The notes under the pieces were generated by a model. The model made no database searches and was not told where the DNA came from. It saw only the letters and a list, made by a program, of their open reading frames with translations. The translations under genes were made by a program, and so were the position numbers. Below are positions 1 through 64,000 of a stretch of DNA of 64,000 nt, in pieces. The stretch is from Eukaryota sp. GEM-RC1. Its lineage: Eukaryota. The stretch covers positions 1,364,001-1,428,000 of the forward strand of contig JAUFOQ010000006.1 of the NCBI GenBank assembly GCA_040285855.1, given 5' to 3'. Within the stretch, counting starts at the first letter, position 1. The number at the start of each line of letters is the position of its first letter.

Positions 1-895
1 AATTTGAGATTTTAATTCAGATTCATTGAATTTGTCAACAGCTACAAATTCAATTGAATCTGAATTTTGGCCAGAATTTTGAATTGTTTCAAATTTTCTC
101 TAGCAACATCAGTATTCTTTCCGTATAAAATTGTTTGGTTTTCAACAGATTCTGCTGTTTCGAAATGAGTACGCAGAATTGATTTCATAAAATTATCTAA
201 CAGACCCAATCTCAATTGATTTAGAAAATTAAAAAATTGTGAGTCTGATTGTTGCCGAATACTTCCAGCCAGTTCACAATATTTAAAATTTAAATTGTTC
301 CAAGCTCTTGATGAAAAAGCGAAATCTGAAATTACCACTTTTCGATTTCCTTTTCCATCAAGACTTTTCTAACAGGGGCTAATTGAAGAAAGTCCCCAAA
401 ACAAATTATCTGAATTCCTCCAAATGGTTTCTTCGGGGAGTGACATTTTTGCGTGTGCATAAGTTCGCTCAAAATGTCACTCGCCCGTTGAAACAATTTG
501 GAGGACAACATTGAAATTTCATCAATGATCAACATTGAATTTCTTGCTGTAATTTTTTTTAACAAAATTTTGACATTTGATGGCATACATTTGATAACAT
601 CATGTATGGATTCTTCTTCTTTCATAAGCTTATAACCAAACAGTGAGTGTATGGTCTGTCCACCAAAAACAGTTGAGGCAACCCCAGTTGTTGCAGTGAA
701 GAAGATTTCACCATTAGCACGCATGAGACGAGATCCAACGTTACTCCACCAGTTTTTGAGAGCATGTAAAAGATAAGATTTTCCTGATCCTGCACCGCCA
801 GTGACAAAGAAGTTGCGTCTGCTGGTAGTGATTGCGTTAAAGATCTCACGTTGGTCATCTGTGAGATTGATGTTGTGTATAGTGGTTGGTGGCAT
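1..895 (-). CDS. PIF1-family SF1B DNA helicase, partial (runs off window start; frameshifts near 335 and 50-90)
   Basis: Motifs FFVTGGAGSGKS (Walker A), TATTGVAS, GGQTIHS, LIIDEISML, PFGGIQIICFGDFLQLAPV in ORF 332..895, then IRQQSD..F..LNQLRLG in ORF 42..338. Confidence 0.88.
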
Positions 896-1051
896 TGAGT
901 TGATGGATTGTTTGAGCGCAGGGAAACTTGGTCTTCATCAAATTTCTCTTTCAGAAGCCCCTTATCATACGTTAGCTTTGTCAGAGAGTGATGTTTTGTA
1001 TGGGTTTGGGTACAATGCCCAGAATCAGAAGCTGAGCGATATAACGTATAT

Positions 1052-1917
1052 TTGAATTCTTTCTACGAAGATGACTGGTTTAGAAAGAGGAAATTCCAAA
1101 TTTATTCAAATAACCAACGGTCGGAAAAAAACATGCTGGAACGCTTCAATTTAACATATGGACCTCCAGAAGACGTCGTCATTGGCTATGGGGATTGGAG
1201 CTCAAAAGGTAAAACAAGAAAGGGCAAAACCTCTACTGTGGAAATCCGTAAAATGTTAAGAAAATATGGATACCAAATATTTCTTGTTGATGAATACAGA
1301 ACAAGCAAGTGTTGTTCCAAATGTGCTAAGGAAAAATCAACTTTCGTAGAATGTGAAAATGTTTCAGAACTAAAGGTTCTTGGTCCCAAAGGCAAGAGAC
1401 AGCTAAGAAGGAAGAAGAGAAAGTTAAGAAGAGAAATTTTGCTCAAAAACAAACAAGATCCTCTAAACCAACGGGATTTTTGGAAGCAGAGTGGGAGGTG
1501 AAGCAGAAGTCATTGGAAGAAGAAGCTAAATCCACACCCTGGGGACTGGTAAGGTGCTCAGGTGCTAAGTGTGGTACTTATTGGAATAGAGACCTAAATT
1601 CTGCCATCAATATCTATTCCATCATTGAAGCAACGATCAATGGTCAAGGTAGACCATCCGCTCTCGAGAGATCTAAAACTCAAACAACAGATCTCGAGAG
1701 TGGTAAGGATACTTTGGCGAGAGACCAGAAGAAGAAGAAGACTGCGACCAAAAAGAAGAAAACTTCAACAGGAAAGACTCGTAAGAAACCAACATGTGGA
1801 AATTGTGGCCAAGAAGGTCATAACAAAACGTCATGCAAGAATCCACCAAAAGAAATGAGTTCGCCTAAAAGAAGAAGCGTAAAGTCAGTCAAGAAGAAGA
1901 AGGTCTCTCGTAAATAA
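1052..1917 (+). pseudogene. 5'-truncated Fanzor1 (TnpB-like RNA-guided nuclease), C-terminal half, with CCHC zinc-knuckle tail
   Basis: FY..WFRKRKFQIYSNNQRSEKNML, VIGYGDWS, FLVDEYRTSKCCSKC (RuvC-II E plus Zn finger), CSGAKCGTYWNRDLNSAINI (RuvC-III D). Frames join by adding one A at GAAAATG ~1356-1359. No RuvC-I (DPG) found upstream. Tail CGNCGQEGHNKTSC. Confidence 0.85.
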
Positions 1918-2050
1918 CTTTAGTGTACTCTTAACAGTACACAGCGCAGTGGGCTTAGCTCACTGAGTGTCTGTGGTTACGATACTCTAATCAAAATGAA
2001 AATTAACAAAGTTGTGTACTTTGGGAGTCTATTTGAGTTGAGAACCACAG
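1918..2050 (+). ncRNA. Putative Fanzor omegaRNA scaffold
   Basis: Directly after the Fanzor stop: stems GTGTACT 1923-1929/AGTACAC 1936-1942, CAGTGGGC 1947-1954/GCTCACTG 1958-1965, CTGTGGTT 1971-1978/AACCACAG 2043-2050. Confidence 0.55.
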
Positions 2051-2080
2051 CGGGAAAGAGAATACTTTTCCATTTCACAC

Positions 2081-3228
2081 ATGCAAACCGATAGTCACTA
2101 TTTGTTGGATGACCCTCCAAAGAAGAAAGGTTCCAGTACCATCATTATCATAGTCGTCGTATGTGTAGTTTTGCTTGCTATTGCTGCGGTGGTCTTCCTT
2201 TTTACTGGAGACTCTTCCCAGGGTCAAGTTCTCTCTTTTTCTGCCGACACAACTGAGGAACTGTTGTCCGGAGCAATGGTAGTAAACATTGATTCCGATA
2301 TTCTCCTCTTGAAAGCAAATATTTCCTCAATTGGTGATGGTGAACCTGGACTCCTGCTAGACGGGAAGACATCGGAAATCTGGTCAATTGGACACGATAT
2401 CTGTTCTGTTGCCCATGCAATTGTAGGAACCGATGATGACATATTCTACGCCCATGACCTCCTCCTCACTGATGACCACATCCAGACTAATGAAACATAC
2501 AAAAGTAGAGCCGGTGAATGTTCTTGGTTTAATGCAACTTCCAACCATCTTTGCATGAAAAAGGATACGTATATGCTATCTGCCGTGTTGAAGAAGGAGA
2601 AGAGAATTGCTTGGAACTGACGAACCACAAACGAGTCAACAAAAACTCTAACATTTTCAAGCCTAAACATCACTGTCCAGTCATGCAACAAACTGCCTTT
2701 GAAGCTCGAATGATTTCAACTTCTGGGGATCAGTTGGATGTCGCCTACGAGTTAGACAAGGAATTAACTTATCTTCATAACGCAACCCACACTATCGTTC
2801 AAAATGAAGATAAATGGTACTGGAAGGATGTTGACCAGTGTTTTGTCAGTAACAAGTCACACTTTGATAATGTAGAGGCTGCCTCTCTTCGTTATTCTTT
2901 CTTCCTTGACTACGTTGGTACAAAGCAAGCCCAAGCTGGAGAGTGCTCCCTCTATCGATTTGAATTCTGGGTCTTCAAGACAGATCTTTGCTTCAATAAT
3001 GGTGTTCTTTTCCAGGAATGTCATTACGTTTGCCACTCAGAACCTTGTGATTTCGAATGTTTTGACTATGTTGATCACAAAGAAGTAACGTCAGAAGATA
3101 AGAGATTTGATCCTCAAGAACTCGGATGTGATCATTTTGACCCTGTTGAATCACCAGATTCAATGAAGTTTGTTATGAATGAGTATCGTAATGATATTGT
3201 TTACCAAATCCGTGAAAGATTCTTTTAA
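2081..3228 (+). CDS. Hypothetical type II membrane-anchored Cys-rich protein (one frameshift ~2550-2562)
   Basis: N-terminal KKK followed by hydrophobic TM segment; the overlapping ORFs 2081..2620 and 2551..3228 share an internal repeat (SRAGECSWF / AQAGECSLY). Confidence 0.55.
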
Positions 3229-3445
3229 TCTGTTTGTATCTATTTGTAACTAAATTGTTTTATGTATCTACTAATAATACAATAAGGGTTTATTTGCAGT
3301 AAGGCAAGAGAAACAGTAAGTTTCGTCATAATGTTTTGATAGATTGATAACTATATTCCAGAAGCAGAATAAATTAAGACTAAATTTGAGGGGATCTTCA
3401 TACTCCGTGGCTTAACTGTCGAGTCAATCATTAATGGATTTTTAC

Positions 3446-5096
3446 CATAGATGGGAAATACAACTTCATGCCTCTGTATTAATACAAATACAAATACAGA
3501 TACAAATACAACGAATACAAATACACTATTTCTATCACGTGAGTGTATTTCGATTGTATTTCAGGTGGAAACATATGTGTTACTTTGATAAGACCATTGA
3601 AAATAATCAAGTATACTATGAAGTGGTAGTGCGGAAAACTTTATACGTTTCATCGTTTTGACGCTGAAAGTAGTTGAACTTTGGTTTTTATACTATAAAA
3701 ACTCAACCAAAACCAAATACTATGATAGAGAGTGGGTGAGCAATCAAGATAAAAATGAACTAAACAGTATACAGCTTCATCTACTGGTAGATTCAACTTT
3801 TAAGGTCTTTGATGTGATTACAGTCGGTGTTTGTAAACAAGTGCATTTAAACAAGCCACTAAGTGAAGTTTTTCCCCATATTTTTCAGAAAAATTGAAGA
3901 GAAATAAATACCATGCCCCTGGACTCTCCATTTCAACGAGCACCTGTTCCATAGGAAGTTGTCGGAGATTAAGTTGTTGCGCTGATATCCGCGCAGATGA
4001 GATGTAAACAGTATAATGGGAGAGGATGCAAGTGTTTTTGTAGAAGTCATAACATAATCAGCAATGTAAAAAGTCTTATCGTTATCTTACTGTGTTTCTG
4101 ACATTCAACAGTAAATGTATTATCTGGAATGATATCTTATCTTATTTATTGGTTATCTTGGGTCAAAGCAATAAATAAATCTTCAATAACGGAAGAAACA
4201 AATCACTAAGAACAAGAATTTGATCATATTCATCAATTGGCGCCTGATTGGATTGCGGTGTGAGATAATATATTAAAAATTTCCAATAGAAGTTTGATCC
4301 CATAGATCAACATTGTACAACAAGAACAGTGGCTTTCCTAACGCTTTTGAGTTCAGATTTGGTTTAGTGTTTCCTGAAGTCCTTCTTAGCTCTACTGAAA
4401 AGCATCCCAGATGTCAAAGCTTTATCCGTAGGTTTAAGGTAACCTTCCTACAAAACTATGAGCATCCCATATTCATTTCTAGTTACAAATCTACAATATA
4501 AATCTATATATTTTAAATCTTGATTAGTTCGTTGCTGTTTACGTTTGTTCAATCTTTTATTTCAGCCACCGTGACTGCATGCTCTCTGTTACTTTGGAGT
4601 TCAAATGCTTCAACACAATTCTACTTTATTCTAAATTGACATCAAGATAAAATCAGATTACAGAAAGAAAATGAATGTTCTTGAATTATGTTATCTTATT
4701 GAAATATATCGTATATTGTTGAGTTTTCAAGATAAATATATTGTGGGGAGAGAGTGTCACAATAAGATAACAATAAATATATATATTGTTATTGAACAAT
4801 ATATGAATTTATTTTACATTCCTGAATACATGTGGATGAATTGGAATTTTCTGAACACACACAACTTCATCCTATCACTGTACGTACTTTTGCAGGAGAA
4901 ACATTGTATTTGGTACTCAAACAGTATTTTTATCACGTGAATCTACATTGAATAGATAGAATGAATAAGACTAAATAGTAATAACTCAATGCTGATATTA
5001 AAAATTCCAAAAAAAATACAAATAAGGGCTTTGTATTAATACAAATACAAAATACAAAGTACACAGAATACATGTATTCTGTATTTTCCATCTATG
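3446..5096. mobile_element. Non-autonomous hAT-like element (~1.65 kb)
   Basis: TIRs CATAGATGGGAAATACA / TGTATTTTCCATCTATG; TSD GATTTT(T)AC 3437-3445 and GATTTTAC 5097-5104; AATACA subterminal repeats. Confidence 0.8.
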
Positions 5097-5140
5097 GATT
5101 TTACTACAGTAGATGTTTGTAACAAATCTTGTGTTAGTAG

Positions 5141-5726
5141 CATGGAACGCAAATGTTCCGTACCGCGGCGATTTTAGGCGTACCGTACCGTACGTACGTA
5201 CGTCCGGTACAAGTACCGGTACTGTACTTTTGACCGACTAAAATATATTATTACTTTTTGAACATGATAATCCAATGTGAGAGTTTAACTGTTAACATCG
5301 TCATAAATTCCACCGTTAAACATTGCCCAGGATATCAATGTCGTATTGTCACACATTTTCACATTTGGGTACGTCATTTGCTGATCACAACTTTCCCAAA
5401 ATGACATTTCTTCGTACGAAGCCCTGCAATCGCTCGAAATCAACAATAGTAGTCACGTCTTCGAATCACAATGCGTTTAACGAGTGACTACGACGTAATA
5501 TAACAATGATAAAGGGGTCCAAAAACCCACAGATTGGATTTCTAAACGATCAAATGATGCAGTAACAATTGCACTAGTATTGTGTTTGACTAGTGAATGA
5601 ACCTCCTTTCAAAAAATATTAATTGTAAATTCATTTAGATTATTCATAAATAGACTTTATATTAAAATCAAATGACATCGGTACGGATAAAAGAAATCGG
5701 TACGTACCAAAGATTTGCGCACATTG
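5141..5726. mobile_element. hAT-like MITE (586 bp)
   Basis: Perfect 8-bp TSD GTTAGTAG at 5133-5140 and 5727-5734; imperfect TIRs CATGGAACGCAAAT / ATTTGCGCACATTG; GTAC-rich subterminal motifs. Confidence 0.88.
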
Positions 5727-6404
5727 GTTAGTAGGATATTAGATTCTTCTTTTAATTCTTTAACAGCTGCTGAACAGCTCAAACACTCTAAGTATGACTC
5801 TCAAGTTGAAGAATTAAATCGAAACTCATATTCCAAATTTGTGTTTCAACCTTTTGATGTTTCTCTTTTGGATCTATTAGTCCTGCTGGTGATCAATTTT
5901 TCAAGGATTTCGAAGAACTGTGTAAAGAACAGAAGCGTAAGTTTAGAATGGCTGAATGGAGAAACCGTACGGTGTTTTCCATGTATCGGTATATGCCTTT
6001 CTATTTCTCTCGATTAATTGAGAAATTGTACAAGTTTGGTGGGAGGGTTAATGTTGAAGACGTTATCTTTTACCCAGTGGTACTGAAGTCGTTTGGATTT
6101 CATCATAGTATTTTTTGTTTGTTTTTCAATTTCATAGTTTTGTAAAGTTACCTTATTGGGTACCGAATAAAGTTTATCAGACCAATTAAGACGACTGGGT
6201 AGGAGTGGAGGATCATTCACTCACCAAACACAGTACTTGTATTGTCATGATGAAGTGGCAATGTATTAAGTAGTGTTGCACGAAAGGTCAATAAATGTTT
6301 CCAAACATCATGAATAACTGAACGTAGATGAACAAAAACTAGAAACAAAAATAACGAAAACACATTATGGAACCACTTTTTTTCCATTGAAAAGTTTTGT
6401 TGAC

Positions 6405-6572
6405 AACAACACAACAGTCGACATACATCTAATAATCAATATCCCTAAAGTCCAGATTGCCTATCTGGAAATTCTCACCTACCTTATCCTCATAATGTCT
6501 GCCAAGAGATAATAAAGCGCTAGATACAGAGATCACCATACCTTTAAAGATAGCAAACACAATTCGATTTTA
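6405..6572 (-). mobile_element. 3' end fragment of RLE non-LTR family B
   Basis: Matches 29500-29670 and the reverse complement of 53780-53945. Confidence 0.75.
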
Positions 6573-6628
6573 AAAGAATTTATACAAGAAAGCTTCTCAA
6601 CATAATATTATTGAAGAACAATAAATAA

Positions 6629-8060
6629 TCAGAATGAGTAATCAATATCAGATGTAATTGCCACATAACCCTTTCCAAAAATCAAGAGTAGGTTTCTTAA
6701 TTACGACTCCCTTAGTGACTGGAATTTCAAGTCCTTTTTCCAGTGCAGGATTAAAGAAAGGCACAATACCATATCTGCACAAGTCATTAATCACTTTACT
6801 AAGCTTTTGACCATCAATCTTGACAAATTCAGACTTAATAACTTTGAATTTGAATCCGACCAAATCAATCTTCCCATGAACTCTCATCTTGCTCAGATGA
6901 ACTTCAGCAACAGCATCGACGTTAATGGCAATAGAAACTAAATCCTTGGCCAGACCTTTGGGAGTAACAACAGAAATATTAGCAACTGCTGGAATACTTG
7001 CTTTGATATTAGTTTTGTTGAGACTTAACTTGGGATAACTCGCAGCAGCAATGGTGGCTTGGAGTGGCATATCAGGATACTTGGTGTACATCTCTGGGAT
7101 GATGAAACGGAAGGACTTTGTGTTTAAATGAATCCAACTCTTTTCTGGAATGTCTTTGTCAGTGATAGTTTGCTGCATTAAACCCTGGTGGAAGTAGACG
7201 TAACTTCCTGAGTTGAACATGTACTCAGAGAGGAAGATCTGAATGTGCTTGTTGTTAATATGAGATGGGAGGGAGTTCGTCTTTAAGTGAGGACGAGTTT
7301 TGCTCTTGTGTGGTAAGAAGTTTCCATTGAACGCTGAGCTAATAAAATAATCAGCGGAATAAGAAACCTTTGCAAACGTAGATCAAAATCTGTGTGCTTG
7401 TCCACGGGTAAGATTGGTTGAACAGATTTCAATGATTTTTTGATGGCCTTATTTAAAATTTTGGACATTTCCCCCCTTAACAGAGTGTTCAGCAGTCTTT
7501 TTTAACTTCTTAGCAACGGTACCCTTGAAGAGATTGTAGAACTTGGACATACCGCCGTGGAATTTCACGGACAAATGGCCAATGTGGATGTCAGGCTTAT
7601 GAGCTTTAGCTGCAGGTTTACCATCAGATCCGGCTTTGACTTGTAAAGAGATACCAATTTTAGTCTTGCTAACGTGGATATCAGCATGACCGTGATCTGA
7701 CACGATATGATACTTCATATGCCATTTGCACTTCAGTTTGAACTTGATATCGTTAATTGTTAGGCGGAAGCCAGAGCTTTCACGCTTAAGTGAAACCTTA
7801 CCAAAGTGAAGATCCTTGAGCTCAATGTGGGAAACCTTGTACTTGATATGATGCTCCTTCCCTTTTTCATCAGGTAGCTTAATCTTGGACATTTTAGAAC
7901 GGATCTCGGAAACAACAATGTCACGGATGTGGTTGACTCCGCGTTGAGTCAATGTAGTCTTGAAGCCGCTATCAATGGCATTGTCTTCGATAAGAGATTG
8001 TCCTCCGCAGCAAGCAGAACCAATTAAACATATTAATACCACAACAACAAGTGATCGCAT
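6629..8060 (-). CDS. LBP/BPI/CETP-family lipid-binding protein (several frameshifts)
   Basis: Signal peptide; SGFKTTLTQRGVNHI..KIKLPD..G N-terminal BPI domain; IFLSEYMFNSGSYVYFHQG and VPFFNPALEKGLEIP C-terminal BPI domain; split over ORFs 7449..8099, 7283..7468, 6648..7220. Confidence 0.85.
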
Positions 8061-8801
8061 GATTTGGGAATGTGGTGAGAAAATGAATCGCTTTCCCATC
8101 TTCTTTTGGTCTAGTTGTCTCTAGAACTATTGTCTCCACCTTTTAACCGCTTTCTTCCTTTCGATAACACCTGTATACTCTAGTACACTTCTTATCTACT
8201 ACATGTGACACTTCTAGTGATCCTTGGTTACAGATGTCAGTATCTTTTTAATTAAGCAACCACAACTAATTTAATGTATTTTAGTATCCTTATGTGTCAA
8301 TAATTTTGTTGTTCAAGTCATCAATATGCACGTGTATCCAAGCAAAAACCTACAAATGTATTTTTTACGCATAAATTATCAATATTATCAATAACAGACA
8401 AGAAGTGGAACTTAGGTGCTGTTGAACGTGAAATCGATTTGGAGCCATTACAGAATGTACTTGATTTTACAGCAGGCTGCTGAAACAGACTTGGATGTGA
8501 ACTGAAATGAAGAAGATCATTGGAAATGTCCGTGTTTAAACACTGTTGTCACGTGCCAATAATTAATACATTTGCTACATTATATGTGCGTTGTACTTCA
8601 ATTGGAAAGAATTAGTACAACGCAATTGGATTGAACTTTTTTCATAGAAATCAGATGATACTCTTTAAATTGAAATAAGGTAAATGAAGTTCTGTTACAA
8701 ACAAAAAAAGAAGGCCACCTTTTGTGTTGTTGTTAGATCTTGTAAAAAAATTCATTGTATTGGTATGTATGTAGCAAAATTTCAATTGTTGTACACGATA
8801 T

Positions 8802-10049
8802 TTAATTTCGTTGAAAATCTAGAATACTTGACAAACAATTATGCTTGAATTCATAACTGAAGTCATTGCCATAGACATTAATCTTCATAAGGCTTGAATG
8901 ACTATTATTCTTTAAGCTAGATAAAATTGATTCCATACCAGTTTCATCGATTCCGTTCCACCAACAATCAAGAACGACAAGGCCTTGATTAAATGCAAGT
9001 AACTCAGCTAAAAATTTAGCTCCTGATGAACCTATATTATTCTCACTAATTCCTAACTCTTTTAAAGAACAATTGTCCCTCAAACCTCTAGCCAAATGAC
9101 ATATTCCCTCACTACCAATGTCATTCCCCCAAAGGTCCAACATACTAAGACCAGTATTAACAGACAAACTGTCAGCAATGAATTCCGTCCCTAGACTACC
9201 CAATCTGTTATACCGTAGATCAAGAGAACTGAGAGAATCGTTCAGTTTAAGAGCTCCTGCTAGAGATCGTCCTCCCGTGGCGGTTATTTGATTGCATCGA
9301 AGCACAAGTGCCTTTAATGAAGAATTCTTTTTAAGAGAATCAGCCAGATGGTGAGCCCCTGCATCAGAAATAGAGTTGTAGCTCACATCAAGGTGAACAA
9401 GACGATTATTTATAATATTAACAATTCCTAAATCAGAGATTGAACAGCCACTGAGGGAAAGATGTGAAACAGAATTTCTATTGCTTAATGCAGAGCAAAG
9501 CTGCTGACCACCATTAGAACCAAGATTACATCCTAAGAAGTCAAGAGAAGTCAAAGAAGCAGCGGTGGGCAGGGCATCAGAAAAACTTGAGAGTCCGGCC
9601 TTATCTATAGATCTCCACATGATATGTTTAACATTAGGGCACAAGGAAGGACTGAGGAAACTATAGTCTGATACATCCTCAATGTTCAAAGAAACAATGT
9701 TGTGCAAAGAAAATGAAACAGTTTGCCAATCTACACAATAAAAATCATTAGAACGAAGATATAGATCAACGTAAGTAAAGCGAGAACAACGAAAAAAAGA
9801 AGGAATGTGTATTTCGTTGAGTCGATGACAGTTTAAAGAAAAGATGTTACGGCAGAATACCAGTTCTGTACATTCCAATGACAACTGAAAAAAATGACAG
9901 CTCACAAAGCCAGAATGAATGAGGAACTCGTATACGGGAAGGAAGAATGCAGCTTTGGAAAAGACAATGGTTGAAGACGGTCTGACCTTGAGTCTACGTT
10001 TGAGAGATTGGTATAGAACTGTCTGTAAGAGAGTGTCGTTCAGAAACAT
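8802..10049 (-). CDS. RI-like/NLRC3-type leucine-rich repeat protein
   Basis: 28-aa repeats LxxLDLxxNxIGxxGAxxLAxxLxxN. Confidence 0.88.
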   Translation of the reverse strand: MFLNDTLLQTVLYQSLKRRLKVRPSSTIVFSKAAFFLPVYEFLIHSGFVSCHFFQLSLECTELVFCRNIFSLNCHRLNEIHIPSFFRCSRFTYVDLYLRSNDFYCVDWQTVSFSLHNIVSLNIEDVSDYSFLSPSLCPNVKHIMWRSIDKAGLSSFSDALPTAASLTSLDFLGCNLGSNGGQQLCSALSNRNSVSHLSLSGCSISDLGIVNIINNRLVHLDVSYNSISDAGAHHLADSLKKNSSLKALVLRCNQITATGGRSLAGALKLNDSLSSLDLRYNRLGSLGTEFIADSLSVNTGLSMLDLWGNDIGSEGICHLARGLRDNCSLKELGISENNIGSSGAKFLAELLAFNQGLVVLDCWWNGIDETGMESILSSLKNNSHSSLMKINVYGNDFSYEFKHNCLSSILDFQRN

Positions 10050-10546
10050 ATTCTGGGTGTGAGTTTCTATTTTTGCCTTCAATCAAACGCAACCCTAAGC
10101 AGTATCATTTAGTGTTTCATTTAAGTGTTTTAGTCAATTTTTAAATTGTTCTCACAAACTCTGCGTGAGACCAATTTTGTATTGAGATTAAATGTTTCTT
10201 GAAGTGTATTGTTTGTGAACATAACTAAAGTACAGTACCCTCATATTGAATTTTGCATTTGTTGTATTCTATATTTATTCTTTTTTTCTGTGCATTTTTG
10301 GTCCTGACTGCTATCTTGTGGTAACAATGTTGCTATTTGTTTCATCCATGGAACGCAAATCCCCGAATAGCCGATTTACAAATACATTTGCTATTTTGCA
10401 ATAGGCCACAATCCCAGACGTAACCTCATATTGACTTGCCAATAATGATCTTTCAGATACTCATTTATTGTTTCGATGTATTTAAATTTTTACAGTCCCT
10501 TCTGTTGGCGTAAACTTCGTAACTTATATGTGGTGTTAATTCATGT

Positions 10547-11755
10547 TTACAATACAATGGGCTTGATCCTGTCTTTTGGCAACCCTAATACACGACCCTT
10601 TGAAATCTCGAGAATAGTCTCTTGGAGTTTCGGGGATAGACGGTTTGAACGTAGGTTAACAGCTTGAATGTTAGAATTGACTTTCAAGATTTCTACCAAT
10701 GATATCGCTGTCTCAGTATCAATAGAGTTATTGACCAGTTCCATTAGAACAATTGTAGAATTTACTCTGAGCATTTCAAACAAGGCCATGCCACCTTTTG
10801 GCCCGATAGAGTTTTCACTGAGATTAATATAAGAAATAGAAGAATTTTCTTTGAGAGCATTGGCTAAAACAATAGCTCCTTCATCACCAATAGAACGGTT
10901 TTGTAGACGAAGTGAAGTAATTGAAGAATTTACTTTTAACACTTCTGCCAAAGCCTTGGCACCCTCTATAGTGATGATTGCGCTTTCTGGAGGACAAAGG
11001 AAAACATCGAGACAAAGATCAGTAATTGTTGAATTCACCTTCAAAGCATCAGCTAATGTTATGACTTCTTCGTTATCAATAGGCCTATATAAGAGAGATA
11101 ACTTGGTTACAGTAGAATTTACTTTCAACAATTCAGACAATTTAGTACAAATCGATGATTTGTGAAAAAATAGATCCAGTTCTTTTAGTCTTGAAAAATA
11201 GAATGGAGAAAAACTGTTCAAAAAGTCCAAGTCATTATCCTTGTCGATCCCCACTGAAATTCCTGTAATGATATTACAGTAGGGAACAAGGTCTTCGAGT
11301 TTAGGGGCTACATAATCCCACAAGTACACAGATTGAACTTCTGAGCCAAAGAAACAAGCTAATGAAGATTGGAGGGGTAAGTCTTGAGAAACAGTAGGGA
11401 AACAGTTGGATTCAAAGAAGTCTTTCATTGTTGCAAGCACACATTTAAAAAAACTTTGACTCACATAACCAACTTTCTCAAAGAGGGTTGGCAGTTCTTG
11501 CTTCAAACGGCTAAGAGGAATACGTGGATCAGATTGATATCGGTCGAGAGAACAATTCAAAAGAAGATCGAGCAAATGAAGATTGATCAAACTTAAGATT
11601 GATTCGGGTAAACACAATGGCTCAGATGATCCTACAGTAGAGTTCAACTCAGGTGAAGAAAGATAATCTGAGGAGAAGTCACTGACTGTATCATCATGCG
11701 ATAGACTGTCATCAGAAGAACGAGTCATCTTCACAGGAGGATAATTGTGAGGCAT
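10547..11755 (-). CDS. RI-like LRR protein (paralog of 42388..43534)
   Basis: LKVNSTITxLxLxxNxIGDEGAxxLA repeats; near-identical to the inverted copy at 42388..43534. Confidence 0.88.
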   Translation of the reverse strand: MPHNYPPVKMTRSSDDSLSHDDTVSDFSSDYLSSPELNSTVGSSEPLCLPESILSLINLHLLDLLLNCSLDRYQSDPRIPLSRLKQELPTLFEKVGYVSQSFFKCVLATMKDFFESNCFPTVSQDLPLQSSLACFFGSEVQSVYLWDYVAPKLEDLVPYCNIITGISVGIDKDNDLDFLNSFSPFYFSRLKELDLFFHKSSICTKLSELLKVNSTVTKLSLLYRPIDNEEVITLADALKVNSTITDLCLDVFLCPPESAIITIEGAKALAEVLKVNSSITSLRLQNRSIGDEGAIVLANALKENSSISYINLSENSIGPKGGMALFEMLRVNSTIVLMELVNNSIDTETAISLVEILKVNSNIQAVNLRSNRLSPKLQETILEISKGRVLGLPKDRIKPIVL

Positions 11756-11839
11756 GTAAGTACTATAATGTAGCAGAATTTCTTTTTTTTGCTTGTTGTA
11801 ATCTAGATTGTAAATCAGTAAGAGCGCTTTTACCAAGGA

Positions 11840-11940
11840 TTTAGCTCTATTAGCTCTCAGTGTTTTTTATGAAGAAAAAGCTGATGTGAGTTTTAATGGC
11901 AATGATTGTTGCTTTAATGATATTGAGTTCTAGTTTTTGT
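11840..11940 (+). mobile_element. 3' fragment of RLE non-LTR family C
   Basis: Matches the reverse complement of 41157-41250. Confidence 0.65.
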
Positions 11941-12270
11941 GTTTATTTTAGTGTTTTTGTTCCATAAAGACCAAAATCTCGAAATAAATTTAAGTAGTTA
12001 AATAAATTTGCAGGCGAAGATGCATGTCTTTTCATGAAAAAGGGTTTGCACAAGGAATGATACATAACTTTTACTTTATGAAAAAGGCATTAAAATACTT
12101 GAACACTGTAAACCGATTAAATACGATTTGAATGTGATTCTTTGGTAGTTTTGAAACATTGTCGTGATTTTCTCTCAAATTAATTAAATTAATAACAACA
12201 GACAACTTTGCACTTCTAATACGTCATTCAAGAGATTAAAATTAATTGTTAAATAATTATACTTTTGAAA

Positions 12271-15200
12271 CTAATTCTTCTTCTTCGGAGCAATTTTCAA
12301 AACCTCAAGTAACTGAAATCTCTTTTTACCAAAATCCTTACCCATCCAATCATCTGACGTCAGCAGCTCACTAACTGTATCACCAGTTTCATCATCAAAA
12401 TCATCACTAATTTCCATCAGCAAGTCTTTCAAAATCAATGCTTGGTACAATCTATCAACAGCTAGGCCTCTGACTTTAGGCATTGGATGACCAGTAAGAG
12501 ACACTAAAGTTAATAGACATGGCATAGAGACTTCGTTTTCAGACATTAAATGAGATAGAATAGTTGAAATAACCTCAAGTTTAGAAACATCCATTGATTT
12601 GGACATTTCAGATCGTACTAATTTAAATAGTTGTGAAATATCAAAATTTTCAGTGATGGGTGAGACTATTCCAGACTCAATGAAAACTTGACAACTTTTT
12701 AAAATGCAAAGAGAAAGTCGGGGTGACCGACATTCTAAGCTCCACATTTTCAAAAATTTATCAAATATTTCACGAATTTGATCTTTTGACAGCTTATTTA
12801 CAAACTTTTTAAATTCTTCAAAAGATTCTCTGCAAATATATTCGGTCTTCTCTCCAATTAATGCAACGGTTCCCCTCCAAATAGAAATAGAGACAGAATC
12901 ATTAGTTAAGAGAGGGAAAAAGGTAGCAAAACATTGAGAATCAGAATCAAAAGTTGTTGCTAAATTTGAAATAATTTCACAACTCGAATTTTTCAAATTT
13001 TGAAGTTCATTCAATGTTAAAGCGGCGGCGGTACGAACTCTTTTGTTCTTAGACAGGCATTGCTCTAGTACCAATGCAATAACATCAAGTTTCTCGGATT
13101 CAGAAAAATAGTTGAATATTTTAAAAATTGATTGCAAAGTAGATATTCTAACCCAGGAACCAACATCACCTCGATTATCCGTTTGATAATCTGTTAAACA
13201 AAGTTTAAATATTTCAAATATTTCACAGGATTTTTTTGAAAGGGAAATCACGTTAGCTAAAGTCTTGATTGCAATAGACCTGGTCTCAGCATCATCTTCA
13301 GTAGACACACTACAATTTTCTACTATAAACCTCCACAAATCATTCAAATGTTCACTTAAATACTGGCCTAACGAAGTCAACTGACCAAAAAAGTAAAGTA
13401 GACCATTCTGGGAATTAATCCTCAATTGCCACACGATTTCCCAATGACGTGTTGAGAATAGTGTCTGGTTTGTTAGGAAAAGATGGTGTATAACTGTTGA
13501 AAGGCTTAGTAGTAGAGAATTGTCATCTGAAGTCTTCATGTGGTCGATTGTCCAATCAAAAATGATTGAAAACGTGGATGAAGTGAGTGAGTGTGATGCT
13601 AATACTGCAAGATACTGACTAAAAGCGTGAAGAATTAGAGAATTTCTACCACAACCTTGGGAAACAAATAAGTTTTTAATAAATGTCGAAAGTTCTTCTG
13701 TCAAAAATTCAATAATTCCGAATTTGTTGAAAAAGAGGGTGTAATGACGTCAACAAAATTAAACTTCCATGTGGTTTTGAAATATTAAATTTGGACCCAG
13801 ATGAAACGTGTTTAACTGCGTGCTTAACCGCGTTTTGCACCATATCCATGTCTGAAACAGTCGATAATATTTTAAATATTGAGTCCGCCGCCAATTTTCT
13901 AATATTCTCATCCCAATGAAATATACGTTCCTCCAACAAATGAGAAAGAATAACATCTCTGTAATAATCAATTGCCAATTCAGGCGCCGCAATCAAATAC
14001 GAATGATTGACATTTCTGACCTTCACAAAATCAGCTGACGTGATGATCTCCAATCCATTCACAACACCAGCACACCTTCCAGCTAACTCTTGGAAACAAG
14101 CTGATCCTGCCCGTCTACATGAAACCTCACGGTCGAATAGAGAAACTAGGAGGAATGACTTGGACAGAGTGGGGAGAAACGGGGTTAAGTGTTTAGAATA
14201 CATTTTAGTCAGACACCAGAATACAAAGCAGGTGACGTCTCTGATTAATGACCCAATGAACTTTCCACTTTGGGGTTGATCAAAGAAGAGGAATTTGATC
14301 AGGAGGGAAATTAATGAAGGCAGATGAGACTCAAAGAGCAAACCTTTGCGAACAAGCTCAGCGATGGAGAGTAAATGTCCATGTAAGGTGTCTTGTTCAA
14401 CTAGCTTTGAATTATTTAAATAATCATACAATATTTGAAATATCATTTCTCTGGAATTATCAGATATTCTGGCTACTATCTGAGCTATTCCCTGAGCAGA
14501 AGTCCATCTAACTGAGGACATGGGAAAGGACAAAGATGACAGTAGAAAGGACAGACATTGACTAGGTCCTGTGGAGGCAGTGAGGTCAATGTGGTTTGTA
14601 GTAGTTTTGGCGGGGTCAAGAAGTAGCAGGCAGATTTGTTCAGTGAGTTGAACTAAAATTTTAAATATTAATGAATTGTTTTTAAATAGTGGCATTTGGA
14701 GGTCTGATAGCAGAGTCATGTAGATTAAGGTATCTGAGACATATGACGACACGCAGAAAGGATCTCCAAATTTAAAAAAAGTAATATAATGTTTGAATCA
14801 TTCCAGTAAAATAACTGACTGTGGAAGGACTGCAATCGAAGTTGATTGATGATGAGTAGAGATCTAGAGTAAGCTTTGAGTCGGGATCGTTGATTTTAAC
14901 CCAATCGAACATTAAATTTAGAATATTAAAATATTTCTCTCTCAAACTTTGGCAATCATTTCTGATTAGTAATCGCGCCAATCCCAAAGAGGAAGCTGCC
15001 ACATCCACGCTACTGGTGAGCCCCATTGAGAAGCAATCAAATAAATCACTTGAAATGTGATTGTTGACTGTCTGAAGGTCAAAAGGAGACAAGACTAATT
15101 CAGAAACCCACGTAATAGAGACCAACGTGACTTTCCAGAATTGATCATCTGATGACTCGAAAATAGAATTTGAATTTTTCAAAAGAAATAACAGAATTGA

Positions 15201-16130
15201 AATGAATTCAAAACTCCGAGGAAAGAAATCACAAAACGGTTGGTACTTTACAAGGGAATATAAACACGAGGAGTAATTCAAAATTTGTTTTTTAAATTTT
15301 GATAGATTGGAGGAATGAGTTGACAGTAAGGTCATGAAATTTTTGGATAAATTTTCAATTATTCTACCCGCAAAAGGAGTTAACAAAGGTAGATTATCTG
15401 CATACTTATCCACAATTTTTAAAAATTCGGAGACGGTCATTCGTGCTAAATTATCACTAACTCCTGCCAAATCCATCTCTGTAAGCTCTATTAATCGTGG
15501 ACCTTCCCTTTTCAAGTCATTCTCCAACTCAGACGAGATCACTGCCTCATCATCACACTCCAAAAGAGGCAAGTCCTGTGTCGATAGGTCACTAATCAAC
15601 CAATCAAGAGCTTCACTAATACCTTTCCCAGTCTTAGCTGAAACTGGAAAGACCCCCCACCTTCTATTGCTCAAAGCTTTTGCAATCTCGACCTCATCCA
15701 CCCCTAGTTCTTCCAAGACTTCTTCAGAAGTCAAAGCACCGGGAAGATCTTGTTTGTTAGCGAGGATTAGAAGTGTTGCTCCAATTAGACGTTCAGAGTG
15801 AAGAGCGGAAAGGAACTCAGAAGCACATTCGTCTATTCTACCAATGTCAAAGGAATCAACAACCCAAATAATGGCATCCGTGCGGTCAAAGTAAGTTCTC
15901 CAGTAAGAGCGGATGGTGGATTGTCCACCAATGTCCCAGATGTTGAGAGTGAGATTGTTGCGTTGTAGAGTGTGGATGTCAAACCCAAAGGTAGGGGACA
16001 TTGTAGAAGTGTCAAGATTCAAGATGTTCTTGACAACAGTGGTTTTGCCCGCAGAGTCAAGACCGAGCATAAGAGCTCGTTTTTCGTGGTCATCTACTCT
16101 AACCTGTCGGATAAGAGAAAGAAGAGTCAT
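12271..16130 (-). CDS. ARL2-TBCD: ARL2 small GTPase fused in frame to tubulin-folding cofactor D (TBCD); frameshifts near 14772 and 13709 lie within the TBCD part
   Basis: ARL2: MTLLSLIRQV..GLDSAGKTT..SPTFGF..WDIGGQSTIRSYWRTYFDRTD..ANKQD..SAKTG. No stop before TBCD motifs FLKIVDKYADNLPLL, VRWTSAQGIAQI, HGHLLSIAELVRKGLL, FDREVSCRRAGSACFQELAGR, DYQTDNRGDVGSWVR, HPMPKVR. Confidence 0.85.
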
Positions 16131-16211
16131 TGACTGAAAGATTTGGTATGGATTGACTTCAGTTGTCAATTTCTTAACTTCTTTTCTCCTACTTCTCTCA
16201 CTTATAATCTT

Positions 16212-17107
16212 ATGGCTCCTAAAAAGGCAAAGGAATCCACCAGGGTTGCTAAGAAAGAAGAAAAACGTATCATTGAGGACAAAACTTTCGGTCTTAAGAA
16301 CAAGAACAAATCTAAGAAAGTCCAGCAATATGTCCAGCAAGTAGAGACTCAAGTTAAACATAAGAACAAAAAGGTGCTCCTGTCAATCCTGACGCTGAAC
16401 GTGCTCGTAAGAAGAAGGAAAAGGAACAGCAGGCAGAAATGGATGCCCTACTTAATCAAGTTGTTGTCCAACCTAAGCCCAAATTTGGAGAGGAACTCTC
16501 AACAATGCAATGTGCTCAGTTTGCAGCAACTGGTTCGTGTCCTCGCGGTTCTAGGTGTAAGTTCTCTCATGACGCCAAGCCAAAGACTGACAAAATCAAC
16601 CTGTACGTTGACCAGCGAGTACAGATTGGCGCAGAAGTCAAGTTAGAAAAGATTACCACTGAAATTGTGTGTAAGCACTTCTTGGACGCAGTGGAGAGGA
16701 ATACTTATGGTTACAACTGGCGCTGTCCAACTGCCGGCAACGACTGTATCTACCGCCATTGTCTACCAGAAGGTTATGTTATTTCTGCTCATGCCGCTGC
16801 TCTTATGGATGATGAGGAAGAAAAGGAGCCCATGGAAATGATAATTGAAAGGGAACGGTCTCAGATCACAACTCATACTCCAGTTACTGATGAAACCTTC
16901 AAGGCTTGGAAGGAACGCAAACTAAAGGAGAAGGCTGAGAAGATCAAGGAGTCTGAGGAAGCTGCTGTGAGGAACCATGCTGCTGGTAAAAAGCAGCTCT
17001 GTTCTGGACGTCAGCTGTGGCAGTTTGACTCGACTCTCTTTGTTGATCAGGATGATAGTGATGACGAGTCTGAAGAGGAGGAACAGAATGATGATGATCA
17101 AAATTGA
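16212..17107 (+). CDS. ZC3H15: CCCH zinc finger protein ZC3H15/Tma46 (DFRP1); one frameshift at A-run ~16368-16372
   Basis: MAPKK..IEDKTFGLKNKNKSKKVQQY, CPRGSRCKFSH, EIVCKHFLDAVE..YGYNWRCP..CIYRHCLPEGY, TPVTDETFKAWK, SGRQL. Confidence 0.92.
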
Positions 17108-17264
17108 TTGATCTGTTGATTGTTTTTGACTGCCAGTATTTTGTTTTTTTTAAAAGTGTTGGCAGTGCGGTGCTTAGTGTTTTTAATTTATTTTCAGGAA
17201 TAAATTTGTTCTTTTAGATTCAAATCAGTTTTTGATTGAGATTAGTGCACTCAAACTAAATCTG

Positions 17265-17610
17265 TTCGGTACCCAAAATGATACCCTTCCTACAAAGAAA
17301 TGAATTTGTAAAACAAACCAACAATTCTAAGACTACTAGTAAATCCAAACAACATCATCCCTATCTGGTAAAAGATTATGTTTTTAACATTAACCTTCAC
17401 ACCAAACTTGTCGAAGTTTGTCAACTAATCGACAGAAATAGAAAGTCATACAAGTAAATTAATTCGATATATGGAAAACAAAATACGCTTTTTTCAGTCA
17501 GCCATTCTAAACTTACGCTTCGTTTTTTTTACACAGACTTTGCAGATCTTGAGGGTTGGAGTTGCATGACTAATCGATCCCAAAAGAAAAACAACAAAAG
17601 GTTGGAACAA
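17265..17610 (-). mobile_element. Degenerate 3' fragment of CRE-like family A
   Basis: Colinear with 27250-27580. Confidence 0.7.
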
Positions 17611-17755
17611 GTTACATGTTGTACATGATTTTCAAAAAACTTATAACTGACCAGAAATACAAACAAGTGACAAACAAACAGAGCTATACATTCATATATT
17701 CTTTTAAAAATTCTAAAAGAACCGCTAAACCAGAATAAAAAATAAAAACGATAAA

Positions 17756-19401
17756 TTAATGACAAATTGAACCTAAATACTGCGTCCTTATCCAATCAAA
17801 ATTGAATGAATCAGGATGCCCCTCACGTTTCCCATCAAATCCACTCGTACTCCAAGTAAAAGGCTTCATATTAGGGTTAGAATAGGTAGGCCCAGAAACA
17901 ATGTCCAATGAAAGATATCTCGGTGAACTAAATCTAGCAGTTTTAGCATCAATAGCACCGAAAGCTCTTGGGTTCTCCTTATCTAAATCGTATCTACTTG
18001 CAATAGCATTCTTAGGAGAACCAAGAGCAAAAGCGTCTGTTTCCCAGTTATTCTGACGAAGAAGTCGTTGGAAGTCTTCATAACTTGCCAGCGTGGCAGT
18101 GTCACGTCTAAAGATATTAGCTCTAGGACATTTATCATAGTCAAACTGATCACCAAACTTCTTCTTAAGTTCTGGATATCCAGCTCTATCGTACATTACT
18201 TTGGAGTGGGGAATGTTGTAGGAGGGCCAGTAGCCTTGTCTAGAGAGGATGTGAGTAACATCTTGAGTGAAGGTAGATCCAGGAAGTTGCTCAATGATGT
18301 AAAACGAATTAGGAAGGAGACCACGACCAGGAACGAATCCATTCAAGTCGACCACCATCCACTGATTGGAGTAAGTTCCACTATTGTACTGTTTAAATGC
18401 TTCTGTCCATTGATGTGGGGTTTCCGCCATTCTATTTGCAATCATGGATCTTGCCCATGTGAGAACGGTTTCTGGACTAATGTACTGGTAGAGAGCGGGG
18501 TCTGCTACGGAGATTGTGGTTTCAGCTACCCATAAACCATTGCCAAGGATGTAGGCGTCGTCCTTAGAGAAGAGGTATCCTGGCTTGGAGGTGAAAGCCA
18601 TTTTGCGATTCTTGGTGTACTTTGAATTGAGTCCTAAGTTGAAGGTCTTGTGGATACGGAGCATGGCCTGATAGTAGGTCCACGTGTTATGTGAGAGCCA
18701 AATGTCAGACTTGCTAGGGGAGATCTTAATGAGAGCGGAGCAGCTCTGGAATTCAAGAATTTTATCGAGAGATGAAGGAATGGTCGTTACATTGAGTGCA
18801 GGAAGAGTTTCATACAAGTCTCCTTCAGCAGTTTGAACTAACAAGTCCATGAAGGAGAGAGGCTTATCGGGATTGCCTTTGTTGTAACCTTCATGGAGAC
18901 CATCAAGTTGAGCATGAGTTAAACCAACTTGATACCAAAAGACGTCACTTTTTGCGTATCTTGATACCATGACCTGTTGCCAATCGTGCTAGAATGAGAT
19001 CCAGAAAGATGTACATACCATTTGGGAAAAGTGATCAACTAAAGCTCTTGGTGTTCCTTCTTCAAAACCTTCAGTGTGGTCCCACATGTTGTTATGATAC
19101 TGATAGATACGAGTGGCTGTAAGATAGCCTTCAAGCATGCCTGGAATAAGCACCGAATCGAACACAAACCAACAGCACGCATTTGATCTTTATCATCAAA
19201 CTTGGAATTTGACTCGACAGTGAGGAAACCCCAACCAGTGGTTGAGATAGAATCATTCCATTTAGCAAAAGCAACGGCTGAATCAGTACATATGAGAGAA
19301 TCAACAATGACAAGTTGGTCATTGTTTTGTACCACAGATGCATAATGAATTTGGCAGGAAGCCAGTGATAGAAGAACAAAAACAAGGAGGAGGAGATGCA
19401 T
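17756..19401 (-). CDS. Phospholipase B-like protein (PLBD family, Ntn hydrolase), 2 introns
   Basis: Signal peptide, TGWGFL, CSALIK, HNTW, YNSGTYSNQW, YWPSYNIP, PRANIFRRD, GAIDAK; removing introns 19141-19169 and 18989-19018 restores a continuous frame. Confidence 0.92.
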
Positions 19402-19652
19402 GTTAGTCAAAATGTGAGCAGAAGAAATGTCGCAAAAGTTGTCAGGTGAACTTCTCTGCAATTTATTTTTCAAATTAATAAATACAGTAGCAATGTCTGA
19501 TTAACAATAAGAAAGTAATTTCCCACAGTATATCAGAAGACAATGATATTGGTTAGTAAAGAGAGTCAACAGTAACAGTATTACTGTCCGTGTTTTGGGA
19601 AAGTCGGAATTTTCACTTTCAGTTCAGACTAAACCTTCAAACACCAACTTAA

Positions 19653-20069
19653 ATGGCCGACTTCGAACAAAAGCTTAATGAACTTAAAACGCTTCAGGAT
19701 GGTTTGTCTTGTACCATCCTTCTTGGTTAACATTAGAGGCATCTACTTTGTATTCTACTCGAACAAAATACGTTGGTCAACTGACAGAAAATGAGATGGT
19801 CTTAGAGGAACTTGAACTTCTTGGTGGTGATGAAGACAGTAAAGTATATAAGCTCGCTGGACCAGTTCTTCTCCCACAAGATCTCGAAGAGTCAAAAGCA
19901 ATGGTCACTAGTCGTATTGGTTTTATGAAAAGAGAATTGTATGTTGTTATGTGTTACTTATGGTAGATCGACTATCGAATCGAAGCTTGAAGAGTTCAGT
20001 GAAAAAGAACGTAAATTGACTATGTATTTGCAGGAAGTTCAGAGTCGTCAAACTCAGAAAGCGAAATAA
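19653..20069 (+). CDS. PFDN6: Prefoldin subunit 6, 2 introns
   Basis: QLTENEMVLEELELL..VYKLAGPVLLPQDLEESK; introns 19702-19736 and 19939-19966. Confidence 0.9.
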
Positions 20070-20168
20070 TGGTGAAATAAATCAGATGATATCAAGAACG
20101 TTTATAACAATTCTTAATGAGGATGGATGGTGATTGCAAACAAAAATACTAGCGGATGGGATATACGA

Positions 20169-20355
20169 TTAGAATCCTAACTTGGTTCTTCTCCAATGAC
20201 GACGGAGGGCGTTGTATCTGATGGTGAGATGAGGTTAAGAAGACAAACCTGATAGTGTTATCGCTTCTCATACGGATCCAGTTGGGGATGGGACGATTTT
20301 GCTTGCGGGCTTTGGCCATTTTGGCTTTGATCTTGAAAGACTTAACTGCTGACAT
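20169..20355 (-). CDS. RPL39: 60S ribosomal protein L39, 1 intron
   Basis: [36 protein letters not shown] + [15 protein letters not shown] after removing intron 20218-20248. Confidence 0.96.
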
Positions 20356-21064
20356 GGAGAATGAATGGCGAGAAAAGGCTTTTTTTCTTTTTTTACAACA
20401 TTCCATGATTAACACTTCTGATCAGTGAACTGCTTATAGTGATCTATCTCAGCTATTGACAGAGACGCCGAGCAGAGCTTCTGTATGTCTTACGTCTTCC
20501 GAAACGCAAGTCTTCATTCTAACATTTCTTGACTTTTCACAGACAGAAGGTGTTCGTGTCTTCTGAATGTAAAGGACAAGAAGTGAGTGGATGAAACAAA
20601 TGTCCAATGTCTGATTGCTGCTGGATAACCTTGCTGTTCAGTATCGGACATTGAACATGTTTTACCTTAAAGCCCTCGCCTATTTGAGGTGCAATTTTTG
20701 ACATAGAGAACGACGAAATTGTTGTTTCAACTCAATTATCATCATATATGCGCCACATATTGCAAAGACGTGTCTGTGTGTAGGTTTTAACACTAAAGCA
20801 AATCTTTATTTCCAAGAGTTTTGATTTTTGACATGTACAGATACATTTATGGTGATGTTTTATTAGTGTTACACAACAGGGTTTATGATCAATACAGTGA
20901 AATATTGCATTTGTAAGAATAACATACGCTAACTAAAGAATCAGAACTATGATCCTTCAATTCACATGTATTAATACAATGTATCTAAAATCGAATTAAA
21001 CTATTCAACGAAACAGTGCAAACGTTAACCTACTCAACCAGAAATTTATGTTTGATAGTTATTG

Positions 21065-22865
21065 ATAGCGATTAATGATGGGTTTGCATAACATCCATAC
21101 TTTTTCTTACAATTAGAATTTCCAACTGTTAAAATTTGTGCTTATGCTGATGATTCTTCGCTGATCGCTCCAGTTGACGTTCTCAAAAAGTGTTTTTCAC
21201 GTTTCATCGAACTTTCTTTGAGTATTGGTTTAACAATTAATTTTGATAAGTGTTTTCTTGTTGTTAAGTCTTCGAATGTTTCTAATCTTGGTTTTTGTAA
21301 TATTCCTATCATCGATTATTCTACTCCAATGTTTTCGTTTCCTTGGCACGTTTTTGGGAAATTATGAGAAAATTCATTCAGAATTGGAGAGTTCATTAAC
21401 TACAATTGAAGAAAAACTAAATCAAATATTATCTTTAGATGTGAGCAAACATGTTTCCTTTGCTATGCTTCAGGTCTGTTTTTCCGGGAAAATTAATCAT
21501 TTTTTACGTTCATTAGACTATTCCCTTACTGAAACATTTGCCAAGAAATTTAATTCTATTAGAACAAATTTTCTCTCTAACTTGGCTGAAATTGATGAGT
21601 CTAAGATTCCATTTCATGCTTTTTATTCTTCTGAATTCGCAGGAGTAGGTTTCACCCATGCAAAAATCATTAGAAAATCTGCTCTTTTAGGAGGTGTTAA
21701 GAATTTTATGTTTGAATTTTTGAAACGGTTTCCCTTGGATGGAATCAATCTGTTGAATTCCAGTAATTGCCGTTGGATTCAATCTGCTAAAGATTTGTTA
21801 TCATCTTTGTCTCCTGAAATGTGGGAATCTTTGTTCCCTGTTCATTTGAAGGAGACTCCTTTAAAAATATTTCATCTCTACCATCTGCTGTATGTAAGCT
21901 GCAAAATAAATTGACAAGGAGTTTGAACTCTTGGACTTTAATAATCGTATTAGCTTGGCTAAAACTAATAGTCCCGAGTTCGCTGCTTTTTTAATCGATC
22001 TTTGTAATAGTGGACCTTCTGGATTTATTTCTCAAATTCCAAAGGTGTATGGATTACATCTATCTGATGAAGCTTGGATGATCAATATGCGTCTTCGTTT
22101 GGCTATTTGGCCTGCAAATTTATTAAACTATTCAACGTGCTCTTGTGGAGCTAATGGTGTTTTTCGTCATTTAATTAATTGTTGTTATTTTATTCATCTC
22201 CGTGCAGTAATTCATGATGGTGTACGTGATTCTTGTTATTCCATGTTTAAAGCACATGGTTTTCACTCTAAAGTTGAACCAGTTTTGAATCATCTTTCAG
22301 AAAATGAATTTACTGATCAAAAACGAGGGGATCTACATACTCCGTGGCTTAAATCGAGTCAAGCATTAATGGATTTTACTACAGTAGATGTATGTAACAA
22401 ATCTTGTGTTAGTAGGATATTAGATTCTTCTTTTAATCCATTAACAGCAGCTGAAAAGCTCAAACACATCAAGTATGACTCTCAAGTAGAAGAATTAAAT
22501 AGAAACTCATATTCCAAATTTGTGTTTCAACCTTTTGCTGTTTCTCTTTTTGGATCTATTAGTCCTGCTGGTGATCAATTTTTCAAGGATTTCGAAGAAT
22601 TGTGTAAAGAAAAGAAGCGTAAGTTTAGAATGGCTGAATGGAAAAACCGTATAGTGTTTTCCATATATCGGAATATGCCTTTCTATTTCTCTAGATTAAT
22701 TGAGAAATTGTACAAGTTTGGTGTGAAGGTTCATGTAGATAAACGTAATCTTTTACCGGGTGGTGATGAAGTCGTTTGGATTTAATCTTAGTATTATTTG
22801 TTTGTTTTTACAATTTCATAGTTTGTAGAAAGGTTACCTTATTGGGTGCCGAATAAACATCTCTC
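21065..22865 (+). mobile_element. 5'-truncated CRE/NeSL-type non-LTR retrotransposon (family A; RT + CCHC + RLE), longest copy in window
   Basis: RT YADD (~21146-21157), GLTINFDKC, FRFLG; CSCGANGVFRHLINC; RLE motifs IHDGVRD, KVEP, KRGDL, DFTTVD, AEKLKHIKY, FQPFAVSLFG; 3' end AATAAACATCTCTC. Confidence 0.9.
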
Positions 22866-23446
22866 CATACTAGAATGCATCCGTATGGCGAGGCTACTTT
22901 ACCCATATATGAGTACGAATTTGTAAATACGAAGCCGAAACTAGAAGACTAAATCCAAACTCCATCATGATTGATAAAGAAAAACCGAACTTGCTTATGG
23001 ACGCTAGCGTAATGTTTCACACGAAGGAAAACAGGGTCTTAAATACAATGAGAGCACGGACTCGCAGATTGGTGTTCTTTCGCAACTAAAATGCTTCAGT
23101 GAAAAACTTGCTAACTACATTGTAACGAAAGAAGAACAGATCATCGTCGGTGTACAGTTGTTGAAATAGAAACCAATTCAGCCGTTAAGAAGCAAACGAA
23201 CATCTTCCGTAACAAGAAACATAGTTCCAAGTCACATGTCAAAATTGCAGCAACTTAACAAAGGTCCTCATCATTGGCCATGGTGTTGTCTTAGTTTGAA
23301 AAGACAAATGAACGTATTACCTATAGAAATAATCCTGATAGAGTAAAGTCGCTCTATGAAACGATGGAGAAAGAGCCATTTAAGTGTGAAATTGGAATTT
23401 TTCACTGCAGAATCAGCGTGCGAATGGTTGAGTTTGTTGAGTTGTA

Positions 23447-25077
23447 TACGTACCGAGGAAATACAGATACACTGTATCCTGTATTTGTATTCTGTATTTG
23501 TATATGTATCCTAACATTGATTTGTATCGAGTATTCTGTATTTTGTGTATTTTCTTCAAACGCTTCAATTGAAACCAACAAAGGAGCTCCCACCAGTCTA
23601 TTGCAATAATAAACAGCGTCCACAAATTTGATTCAAGGATCAAAAGACATCAGTTGTGTATCCAACTCGAAATTGTTAGATGAGCAAACACAATACTGTA
23701 GTACAATGTATATGTTTTTTCCATATTCCTCAATGTATGTACGTTCTTTCCAATCATCTTTCTGATGTTAAAGCAACGTCTTCTTTGTTATTCGAAAAAC
23801 TTCTTTTCCCTTTATAATGAGGTTTCCCTCCTTCTTTAAGATACTCTTCGGTACACAGAAACAGCCACAATGGTGATAACTGAGTTTTGAAGTAATTTAC
23901 ATCCTTAGATTGTAATGATCCATTAAAATAGATATATAAGTGATACCATAGAAAGAAAAGATCTTAATAAATACAATATAAGGACTTCAATGGCTGCACT
24001 AACATATGTTTAACTAATCGAGAGAAATAGAAACACATATTCCTATAAATTCAAATGTGTTCTGAGTACGGTAAAGTTTTCAATCAAAATTTTTGGTTGA
24101 GTGGGTTAACGTTTGCGTTGTTTCGTTCAATGCACCGATATTTTAATTCTAATTTAGGTAAGTTGTTCGGTTATGGACAGAAGCATCATAGTTTAGATAC
24201 TTTAGTTAGTGTCTGTTAGATATTATCTTCTGCAAATGCATTTATTTCACTGACTGATCATAAATCCCCTTTTTTTTAAATGGAAAACACAATAGGCTTC
24301 TTTCACTCAGATACTCTAAACTTACGCTTCTTTTCTTTACACAGTTCTTCAAAATCCTTGTAAAATTGTTCACCAGCAGGACTAATCGATCCAAAAATAG
24401 ACACAACAAAAGGTTGGAACCAAATTTGGAATACATGTGAAAAAATCATACCTGGGCATGACAACAAATTGAATTTGGTCATGGTGTCATGACACTCCAT
24501 GACATGACAAACATGACAAGCAACCACTATTTCCAATATGTATTGATAGTTATTCAACAACAGTCTACATGTATGAATATTCTTTTTTTTTCTTCATTTC
24601 CACAATTTGTCAGTTTGTATTCTGCTAAGAACCTCACTGAATAATCTTGTTGCACCAGCACGAGTTTGCGGTTCATTTGTTGTGATATAATTACATCATC
24701 ATCATTTTATATGTCATTTAAACTAAAGATTTTGCATATATACTAGGAATATCAGATAATGTCAGACTGTAACTGAGAAAAAAGGAAGAGAGGTTGTGTG
24801 GACAATGTCGGGCGACAGACGGTTCATTTGTTTCAGGTGTATTCGCAGCAATTAATTATCTCTAAATGATATGTCATAACACTTCACAAAAAAACACAAT
24901 GACGTCATGACGTCATGATGTCATGCCCAGGTATGGAAAAAATGTATGTTTAACTGTGTTTATGAAATACAAACTTGTATAACAACAATCAGAAGTACAA
25001 TGCTACGTCAACAGCAGAATTTTGTGATCAATGATGTCTCTGTATCTGTAAACATTTCATGTATTTCCTAGGTATAA
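23447..25077. mobile_element. Non-autonomous hAT-like element, older copy of 26321..28557
   Basis: Colinear with 26321-27200; ends (T)ACCGAGGAAATACA / TGTATTTCCTAGGTATA; TSD not recognisable. Confidence 0.7.
24447..24935. mobile_element. hAT-like MITE nested in 23447..25077
   Basis: Perfect TIR CATACCTGGGCATGAC; perfect TSD GAAAAAAT 24439-24446 / 24936-24943; CATGAC subterminal repeats; empty site at ~27071-27100. Confidence 0.92.
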
Positions 25078-25759
25078 CTCATATGTATGTATTGCTGATT
25101 TCCCACTGAAAGACTGGGTACAACAAACTAAAATTGATCAACTCTTATCATCAGTTGTTGCAATCGATTGATGATCGTAATTCAACCACTGGAATCAATA
25201 AACGTCATATGTGGTACATTTTAGACCAATACATGTATGTAACTCACTATAAGAGGCATCCATCCGTAATTATGCCTTTCCCTATCATGGTCCATTTGAT
25301 AGTTTTCTCCAGCTGTGCTATGTACAGTACATATAGTAAAAAAAACAAAGAGGGTTTTGTTAGAAAAACGAATTTAATACAATTTGCGAAATACAAAAAC
25401 CAGAAGACTTCTGGACAAATCTACATACATTAGGAATGATTACATTAGGAATGACACATCCTCAGGTACTAAACACATCGCCCAACATAGTATCGAGTTC
25501 CACACAAGTGAATTCAATTGAATGAAAATAAAACAGAAAAAGAAGCGGTACGAATATACTCGTGATTAACTTCCACGTGATTATCAATAATGAAATACCA
25601 TCAGTGAAGCATTCGTTCGATAGAAGATTCGAATACAATGACGTTGATTATCAAAAGTTTTCCCCAATTTTAGCTAAGCCATAGAATGAAAGGTTTGATG
25701 ACGTGATGTTCTAACTCTGAGAGAAAAATGATGTAATTTTGGTCTGCCTCGGTGATTGT

Positions 25760-26278
25760 TTAACCTGTTGAGGGGGGAGGGGGATGATCTTGTTTACTAC
25801 GTGATTTTGCCGTCATACTATCAGGTAACTTCCTAACGGGGAAATACTCAGTGACTTGATGTAGATGTTGTGGTTTAGGTAGAATGGAATACAGCGCTTC
25901 CCGAACTCTATGACCTTGAGAGATCGAATCGAGTATCCACTGCCCAGTGATAAAGTGGATTTTGGTCATTCTTCCAGGACCAGCGCGTTGAAGTGCGTTT
26001 TTCATTTTACTATAACAGAGTTGTGCTGCTATGATATGTGTAACTTTTTTAGAAGGATGTGGGGTTACTAAGGCACCATAGGCTTGGGCAAGGCGACTTA
26101 GATGTAAAGCGCCAACATCGCAACCAGTTCTTCCGTTAAAGTATATTACAGTTGAGGAGAGTAGAGAGGAGATGACATGTGCTTTTTGTTGCTCTAGTTT
26201 AGCTAATCGACGATCCCAGTATTCTTTACTGTGTTGACAACGTCGTTCACCCGAAGAAGATGGTCCATGACGAGTCAT
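25760..26278 (-). CDS. BRCT-domain protein resembling the REV1 N-terminal BRCT
   Basis: YWDRRLAKLEQQ, VIYFNGRT, YGA..KVTHIIA.QL..SK, ITGQWILDSI..G. Confidence 0.78.
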   Translation of the reverse strand: MTRHGPSSSGERRCQHSKEYWDRRLAKLEQQKAHVISSLLSSTVIYFNGRTGCDVGALHLSRLAQAYGALVTPHPSKKVTHIIAAQLCYSKMKNALQRAGPGRMTKIHFITGQWILDSISQGHRVREALYSILPKPQHLHQVTEYFPVRKLPDSMTAKSRSKQDHPPPPSTG

Positions 26279-26320
26279 TAGTTAGTAGGTTGTTTTCAGA
26301 GATGAATTGAATACTAAATC

Positions 26321-28557
26321 CATACCTAGGAAATACAGATACACTGTATCCTGTATTTGTATCTGTATTCTGTATTTGTATCTGTATCCTAACATTGATT
26401 AATATCGTGTATTCTATATTTTGTGGATTTTCTTCAAACCCTTCAATTGAAACTGACAAAGAAGCTCCCACCAGTCGACTGCAATAATAAACAGCGTCCA
26501 CAAATTTTGTTCAAGGATCAAAAGACATCAGATGTGTATCCAACTCGAAACTGTTAGATGAGCACACACAATAGCATTTGTTTTTCCCTTATTATTCAAT
26601 GTATGTATGTTATTTCCAATCATCTCTCTGATGTTAAAGCAACATCTCCTTTGGGTGTACCGAAGAATATTTTAGCGAAGGAGGGAAATCTCAATATAAA
26701 GGTAAAAGAAGTTTTTCGACTAACAGTCACACTGATGATAACCGAGTTTTGAAGTAATTTACATTCTTAGACTTTAACTGACGTAAAAATAGTTAAATAT
26801 GTGATACCTTAGAGTAGAACGAGAACAAAATCATTTTTATAAATGGAATATAAGGATTTCAAAGCTGTACCAACATATGTTTAACTATTCGAGAGAAATA
26901 AAAATGCATATTCCTATAAATGGAAAACACAATACGCTTTTTCCACTCAGATTTTAGAAACTTACGCTACTTTTCTTTATAAAGTTCTTCAAAATCTTTG
27001 TGAATTTGTGCACCAGCAAGACTAATTGATCCAAAAGCGAAACAACAAATTTGGAACACAAATTTGGAATACATGTGAACAATATATGTTTAACTGTGTT
27101 TATGAAATACAAACTTATCTAACAACAATGACAAGTACATTGCCACGTCAACAGTAGAATCTTATGACCAATGATGTCTTTGTATCTGTATCTGTATTTT
27201 TGTATCTGTATTCTGTATTTGTATCTGTCTTTGGAAAGAGAGATGTTTATTCGGCACCCAATAAGGTAACCTTCCTACAAACTATGAAATTGTAAAAACA
27301 AACAAATAATACTAAGATTAAATCCAAACGACTTCATCACCACCCGGTAAAAGATTACGTTTATCAACATTAACCTTCACACCAAACTTGTACAATTTCT
27401 CAATTAATCTAGAGAAATAGAAAGGCATATTCCGATATATGGAAAACACTATACGGTTTTTCCATTCAGCCATTCTAAACTTACGCTTCTTTTCTTTACA
27501 CAATTCTTCGAAATCCTTGAAAAATTGATCACCAGCAGGACTAATAGATCCAAAAAGAGAAACAGCAAAAGGTTGAAACACAAATTTGGAATATGAGTTT
27601 CTATTTAATTCTTCTACTTGAGAGTCATACTTGGAGTGTTTGAGCTTTTCAGCTGTTGTTAATGGATTAAAAGAAGAATCTAATATCCTACTAACACAAG
27701 ATTTGTTACATACATTTACTGTAGTAAAATCCATTAATGATTGACTCGATTTAAGCCACGGAGTATGTAGATCCCCTCTTTTTGATCAGTAAATTCATTT
27801 TCTGAAAGATGGTTCAAAACTGGTTCAACTTTAGAGTGAAAACCATGTGCTTTAAACATGGAATAACAAGAATCACGTACACCATCATGAATTACTGCAC
27901 GTAGATGAATAAAATAACGACAATTAATTAAATGACGAAAAACACCATTAGCTCCACAAGAGCACGTTGAATAGTTTAATAAATTTGCAGGCCAAATAGC
28001 CAAATGAAGACGCATATTGATCATCCAAGCTTCATCAGATAGATGTAATCCATACACCTTTGGAATTTGAGAAATAAATCCAGAAGGTCCACTATTACAA
28101 AGATCAATTAAAAAAGCAGCGAACTCGGGACTATTAGTTTTAGCCAAGCTAATACGATTATTAAAGTCCAAGAGTTCAAACTCCTTGTCAATTAATTTTG
28201 CAGCTTACATACAGCAGATGGTAGAGATGAAATATTTTTAAAGGAGTCTCCTTCAAATGAGCAGGGAAAAAAGATTCCCACATTTCAGGAGACAAAGATG
28301 ATACCAAATCTTTAGCAGATTGAATCCAACGGCAATTACTGGAATTCAACAGATTGATTCCATCCAAGGGAAACCGTTTCAAAAATTCAAACACAAAATT
28401 CTTAACACCTCCTAAAAGAGCAGATTTTCTAATGATTTTTGCATGGGTGAAACCTACTCCTGCGAATTTAGAAGAATAAAAAAGCATGAAATGGAATCTT
28501 AGACTCATCAATTTCAGCCAAGTATTTGGAAATGGTTTCGTGTATTTCCTAGATTTG
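26321..28557. mobile_element. Non-autonomous hAT-like element containing a CRE insertion
   Basis: TIRs CATACCTAGGAAATACA / TGTATTTCCTAGATTTG; near-TSD ACTAAATC 26313-26320 / ACTCAAATC 28558-28566; TGTAT(C/T) subterminal repeats. Confidence 0.78.
27238..28522 (-). mobile_element. 5'-truncated CRE-like family A copy
   Basis: Near-identical to 21580-22865; flanked by T(C/A)TTTGGAAA at 27228-27237 and 28523-28532 (TSD). Confidence 0.92.
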
Positions 28558-28924
28558 ACTCAAATCTACTGTATTTATAGCGGGAAGCTCTACATAGCGT
28601 AGGTACATATAGTCCCACTAAAAACAGTTTTGACTGTACGTAGTATTCAATTTCAAAATTTGAACAGTTGCTACGTGAATAGCCTATTGCGAAGTAATTG
28701 ATGGTTGTATTGTATTGTGCCAATGTTAACAAAAACATCGTTCAGTTCTTGATGTTTTAGTAAAGTGTTGTATGATAAATTCACCGATGGATTTTATTAC
28801 CATTGCAAATTAAGAATAGCATCAGTATTGACAAATGATAAACCCAATAATAAAATTCCAGAAAAGCAATCTGGCCCTTGAGGGTATTGATTTTTAGATG
28901 TAGGGACACTGTAGTGTACTAAAC

Positions 28925-29362
28925 TTTGTTCGGTACCCAAACCTTCCTACGAAAATACAAATTTGTAGCAACATACAAATAATACTAAGACTAAATCCAA
29001 ACGCCTTCTTCCCCAAAAGGTTACGTTCTTCAACATAATCCTTCACACCAAACTTGTACAATTTCTCAACTAATCGAGAAAGATAGAAGGGCATATGCCT
29101 ATTTATGGATAACACAATGCGGTTTTTCCCTTCAGCGATTCTAAACTTACGCTTGGTTTCTTTACAAAGTCTTCGAAATCCTTGAAGAATTGATCACCAG
29201 CAGGACTAATCGATCCAAAAAGAGAAACAGCAAAAGGTAGAAACATCAATATGTTGAAACACAAATCTGGAATATGAATTTCGATTCTATTCTTCTACTG
29301 GAGAGTCATACTTGGAGTGTTTGAGCTTTTCAGCAGCTGTTAACGGATTGAAAGAAGAATCT
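28925..29362 (-). mobile_element. Diverged 3' fragment of CRE-like family A
   Basis: Colinear with 27250-27682. Confidence 0.8.
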
Positions 29363-29499
29363 ATAAAGACCGTAGTGTTGTTGTCAATATATAGATATAG
29401 TGATTATACAAGCCAAATATAGTATTCATTTTGTTTGACTAATCTTCGAGTTACACTGAGATTTTTTTTATTTTTATTTTTGTCCAGTTGTATTTTCTA

Positions 29500-30272
29500 G
29501 TTGACAACAACACTGCAGTGTACATACATCTAATAATCAATGTCCCCAAAGTCCAGATTGCATATCTGGAAATTATCACCTACCTTATCCTCATAATGTC
29601 TGCCAAGAGATAATAAAGCGCTAGATACAGAAGTCACCATACCTTTAAAGATACCAAACACAATTCGACTTTTCCAAAATCTAAGATCAAAAGTCCTAGA
29701 TGCTTTTTTCTTTTACAATCTTCACAAAGATTTCAAGGAATGATGTTGCAGATTCACCTAAAGAACCGTACAGTGAAAATACAAAAGGGTACAACAAGTA
29801 ATTCGAGTGTGAAGCCGAATGCAATAATTTCAATTTAGCACAATATTTTTCTGATTGAAATTTTTCACCAATCAACAGAGGGTTTTTAGCATTAGATTTA
29901 GCAAGTTTCTTGTTGGAACCATTACAAACATCGATAGACATAACATCAGCAATAATGAATGATCCATCGAGACCAGGAAATATGGCATCACCACGGCTAT
30001 TTCCAAACGACTTGTCAACATCTGTATCATCAAACAAACCAGCAAAAACTGGTTCTAAAAAGGAAACTATTCCATAAAATTTACACATACAATATAATTG
30101 ATCCCTACTGAATCATGAACCTTACTTGTTAAAGAAATAAAACGGTTACAATTCAATATATGTGTAGGTGTTACAGATTGCCCACATTGGCATTTCAAAT
30201 TATGTGGAAGATTATCAGGCCAAATATATGACAGTAAACGCATGTTTAATGACCAAGAGTTATCATCAAGAA
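29500..30272 (-). mobile_element. 3' part of RLE non-LTR family B
   Basis: CQCGQSVTPTHxLNC, SFLEP, SRGDAIFPG, YPFVFSLYG; inverted copy of 53185-53950. Confidence 0.85.
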
Positions 30273-30728
30273 AAAAGTAATAAAAGAATTAGTAAATTCA
30301 AACGGAACATAGCAGAGACATGAGGTGTTCCTGAGATGTGAGTAGCCCCAATGTATAGTAAAAAAAATCAAGAGTAGAGTCTATTAGTATCACTGAGCAA
30401 TATTAAACGGGAATTAGTACTACTGTAATAAGACATTGTAATAGAAGATGCCATCATTACGTAAACATATACATGTAACAAGAAAACTGCAAACAGTGTT
30501 TATACAACTAAAAGAGATAGAAGAAAGTAACTCAAACTAAAGCTAACATCCTTAGCAAACCACATTGACTTAAAAGGGTATGGTAAGATAAATAACCAGA
30601 GCAAATTCAGTACTAACAGACAAGCAAAAAAACCATTCCAATACCAAAAATAACGTTTCACAGAATAAGAACAAATAAAACAACTAAAAAGTAAAATTGA
30701 AATCAAATTTCACAAATAATTTGAATAT

Positions 30729-31424
30729 TTAACTGATATTTTGAGACATTAACGACTGCAAATTATACCGTTTGAATCGATCAAAATCCTCCAAAACTGC
30801 ACAAAACAACACATTTTTAATTATTTCAACTACAAACGTATAATCAGGGCCCGAAAGATCCACAAAGAATCCTGGAATAACACAGCTATCAACGACTGCC
30901 ATGACGTCAGCTCTAGTGACTTTGCTTGACAATCTTGCTTTATACTCAACTCGATACGACACTAATGTTGATCCCTTCTTTTCTTTGATTGAGTTGATTT
31001 TATCAGTTACCCACGGTGCAAATTGAGAGTTGAGATCAGAAGAATGACAGACGAATGTGATAGGAACAATGCGTTGTAGATAACGAGCAGACATCTTGCC
31101 TAGGAGAGCCTCTTCTAGGATTGTTCGAGAAAGGGTGGTAACATTGTAAGCATCAGGGACACAGAATGCCATCAGACAAGTTACGCCAAGGTCGATGGGT
31201 TTCCCTATTTGGCCAGATTGTCCCTTGTTAGAACGGATGAGTACGAGTTCTTGTTCTAGTAGAGATGATATTGATTGAGATGAGTCAGTGCATGGTGAAG
31301 AGAGAGTGTCAAGTACTTTAGAGACAAGAGTGGAGAGTTCATCTCTTGCTCTGAGATCTCTCCCTTTAACAACTGTACAGAGAAGGCAGTTCTTATGTCC
31401 ACGGACAGTTTGAAGTGGTATCAT
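30729..31424 (-). CDS. THUMP-domain protein (THUMPD1/Tan1-like)
   Basis: LLCT..GR, ARYLQRIVPI..C, YRVEYKAR, VDLSGPDYTFVVEIIKN, FKRYNL. Confidence 0.85.
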   Translation of the reverse strand: MIPLQTVRGHKNCLLCTVVKGRDLRARDELSTLVSKVLDTLSSPCTDSSQSISSLLEQELVLIRSNKGQSGQIGKPIDLGVTCLMAFCVPDAYNVTTLSRTILEEALLGKMSARYLQRIVPITFVCHSSDLNSQFAPWVTDKINSIKEKKGSTLVSYRVEYKARLSSKVTRADVMAVVDSCVIPGFFVDLSGPDYTFVVEIIKNVLFCAVLEDFDRFKRYNLQSLMSQNIS

Positions 31425-31502
31425 TATCAAATCAGGAAGTAAGCCAAAACTTGTCACAACAAAAGATTTGGTTTAGGGGAATTCACCCCCTTGCACTCCC
31501 AG

Positions 31503-32090
31503 ATGACTTCTTCACCGCTGACTAATGACAAACAAGGTGTAGTCATTTGCGGACCATCCAGTGCTGGTAAAGGTACATTCATCAGGAAGTTGATGGGTGA
31601 TTATCCATTCTTTCGGCATTCTGTATCTCACACCACTCGTCCTCCAAGGGAAAATGAACATCATGGAGTTGACTACTTCTTTGTAACCGATGATGAATTC
31701 GATTTGTTGAAGTCTGAAGGCGCTTTTATCGAAACTGCGTCTGTTCATGGATATCAGTATGGAACTTCCTACATGGCCATCAATGCCTTGTTGGATGCTG
31801 GGTTCATCCCCCTTCTTGATGTGGATGTTCAAGGTGTTAAGTCCATGCGATCTGCAGGTCTCAACTTTGTTTTCGTTTTCATGTACGCACCTTTAGAAAC
31901 TCTCAAACAGCGATTGTTAGAGAGAAACACCGAAACCTCTGAAACGCTTGAAACTCGTCTGAGAACAGCTGAAGAGGAGTTGAAAGCCCTTCAAACTGAT
32001 CGTCATTTGTTTGATCATGTTATGCTCAATGACGGGTCTGTAGACGAGGGTTATAAGAGACTACGTGAGCTTATTGGTGTGCCGGTATAG
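31503..32090 (+). CDS. GUK1: Guanylate kinase
   Basis: VVICGPSSAGKGT, SVSHTTRPPRENEHHGVDYFFV, VHGYQYGTS, LDVDVQG, LKQRLLERNTET. Confidence 0.95.
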   Translation: MTSSPLTNDKQGVVICGPSSAGKGTFIRKLMGDYPFFRHSVSHTTRPPRENEHHGVDYFFVTDDEFDLLKSEGAFIETASVHGYQYGTSYMAINALLDAGFIPLLDVDVQGVKSMRSAGLNFVFVFMYAPLETLKQRLLERNTETSETLETRLRTAEEELKALQTDRHLFDHVMLNDGSVDEGYKRLRELIGVPV

Positions 32091-32283
32091 TATTTTTAGT
32101 TTTGTTTCTAACTGTTTTTTAACTTTTCTTGCCTAGAGTGGCTTTTATTTAAGGTATATTTAAATTGTTGTTCCAATTCTGTGACACAATGGCATAAATT
32201 GCAGTTGTCTGAACTCTATTTTAAAAAAAAATTCTGTTTTCTTTCTTTTTTTTGTTCTTTGTATAAAGTGGTAACCCTTTTTT

Positions 32284-32627
32284 TAGGGTTGTTAAAAGAT
32301 CAGTTCAAGACCTGAAAATCCCAGTTCAGGTCAGGTCAAGGTCGTACCATTCAGGTCAAAGGTCAGGTCACGCTCAAGCATTTGGCAGTTTATGTATGAG
32401 ATTCATGTTTGAAATGATCAAAATCAGATTATCATACACAATTTACTCTTAGTATACACCAATATTCAAGAAATTATAAGATTTGACTGTGTTTATACGC
32501 ATTTTCGATAGTTAAAGAATAAATTAAATTGTAGTTTCCGGCAGGTCCAGGTCAATTGATTCAGGTCAAAGGCCAGGTCAAGGTCAACAAATGAATTGAC
32601 CTGACCTGTGACCTTCTAACAACCCTA
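32284..32627. mobile_element. hAT-like MITE with AGGTCA subterminal repeats
   Basis: TIRs TAGGGTTGTTA / TAACAACCCTA; flanks C(T)6-7 on both sides. Confidence 0.8.
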
Positions 32628-32875
32628 CTTTTTTTGTACAATCACATCACAAAAATTTGTGATTCACACCTATGCTATAAACCTATAATTAGTAAAATTG
32701 TACTGTGTCCACAAACCTAGTGTGAGCAAAAAACCGTCGCACTGAGTAACTTAGCATTGAAGCTGTTTCTACTTGTAGGGAAAATACATTTTTAAAACAA
32801 CTACAAGACAATGATACAAAACTATTCCCAAAGGAAATCACACGAAAAACAACAAAAAGCTAAAACAATAAAGAC

Positions 32876-33992
32876 CTAAATAAATCCCCGAGAAGCTAAA
32901 TATTCCCCAGACTCCTTCAACAACTTCTCTGTATACTCCAACACATCCTTCTCGTAAGGAAACACATTAACACTAGGCAAAACAACATGCTGCTTAGCTT
33001 CCTTTTCCGTCATCAACACCAAGTTGTCCAATACCTTCCCCTTTTCAGGATCCCATGGACAAAAGACTAGCTTCGAGCTGATTTTTGAAAGAGGAGAGCT
33101 GCCTCTGAAACAACATTCGACTATTTCCTCAACATCGTTTTCGGAAAGTATACTGATGCAATCCAAACCAACTGCCATAGAAGTCTTGATTAATGAGCGA
33201 TACAGTTTTGACCTACCAAAAAAGAGGGGACTGGTTTCGAATTGGAAATTACACACGTCAGATATGACCCAGGCAGCGAGGGCATGACCAAAACAAGCAG
33301 GTACTTGCATCATAGAAGGTAGTTTTGACCTCCTAAACCTTAAGCCGGTATGTGACTGATTAGTAGTTGCTTCTGTTGGAGCGTCAGCCTTAAGGGGTTC
33401 GGCGACAATAGGTTCTGTGGAGAAGACAACGTTGACGTTTCGTTTGATTCCTCTTTTAGATAATCTTGACTTGAGAGCTTTGCCCATTTTGCATACAACA
33501 ACGTCACTAATGTCTCCATAAGTGATAAGCGACATATTGCACTTGCAAGCCGCCCCACAGCTCACAATAACTTTGATGTTACGGTCCCTGCATTCAACTA
33601 CAAGTTCTTCTAATGTGGGAAGGTTGTCAAAAGCACAAATGACATAATCTGGTTTCCAATCAAATATTTGGTTGGATGTTTCGGGAGAGCAATACTCATT
33701 TAAGACGGTGGTTTTCGTGTCAGGTAACACCATAGGAAGGAACTCCGCAAGAACATCACATTTAAACTTACCAATATCAGCAAGAGTACCAGTAGCGTTA
33801 CGGTTTAGAGCAGAAGCGTCCATTCTGTCCCCATCTGCAAGAAAGAAATTGGAAACACCAGTACGGGCTAATGATACACAACAGTTCGAACCTACACCTC
33901 CTAAACCTATAATAGCAACACGAAGAGCTTGGATTTCGGAAAGCTTATGTCCAAGGAAGATTTCAACGCGTTCAAGTTGAGGGAAGAGTCAT
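32876..33992 (-). CDS. ThiF/E1-like tRNA threonylcarbamoyladenosine dehydratase (TcdA/Tcd1-2 family)
   Basis: The frame extends upstream of the ORF-track start: RVAIIGLGGVGSNC..LARTGV..ADGDRMDASALNRNA..DIGKFK, PDYVICAFDN, LSKRGI..VVFSTE, PACFG. ATG at 33992 needs one C removed from a CCC run. Confidence 0.88.
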
Positions 33993-34010
33993 TTGATGGA
34001 AATTTTGTGT

Positions 34011-34195
34011 CTAAACTGTTAGAATGCACAGAAGCCAATTGCAATAGTACTATGTTTGAAAAGGCAATACACCTCCACTCCAAAATTTGTATTTGTAAAT
34101 CATTTTAGGTCAATCATAAATAGGCCTCAAATAAAATAAAATCACATCGGTTCGGATAAACAAAATCGGTACGTACCAAAGATTTGCGCACATTG
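34011..34195. mobile_element. Right-end fragment of the 5141..5726 MITE family
   Basis: Colinear with 5542-5726; the terminal AATCGGTACGTACCAAAGATTTGCGCACATTG is identical. Confidence 0.85.
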
Positions 34196-34289
34196 AAATT
34201 ACTCACTTACTTTTATCATTGAAATGAGTGAATCCTAAGATTCAATAATTCTACAGATTCACTGTAGTAAATAAAGGCTATGACTATGA
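34196..34289 (-). ncRNA. Putative Fanzor omegaRNA scaffold
   Basis: Minus strand after the stop: CTACAG-tgaat-CTGTAG, TGAATC-ttag-GATTCA, ACTCATTT..AAGTGAGT (one G-U pair). Confidence 0.5.
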
Positions 34290-37200
34290 CTATGACAAAT
34301 AACTGGGTCTAGTTCCTAGACCCCGCTCCAAATGATGCTCCACAATTGTCTTGATGTTGATACATGCTAACTTGTTACGATTCCAAACATTGGCACTACC
34401 ATGACATTCTTCCCTACATTCTTGGGACTTGCATCTCAACAAAGCGTGACACTCTACAAGGGGTTTCTTCTCTCTTTTCCATGGTTTTGGATTACTGATT
34501 TCTTTGAACACTTTAACTGGCTTCCAACAAGTAGGACACTTTGAAGACGTGTAACTCTCATCTACAAGAACAATATTGTAACCATTTCTCTTAAAGAAGT
34601 TTCTCCAACCAACACCTCTACTTGATCGAAGGTGTTTTAGGTTCTGCGTCTTATTACCATTGTCACCAAACATCAATACACAGTCATTTTTATTCCATCC
34701 TTTTGCAGTCATATTTTTCAACAACTTACTTTCTGTTTTTTGAATATGGACGTATCTTTGCATTTTTGAATGCGCCATATCATCAAACAGTAGTAATCAA
34801 ATGTTGATTCAATAACTGTTAGTTTGGAACTCACATAGTCATAGAACGTGTCATAAAGAGTGGACTTCGAATTTTCTTTGGATAATGTTGACTCTTCTTC
34901 TTCAACTGTCTTTCCATCTCGGAGAATGAATTCTTTTTTCTTTCCCCTTCTAAACTTTTGATGAACCCTTGACCATCTGGACCATTCTGTCTCTGTCAAT
35001 CTTAGCCACTCATATTCTTTGTTTCTTCTTTCTCGGGCTTTTTGTTCAGGAAATGGCCTATTTACTTTCTCTGAACAAAAATAGAGTAAATCTGTTTTTC
35101 CAGGGTCAATAAACACTTTTGTTTTCAATGAAAACTCTTCAACATCATAGTCTTGAACATATTCTTCTTTACTGGAGAACTTTGCACTGTCTGGTTTAAA
35201 TGACATTCCCACACAGTCCTCTCTGGTAAGTTCAACACAAGCAGAGAAACCATCAGTTTTAATGGTATTGTTAAACTTATAGCCTTTCTTTATAAATGGA
35301 CGATTAAAGTTGAAAAAGTAAGACCAGAATTGATTTTGTTCAGCAGGAGACATGTGTTCAATTTCAACTTTTGTGTTCCAATCAGACATTTTCTTCTTGA
35401 CATTCACTTGTTTTGTTGACAAAGTGGAACGTAATATTCCCCAAAGACCTTGTGTGTCTATTTCAAAGAAACCTGGTGTGACGTGACGAACAATAGGAAT
35501 TACATTGTAAGCACTTGCTCCTTCACTTTCAAGATAGTTATTTATTTGAATCGCAGATTTAATAAAGGATTGAGGATGTTCACGAACTGATGTTAGTAGA
35601 GATTTAACGACTTTCTTTTTATAAACACCATTAGCATTTTGAACATCAATTGATGGTGGGAAGAGAACATCAATAAAATATTTATCTCTAAACAATCCTT
35701 CAACATAGTCGTTAGTTGCCCACAGAAGTTTAATTTTACCTGCAATGTTCAAACTTCTATTACTGTCGTCTTGAAGAATTTCTGTATTACATCTTTGAAT
35801 AAATTGTTTTATTTCTGCAGGGGTTTTTGGAATGTCATTTCTGTTACCTTCAAGAAAGACATTTTTAACTTGTCTAAGTCTCCAACGAAAAACAGACTGT
35901 TCTTTTTTTGACATTTTTTCTTCTTGATCAGTCTTTTGAAAATAAACATTAATAAATTTGTCAATGTATTGAGCATATCGCATTTTAATATTGGTGTCCA
36001 AATTCGATTTAATAGTTTCACCAACCATTGCCATAAGTCGTGAGGAATGAGCAGCTGGAAAGAGTGGAATTCCTCCATTGTTGAGCATTACTTGTTTGTA
36101 TTGATTTGTAACAAATGTTCTCAAGTGTTCATTAAATGTAGGAGGTCGTCCTTGATTACATAATTCAATCTCATGATGTTCAGCAGAGATGTTTCTTAAC
36201 AGAGTTTGAATATGTTCTACTTCCTTCCTTGTAATTAATCGTAATTTTTCACCATTCTTATCCATGTGTAATAAAAACAGCTTCAAACAATAGGAAGTGT
36301 GCATTCTAAGTTTGTGAACCAATTGAGCATAATAATCGAGTAATAACGTTAATCCAAAATGTTTGACAATAGACTTGAGTGTAGTCTTATGTGTTACGAA
36401 AGTGGGACGAACTATTTTATTTGATTGAAATAATAAAAACAACTTCAATGCTAGTACACTATCTTTGAAGCAATAGTTCACAACTTCTTGAGGTCTTTCA
36501 ACAACACAATCAATAGGCAATAAGTGGTGAAATTCGTCATGAAGACGTCCTTTAGATTCGTTTAATAAAAACCAACTTAATGATCTTAAAGACTTTGAAC
36601 ATTTTGAAACAATAAATTGCTTAGCATAGCCGTATGAATCACAGACAATTCTACCAGCCCATTCAGAACAAACTTTCTGCCATAGAGATGATAAATGAGA
36701 TTTAGTTGTGTCATCTAGCATTGGTTCTGGAAAGTCGACTCCAAGTGTATCAATCCTTTTGTCTAAAACAACATTATCGAAGTCAGTGATGTTAAATCCA
36801 GTTAAAATAGAAGGTTTTTATCATTCAAATAGTTGACAAAAAACTCTAGTAACTGTTTTTCGTCTTCAAAAAAATGAAGGTTTCTACAATCAGGTGGCAG
36901 TTCAACATCAGATTCATGAGTCAACTCATAAGTTGCAACAAAATTGTCTTGAAGGTAAAATTGATCTTTTATAAAATGACCAAACACTCCAGAAATCATA
37001 AAAACTTGTTGGTTTTGAATCCACACTTCTTTTCTGCATCACTTTTCATTTTGAGAGATTCATTCTCGTTCTTTCTTTGATCGTCCAACTCCTGTGTAAC
37101 TGTCTCTGCAGGGATCTGATCAATTTCTCTAGTTTCAATATCAAAAGACAATATTGAACAATGATTAGAGTTATTTGGTAATTGGGAATGTTTCAGAAAC

Positions 37201-39809
37201 TCAATCATTGGTTTTTTAGAAGGTTTCAAACTCTTTGTCGCATTTGATACTCCACTTGCTTTTGGTTTGGTGGTTTTCCTTTTGGCAACTGTTGTTTTTC
37301 TATTTCCTGTTGCTTCTGTTGTTTCAGTGGTGTCAGATGATTCAATTGCTTCTGTTGCTTCTGTTGTTTCAGTGGTTTCAGATGACTCAATTGTTTCTGT
37401 TGCTTCTGTTGTTTCAGTGGTTTCAGATGACTCAATTGTTTCTGCTGTTTCTGTTGTATCAGGTTTCTCACAAGCAGCAACATATATTTTTGGAGTTGGT
37501 AAATGTATTTCTGGAAGATCTGTCAACTCTGGACGACTAAAGCTATGATAACTTTCTTGAAACAATTCTTCAGCTTCTTCCAGCGCTTGTTCAATCATTT
37601 TTAACTTCAAAAGACGTTTCTTTTCCGGTTAGATAAATTTCCAGGTAAGCTTTTCAGAAAGTTTTGATAAGTGAGCTTTGACACCGTTTCCTTGTAACTA
37701 CTATCATCTACCATTGTTTCAGGAGTTAAACTTTCAGATTGACACTGTACAGGTTGATTAACAGGTGATACAATCTCATCAGAATAAAACTCATTTAAAA
37801 TACCTTGAGCATGAGTACATACATATTGTCGGTATTCATCAGGGTGATCTTCATCAGGGTGAGTAGTAACGATTTGAGACAGTATTTGTTTTCTCATTTC
37901 TAATGCATTATAAACAACACAGTTAGAGACTTTAGACAGAATTTCGAAAAGATTTGTTGATGTTGATTCACTCTCGACAATTTTATTCATATACATTAGA
38001 ATAAATAGACCACAGTCATTGAGAGTTTGGACTTGTTGAACTGGTACTCTAGCTATATAGCTGAAATTTGCCATATCAAACAGGAATTGCTGTAATTGTG
38101 AAATGACTTTGTCAATACGTGATAAAGTGTTAAAAAACTGAGAATGTTGATCTTCTGTACACATTGAGTCAATAGAGAAGTACTGTTTGTTTTCAATATC
38201 ACAGATTAACAGTGACCAGTGAGTGGCTGTTGTACCAAAGAGACCATCATGTATTGGAATAAACAAGAAACGTTTCTTACACTTTTTAGTGTGTCTTTTA
38301 CGGGACTTTTCCATTGATAATTGAACCTCTCTAAATTGTTCAAACATTATGTTATATTGTGAAAGATTAATAGCATCTTGAATGTTGGCTACTTCAAAGA
38401 ATTCACATAGATTACTCTTTTGAGCAATGTACTGACCGACATAGTCAATGACAGAATCATGAAGCAGTACATTTGGTTTCCAGTGAGTCAATTTGATCAG
38501 ATCTTAGTAAAAGTGGTCTAGGACGAGATTGTGTTAGAATTCCACGATGTTGATGTTGAATAAGTTGATATTTTTGCGAAAATTTCTTCTTTTTTGGAGG
38601 ATATTTTCTAGATTGACGAGTTTTTCTTGTACGATTTGAGTCCATAAGTTGATTGGGTATAGTCAATGGCACTTGTCGAGTTTCATCAGGAGATAAAATT
38701 ACTGTTGGATGTTCGGCTATTTCAGAAGTACCAGCAGATCTATTCATTTGTTGTTGCAAAGGTGTAGAATGAACTATAGTACTGTGTTCTTGAACATGTG
38801 CTTGAATGTTGTTTGAAAAGTACTCATGTACAATACTTACAGCAAGTATAGCAAAAGGAATAGGATGCGTGGTTGCTATCAGATTTAGAACTTGTTTTCT
38901 CATGTCAAAAGCATCATAATCGACATAACCTTGGACTTGAGACATAATTTCCTGAAAATTGTCAGATGATGATGCCAAATGAACAAATCTTTGCATATAC
39001 ATTAAGATATATGGTCCACAGTCGTTGGGAGTTTGATGTTTAATAACTGGGAGCTTTCCTAAATTTGAAAAATTACCAAAATCACGCAAATATACCTGTA
39101 ATGTACTTACAACTTGATCATTTTGAGTTGAAACGTCAAATGAAAGTTGAGTTGAACTGTCAGTGTACATTGAATCAAGTGAAAAAAATGATGTACTGTC
39201 AATGTCACAAACAAGTAGAGTCCAATGAGTTGCTGTACCACGAAAAACACCATCGTTTATTGGAATAAATAAAAACCTTTTCCCAGTCTCTCGCATTGAA
39301 TTCTGAACATTTAGAAATTTAAGAGCTAATGTGTCAAAATTGCCATAACTCACTGCAGCATGAAGATTCCCGATACGGAAAAACTGGCATAACTCACTAT
39401 TCTCGGTGATGTACTCACCATAAAAGTCAACAACAGAATCATCGAGCCATACGGAGGGCTTCAATGTGGTGATTCCTTCCTCAGTGACAAAAGGACCAGG
39501 GTTTGACTCTATGTCTCCATCCGTGGTTAAATCACGGAGAAATTGTGATGACTGGAGACTTGATTGTAGAAAAACCATACAAGTGCTGACTTTATGATTG
39601 TAAAAACAAAACAACGACTGAGACGAACTCAAGACTTTCCCTAACAACAACAAAAGAAGAAACAACATAGAATAATTCGAGAATCCATGAGAGAAAAAGG
39701 AACGCCTCGAGAAAATATGTTCTATTGGCACATCCTTAAACACGTGATCGTGTTTGGTTGATGAAAAGAAGAAGGAGAGAGATCTCAGGACACAAGTATC
39801 CATAAACAT
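34290..39809 (-). CDS. Reconstructed polyprotein: leader-2A-Ulp1/SENP8 protease x2-repeat linker-PolB-type 3'-5' exonuclease-Fanzor1
   Basis: Six track ORFs join by single-base fixes: one extra G at ~38480 and one missing A in A-runs at ~37622, ~37031, ~36817 and ~34765. Protease motifs HWTLLVCD/LDS/QTPNDCG and HWSLLICD/IDS/QTLNDCG; Exo I SFDIET, Exo II ILTGFNITDFD, Exo III NYCFKD; Fanzor IKTDGFSA, VFIDPGKTDLLY, MFGDN, LVDESYTSSKCPTC, CKSQEC, WNRN..ACINI. Confidence 0.82.
37309..37458 (-). repeat. 45-bp coding tandem repeat (~3.3 units; ETTETTEATE[T/A]IESS)
   Basis: Unit TTGCTTCTGTTGTTTCAGTGGTTTCAGATGACTCAATTGTTTCTG repeats on the + strand. Confidence 0.9.
39492..39539 (-). other. 2A-like (StopGo) ribosome-skipping peptide LRDLTTDGDIESNPG|P
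   Basis: Exact match to the GD(V/I)ExNPGP consensus, with the typical upstream LRDLT context. Confidence 0.9.
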
Positions 39810-39891
39810 CTCTCCAAGCAATTAGACTCAAATATAAATTCTCACTATTTATAGATGTTGTCTACAGTGACATCTTGTCATACTGAAACTG

Positions 39892-39962
39892 ACAACATAT
39901 GTAAAAACAACATTTAGTAGTACAACATTTGTTACAACAACATTTGGTGATACAACATTTGT
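39892..39962. repeat. Five ACAACAT(T) motifs at exact 15-bp spacing upstream of the polyprotein
   Basis: ACAACAT starts at 39892, 39907, 39922, 39937, 39952; inverted ATGTTG at ~39855 and ~39996. Confidence 0.8.
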
Positions 39963-40288
39963 TGAAAACTATAAGATATACATAATTTATGAAAGATGTT
40001 GAAAATGAGCACAATGACATACTAGTATCTTTATAACAAGGAATACACTACAAGACCCCAATATCTGAAACTAAATCAAATTCTTCCAATGCTATTTGCA
40101 TTTCGACAATTACCCGACTACTGTGTTAATTTATTGTTCATTGTACCTAACTTCCTGAAACGGGGTGAAGCAAAAACATGACGATCAAACGGAACTTGAA
40201 GAAATAGACCAAAATGATTTGGAAAAGTTACTGCTGTTGGTTTCAAGTCCATGAATACACTTTACATGCTCTGATTCATTAGTATAAG

Positions 40289-40916
40289 CAGGGGTGGGAA
40301 AACAATATTGCTCCAATATTTATTTCCGCTCTTTGAGGTGGAGCAATATTTATTGTTACACCGGTTAATTATTGCAACATTGCAATATACTTTGAGTTGT
40401 TCATTTCGTTGTTTTGCATCACCATTTGGACTTCCAGAACCATTTTTGTTGTCTTATGTGTTTAAATATAATTAGAGTTGCTTTATCGGTAATGATTGCT
40501 AGTGTTCATAATGTATATTATTTGAGCTCAGTTCGAGTCTTTACTGACGTACAATGTAAATTCTTTCCTCTGAAGTGATTTTATCTTGAGCCCTCCAGTC
40601 TTGAAATGCAATTAATAATGAAATAAAACAGTCATTTTTTAGAATGAAGCAAATGTAAGACAATCATGAGCAGTAATCAATTCGATGATCTAGACAATTG
40701 TGTTGAGATTGTTTCGGATATATCTGATGATGATGAACAATATCATATGTGGATGTTTTTGTAATAAATACATAATATGATTCATATTGTTGCAATATTG
40801 CAATATTGGTCGAATAATTGCAATATTTATTGGCACTATTTCAGAATTGCAATATTTATTTTGTGGCATATATATATAAATATATATATTTTTTGCAATA
40901 TTGTTTCCCACCCCTG
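40289..40916. mobile_element. hAT-like MITE (628 bp)
   Basis: TIRs CAGGGGTGGGAAAACAATATTGC / GCAATATTGTTTCCCACCCCTG; perfect TSD AGTATAAG 40281-40288 / 40917-40924. Confidence 0.93.
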
Positions 40917-41156
40917 AGTATAAGTGGTCTTTGGTAATCTTTGCGAATTAAATGATCTGTATGTACAATGAAAATTAAAATGAATTTCCAAGACAACTTT
41001 CTGGGATTCGATCACACCATATTGGGTATTTGTCTTAACAACCGATGTCACTTTTGATGAATACTACTTGTATCTGATAACGTCTTCAGTATTTCTTGAT
41101 AAGTATTATTCCTCAATTTGTTTCTATGGAACAGAACATCAAGAAAAGTTCAAAAA

Positions 41157-41830
41157 CTAGAACTCAATATCATTAAAGCAACATTCATTGCCATTAAAAC
41201 TCACATCAGCTATTTTTTCATAAAAAAACACTGAGAGCTAATAGAGCTTTTGAAATCATAATAGGAATTGTTGAAAATATTGTAAAGACAACCAAAACTT
41301 AAAATCAAATTTCTTGTTCATTCTTTTTTGGACAACTTTCTCAAAATCAGTGACAAAACAAACAGCATCTTTACCATGTCGACCATAAATTGAAATCGCA
41401 AAGGGACATAATTTGTACTCAACGTGTCTAGCATGTTTGAGAGTAGTCAAGGGAACATCTTATTTGTTTCTCTTGTATTGTTCTGAGAAAGCAAGGGGAT
41501 GCACTTCATTTTTAGCATCCTTTAATGCACTTTTTGACCAACATCCACAGTAATCACATCAACAACCGTCAGTTCATCATTGACTGATTGAACAAGTATA
41601 GCTGTTCTTCCCTTACTTAAAATCCTATCACAATCACCATTTTTTAAATTATTGATTTGAAGTGATCTCAACAGTGTCTCAACGAAAGATTCGATTTTGT
41701 AGGACTTACACATTGCATGAATTCGTTCTCTTACAGCATCATGAATGCAAGTTCTATATGTATTGAAACGATTACAACTCAAAAGATGAGAAAAAGTAAC
41801 TAATTTACCATATTGGTGGTTTGAAAATCT
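41157..41830 (-). mobile_element. Degenerate 3' part of RLE non-LTR family C
   Basis: HLLSC..IHDAVR..ESFVE..VDVITVD..PFAISIYG; similar to 62676-63385. Confidence 0.8.
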
Positions 41831-42387
41831 TCCTTTTTGAATTAAGAGTACGGTATCCACAACCGTGGTCCTCTGGAGACATCATTCGCTCATCTCCTAG
41901 TAAATGGGTGAATCTGTGTCTATATTAGTTGAATCTTTGAATGCTGATGTATGAACGACTCTGTTTCCTACAAGTGTAACGGCGACTCCTCGTCGTTCTT
42001 TATCTTCCCTACCCTTTTGTATTGTAGAATATATTATTGTAAGACTGGAGTTATTGTAATATATTGTAAAATATACATTGTATTACAATATTTGGCTCAT
42101 GCAATTCACAGAACAAGTTGGTTCTTGTGCTCTTAGACCATGTTAGTCAGGAGAGTATGGTAAACGTATACGAATCTAAATTCTTAAATCTTAAAACACC
42201 ATTGCAAAAAAAAATCGCTGATTGTTTTATATTAGAAGCTTCCCGTCCCTTGGTAAGTAAAGTAAAGTTGCGTATCCTTGGTAAAAGAGCTCTTTCTAAT
42301 TTACAATTACAACAACAAACATTGATGATGTATAGTGTACTTGTTGTACAATGAGACTCTAATTCTGCTACATGTAGTGACTCTTAT

Positions 42388-43534
42388 ATGCCTCACAATT
42401 ATCCTCCTCTGAAGATGACTCGTTCTTCTGATGATACGGTCAGTGACTTCTCCTCAGATTATCTTTCTTTACCCGAATCAATCTTAAGTTTGATCAATCT
42501 TCATTTGCTCGATCTTCTTTTGAAGTGTTCTCTTGACCGATATCAATCTGATCCCCGTATTCCTCTTAGCCGTTTGAAGCAGGAACTGCCATTCCTCTTT
42601 GAGAAAGTTGGTTATGTGAGTCAACGTTTTTTTTAAATGTGTGCTTGCAACAATGAAAGCCTTCTTTGAATCCAACTGTTTCCCTATTGTTTCTCAAGAC
42701 TTACCCCTCCAATCTTCATTAGCTTGTTTCTTTGGATCAGAAGTTCAATCTGTGTACTTGTGGGATTATGTAGCTCCTAAACTCGAGGACCTTGTTCCCT
42801 ACTGTAATATCATTACAGGATTTTCAGTGGGGATCGACAAGGATAATGACTTGGACTTTTTGAACAGTTTTTCTCCATTCTATTTTTCAAGACTGAAAGA
42901 ACTGGATCTATTTTTTCACAAATCAACGATTTGTACTAAATTGTCTGAATTGTTGAAAGTAAATTCTGCTGTAACCAAGTTATCTCTCTTATATAGGCCT
43001 ATTGATAACGAAGAAGTCATAACATTAGCTGGTGCTTTGAAGGTGAATTCAACAATTACTGATCTTTGTCTCGATGTTATCCTTTGTCCTTCAGAAAGCA
43101 AAATCATTACTATAGAAGGTGCCAAGGCTTTGGCAGAAGTGTTAAAAGTAAATTCTTCAATTACTTCACTTCGTTTACAAAACCGTTCTATTGGTGGTGA
43201 AGGAGCTGTTGTTTTAGCCAATGCTCTCAAAGAAAATGCTTCTATTTCTTATATTAATCTCAGTGAAAACTCTATCGGACCAAAAGGTGGCATGGCATTG
43301 TTCGAAATGCTCAGAGTAAATTCTACAATTGTTCTGATGGAACTGGCCAGTAACTCTATTGATACTGAGACAGCGATATCATTGGTAGAAATCTTGAAGG
43401 TCAATTCTAACATTCAAGCTGTTAATCTCCGTTTAAATCGTCTATCCCCGAAACTCGAAGAGACTATTCTCGAGATTTCAAATGGGCGTGTATTAGGGTT
43501 GCCAAAAGACTGGACCAAGCCCATTCTATTGTAA
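42388..43534 (+). CDS. RI-like LRR protein, inverted paralog of 10547..11755 (frameshift at T-run 42627-42634)
   Basis: Protein near-identical to the 10547 copy, with two in-frame N-terminal deletions. Confidence 0.82.
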
Positions 43535-43779
43535 ACATGAATTAACAGCACATCTAAGTTACGAAGTTTACGCCAGAAGCAGGGACTGTAAAAATCTAAA
43601 TAAACGAAATGATAAATCTAAAAGACACAAATGTATAAATGATTTATTAAAATACTAAATACGATATAAATGAATGATATTGAGAGTTCTTTCAAATACA
43701 ATATCAGCTTTGGACCAGAGCTGGACCAATAAGAGCACACCCATAACTGAATCTAATAAAATACACAAAAGGAGGATGA

Positions 43780-44530
43780 CTGTACACTTTTCAGCATATG
43801 CTCAAAATGCTGAAACTTTAAAATATGATGAAGAAATAACCACTCTAAATTCAAAAAGGCACAACAAAATTGTATTCCAACCCTTTGCTGTTTCTATGTA
43901 TGGGAATTTTGATTCTCATACCAAGGGTTTCTTGTAAGGTTGTTAAAAGATATCAGGTCAAAGTCTTCATCCTATCTTGACCTGACCTTTGACCCGACGG
44001 ATGACCTGTTGTGTTTTATAGCTGAACTAGTTGATGTTAAGTTGTCTGTTATGTTTGAACTCAAAAATAGTAAAATAACTTACTAAATCTTCCAATTCAA
44101 AACCAAATTCTAACCTTATATTAAAACAGACAAGAGCTTGAGCATCGTAAACCTGTAAACCGTTTCAATCTCACCTCTAGAAGATACACATCCCAGTATA
44201 TTTAGCTAGTGTAGAACATTTTGATACATAATTATAGATCGGTGCTGTCAATCCATCATGATTTTCCACTAGAGCAGACATTGAGCAGCGAAGACCGAAT
44301 TTGCGATCTTGACCTAACCCGAGACCTGATATGAGTATCTCAACCTGACCCTAGTTCCGATAATCTTATCTTAAATTTATAACAGCCTTAGTTTATTCAA
44401 AAACTTTTTTTGAATATTTTTGAAAAAATTGTGTCTAGATTTTAGGAAGAAATTTAACAGATCGTTTTGGCGGAATAGACTTGCGTTCTCGTTATTCAGG
44501 TTGATGTACCGCTATTTTGACGGGATTTTG
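43780..44530 (+). mobile_element. Degenerate RLE 3' remnant split by a MITE
   Basis: AETLKYDEEI..IVFQPFAVSMYG before the MITE; WRNRLAFSLF-like sequence after it. Confidence 0.6.
43935..44390. mobile_element. hAT-like MITE related to 32284..32627
   Basis: TIRs TAAGGTTGTTA / TAACAGCCTTA; decayed TSD GTTTCTTG / GTTTATTC; TGACCT repeats. Confidence 0.7.
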
Positions 44531-44962
44531 GTCCAGTTATATAACTACTCAGTAGATTTGGGGAGCCCTTCTAGTACTTTAATTTAGTGTGTGTTTTTGT
44601 TATTGCTTCAGATCTGGTTTTGACCAGAAGGTCCTCTTTTATTTACCTCATTTACATTCAAGATCATTAGGTAAATTAGAGGGCCTTTCATAAAATCATT
44701 TTAAATCACTTTTAGAGTGAAATATTGATTGGAAGGGCAAAAACCAAGACCAATACATTGCAATACAATATAACAGAGCATATTTCTAATGCACCCTCTC
44801 TATTTGCACACAAATTGTGAGCAATTATAGAGGGTTCACTGTAGATACTGCTCTTGGTTTCAAGTCTATGAATGCGCTGTACATGCTCTGATTTATTAAT
44901 ACATGTGGTCTGTGGTAATCTTTGCGAATAAAATGATTTACAATAGTTAAAAAGTGCAATTT

Positions 44963-46000
44963 CTAAAGTCGAATAGCTCGAAACGCCTTTTGTATATTCC
45001 TCCTAGAAGCCACAGTTTCTTTCATATTCCATTCTGCACACAGTTCCCTGTCCTTGTCCGAGAATGGGTAGTCTTCGAGACCAGATTGATGTTCAAGTAG
45101 AAAGCGTGGTAGAAAAATGGTAACGTCACTGAGATGGCCAGCAGTTAACACCGGGTTTCGCTCTATACCAGCAAATTCAGTTATGGTCCTCACATCAATT
45201 CTGTGATAGTCCAAAATGTATAAAATTAAGGTAAACACTTGATTACAAATCAAATCAGCTTCATAAGAGTTTAACGAATGAGGCATATGCTTGGTGATGA
45301 TGTAGCCGTACCAAAGATAGTTGAACCATTTAGGTCTGTTTTCTCCTAACTCTACTTTTAGTTTAAGACAGAATTCCTGTACGAACCCTTTAATTCTCAT
45401 TTGGAATGATCCAGGATTCCTGCTTTCGTAGATAGATTTTCGGTAGAGAATCCAGCCGTGTGTACTTTCAGCTACAAATCTATTGCCATGCCTACGAACA
45501 ATTAGCATTGGTTCCTTAATCAACTGATGACGAGAATTCCAATGTTTGGGAATAAGAAAACACTTTAGATTCTGCCTACTCGCAGTAGCCCACGCATTAC
45601 GCATTCTTTTGGCTTGTTCTATTTCGAATGGAGGAGAAATCTTGGTGTAGTAACAACTGTGTGTATCATCAAACAGGAACTTTCCTTGACGTTGCAATTC
45701 CGGATCACTTCTTGCTAACATTCCTTGAACAGAACTGAGGTCTCGTGGGCGAGGTTCCTGATAGATGTTGGGCATTATGATCGGATTCGCTGTGTGATCA
45801 GTGATGAAATGACTTCTCTCAGATGAGGGACTTGAGAGTGGTGCAGGGATCTTGGGAGGCCTGTTGGAGTTTGGACGTCGAGTACTTTTAGAAGCATTCA
45901 CCACGGGAGCAGCATCTTGGGTTTGTGGAGGAGGAACGGTGTTGCGGCGACGATTGCTGCGATTGCGATGAGTGCCTCTGTTGGGAGAGGTAGGGGTCAT
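44963..46000 (-). CDS. Hypothetical protein with basic, Pro/Arg-rich disordered N-terminus
   Basis: Uninterrupted 345-aa ATG ORF in AT-rich DNA; no motif recognised. Confidence 0.65.
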   Translation of the reverse strand: MTPTSPNRGTHRNRSNRRRNTVPPPQTQDAAPVVNASKSTRRPNSNRPPKIPAPLSSPSSERSHFITDHTANPIIMPNIYQEPRPRDLSSVQGMLARSDPELQRQGKFLFDDTHSCYYTKISPPFEIEQAKRMRNAWATASRQNLKCFLIPKHWNSRHQLIKEPMLIVRRHGNRFVAESTHGWILYRKSIYESRNPGSFQMRIKGFVQEFCLKLKVELGENRPKWFNYLWYGYIITKHMPHSLNSYEADLICNQVFTLILYILDYHRIDVRTITEFAGIERNPVLTAGHLSDVTIFLPRFLLEHQSGLEDYPFSDKDRELCAEWNMKETVASRRNIQKAFRAIRL

Positions 46001-46574
46001 GTAGAGGTGAAAATTTTTGGTTAAAAAATTGAATTTTAAATATTTAATCAGAAGTATTTTCAGAACCCTTTTTGAAAAGTTGACTCAGAGTGGAAACATA
46101 CACGACATCGACACTAAAATATGTCGAAGCCGCTTTCTTTGCAATTGCACGTTGAGACGTATTAAGATATTTGTTCTTTAACAGCTTTCTCAAGTGAGAG
46201 TTAAGACATTCCATTAATTTTCTTAAAAGCCCTGCTAGTAATGACAATGGTTTAACTACTATGGTCATTATAGAACAGATGTTAGTGTACAATCTGAACG
46301 ATGGTTCATCGATTAATAGAATCAAAAGTGGTTGCGACCAATTCCAACACTCATCTACTATTGAATAATGGATCTAAAGATAAAGAGAACACAGATTCAC
46401 TAATTGCAGTCACAACTGAGTTGTTCCAACGTAAAATCCTTAGATAACTTCAAATAATGCATCACCGATACCGAAAAAAAGTTTCCCACAGACAATACAA
46501 ACAGTTTGGAACAATAAAGTACATTTGTAGTACCTTAGGTACATGTCTCGATTTTAGAAACACCAGTGTGAGCT

Positions 46575-47482
46575 TTATACAGGTGTGAAAGTACTGCGTG
46601 ACGGTGGTGTTTGTCGAAGTCGGTTGAACCGGGTAGCAGATCCAGTTTTCGGTGTTGATAGCGGCGACGAAACAGGAACAGATTCCATTGGTTTTCGAGA
46701 TAGCAACGATCGAGGTGTTGATAACCGAGATAAACTCAAACCAGATGTCCTTTTGTGAGGAAGAGCAATTCTTCCTCCAACAATAGGAGTTGTAAGCATT
46801 GAATCAGATTTCCTTGATTCAGGACGGAGTGAAAGTCTTGACGAAAACGGTTTTAGAAGTCCAGGTGTTGTTGGTTTTGAAAACGAATAACTTTTCTGCT
46901 TCTCCTTGTTGTTTGATTCCATTTCCCTTTTCAATTTTTCATTGTCTCGTTTCAATTTTTCAACTTGTCTGAAATGAGTAAAATATAGGGTAATATACTC
47001 CTCCAGTTCTCTGGTTCGGCTGGAGTACTTTTGTGAGTCTAATTCACTCTTTGTTGCTCGTACCAGTGATTCAAGATGGTCTATATGCAAACTGAAATTA
47101 GTAAGAAATGGTGTCAAACCGTTCGTGCATTCGGCTGTGGTTAGTTTAACAGTGGGAAATCAATCATACGTAAACTTGTACACATCCAAGGTTCTTTCTA
47201 ACATAGTAGGAATGTTGGTGTAATAATCACGAACAGCTAGTGGAAGATATTTTCCCTACGTTTAACAGAAATCGGTACACACATTTGATGCAAGTGACAC
47301 AGTACAGCATTGAGAATTACAAATCGTACAATGAGTATCCTGCCCTGGAAGGAACCGAGAGACAGTTCTTGCAGATAAAGTGTCTGTGTTCAGACTAAGA
47401 GGATCTCATACCCACAGGATGTCAACACAGATTGATCACAAGTAGGTGTATAGCATGTATTACATCGAAAGCGGGATGCCAT
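46575..47482 (-). CDS. RNF212/Zip3-like RING finger E3 ligase, 4 introns and one frameshift
   Basis: Spliced N-terminus MASRFRCNTC..VLTSCGHFICKNC..CTICNSQCCTVSL, then coiled coil and S/T/P-rich tail; introns 47384-47411, 47256-47282, 47135-47169, 47092-47119. Confidence 0.75.
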
Positions 47483-48029
47483 GGATGTACTGATGGACTA
47501 AAGACGGGGTTAAAGCGCAGTTGAAAGGAATGAAGTTTTGCCGGGAAAATTTTCTTCTCCTCAACGCTTCTCGTAGGTCATTCTAATGTCACGATTATCT
47601 GCTTATCACTTCAATGTCTTTCAATGATCTCTGTTCTCTGTTACCCTAGTTTGTTTGTTTGAGATTTCGTCCACACTGAAGTGTTTCTTCTACAAGTGTT
47701 CTTCATCGACTTCTCCCTGAAGTTCTTTCTGGTAATTATGTTCTTTGATTAGAATCGGTAGTGGATTTTAGTGTCACAAACACTTCAGGCGTTATAGAGA
47801 GAGGTCTCACAGTTTAGGGAAACGCTTTCTGTTCAACTGCAGAAGCTGGCTTGTATCTCACAGATTCAGGACATTTCCACAAATCTGACTTAATAAGAAC
47901 GTTAATCCATTTGATTCCCTGAGTTAATTATGTGTTGTGAACAGATTCATTTTGAAAAGGTCTTTTCCATTATCTGCAATATCTGCTCGTGTATACTCTC
48001 ATTTAAATGAGTAAAAATGTATGTTTAGA

Positions 48030-48300
48030 TTCGATTCCTTCCATATAGTTTGATCAAACTAGTTTGAATCATGTTAGAATTAAAACATGACATTTTGCTG
48101 CAATTTTGATAGTGATGGGTGTTGTTTTATTTATGTCATATGTAATCATTTTGATTAAATCTAATACTTCAATTACCTTACAAGTATTAACTTGGATTAC
48201 ATGTATCACTGTATTGGAGATGAAGCTGTTAGAGCTTTGGCAGACGCGTTAAAAGTTAATAGGACAGTCCAAATAGTTGGAGTCGATCAACTTAAGTGAT
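48030..48300 (+). pseudogene. LRR gene remnant
   Basis: ..TSINLDY..IGDEAVRALADALKVNRTVQ. Confidence 0.55.
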
Positions 48301-48400
48301 TCACTGATTTGTAAGTTTTTCTTGTCTAACAGTGCACAATGAAGCGTAGAACAACCCTGAAGTTTGTTGTTGTCAAATTGTCCCCCCTACAATGTTAAAC

Positions 48401-48673
48401 CAAAGCTGCCCGTCATGACAAATTAGCAACTTATGTCATGACAAACGCAACATCGTTAAATTCAACATTTTTGATATAAAATAAATAGTCAAAGCTGATA
48501 ATCAACAGATGAATAAATAGTTAATTGTTTTGGAACATGACTGTATTAAACAGTATCTGTATTATGTTGAACCTACCTCTGTTTTTCAACCATGGGTGTA
48601 ATTATGTAATGAATGTCATGACGTCATGATAGTGGGGTTGTTGGTGTCAGCCTGTTTATGGTAGACAGCTGTG
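48401..48673. mobile_element. Decayed MITE with CATGAC repeats
   Basis: Ends CAAAGCTGCC / GACAGCTGTG; near-TSD TGTTAAAC / GTTTAAAC. Confidence 0.55.
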
Positions 48674-49307
48674 GTTTAAACTCAACAGAGACTGTTTGCA
48701 CAATAGAATAGTGTATTGTAGTACTTTGGTGTCCATGTACTTACTAACTTCGCTTTAAACCATATGGATAGTTGTCCCTTGCTGATTGTCAGTAATTATC
48801 ACTATAGAATGTCGAAAATGCAATATAGATTTACATTATTAAGGAAGAATTTGACATAATGGAACAAATCATGGTTATGTTCAAGATTGTGTATACTGCT
48901 TAGTACAAACAGTCTGTTTACAACGAACACACCACCGCAAGAATACTTGTTTTTCAAAGGAAAAGCATCCAAAGCAGACTGTTCACGACCATTAATTTGT
49001 CATTTCATACCATGTATTTCTAAATGTACTTACGTACATCAAGTTGCCGCAGTGCATTCACGAAGGCACAATAATATCGTCTCTCAGCCTTTTGCGGTAT
49101 CTGCATAAGAAAATGTTTAAATTTGTTTGAAAGTTTGTGTTCAGAATTTGGTAAGACGTTTAACATTGACGGAAATTTGCTGCTTCGATTTCTTAAGTCA
49201 ATGTATAAATATGTTGATTCCATTTTGGCCGAGTTGTTTGGTGGTAACTACTATTCGGAATTGGGTCGGTCGTTCGATAGTTTGTTTTAGTAGTCTTCAA
49301 TTAATTA

Positions 49308-49632
49308 TTTTGCTGTTTCTCTTTTTGGATCTATTAGTCCTGGGTGATCAATTTTTCAAGGTTTTCGATGAACTGTGTAAAGAAAAGAAGTGTAAGTTTA
49401 GAATGGCTGAATGGAAAAACCGTATAGTGTTTTCCATATATCGGAATATGCCTTTCTATTTCTCTCGATTAATTGAGAAATTGTACAAGTTTGATGTGAA
49501 GGTTAATCTTGAAAAACGTAATCTTTACCCGGGTGGTGATGAAGTCGTTTGGATTTAATCTTAGTATTATTTGTTTGTTTTTGCAATTTCATAGTTTTGT
49601 AGGATGGTTAACTTATTGGGTACCGAATTAAG
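49308..49632 (+). mobile_element. 3' fragment of CRE-like family A
   Basis: Colinear with 22534-22857. Confidence 0.85.
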
Positions 49633-49754
49633 TTTTCTAGTTTTAGTATTTGTTGTTTTCTTGTTGTGATTTTTTCTCCGCACATATATTCGTTCTACAA
49701 AATGTAATTACTTACAGAAATTCAAATTTTAACACATATAGTATACCCTCGATA

Positions 49755-50389
49755 CAGGGGTATGAAAACAATATTAGAATTTTCCAATATTACAATCAGT
49801 ATTGCTCCAATATTTATTTCCGCTCTTTGAAGTGGAGCAATATTTATTGTTACACCGGTTAATTATTGCAACATTTCAATATACTTTGAGTTGTTCATTT
49901 CCTTGTTTTGCATCACCATTTGGACTTCCAAACCCAGTTTTGTTATTTTATATTTTTTTTAAATTTAGAGAGTTGTTTTATTGGTAATGATTTCTAGTTG
50001 TTGGATTGTCATAATGTCCGTCATTCGAGCTCAGTTCGAGTGTTTACTGAAGTACAATGTAAATTCTTTTAGCTGAAGTGATTTTCTCTGAAGCCCGCCA
50101 GTCTTGAAATGCAAATACTGATGAAAGAAAAGAGTTATTATTGGGATGAAGTTACTTTAGGACAGATCAGGTGTCGTAAAAAATTCGAAGATGTAGATAA
50201 TGGTATTGAGATTATTTGGGATTCTTCTAATGATGATGGACAATAGAATAAGTGGGTTTATTTGTGATAAATACATATTATGATTCATAGTGTTGCAATA
50301 CTGAAATATTGCAATACTGGTTGAAGAATTGCAATATGAATGTTTTGTCTAAAATATGTTATACTTATTACAATAATGTTTTCACACTG
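49755..50389. mobile_element. hAT-like MITE, same family as 40289..40916
   Basis: Internal colinearity with 40289-40916; TSD CCTCGATA 49747-49754 / TCTCGATA 50390-50397. Confidence 0.85.
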
Positions 50390-50786
50390 TCTCGATATAG
50401 TGCCGCCCTGTTGGTAGACCTTAAATCGAAGGTGGCACTAAATCAAGGGCATCCTGTATTCTATTTGCAGTAAAAGATGAATACATTCTAATTCAGATTA
50501 GATCAAAGCGTTTGTTCTTTCTCTTTTTACGATTTTTCCGAACCATTTGCGAAATTCCACGTAAATTGATACAACAAAAGGGCATAATCCGTATCCAACG
50601 TTACCTTATCTTCAGTAGCTAATAGCTGTTGAAGGGCCAATAGTATTGATTTTGTAATTATCCAGTTGTTTACTTATTCAGAAATTGGTGTTTCATTAAT
50701 AATAACTGCATTGGTTACTTTAAAAAGAAATCAGAATGCCTATGAAGAATGAAACATATGATATGTTAAGTCAACAACATAATTTA

Positions 50787-51930
50787 TTATAAAAACTCCA
50801 TCGCTTCCTTCTTTTTACGTTGTTTTTTACGATGCTGGTCCTTCACCTTGGCAACTGTCTTAAAACGACTAACACGTTCTGCCTTCTCCAATGGCTTCTC
50901 TGCCGGTGTCTGTACAATAGGTATATCCGCCATCCCAAAACTAGCTCTTAAAGGGACACTCATTGAGAGATGTTCATAGACACCCCCTTGAGAATACTTT
51001 TTAATAAATCATAGACAAATAGCTGTTTCCAATTAGTCAATTCGATATCAAATGTATCGATAACTATTGACTTATCAGGGCATTACCTGTCTCAATCGTG
51101 TCTAAAACAGCAGTAATATGTCGTTTTCTATCAAGTCGATCGTCCTTTGCAACACGTCGATGTGACTGTTCCAACACTTCCTGTAGTTTCACCACGCATT
51201 GACTAGGGATATCATGTCTTCTACTCACTCTAGTAAGATATTCAGCAAGAATTGCGATAACAGTAGAAGCAGAATTCTGAACAGCAACCTCTGGGTGGTC
51301 CAGAAAACCACATAGTTGTGGGAAGAAGGGAATACATCGAGCAGGAACTGTGATGGCCAATGCAGAAAGAACAAGAAGAGGTCCGTTGTTGTTGTAGCTC
51401 ATTCCCTGAGATATACACACACGTTGGCACCAGACAAGAGTGTCTTCGATAACCTGATCGTCAACTACAACAAAGGAAATGGCGGTAGCAAGGGCTTGAA
51501 ACGCATTGTAATGGAAATGGGGAGATTGTTCTTCTGTTAGAGCTTTAATGTCATCAATGCAGTTAACAACAAATTCCTCAGCATCGGTGAAAAGTGTAAT
51601 GCATACAGCTTGACATAATCGTAATAAGGGCTCTGTATCCACAGTTCTTTTCTTGAACTCACGTTTACAAAGCTGACTGAGACTAAAGGTGCGATCAATA
51701 AGGGCTTCAGCGAGATAAGAAGATGTGAGTTTTGTTGTGATGCTGTGAATTACAGCAGTACGAGTAGCAGAGCGGCGTTGAGTTAGTACGATATCAATTT
51801 CGGACTGTAAAGCTTCAATTTGCATTGCATGACGATCGATAGGTTCAAGAGACAGTTCTTCCAGTTCTTCAGTTTCTTCTTCTTCGAGTTCTTCTTCTGG
51901 AGATTTTTTGTTAGACTTACGTCGACCCAT
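50787..51930 (-). CDS. IFRD (interferon-related developmental regulator)-like ARM-repeat protein; frameshifted 3' end
   Basis: RRSATR..A, LDHPEVAVQNSA..IAILAE, SHRRVAKDDR; C-terminal basic KVKDQHRKKQRKKK. Confidence 0.68.
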
Positions 51931-52589
51931 TTTAAGAGAGTTCGCAGAAAAGGAAAAGTGGAAAGTGAATCAGCAAAAAATCATCCTGCATGACAAACCG
52001 TAAAATAAAAATAGCGTATTTAGGGAAATGTCGTAAATACGGTACGGTACTTACTATTGCTTTCCGTAAAATAGAGTTGCCCGTAAAACACGGAAAATAT
52101 TCTCGGTAAAACATTTCCGTAGAATGTGTATTTTCCAGAAACAATGCCAAGACGATGATTATCAAAAACTTCTTCACGAAGCTGGAAGACCCACTACACC
52201 CTCACAGGTTCCATATTGTAATCTCTTCTGACCACTACAAGTGCAAGTACTGTCAACCCATTTTTTCACTTGGATAAAGAAGGGTAAGGGATACACCGAT
52301 ACTCTGTTTCATACCAAAGCTGACCATTTTGATTACTATCAAAGTTTTGAATCTTCAGAACATCAGAAAAATATTGTTCAATAATGAAAAAAACTTATCA
52401 ATGAAGGGGGCAAAAGTACACATCATAATAAAATAATTTATTGGAATTTAAAGTTCGTTATCTACTTCTATGGAAATCTAAAACAATCTTACTGTCTTCA
52501 GAATGATCTTGGACACATAGTCTTCAGAAAATTGTTGATGGTCCTCACTCTTTGGTCTGTGTTATTTCCATTCTCAATTTCAGAAACTC

Positions 52590-53950
52590 AACAAAGATCT
52601 ACTTTCTCACTATGTATCCATAAACTAAAGAAAAAAATTGTCTCCTATCATGAAAGTTTGGAGTATGAGAATCGTATTAGCTTGGTTAAGATTAAAAATC
52701 CCGCTTTTTGTGCTTTTTTTAACGGACATTTCGTCAGTTTTTTCAGATTCTTTTATCACACAGATTCCCCAAAAATTCTATTTTAATCTCAAAGATCATG
52801 AGTGGCTTATAATTATGCGTCTTAGGTTGGGTTTATGACTTTCTGGCCTCCTGAAGCGCCACTTTTCATCATGAAAATTATATTATTATTATTTATTTAT
52901 GAAAATAAAATTATTCACGAGGCGTTAATCAAATTACCTTTTGACGTTTGATCTCAGTGTTTCCCAGAATCTGTGTCTGAAATACCTGAAAGATGTTTAA
53001 CTAATCTTCAGTTCTGTCTGAAAAAATTACAACAGAAACTTACAAATATTTTTGAAAGCTTGGATTATAATGTTCGACTGGGCATGGCCAAGGAAAAATC
53101 CCGCTTTTGCAAATTTCTTAACGGATGTTTCTAATAGCTCTGCTTCATGTCTGATTACTAAAATCCTACACGTTTACGGTCTTCTTCTTGATGATAACTC
53201 TTGGCCATTAAACATGCGTTTACTGTCATATATTTGGCCTGATAACCTTCCACATAATTTGAAATGCCAATGTGGGCAATCTGTAACACCTACACATTTA
53301 TTGAATTGTAACCGTTTTATTTCTTTTAGAAGTAAGGTTCATGATTCAGTAAGGGATCAATTATATTGTATGTGTAAATCTTATGGAATAGTTTCCTTTT
53401 AGAACCAGTTCTGGCTAATTTGTTTGATGATACAGATGTTGACAAATCGTTTGGAAATAGTCGTGGTGATGTCATTTTTCCTGGTCTCGATGGATCTTTC
53501 ATTATTGCTGATGTTGTGTCTATCGATGTTTGTAATGATTCCAACAAGAAACTTGCTAAATCTAATGCTAAAAACCCCTTATTGATTGGTGAAAAATTTG
53601 AAATGCAAAAATATTGTGCTAAATTGAAATTATTGAATTCGGCTTCACACTCGAATTATTTGTTGTACCCTTTTGTATTTTCACTATACGGTTCTTTTGG
53701 TGAATCTGCACCATCATTACTTGAAATCTTTGTGAAGATTGTAAAAGAAAAAACATCTAGGACTTTTGATCTTAGATTTTGGAAAAATCGAATCGTGTTT
53801 GCTATCTTTAAAGGTATGGTGACTTCTGTATCTAGCGCTTTATTATCTCTTGGCAGACATTATGAAGATAAGGTATGTGAAAATTTCCAGTTAGGCAATC
53901 TGGACTTTGAGGATATTGATTATTAGATGTATGTACACTGTAGTGTTATT
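52590..53950 (+). mobile_element. RLE non-LTR family B, 5'-truncated, with a related fragment at 52590-52850
   Basis: KNPAF, WPLNMRL, CQCGQSVTPTHLLNC, VHDSVRD, SRGDVIFPG, YPFVFSLYG, FWKNRIVF. Confidence 0.85.
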
Positions 53951-54008
53951 GTCTATTACATTTAGAATGAATAATTCGTTATAAAAAAAAATTAGAAAGA
54001 CATAAAAG

Positions 54009-54960
54009 CAGGGAGGCGAAAAAATATATTGTTATTTTATTTATTGCAATAAATATTCACAATAAATTTATTGTTGGTCAAAACAATAACAATATATTTA
54101 TTGTGAGTCCCAGCAATAAACAATAATATTGCAATAATATTGTTTATTGTGACAATAATTTTCATCACTAAAATCATCCATCTGTTTGATGTTACATGCA
54201 ATTTTGCTTCCATTTGGGAGTAAGAAGATGTGTTGTGGGAAAAGTAGTCCTCTGAAGAGCTTTCACTTCAGGAAAAACAACCTAGACAAAAGAGTATACT
54301 ATTTGTTTAAGTCAAATTGAAGACTGTTTGGCTTTTAAACTGCCGTAGTTCAACAAAGTCTAAACGGCAATCAAGAACTGATGACCGTAAGAGTGAGAAA
54401 CATTCAGAAGAACTTTTTGCGTGGGACATACCAAGCAAGTCGAACGACTATTTAGTCGTGCTAACGTGACTACTGAAACCCTTCGCAAAAGACTATATAC
54501 ATCAAGTCTGGAAAAACAACTTATTTTTTGAAAAAAAACGGATTTATGTGCGGAGAAAAACACATAATAAGAAAACAACAAATAAATGAACACTATTAAA
54601 ACAAATTATCAAACGAACTACCTAATTTCGAAAGGTAGTTGCCTCCAAACAACTTGGACAAAATGGAATCAACATATCTTTTATTGATGTATAACTCTCA
54701 TCTATGGTGAAGATACTGTTCGCAAAAGTCGTAATACTAACCCTTGACTTAGTTGTTGGACAACGAAGGAGATTCTTCGGATGATGGCGAATAGACCACA
54801 AAAAAATGAGTCATCGGATTGCGTAGAAATATTGCCAATATATTTATATATTTATTTGTAAACTTGACAATACCAATATATTTATTGTTGGCCACAACAA
54901 TAACAATATATTTATTTTCGTCGTGAACAATAATTTATTTAAATAAATATATTTTTTCCA
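54009..54960. mobile_element. hAT-like MITE, right end damaged
   Basis: Starts CAGGGAGGCGAAAAAATATATT; dense CAATA/TATTG subterminal repeats at both ends; no TSD seen. Confidence 0.55.
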
Positions 54961-55109
54961 GATAGGCAATTTGAACTATGAGGATATTGATTATTATTAG
55001 ATGTATCATACACACTCATCATGTATGTGCACATAAGTGTTGTTATTAATAAAATATTGTCAATAAAACTCGACGAAAGGATAATCCTTGTTTTTAAAGA
55101 AAATATTTT

Positions 55110-55213
55110 ATTGACAACAACACTACAGTGTACAGTACATACATCTAATCATCAATATCCTCAAAGTCTAGACTGCCTGACTGGAAATTTTCACCTACCT
55201 TATCCAGGATAAT
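55110..55213 (-). mobile_element. 3' end fragment of RLE family B
   Basis: Matches 29500-29595. Confidence 0.65.
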
Positions 55214-55434
55214 CTTTGTGCACACATGTGAAGACCATTGCTAATCCACTTTTCTGAAGTACTTGTCAAGCAGTGATTGCTGTTGTCGGCATCTAAGATG
55301 GTGTGTGAATCACCAATCATTACAGTGTAATCAAAATAAGTTATTTTTAATCAATAATTACACTAGCAGTACACTTTCTTTTCAGAAAGAAAAAGACCCT
55401 CAAAAACAAAAACTAAAACAATAAAACACCACTT

Positions 55435-56662
55435 CTAAACATCAAATGATATAGACCTAACTGAAAAATCTCCTAAATTCAACACAACAGCACTCTTAGC
55501 CATTTTAAACGAAGGGACAACCACCAACAACACCCGCTGACCTCCTACCTCAACCTCCTTACAACTAAACTCCTTCCCTGAACCAAACAACACCCTGGGC
55601 GTCTCCTTAAAGACAAGAGGATCTACATCAGAAGGAACTAAGTCTAAAGTACATGGAGCAGTTGGAGCGAAGTGAGAAGAACGCAGCAAGAGCTCGAGAA
55701 CATCAATTTCAGAAAGATTGGTGTACTTTTGAATATCAGTAATCATAACCCCACTAGTTCCATACATCACACACTCCTTACTACCATCAGAAACTCCAAG
55801 AGAGTATGGATTCCGGCATCGATTGATTCCCTTCCGACTAGGTAGAAGAGACTTAAAGAAGGGGGGGTTGGGGAAGGGAGCAAGGACAGGGATCGTAGGG
55901 ACCCGGGATGAGGTCTACTTCGGTTGAGGTTGAGTCAAGAAGCTTAGAAAGCCAGTCAAGGGAAAGAGTGTGGTTTCCTTGTTTGAAGGAAGTAATGAGA
56001 CCAGAGTCATTACCATCATGACTAGATGAGTAGAAGAGACCGCCGCTGACTATGAAACGAGAAGGAGGGAGGTGGAGAGTTGATGAAAGGTGAGGGGAAA
56101 CGCCGGCAAGGAAATCAGCCAAGACATGAACAGCAGCTAGAGGACAATCAGTATCGTTGAGAGCCAGGTCTGAGACTAAGACAATGCTAGTTGAAGGAAT
56201 AGAAGGACAAGGTCCATGTGAAGCAGGAGGTCCTGGAAGTTTGATATCTGTAACAACGAAATGCTCGCCTGAGTCAGCTTCGTAGCCCAAGACTGCCACA
56301 GGTACACCAGAAACTAATTTTGAAGGAAGTGATGGGTCTTCGAACCTTAGATTGACAGAGCCTGAGGTATCTTCAAGAGATGTTTTGATTTCTTTTATCC
56401 TGGCTGATTCAACATCAAATTCAGCCAATACACTTGGTTGATTTGGAGTTTCTTTATGAATTGTGCCAAAAGCGATACATAGAGTGTTGGCTACGTCAAG
56501 AACACGTTCAACAAGAGGAGGTGCATTGTCTTTGTTCATCCAAGGAGAGATGGCAGACATGAGTTGGGGTTTAAGCTGATTTAATCTATCATTATAGATT
56601 GAAAAGTACTGGCACTGTATATTGGGACTTGAAGAGCGGAAGTCGTCCCTAAGTTTGAACAT
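55435..56662 (-). CDS. POLD2: DNA polymerase delta small subunit (frameshift at G-run ~55861-55868)
   Basis: QYFSIYNDRL, GTIHKE..QPSVL, LEDTSG, LVSGVPVAVLG, VDLIPGPYDP..LPQ.P, GTSG, HFAPTAPCTL, DPLV..TP, VPSF. Confidence 0.92.
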
Positions 56663-57309
56663 TAAGAAAGAAGAAAGTCAAAAGAGAATGTAGTAATTGA
56701 TTGTTAACGACTGGTTTGTTTCTTCATAAGCGTCATACATGAAAAGTTTTGTCCGTGTTAGTACGATTTATTGAAAGTTGAATGTCGATCTTCTAAGGAT
56801 ATAGAAAGGGATGAACCTGTTTGAATGAGAATCAATGTTCTACATATGTTTACTGCAGTAGGAGATTCGCTGATCTTGTTTATGATTATTCAGACTTTTT
56901 TATATTCAACGTTGTGGTGAATTCGTGAATTCAAGTATGAGAGACGAACAATTTGGCGAAAGCTAATTTTTGGGGAATATTCATTCAAGATAGGAGGGTT
57001 CATTGACCAGGGCTGTCCAAATATTTTCGATTTTCGTTCCATAAAATACCGTAAATTGAAAATCATGGAATTAATTTACAGAACTTGAACATTACGGAAA
57101 TTAATTTACGCTTATTGAAATATATTATATTGCAATAAATATTGCACGTCTTTTGATGCGCAATATATTTATTGCAACAAAGGGTTTATTGCAATTTATT
57201 GCAATATATTGCAATATATTGCAATATGTCACAACGAGATTTATGCAGAGTATCTCTATTGTCATCACTCAACACATACTTCAAGCAATGAGATTTGAGG
57301 AAACTGGTA

Positions 57310-57429
57310 CACTGGTCACAATATTTAGTCTCAGTGGAAAATTAGTCTCAGTGAGACTAATTTATGAATAGACCATTTTGAAACTAGGTTATGTATTAGT
57401 CTCACTGTGACTAATTGTTGTGACCAGTG
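57310..57429. mobile_element. 120-bp Tc1/mariner-type MITE
   Basis: TIRs CACTGGTCACAA..TTAGTC.CAGTG and its reverse complement, flanked by TA at 57308-57309 and 57430-57431. Confidence 0.75.
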
Positions 57430-57967
57430 TACATGTGTTTATTTTCGTATCAATAAAGACAGGTTCCAATCATAGTGGCACCCAGCGATACAATTCATTT
57501 TTTTCGATCCCTGCCCAGAGTCTGTACCAGGAAGCGGAAAGTCTTATCATTCAGTAGGTGGGGCTGTAATGAACGTGGTATACGTACGTGACGAATCGCT
57601 AAAAAGTTGAAACATGCATATACATTACATCATAGGAACCATTGAAGTAAATAAGTATTGATACCAAAAGAAGAGCAAAGTAGAAAGATCGGTTGTGAAG
57701 TCTGAGCGTACATTGTGATCAGAAGCGGTGTCAAGATTTACAGTACGTTAAGAAGTATAATTAATGTTCTTATGCATGTATCTGAAAGGGTAACCGACTA
57801 AAAGCTCTGACGGTCTGCTACATGTAGTCGTTGATTTTCAGTCAGTAAATTTCAGAAGGACGTCTCAATTTCTTACACTTTCACGAACCAAATTTTACCC
57901 AAAATATTGCAATATATTGCAATTATTTATTGCAAGCATCTCAGTTTCCAATATATTTATCGCAAAA

Positions 57968-58175
57968 GAGAGAAGAGATGTTTATTCGGCACCCAATAAG
58001 GTAACCTTCCTACAAACTATGAAATCGTAAAAACAAACAAATAATACTAAGATTAAATCCAAACGACTTCATCACCACCCGGTAAAAGATTACGTTTATC
58101 AACATTAACCTTCACACCAAACTTGTACAATTTCTCAATTAATCTAGAGAAATAGAAAGGCATATTCCGATATAT
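57968..58175 (-). mobile_element. Severely 5'-truncated recent CRE-like family A copy
   Basis: Near-identical to 27240-27441; GCAAAA on both flanks (57962-57967, 58176-58181). Confidence 0.88.
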
Positions 58176-58317
58176 GCAAAAATCACAATGATCACATTTT
58201 CCAATATATTTATTGTACATTTTTTAAGCTAAAAATATATTGCAATATATATTTATTTCGATCCCTGTATCGGTCAATTTATGACGAAAAAGATTTTTAT
58301 TTATGGGGTGTCTCAAG

Positions 58318-58858
58318 TAGAGCTGGGCATTCGACTAGTCTACTGACTACGGACTAGACTAAGCTTTTAGTCTAAATTGTAGTCTACTCTCTTAGTCTTA
58401 GTCTAGTCCGTAGTCTGATCATTCAATATGTAGTCTACTCTGTAGTCTGTTCATAATAAATAAGTGTCATCATTAGTCTACAATTTTTAACACAATGTCT
58501 GAACCTGATGTCAAACTGCACAGACTTTCTCTACAACCATTGTCTCCAAAACAGAGTTGGAACGGTCATTAATTCTATAAGCCATCAGCAAGTGGCAATC
58601 AGAAGCACTGCTCTCCTTTGTGCTCCGGATGGTAAAACCATCCAGCGCTTGTTTGTTTAAAATCTTGGGTTGATGGTGCTTTCGATGCTTCTAGTGTTTC
58701 AGTAGAATTTTTGATATAAATACAAACTATTTAGTCTGCTATTTAGTATCTTTCTCTCGTCTAAGTCTACTCCGTAGTCTATTGGTGTAGTGTGTAGTCT
58801 AGTCGGTAGTCAGTGACTTTAGTCTAAGTCTAGTCTAGTCAGTCTGTGCCCAGCTCTA
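58318..58858. mobile_element. hAT-like MITE with TAGTC repeats
   Basis: Perfect TIR TAGAGCTGGGCA; perfect TSD GTCTCAAG 58310-58317 / 58859-58866. Confidence 0.93.
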
Positions 58859-58997
58859 GTCTCAAGTTCGAAATCAAAATGCGCACGTAAAATGCGCGCA
58901 TTTGGCGCATTTTGACGCATTTCATTTCTGGAAAAAGTGCGCATTTGACAGCACTCTAGCTGGACTTTTCTATTCTTTTTTTATTCATTTTTTATCA

Positions 58998-59725
58998 ATG
59001 ACGATGGCTCACAGCCTCTTCAATGTGTTTCTAGGAACATTTTCATTGTATTTCTGTCTCCGTATCCATCAGCGATACCGCGAATCTCTTCAACGATCGT
59101 TGTTCAATTTGTTTCTGATGTTTTTGTGTTATACATTGTCCGGCTTTTTGTTTGCCTTCTACTATTTCTCAGAAGACAGTGTCCATCCTTATTTTGACTT
59201 TGTCATTAGGCAATTAACACACTTTACCCTACTCCTTTCAGGGATATTTCTTCTCACAACCACGTTGTGTGTATTTGTAAAACATAGAACCCGTCGATCT
59301 TATCGGACTTTCATAATATGTCTTTCAACTCTTCCCTTCATTTATTCCATATACGAACAGATCTTTATTCAGAATGGATATCCATATGATACTATCATCC
59401 TGTTGTACACTGGACTCATCGCAATTAACACCATTTGGACCACGATTAGATTGCTCCTCCCCTTTCAGTCCACCACTCGTTATAAGAGAACTTATTGTTT
59501 GATTTGTTCAATGAGTTCCTTTTTGCGTTTGCAGGAACCTTTCTGTACTTCCTCATTGACGAACATAGTAACTATTCCCTGGATAGTGGTGATTACTACC
59601 ATTTAGCTTCTGTTGTCTATGTGTGTCTGCTTTATCTTCTTCACCCGAATTGTTTAGATCCAATTGACCAGGTCCTTTTGTGCGAGGATGATTTTGGAGA
59701 GTTTTTGATTACAAATCTAGTGTAG
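58998..59725 (+). CDS. Hypothetical multi-pass (about 7 TM) membrane protein, one frameshift ~59490-59520
   Basis: Successive hydrophobic segments across ORFs 58902..59606 and 59495..59725. Confidence 0.6.
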
Positions 59726-59858
59726 TCTTTGTATATAACTTGATGAATTAATTTATTGATAAACATGTATTTGAGTGCGTGAGTAACAATAATTCTGTCG
59801 CAGAGAAGAGATAATATGTACACTGAAAAGGAGAAGCGAGATGCCTTCATGAGGAATG

Positions 59859-60083
59859 CTAAAGGCCAGCTTTAAGCATCATGTATAGAATAAGGATTGT
59901 GAGACCAACAACACAAAAGTCTAGAACAACACCAACTCGTATTCCTGAACCGGATTTACGCTTTCTGTAGGTAACTAAGAACTCGCGGTCCTTTCGACGT
60001 TCTTCTAGTTCCTCTTCATCCACAAGATGATCAGGCAACGAGGCCATTTTTTCCTCTTTGTCAGATATGAGACGACTTTTCAT
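59859..60083 (-). CDS. Small tail-anchored hypothetical protein
   Basis: Charged N-terminus and C-terminal hydrophobic helix; divergent from the p24 gene. Confidence 0.45.
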   Translation of the reverse strand: MKSRLISDKEEKMASLPDHLVDEEELEERRKDREFLVTYRKRKSGSGIRVGVVLDFCVVGLTILILYMMLKAGL

Positions 60084-60139
60084 GGACTGGAATGCTGGTA
60101 GAAGAAATTGAAGTGGAAATTTTTGCTTCACCCATTTAG

Positions 60140-60767
60140 ATGCACATTCATCTCGTTCTTCTGCTGTCTTTGGCAGTCTTATCCTACGGATTCACTTTTC
60201 GAATTGAACCTACCAAGCGAGAGTGTTTTTATGAGGAAATTCCGAAAAATACCCCCGTTTCAGGATCCTATCAAGTCACAGCCCATGAACAACTTCAAAT
60301 CGATTTCCAAATTCTCGGTCCCGATCAAAGTAGTCCCATAGTATCTACTGAAAAAAAAGCCGAAGACGCTTTTTTCTTCCAAACTACTCAAGATGGTATC
60401 TATCAGTTCTGTTTCCGCAACCAAATGACTCATAAAATCTCAAAGCTCATCACCTTTACCCTTAAAGTCGGCGCTGAAGAGAAGAACCAGTTTGCCAAAC
60501 AGGAGCATCTGACTCCAATCGAGCAGTCCGTTGTCAAAATGCGTGAACTGTTGGAGGATGTCATCCAGGAGCAGCACTACATGAAAGCCCGGGAACGTGT
60601 TCATCGTTCAAGTTTGTTAACTCTTCCTTTTTCTTATCTTAGCTACGGAATCTACTAATAATCGTGTTCTATGGTGGTCGCTCTTTGAAATGCTAGTTTT
60701 GATCGTTTTTTCATTAGGTCAGATCCTTTATTTGAGACGAATGATAGAAGCTAAACCTGCTGTTTAG
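60140..60767 (+). CDS. p24/TMED (emp24/gp25L) GOLD-domain cargo receptor, 1 intron
   Basis: Signal peptide, ECFYE, GIYQFCFRN, EQHYMKARERVHR; removing intron 60612-60642 gives TESTNNRVLWWSLFE + TM. Confidence 0.92.
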
Positions 60768-61366
60768 TGTGTGTATTTTCAATAAAATAAATGGCATTTG
60801 GTTATTTCGTTTGTTGAATCTATCAGTATTATCAATTTTCAAACTGTACATACTATTAATAGTAGACGCATTTTGAGATGTTTCCGCATCGTTGACCTCC
60901 ACGCCAAGTGCAGTGTGATTTAGAGATTTTTCAAAAATTGTTTTCTGGTTTTCATCACTTGCAGGACGGGGCATAATTGAAACATGATTCCATGCCTCAG
61001 AACATTCCAAGCATTCTGAGGTTTGCAGATGTCGCTGGAGAGATCCATATGTTTTTAACGCACTTTTATCATCATCATTGTAGTTACAATACTTGCGCTC
61101 AATTGGAAGATATGCATTTTGACGTGATTCATTTTTGAATACTAGTACTGTACATGTACATGTATGTGCAAATTTGACAATACAGGAATCTACAACAAAT
61201 AATGGGGGTTACACTAAAAAATAGTGATTAATAGATTGCATCATGTTGAAACCCCCAAGACCTACTTACTTGTTCGGCACTTCCACGATTCAAAATACAT
61301 TCTATACATATTCATTTTATCGTTACAAAAACCGTTATTGGCAAAAATAAAAACTACAAAATCATT

Positions 61367-62478
61367 CTACTTCTTCCTTCTGGCAGGTAATTCTGGATGA
61401 TAGTGACGGATTTCGTCATAAATCATACCCTTCAACTCTGCTGACGTCAACTGATCACCTTCCCATGGAGAAGTGAAAGGTTTGTCAGCCAGAGGTTCAT
61501 CTTCAGGATCATGTAAAAGCTTCAAATAAGGATGTTGGAGGGCTTCTTCAATGGTAATACGATTGCTAGGATCAAATTGAAGCATTTTTTCAAGAAGATC
61601 CAAAGCAGTGGGAGAACCGTTTGGGAATGCCTTGGCCATGGGAACTTTGGGGTAAAATGGCATTTGCTTGAGATGATTTCGAACAGCACCAGTTGCAAGT
61701 GCGTCGATTTCTGCAGGAGAAGGACTACCAAGAACAGAAATGATGGTCTGCAGTTGATTTCGGTGGTCAGTACCAGGGAAGAGAGCACGTCTTGCAAGAA
61801 GTTCACCAAAAATACATCCAACGGCCCAAATATCCATGGCTGCTCCATAGTTAGAAGTACCAGGAGAAGCGAGAAGGACTTCAGGAGCTCTATACCACCG
61901 AGTAGCAACGTACTGAGTGAGGAACTCCTGTGAGCTTTGAGACGGATCAGCTACTCTAGCAAGTCTGGAGTAAAATATACATTTAAATTGGCATACCCAA
62001 AATCACACAGACGAAGATCACAATTAGCATTGAGGAGGATATTCCTGGGTTTGAGATCTCTGTGAATGACATGAGCAGAATGCATATATTTGAGTGCTCT
62101 TAGAATTTGGTAAATAAAACACTGACAATGTTCGTCGGTAAGAGGTTGAGGAGACTGAATAATTCTGTACATGTCAGTTTCCATGAACTCAATAACTAAA
62201 TAGACGTCCTTGAAATGCTTGTAGGACTTGGGAGCAATGATGTCAAGAAGAGTAATGATATTCTCATGTTGGAGATGACGAAGAAGTTGTATCTCGCGGA
62301 GTGTACGTTTTCCGTCAACGGGGTTTTCGAACGCGCTGTTGATCTTCTTAATGGCAACCTTCTTTCCAGTTTGGACATCCTTTGCAGCACAAACAAGTCC
62401 ATAGGCACCCTGACCGAGAGTGTTCAGTAAGTGATAACGTTCAGGAAGTTCGAATTCAGCTCCAAAAGCAGTCTTCAT
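61367..62478 (-). CDS. ERK-like mitogen-activated protein kinase with TQY activation motif, 1 intron
   Basis: GQGAYGLVC, VAIKKI, RTLREI, HRDLKP, DFG|LAR after removing intron 61965-61996, FLTQYVATRWYRAPE, HPYL..LHDPEDEP. Confidence 0.95.
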
Positions 62479-62675
62479 GTGTAGGAAAGATTTTGACAAA
62501 AACTCGGCCAAAATAGGAAACTTGAACTCTTTGTCTTTTTCAAGAGTTCTGTATCACACATCAAATCTGGTTCAATGAGTGACTCTGACAGAGCTGTCCT
62601 AAATGTAGGTTTTAAGTGTGTTTTCAAATCTTTTTTTTGTACTAGAGTTTATTATAAACGTAATAAATCAAACAA

Positions 62676-63385
62676 CTAAAATTTGATGTCATTAAAACAA
62701 CACCCGTCGCTATCAAACCTTACAACAGCTTTGTCTTCATAAAAGGCACTCACTGCTAATAGAGCTTTGGAGATGATTAGGGGAACTGTTTTAAAAACAG
62801 TAAAAACGATCCGATTCAACCATAACGTATGATCAAAACGTTTGTTCATCCTATTTTTTACGATTTTTCCGAAATCGTTTAAAAAATTCAATGCACTTTT
62901 CCTAAACGTCCGTAAATTGAAACGGCAAAGGGCATAATTCGTACTCAACATGTTTTACATGTTTTAAAGCCATCAATGGTTTTCTGTACATATCCTGTTT
63001 GGCCTGTTCAGAAATGTCTAAAGGAGAAGTTTCAGACGAAGCGTTCTTTAAAGATGTCTTTTACAAACATCCACTGACACTACATCAACAACAAACAATT
63101 TGTCTGAAGAAGAAGGGACAACAACATCTGCTCTCCGTTTACCAAAAAATTGGTTCTGTTTTTCGACATTATAATTATTACTTGGTTCTAAAGATCTTAA
63201 AAGTGGTTCAACAAATGACTCAATTTTGTAAGACTTACACATAGCATGTATTTGATCTCTTACAGCATCATGCATACACGTTCGATAAGTTATGTAGCGA
63301 TTACAACTTAACAGATGAGAAAACGTTAATTGTTTTCCACAGCTACATTGAAGATCATTTGGCAAATTATATGGCCATAAATAAC
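62676..63385 (-). mobile_element. 3' part of RLE non-LTR family C
   Basis: CSCGKQLTFSHLLSC, MHDAVRD, FVEP, RRADVV, VDVVSVD, WLNRIVF. Confidence 0.85.
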
Positions 63386-63620
63386 AAGTTCAATTATAAT
63401 ATTCAAGTTTTCAGGATATATTCTTTAATACCGAAAGAATTTAGGAAATGACGTCAATACAGTCAAGGAGTTTCCATATACAACTTTACTAGGATGCCAT
63501 TTGCAGAGTACACAATAATGAATGAATTCTGAAACTGTAATGACACTGGTGTTCAAGTAACAACCAAAAAAACAACACCTGTTTCAGCAAAGCTTAAGGC
63601 CTTACGATGGGTGTTAGAAG

Positions 63621-64000
63621 TAGAGCTGGGCATTCGACTAGACTAGTCTACTGACTACGGACTAGACTAAGCTTTTAGTCTAAATCGTAGTCTACTCACT
63701 TAGTCTTAGTCTAGTCCGTAGTCTGTTCATTCAATCTGTAGTCTAGTCTGTTCATAATAAATTAGTGTAATCATTAGTCTATTTTTTTAAGAATCAAATT
63801 CATTTCTAGACACATAAAATGGAGTATGTTCAAAAATAGACACTTAACAAATTTCTTCTCACATACACTTTACAACATGGATAGCAACCAAAGACAACAT
63901 ACTACAATTGCCCAGGGAAGCAGCTTTGCAAACAAAGAAGACTTGGTCTATCAACACAATCTTTATACAGCTGGACAAAAAGAAGAACTCGTGTAGTGAA
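63621..64000. mobile_element. Left part of a TAGTC-repeat hAT-like element (family of 58318..58858), runs off window
   Basis: Same TIR TAGAGCTGGGCATTCGACTAG and colinear for ~160 bp; different interior. Confidence 0.8.

Follow-up and report, generated by a model that had tools for sequence, protein, structure and literature searches.

Six open reading frames lie end to end on the minus strand of a 64-kb window (the whole stretch of DNA analysed here), raising the question of whether they are separate genes or the pieces of a single one, and what such a gene would do. The initial annotation had proposed that the six abut and that a one-base repair in a homopolymer at each junction restores a frame of about 1840 codons. 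An ORF scan of the window returned six stop-to-stop frames with every neighbouring pair overlapping (Table 1), and the one-base repair holds at all five junctions, although the word homopolymer is generous for the GG at J1. Rejoined, the span amounts to about 1845 codons with zero in-frame stops along the coding path, and each of the modules assigned to it, a Fanzor1, two cysteine proteases, a 3'-5' exonuclease and a 2A motif, was identified across the six frames.

Table 1. Positions of reading frames, junctions and modules in the window.
Feature	Position	Strand	Remarks
ORF1	38457-39821	-	stop-to-stop frame
ORF2	37607-38503	-	stop-to-stop frame
ORF3	36996-37628	-	stop-to-stop frame
ORF4	36802-37038	-	stop-to-stop frame
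ORF5	34718-36817	-	stop-to-stop frame
ORF6	34290-34796	-	stop-to-stop frame
J1	~38480	-	one surplus base in GG relative to homologues
J2	~37622	-	A-run of 4-5 short by one base vs homologues
J3	~37031	-	A-run of 4-5 short by one base vs homologues
J4	~36817	-	A-run of 4-5 short by one base vs homologues
J5	~34766	-	A-run of 4-5 short by one base vs homologues
Short leader and 2A/StopGo-like motif	39492..39578	-	GDIESNPG/P; nearest ATG 39578
Cysteine protease 1, Ulp1/SENP family (C48)	38860..39491	-	motifs HW..L, D, Q..N.CG
Protease 2	37870..38503	-	tandem duplicate of protease 1 (45% aa, 65% nt); J1 at start
Low-complexity linker	37160..37870	-	conserved short motif across J2
DEDDy 3'-5' exonuclease, family-B polymerase type	36420..37154	-	J3 and J4 inside
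Exonuclease motifs	~37142; ~36790; ~36470	-	ExoI D-I-E; ExoII N-xxx-F-D; ExoIII Y-xxx-D
Full-length Fanzor1	34290..36420	-	J5 inside; stop at 34290
Fanzor1 catalytic motifs	~35107; ~34559; ~34376	-	RuvC-I D; RuvC-II E; RuvC-III N; also C4 zinc finger
Candidate omega-RNA scaffold	34196..34330	-	hairpin in last codons and three-stem fold 34275-34200; weak
Separate hAT-like MITE end	34036..34195	-	adjoins candidate scaffold

At every junction, 25 residues on each flank align through the break (with an X inserted) to a natural homologue or an internal paralogue, and the alignment to homologues continues without loss of a residue. Scores for the chosen frame from J1 to J5 were 87, 71, 139, 99 and 134, as compared with at most 33, 36, 48, 46 and 69 for the other two frames, and a tblastn search with P0001 switched frame at exactly adjacent residues at J4 (997/998) and J5 (1691/1691). 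Introns were considered as the source of the breaks, and GT-AG pairs of at least 43 nt can be drawn at each junction, but excision would remove gaplessly aligned residues. Programmed frameshifting at five sites is unparsimonious, the relatives being in frame. Homology supports the descent of the six frames from one ancestral frame with the order 2A, protease, protease, exonuclease and Fanzor1, because P0001 (1846 aa) and P0005 (1905 aa) of Eukaryota sp. TZLM3-RCL, a skoliomonad metamonad, carry this order in a single frame. P0008, P0175 and P0188 are further one-frame models spanning breaks of the window copy. These relatives are AUGUSTUS gene models, known as predicted proteins, and P0001 and P0005 differ at two short stretches resembling predicted introns that bridge frameshifts. 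The six frames likely form a single gene, belonging to a selfish element that is present in multiple copies in skoliomonad-like protists; the host is eukaryotic, with flanking TBCD, Arf, p24, PolD2 and kinase genes that contain GT-AG introns.

Whether the copy itself is intact is a separate matter. We regard it as probably so, with moderate confidence, and sequencing errors are the likely origin of all five breaks: none of the 1845 codons is nonsense, all catalytic residues are retained, four breaks each lack one base of an A-run, as is usual for long-read errors, and sister models lose frame at different runs, ones that are unbroken in the window copy. Nanopore sequencing with short-read correction underlies the named assemblies (10.1101/2023.05.03.539051), and this correction is presumably weak in repeats. 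Alternatively, the window copy may be a true pseudogene of a family that is itself real, with some or all five frameshifts residing in the organism's DNA, a reading of considerable, if less than even, probability. Congruent with decay, P0170 has J5 as well, its tail being shifted in the same way. The five close models of the GEM-RC1 assembly (P0009, P0012, P0013, P0170 and P0194) are partial without exception, and among close relatives none was found to span J5, the nearest that does standing at 64%. The density of five breaks in 5.5 kb also exceeds that of the host, where among seven split genes examined PolD2 has the one clear frameshift and ThiF, in the unique flank at 39.8-40.3 kb, a possible one; breaks in the kinase and phospholipase genes are due to introns, as those of TBCD may be. 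A host-wide frameshift rate was considered as proof of assembly error and rejected, PolD2 being the one clear case. Moreover, the PolD2 frameshift is an extra base, as opposed to a missing base in four of the five element breaks.

The C-terminal module has the Fanzor1 motifs IDPG, DESYTSSKCPTC and WNRN, together with a TnpB-like RuvC and C4 zinc finger. Its triad is D-E-N, and the third residue being N, not D, is compatible with activity in GtFz1 (PMC11423790). The comparison with Fanzor2, TnpB and Cas12 was performed on the homologue P0169, 48% identical to window ORF5, which proved closer to Fanzor1 over REC-WED-RuvC-TNB: its top PDB sequence and fold matches are SpuFz1, PpFz1 and GtFz1 (E 1e-17 or better) versus 1e-5 for Cas12f, it matches SpuFz1 at E 5e-24, and its fit to the Fanzor1 fold reaches TM 0.82 by target length (Z 28.1, rmsd 3.4, 567 aligned). 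The likeness to these three proteins covers the whole length in both fold and sequence, including the zinc finger, with the triad common to GtFz1; as in Fanzor1, the window gene stops just ahead of a 3' stretch, here with a candidate fold, and as in Spu-1 no transposase was seen in cis. It departs from known Fanzor1 proteins in its size (~1840 aa against 600-850), in its N-terminal linkerless family-B exonuclease, proteases and 2A, in an omega RNA and TAM that are putative, and in that no terminal inverted repeats were found at the window copy.

A check against Pfam, as suggested with the original reading, returned Peptidase_C48 (ORF1, E 5e-9; ORF2, E 1e-10) and, below the curated cut-off, Cas12f1-like_TNB in ORF6 and DNA_pol_B_exo1, the last split between ORF4 (profile half 87-157) and ORF5 (the consecutive half 158-240). 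The exonuclease combines ExoI DxE, ExoII NxxxF/YD and ExoIII YxxxD with an RNase H-like fold, motifs and fold in common with the proofreading domain of Pol delta, epsilon and alpha and of archaeal and viral PolB, although, as distinct from family-B DNA polymerases, the window protein has no polymerase domain. In the predicted structure of P0169 (pLDDT 88.5), residues 1-246 superpose on the Pol alpha, epsilon and delta exonuclease domains with Z about 16, the exonuclease ending at residue 246 and the Fanzor beginning at 248, i.e. without a linker. All ten aligned exonuclease domains retain the D-x-E of ExoI along with the aspartates of ExoII and ExoIII, with pairwise identities between lineages of 18-50%; P0159 is without ExoI. 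An atlas search, taken as a lead, returned PolB exonuclease clusters alone, at 0.85. Regarding the donor lineage, eukaryotic, archaeal-type and viral PolBs score alike against the window-family exonuclease.

Across relatives, the 2A-protease-protease-exonuclease-Fanzor architecture originally proposed stands as to its order, but only its last part is constant: the invariant unit is exonuclease plus Fanzor, abutting and linker-free, and the number of proteases ranges from zero to two. In a FastTree phylogeny, from which rows below 330 aa (named) or 580 aa (others) were excluded, the 18 rows of skoliomonad type group together as a single clade (SH-like 100), separate from 82 other Fanzor-like rows. 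Spread over three skoliomonad assemblies, the exonuclease-Fanzor clade counts six or more lineages, a proofreading exonuclease having been kept on Fanzor1 across at least six diverged subfamilies, and copies are multiple per assembly, with clusters of 10 and 11 members. Signs of module exchange may be read from sequence comparisons within the family: along ORF5, P0170 is 48-84% identical to the window in the first 500 residues, rising to 92-98% in the final 200, and P0115 and P0175 share a common 2A-protease front (78%) joined to differing exonuclease-Fanzor backs. Among the listed profile matches (the best 150 of 306), seven of 149 have the exonuclease, namely six named skoliomonad proteins and P0020; occurrence outside skoliomonads was judged among these listed matches, and word searches miss distant relatives. 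The initial remark that no description of this architecture came to notice agrees with our literature search, in which no natural exonuclease-Fanzor fusion was found.

Motifs of the His-Asp-Cys triad and the oxyanion Gln are present in both window proteases. For protease 1 the best PDB match is SENP8 (E 1.3e-6; Ulp1 1e-3), and profile comparison places SENP8 narrowly ahead of the SUMO proteases (E 3e-16 vs 1e-14), by which small margin the proteases appear closest to SENP8/NEDP1, with NEDD8 specificity suggested as far as the best match goes. The pair arose by its own duplication, and that of P0001 is not orthologous to it. Because lineages without a protease exist (P0071 and P0167, where the 2A is followed by the exonuclease), self-processing is not required. 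The linker contains a Thr/Glu repeat at 37304-37467 and basic patches that may be NLS-like. Ubiquitin-like proteases are likewise fused into mobile-element proteins in Ulp1-bearing DNA transposons (Ginger1, Mutator/MULE) and OTU-bearing Helitrons, where an effect on DNA repair has been proposed for them (PMC2836005); in the present family they are joined to an RNA-guided nuclease rather than to a DDE transposase or Rep-helicase, the protease is variable in number, and SENP8 is the nearest solved relative.

At the opposite end, DIESNPGP at 39515 is the sole occurrence of D[VI][EH]xNPGP in six frames of the window, in agreement with the 2A octapeptide consensus D(V/I)ExNPGP (PMC12846837). The nearest ATG is 28 codons ahead of the final Pro, and other ATGs lie further upstream in the same frame. 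The motif alone is insufficient for ribosome skipping, which needs upstream context (PMC3708506). It is present in 10 of 58 surveyed gene models, certain relatives having an E-to-H variant, and its position varies, before or after the proteases; in P0191 it separates the protease from the exonuclease-Fanzor. Since the predicted 2A of the window most likely follows a short leader, it would not split the enzymes apart. A 2A placed this early in one long ORF, among its first tens of residues, is also known from non-LTR retrotransposons (L1Tc, Ingi, CR1, Rex1, L2; PMC3708506), from which the window gene differs in having neither reverse transcriptase nor APE endonuclease and its family in the lineage with an internal 2A. 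The finding adds RNA-guided elements, and metamonad protists, to the settings in which 2A motifs and ubiquitin-like proteases occur.

Of seven segments picked by hand over the candidate omega-RNA fold at the 3' end of the gene, six gave z between -2.0 and -2.7, but a 211-nt segment gave -0.87, and Rfam returned no match over the scaffold, with one unrelated weak match only. Candidate element ends are 34196 or 34260. No significant terminal repeats or target duplication were detected at the window copy, the single copy examined; a 9-nt inverted match (39870/34267) is one of three 9-mers found and not above chance. The pair CACTGTAG..CTACAGTG (39869/34260) was considered for terminal inverted repeats on its CACTA-like letters, but was rejected, having no target duplication and being at chance level. 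The adjoining MITE has a full copy at ~5143-5727 with an 8-bp target duplication, from which we presume it to be a hAT, and CA..TG ends; the terminus matches perfectly over 33 nt at 5726-5694. If the element ends at 34196, the MITE end would supply the guide. As first noted, no transposase is visible near the gene, and Pfam gave no match of any kind, transposase and Rep-helicase included, in 22 short flank frames, where a frameshifted or divergent gene could escape.

As to the natural role of Fanzor nucleases, the exonuclease-Fanzor1 lineage points to what follows the cut. Tentatively, and at slightly under an even chance, we favour a Fanzor1 fused to a proofreading-type 3'-5' exonuclease that spreads by cut-and-trim homing. 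Skipping at the predicted 2A would free the short leader, as 2A biology elsewhere suggests, and an omega RNA from the 3' end would direct cleavage of the non-target strand some 16-17 nt beyond the TAM, as in SpuFz1, which cleaves that strand after base 16-17 (PMC10432273). By this geometry, cutting an empty site would leave a TAM-side 3' tail of ~16 nt, for which the left junction of the donor offers no match. Trimming of this tail by the tethered exonuclease would let repair synthesis copy the element in and would disfavour re-ligation; in yeast recombination, the proofreading activity of Pol delta trims invading strands in this way, taking off their 3' ends and non-homologous tails (PMC9477423). 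The optional SENP8-like proteases, in what is the weakest step, might remove NEDD8 or SUMO from host factors of repair or silencing rather than act on the polyprotein. To reach new sites, the element would depend on a trans-acting transposase or on ectopic recombination, neither of which was seen. Engineered T5 exonuclease on CRISPR/OMEGA effectors is the same pairing of RNA-guided cutter and end-processing exonuclease, and the reduced editing upon fusing an engineered 5' exonuclease to SpuFz1 counts against cut-and-trim (PMC13434818). The window type is instead natural, of 3'-5' polarity and conserved across lineages, offering genome editing an evolved, ready-made cutter-trimmer where the engineered SpuFz1 fusion failed. 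The homing hypothesis is testable by one mutation in a 940-aa natural protein, such as those of the KAL0213088.1 type.

The same fusion could instead destroy what it cuts, the exonuclease degrading the ends, with mutation or loss of the targets, be they rival mobile elements, viral DNA or copies that have been excised, possibly as host or inter-element defence. A tethered exonuclease would indeed block re-ligation, the guide would be a dispersed MITE terminus should the element end at 34196, and the fusion has long been retained in three species; yet the many near-identical copies, and a 2A and Ulp1 cargo of the kind that selfish elements typically carry (PMC3708506, PMC2836005), argue otherwise, the MITE may be a later insertion and no guide array was seen, making this unlikely. 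We consider it similarly unlikely that the exonuclease acts on RNA or on intermediates of the element itself, trimming the omega RNA 3' end or transposon ends, with the Fanzor providing ordinary restorative homing to a non-autonomous DNA transposon that is mobilised in trans. There are precedents for Fanzor1-only elements mobilised in this manner (PMC10432273), and DEDD nucleases serve as nucleic-acid trimmers in CRISPR adaptation (PMC10284694) and are present in both P and piggyBac elements (PMC3627910), but the present domain is of the DNA-acting family-B proofreading type, other Fanzor1s mature their guides without one, and the one copy showed neither terminal inverted repeats nor target duplication.

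A virus or Polinton-like remnant, in which the exonuclease is left over from a DNA polymerase, maturation proteases cut a polyprotein and the Fanzor was captured, is very improbable. The term virus-like polyprotein used at the outset holds for the 2A only. Large DNA viruses do have PolB exonucleases and CE-clan proteases, and viral Fanzors are structural neighbours; against this, the proteases are nearest to cellular SENP8/NEDP1 and missing in some lineages, no capsid, polymerase palm, integrase or ATPase was seen in the frame or flanks, and no virion, polymerase or integrase genes were found in the window flanks or relatives' models. Scans of viral contigs recovered no relative of the fusion; together with metagenomes they gave 28 loci, all DNA polymerase exonuclease domains, with polymerase motif C in 19 of the 28 matching ORFs and a Fanzor-profile match in none.

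Taken further, cut-and-trim homing might describe a transposase-free, self-copying eukaryotic element in which one polypeptide unites an RNA-guided cutter, a borrowed proofreading domain priming the broken end and a deNEDDylase tilting repair to recombination, its own homing shuffling the modules, a picture that we hold to be rather doubtful.

The six minus-strand frames proposed in the initial annotation, which together carry a 2A, two proteases, an exonuclease and Fanzor1, are present and overlap serially; the breaks between them are termed J1 to J5. With an X placed at each break and 25 residues per side aligned in the three frames, the chosen frame aligned across 5/5 junctions, at about twice the alternative-frame scores or more, using the element's own first protease as reference at J1 and natural homologues at J2-J5. 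Introns (≥43 nt) were rejected as the cause of any junction, as aligned residues would be deleted; indeed, tblastn detected zero residue loss at J4 and J5, thus excluding introns there. Two Peptidase_C48 matches were found by Pfam in the element frames. The DNA_pol_B_exo1 match is split by a break into two consecutive halves, and both it and the terminal TNB zinc finger scored under their curated cut-offs because the matches are fragmentary.

Independent witnesses were recovered as predicted gene models, known here as proteins rather than DNA. Among 4204 candidates, three longer relatives of the fifth frame, ORF5, were identified, all from Eukaryota sp. TZLM3-RCL (1846, 1281 and 2524 aa), and cluster look-ups added others from TZLM3-RCL, TZLM1-RC and GEM-RC1, all skoliomonad metamonads (10.1101/2023.05.03.539051, the main text of which does not contain the word Fanzor). 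The order 2A, protease, protease, linker, exonuclease and Fanzor recurs as one chain in the model P0001 (1846 aa) and in a second model of its cluster, P0005 (1905 aa). These two differ in two short stretches resembling predicted introns over frameshifts, and P0005, P0008, P0175 and P0188 are therefore better witnesses than P0001.

In the PDB, matches to the relative P0169 (940 aa, exonuclease and Fanzor, 48% identity to ORF5) include SpuFz1 (E 5e-24), PpFz1 (2e-20) and, at lower significance, yeast Pol delta (3e-6). In its predicted structure (pLDDT 88.5), residues 248-940 superpose on SpuFz1 (Z 28.1, rmsd 3.4, 567 aligned) and residues 1-246 on family-B polymerase exonuclease domains (Z ~16), the modelled domains abutting directly. 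Nearly all family members carry a D-E-N RuvC triad, as does the active GtFz1 (PMC11423790). By sequence and predicted fold the element protein belongs to Fanzor1, with guide RNA use and activity predicted. Protease 1 is nearest to SENP8 (E 1.3e-6), followed by Ulp1 (1e-3), though by profile SENP8 leads the SUMO proteases only narrowly. The 2A fits the canonical octapeptide (PMC12846837) 28 codons past the nearest ATG, and skipping is predicted; its position resembles N-terminal 2As of non-LTR retrotransposons, the authors of that work cautioning that the motif by itself does not guarantee activity (PMC3708506).

A motif survey of 58 models identifies exonuclease plus Fanzor as the invariant core. 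The 2A precedes two proteases in P0001, P0005 and the window, one in P0159, P0175 and P0115, and none in P0071 and P0167, while in P0191 the protease comes before the 2A; 2A-like motifs occur in 10/58 models, many of the remainder being short fragments, and in 0/134 other proteins compared. The window's proteases are sisters (45% identity) and neither groups with those of P0001 in a small FastTree analysis with long branches, hence the window pair arose separately. In a midpoint-rooted tree built on the Fanzor portion, a single clade (SH-like 100) unites 18 skoliomonad-type rows against 82 other Fanzor-like proteins, with exonuclease sequence in at least six of its lineages. The ExoI, II and III acidic residues are kept in 10/10 aligned exonuclease domains at 18-50% identity between lineages, and the exonuclease is present in seven among the 149 profile matches listed, at least six of them from named skoliomonads. 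Two models, P0007 and P0003, show a DEAH-helicase-like region in place of the 2A-protease front (DEAD and Helicase_C by Pfam in P0007), which may reflect either a genuine exchange of cargo or the merging of adjacent genes during prediction.

We somewhat favour the window copy being intact. The roughly 1845 codons of the rejoined frame contain no nonsense codon, every catalytic residue is retained, four of the breaks are single-base losses within A-runs, sister models lose frame at other places, and the essential host gene PolD2 is also frameshifted, its Pfam profile being matched over 1-102 in one frame and over 96-200 in another. However, P0170 has the same shifted tail at J5, the relative search found no close relative spanning J5, and PolD2 is the only clear frameshift among seven split host genes, in the direction opposite to the element's losses; the others comprise two introns, two possible introns (TBCD), a possible frameshift (ThiF) and LBP, assigned to neither class. 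The exonuclease-Fanzor family stands almost certainly, regardless of this copy.

As to function, we tentatively propose, at slightly below even probability, cut-and-trim homing with the exonuclease as end trimmer. OMEGA nucleases have been put forward as drivers of homing into empty sites (PMC13565253), and cleavage of the non-target strand by SpuFz1 falls 16-17 bases beyond the TAM (PMC10432273). Cutting an empty site would leave a TAM-side 3' end with ~16 nt absent from the donor's left junction; yeast Pol delta proofreading strips such ends ahead of copying (PMC9477423), and a proofreading-type domain on the Fanzor N-terminus would suit removal of the tail. Paralogues are mosaic in identity with swapped front modules, fitting, though not proving, frequent gene conversion. 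The proteases might influence repair in these protists: in human cells, deneddylation favours both resection and recombination (PMC4333419), and an effect on repair has been suggested for the Ulp1 domains that Ginger1 and Mutator elements carry (PMC2836005). That the exonuclease instead serves end destruction or defence is unlikely, and trimming of RNA or transposon ends with a transposase in trans equally so; a viral remnant is highly improbable. As initially annotated, no transposase was found in the element's flanks, nor were viral genes found there.

Natural fusions joining Fanzor to an exonuclease, a protease or a 2A did not turn up in the literature searched, including term look-ups of the main texts of PMC3627910, PMC10711439, PMC10530073 and PMC10432273, although supplementary Fanzor catalogues could list long members. 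PMC12338488 does not mention Fanzor, and PMC6338049 names DnaQ-like domains only for LTR retrotransposons.

At the 3' end, the region past the stop is predicted to fold into three stems (z -2.7, the best among seven hand-picked windows; -0.87 in a longer window). The CATA of the GTCATA units at the stop equals the SpuFz1 TAM (PMC10432273), probably by coincidence. The repeats and TATA-like box just 5' of the first frame are possibly a promoter or subterminal repeats.

Features of the window (window-relative coordinates)
Feature	Position	Strand	Remark
Element frames	39821 to 34290	-	six
Breaks J1-J5	~38480, ~37622, ~37031, ~36817, ~34766	-	
AAATGTTGT-like short repeats	39890-39950		five
TATA-like box	39852		
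Dispersed repeat	upstream of 40300		
GTCATA x3, tandem	34298-34281	-	overlaps Fanzor stop codon
Candidate 3' fold	34275-34200		
MITE end	34195-34036		separate element, starting beside the fold
MITE, full copy	~5143-5727		about 580 bp, 8-bp target duplication, CA..TG ends, within retrotransposon remnant
Second, different Fanzor1 C-terminal fragment; PIF1-like helicase	992-1917; 42-934	+; -	back to back
Endonuclease-like repeat copies	21580-22865, 27238-28523, 5727-6171, 28920-29363, 49308-49635, 57974-58181		C-terminal, restriction-like look
LRR gene pair	10463-11780, 42361-43617		90% identical, expanded family
Arf GTPase and start of tubulin cofactor D (TBCD)	14772-16382	-	one stop-free frame
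LBP/BPI-family lipid-binding gene	6648-8120	-	protist-type genome

The second Fanzor1 fragment, itself frameshifted, carries a D-type RuvC-III, a basic tail and a zinc knuckle, and together with the helicase is possibly a Helitron-type remnant. Two copies of the endonuclease-like repeat, presumably CRE/R2-like and matching nothing in Pfam, share 98% identity across 1.29 kb. Finally, since Arl2 partners TBCD, a fusion or tight linkage of the Arf and TBCD genes is possible.

Follow-up and report, generated by a model that had tools for sequence, protein, structure and literature searches.

Results and Discussion

A canonical 2A (StopGo) peptide stands at the head of a long chain that ends in the RNA-guided nuclease Fanzor1, and we propose that it serves as an adaptor, through which ribosome skipping would free a Pro-initiated Ulp1-Ulp1-exonuclease-Fanzor1 chain from exchangeable 5' ends. 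Judging from the sequences compared here, we assign this reading a probability of about 0.7. The motif is conserved, the domains behind it follow a defined order, and the predicted leaders ahead of it vary and are often composed of tandem repeats; it is likely that, through the skipping signal, the RNA-guided nuclease chain is released from the leader that a copy happens to have inherited. The element was analysed in a 64,000-nucleotide stretch of DNA from Eukaryota sp. GEM-RC1, which we call the window, and its relatives were analysed as predicted proteins, using the sequences of the called proteins alone.

The 2A motif and the chain that follows it

Within the window the tetrapeptide NPGP occurs once (all six frames, 64 kb), and the chance expectation for the complete nonamer is 8e-7. 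The core D(V/I)ExNPG/P lies in frame inside an ORF, with in-frame ATGs 105, 103, 58 and 28 codons ahead of the final Pro and a Peptidase_C48/Ulp1 domain (Pfam) immediately downstream, which confirms, for the minus strand, the original prediction of a 2A motif some 105 codons past the first ATG and directly before the first protease domain. The part of this strand that follows the 2A opens with two Peptidase_C48 (Ulp1) domains, which an acidic repeat linker separates from a PolB-type exonuclease; a TnpB/Fanzor C-terminus closes the chain (Table 1). The two Ulp1 domains are 65% identical at the DNA level, corresponding to an internal duplication. The conserved 2A block is bordered exactly on its 5' side by the end of a 29-nt intron-like word (GTATG...CAG, 39552-39580 of the minus strand); such words number 31 in the window, counting both strands, and splicing of this one would remove the nearby in-frame ATGs.

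Table 1. Features of the Fanzor1 element in the window (positions are those of the whole stretch)
Feature	Position	Strand	Remarks
Leader ORF, type A	39552..39809	-	T-rich, four in-frame ATGs, one 31-35 aa unit
2A/StopGo element, 19 aa + Pro	39492..39551	-	39551-39492 translates to SSQFLRDLTTDGDIESNPG followed by PFV; core nonamer GDIESNPG/P at 39518-39492, codon of final Pro starts at 39494; DLTxDG upstream class
Ulp1/C48 protease domain 1, SENP8-like	38900..39491	-	THW 39230, SLDS 39182, DCG 39023 (His-Asp-Cys)
Basic PKKKK stretch, putatively NLS-like	38580..38600	-	prediction from sequence only
Ulp1/C48 protease domain 2	37880..38480	-	catalytic motifs present
Acidic linker, 45-nt tandem repeat	37307..37462	-	sequence repeat
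PolB-type DEDDy 3'-5' exonuclease	36458..37145	-	DIE, GFN..FD, Y...D motifs; spread over three frames
Fanzor1	34290..36450	-	RuvC-I DPG 35110; VDESY 34565; WNRN 34385; zinc finger
3' tail with small hairpins, tentative candidate for omegaRNA scaffold and right end	34190..34330	-	hairpin z-scores

As assembled, the chain of the window is interrupted by five frame breaks, near 38480, 37625, 37030, 36815 and 34765. The description of the locus as a Fanzor polyprotein thus holds for relatives in which the full chain is one called ORF (P0001, 1846 aa; P0005, 1905 aa; P0159, 1192 aa), and does not hold for the window copy in the sense of a single ORF. The break near 38480 is specific to this copy, as six other near copies read through it, while the remaining four lie in or beside A runs of 4-5 bases, with the frames on either side matching intact relatives; A runs of this length make up 9.4% of the element. 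In two control genes of the window, those of DNA polymerase delta subunit 2 and tubulin chaperone D, the frame also switches without an intron, at C7, T7 and T5 runs (window 55856, 14772 and 13709 (-)), and two other junctions are clean introns. Homopolymer breaks in essential host genes, together with the intact relatives, point to assembly indels as the likely cause of the frame breaks in the window copy. The break near 37625 may be a shared lesion or a programmed shift: all eight proteins that reach it end there (8/8, the window's own included), although protein clustering may favour copies ending near this position. Since no canonical slippery heptamer was seen by eye at this break, a programmed -1 frameshift is a minor possibility.

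Conservation of the 2A in near and distant copies

The element family is multi-copy. Using the 2A-Ulp1 region as query, nine proteins were retrieved among 474 candidates, amounting to 20 with cluster members, two of them the window's own; the closest bear the source names Eukaryota sp. GEM-RC1 (74-96% identity), TZLM1-RC and TZLM3-RCL. Ten of these 20 proteins carry the motif, canonical in every case, and the remaining ten, which begin beyond it or outside its frame, are uninformative on the 2A, so that the canonical motif is kept in 9/9 other near copies spanning the site. In P0176 and P0177, two of these nine that are fragments with a putative link to a Fanzor, the Ulp1 domain is ~30% identical over its first 80 residues and the 2A is 90-95% identical.

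Seven TZLM3-RCL proteins, representing four subfamilies, have a related 2A; in their exonuclease-Fanzor parts, identity to the window or among themselves is 25-49%. The 2A precedes two Ulp1 domains in P0001 and P0005 and one in P0159 and P0115, and stands directly before the exonuclease, with no Ulp1, in P0071, P0166 and P0167; its presence in this Ulp1-less subfamily indicates that the 2A marks the head of the ORF rather than being part of the protease module. The mean pairwise identity across five lineages is 61% within the 2A, 14% in the 19 residues upstream and 5% in the 20 residues downstream, a conservation in excess of the flanks that characterizes 2A/StopGo peptides. Leu-12, Gly-Asp and NPGP are invariant in 17/17 carriers, and the core is canonical in 13/17, the other four (4/17) having a Glu-to-His replacement. 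Between the window and P0005, the 2A is 57% identical and Ulp1 about 25%. The motif is thus conserved in other copies, near (9/9) and distant (seven proteins of four subfamilies), a point on which the original prediction had made itself depend.

When sought in other Fanzor loci, as had also been proposed, the motif is present in some exonuclease-fused relatives: among the best 150 of 306 full-library matches (E<=0.001), eight have an exonuclease, two of these with NPGP, and NPGP occurs in 0/142 of the Fanzor-like matches without exonuclease, 88 of which are at least 550 aa long. A quick tree of 29/168 proteins, with long-branch warnings for P0115 and P0167 and with the long-branched P0019 lacking an exonuclease match, places 2A carriers in both branches of a strongly supported clade that holds the exonuclease fusions. 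On these comparisons, the 2A is a family trait of the element. Some members are devoid of it. In P0002 and P0006 a repeat leader is joined straight to the linker, and P0003 and P0007, which are exonuclease-Fanzor proteins of different subfamilies, begin with helicase-like sequence (with DEAD and Helicase_C matches in P0007, degenerate and of weak similarity in P0003) yet are 95-96% identical to 2A carriers further down. P0003 and P0115 have in common a 58-residue patch of 91% identity. Truncation upon insertion, fusion in the gene models or genuine variation may account for P0002, P0006, P0003 and P0007.

A search with the first ORF returned no homologue of greater length, and metagenome scans gave no relative (0/283 and 0/287 pattern matches). 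A viral scan returned one locus, with 23% identity and without NPGP, and the ESM Atlas gave no usable match for the 2A-Ulp1 part, its leads being confined to the PolB-exonuclease and below 0.9. A single-sequence fold of P0159 had a pLDDT of 34.

Variable leaders ahead of a constant 2A

A distinct scenario emerges upstream of the motif. Five leader types are present among the ten near carriers, and leader length across carriers ranges from 52 to 247 aa. In P0169, P0170 and P0171 the first 80 residues behind the Pro match the window at 95-98% identity, whereas over the 32 residues before the 2A the identity is 31% (shuffle mean 20-22%, 95th percentile 28-31%); from this disparity the leader looks disposable. 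Leaders of types B-E have only weak matches to the window's upstream 1.65 kb in any frame, and are therefore not merely other frames of the same DNA, while faint shared words suggest that the leaders are distantly kin. Many leaders consist of in-frame tandem repeats with units of 29-51 residues, several of which contain Met; the 31-35 aa unit found once in the window is present about three times in P0174, P0185 and P0186. Between P0115 and P0167 the leader sequence is 76-82% identical despite only 26% identity of the exonuclease-Fanzor parts, which points to exchange between subfamilies. In the window the frame is open for 86 codons before the 2A, as seen in 1.1% of shuffles. Some of the leaders of relatives may be gene-model artefacts.

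The proposal that skipping would provide a fixed Pro N-terminus whichever ATG is used finds direct support at this level, since the leaders differ in sequence and length while the 2A and the downstream chain remain constant. The idea of a hydrophobic leader, MLFLLLLLLG, as the released product fares less well: this run is restricted to leader type A (5/10 near proteins, the window's included), that is, to one of five leader types, and is thus probably not conserved.

Likelihood of skipping and relation to known 2As

Fourteen of the last 15 residues of the window 2A match EoPV-2A2 (RDLTQDGDIESNPGP), which is listed at an activity of 0.99 in the supplement of PMC12338488, where PnPV2A2 stands at 0.48. 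The upstream tract belongs to the DLTxDG class, which, according to the accessible part of PMC12846837, pairs with Asp and Ser in the core and has a representative with ~100% StopGo in lysate. All 17 carriers have 1-2 Leu at positions -19 to -10, and W/F at -16, R/K/H at -14 and D at -13 dominate among them; the available portion of bioRxiv 2026.06.17.732966 links helices with 3-6 Leu to lower protein output, and gives W-16, R-14 and D-13 as viral traits. By these residues the carriers fit the viral skipping pattern and not the Leu-rich 'reduction' pattern. In view of the near identity to tested viral 2As, Gly-Pro skipping by the window 2A is likely. Many motif-perfect transposon 2As are weak or inactive, and the Glu-to-His replacement is linked to very low activity in Crack elements (PMC3708506, in excerpt). 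A literature search found nothing on 2A activity in metamonads.

Viral class A 2As of the DLTxDG class (motif 4 in the accessible part of PMC12846837; iflavirus EoPV-2A2 and PnPV2A2) have the same D-I-E-S-N-P-G-P core and, in common with the carriers, aromatic, basic and Asp residues at -16, -14 and -13. Unlike these, the window 2A is in protist chromosomal DNA, near the start of an ORF and behind a variable leader, instead of between two viral protein domains. The 2As of APE-type non-LTR elements (L1Tc, Ingi, CR1, L2, Crack, Rex1), as far as the accessible accounts go, occupy the same site near the N-terminus of a single long ORF; like the window's these are repeated mobile elements, Glu-to-His variants occur in both, and some carry deubiquitinase domains. 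However, the payload here is Ulp1, PolB exonuclease and Fanzor1, and the 2A is of the low-Leu viral type. An APE-type non-LTR retrotransposon was ruled against, as Pfam matched neither APE endonuclease nor reverse transcriptase downstream of the 2A, whether in the pieces of the window or in the complete P0001, P0005 and P0159. The 2A-like signals of sea-urchin NLR proteins (PMC4981915, accessible part) are likewise N-terminal with hydrophobic residues upstream, but belong to host genes and overlap a Leu-rich signal, whereas in the present element neither the place nor the sequence of the hydrophobic stretch is conserved.

The payload domains and the element ends

A profile of six clade members matches the Fanzor1 structures PpFz1 (1e-47) and SpuFz1 (7e-44), and the window Fanzor piece is 49% identical to P0001; homology to Fanzor1 is thus evident. 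The motifs DPG, FGD, VDESY, CPTC, CKSQEC and WNRN are present and compose a RuvC triad with rearranged Glu and a C-terminal zinc finger: the RuvC-II Gly is accompanied by an alternative Glu in VDESY, the zinc finger is of the form CxxC/CxxxxC, and WNRN provides the RuvC-III Asn. This last residue is Asn across the clade, versus Asp in 58/71 proteins where the motif could be read. The accessible texts describe the rearranged RuvC-II Glu in Fanzor (PMC10530073) and an active GtFz1 with Asn at RuvC-III (PMC11423790); the rearranged Glu of the window is thus a feature of the Fanzor1 nucleases (PpFz1, SpuFz1, GtFz1), and the Asn is as in GtFz1. In contrast to other Fanzor-like matches, mostly of 600-800 aa, Fanzor1 here forms the C-terminus of a chain of 1200-1900 aa, and in contrast to known Fanzor1 it is fused to an exonuclease, 0-2 Ulp1 domains and a 2A.

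The exonuclease retains all three of its motifs. Both Ulp1 domains exceed the Pfam cut-off for Peptidase_C48 and have the His-Asp-Cys motifs, and their nearest solved structure in the PDB is SENP8. No transposase was detected in the chain by Pfam, in the window pieces or in the relatives. Hairpins of the 3' tail have z-scores of -1.9 to -2.6 in windows chosen post hoc and 0.06 over 241 nt, and Rfam gave six sub-threshold matches only, with no hammerhead and none for the 3' tail. No convincing terminal repeat was found, nor a target duplication between the element flanks. A link between Fanzor and Penelope-like Chlamys elements was considered and dropped, as the accessible part of PMC8557442 does not mention Fanzor.

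Proposed role of the 2A and alternative explanations

According to the proposed adaptor role, translation would start at any in-frame AUG of the variable 5' region and the ribosome would skip the Gly-Pro bond, so that the disposable leader would be dropped and the chain would acquire one fixed Pro start. The leader repeats may represent exchangeable 5' ends, perhaps promoter monomers, each with an in-frame AUG, and T-rich leaders would give hydrophobic peptides that, unless removed, would mis-sort or burden a nuclear protein. The freed chain would work in the nucleus, with Fanzor1 carrying out RNA-guided cutting, the exonuclease trimming the ends and the proteases removing SUMO/NEDD8. Such an adaptor would let the element swap its 5' ends with the protein unchanged.

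A broader picture, which we offer tentatively and with the odds against it, is that of a transposase-less type of Fanzor element with a virus-style polyprotein, in which the 2A would be a universal adaptor for any 5' end (repeat promoters, leaders of other subfamilies, host transcripts), the SENP8-like proteases would disarm SUMO/NEDD8 silencing, and the exonuclease would trim the RNA-guided cut, leading to copying-in from the 3' end and to 5'-variable copies. Even the break at which 8/8 copies end behind the second protease could then reflect a further, programmed recoding event.

The 2A could instead limit output, with ribosomes stalling and dropping off, or with the product degraded, such that a toxic nuclease-exonuclease would be kept scarce and leader removal would be a side effect. 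We regard this as unlikely. It has been proposed for L1Tc and other non-LTR 2As (PMC3708506, in excerpt), 59-70% of tested retrotransposon 2As lowered protein abundance (available portion of bioRxiv 2026.06.17.732966), and the Glu-to-His variants would lower efficiency; however, in that partial account the reduction goes with 3-6 Leu in the helix, whereas the carriers have 1-2 and resemble efficient viral 2As, and such a role does not predict that leaders are exchanged precisely where the 2A begins. Limiting output and removing the leader could also coexist.

Considerably less probable is that the motif is an inactive relic of a captured RNA-virus or non-LTR module, or else a nucleic-acid signal such as a splice acceptor, in a family that is dead. 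The five frame breaks of the window copy, the intron-like word that directly abuts the conserved block on its 5' side and the existence of copies without 2A would agree with this, but the 2A is conserved far better than the adjoining enzymes in the window-P0005 comparison (57% against about 25% for Ulp1), with G, D, NPGP and Leu-12 invariant in 17/17; moreover, homopolymer breaks without introns also affect DNA polymerase delta subunit 2 and tubulin chaperone D, and relatives have intact ORFs.

Least probable of all is dual targeting by a signal-like leader, with the unskipped chain entering the secretory path and the skipped one remaining in cytosol or nucleus, since, in spite of the sea-urchin NLR precedent (PMC4981915, accessible part) and of the hydrophobic runs that several leaders contain (15-residue hydropathy peaking at 2.2 in the window and at 2.7 in P0159), these runs occur anywhere from 34 to 85 residues upstream with no common spacing, are weak in P0005 and absent from the type B leader, and follow from the 42% T of the window leader DNA, and a secreted RNA-guided nuclease has no evident use.

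Relation to the literature

A literature search, with most subscription papers outside its scope, found no report of a 2A in a Fanzor element among the papers listed. Within the accessible parts of the Fanzor literature examined, no natural fusion to an exonuclease or protease was found and, in those checked for it, the term 'polyprotein' is not used; in those of the 2A surveys, Fanzor is not mentioned in the main text, nor in the supplements of PMC12338488, where TZLM is also absent. The 4,218 non-viral 2A-like peptides of bioRxiv 2026.06.17.732966, of which a portion was available, may include these proteins unannotated. The accessible 2A literature describes mobile-element 2As from retrotransposons and leaves open the reason for their N-terminal placement. 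The parts are thus known, and their combination and the leader variation at the 2A edge appear undescribed. Near-identical copies with a constant 2A and differing leaders constitute a natural experiment, in which the adaptor role is directly testable. The present findings would extend StopGo to an RNA-guided nuclease element and suggest that metamonad ribosomes perform it, and natural fusions of Fanzor1 to a 3'-5' exonuclease and to deSUMOylase/deNEDDylase-type domains bear on the spread of Fanzor and on editor design.

Host setting and neighbouring DNA

The genes flanking the element encode Arf, tubulin chaperone D, phospholipase B and DNA polymerase delta subunit 2 (Pfam), and together with the 30-32 nt GT-AG intron-like gaps in window genes they indicate a compact eukaryotic genome. 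Isolates named like the GEM-RC1 and TZLM sources are free-living metamonads according to the accessible part of PMC11316075; that the source names of the relatives designate these isolates is our own reading.

Several other repeats and mobile sequences are found in the window. A MITE at 40289-40916 is bounded by CAGGGGTGGG terminal inverted repeats and flanked by a target duplication of 8 bp, from the length of which we take it to be hAT-like; it sits in a ~100-bp repeat, whose empty form is at 44843-44937, and a related internal copy is at 49794-50337. A decayed ORF at 41150-41881 (-) has an H-L-x-x-C...H motif, no Pfam match and a 67% copy at 62668-63339, and is presumably the C-terminus of a restriction-endonuclease-type non-LTR element. 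A Pif1 helicase is encoded at 42-934 (-) and, back to back with it at 992-1917 (+), the C-terminal part, interrupted by frame breaks, of a second Fanzor, which differs from that of the element and has Asp at RuvC-III; this locus, within which there is a palindrome at 416-505, is possibly Helitron-related. Two leucine-rich-repeat genes, at 10463-11780 and 42361-43617, are 90% identical and in inverted orientation, and a 1.29-kb inverted duplication of 98% identity (21580-22865 and 27238-28523) has as its end a repeat present at many other window sites.
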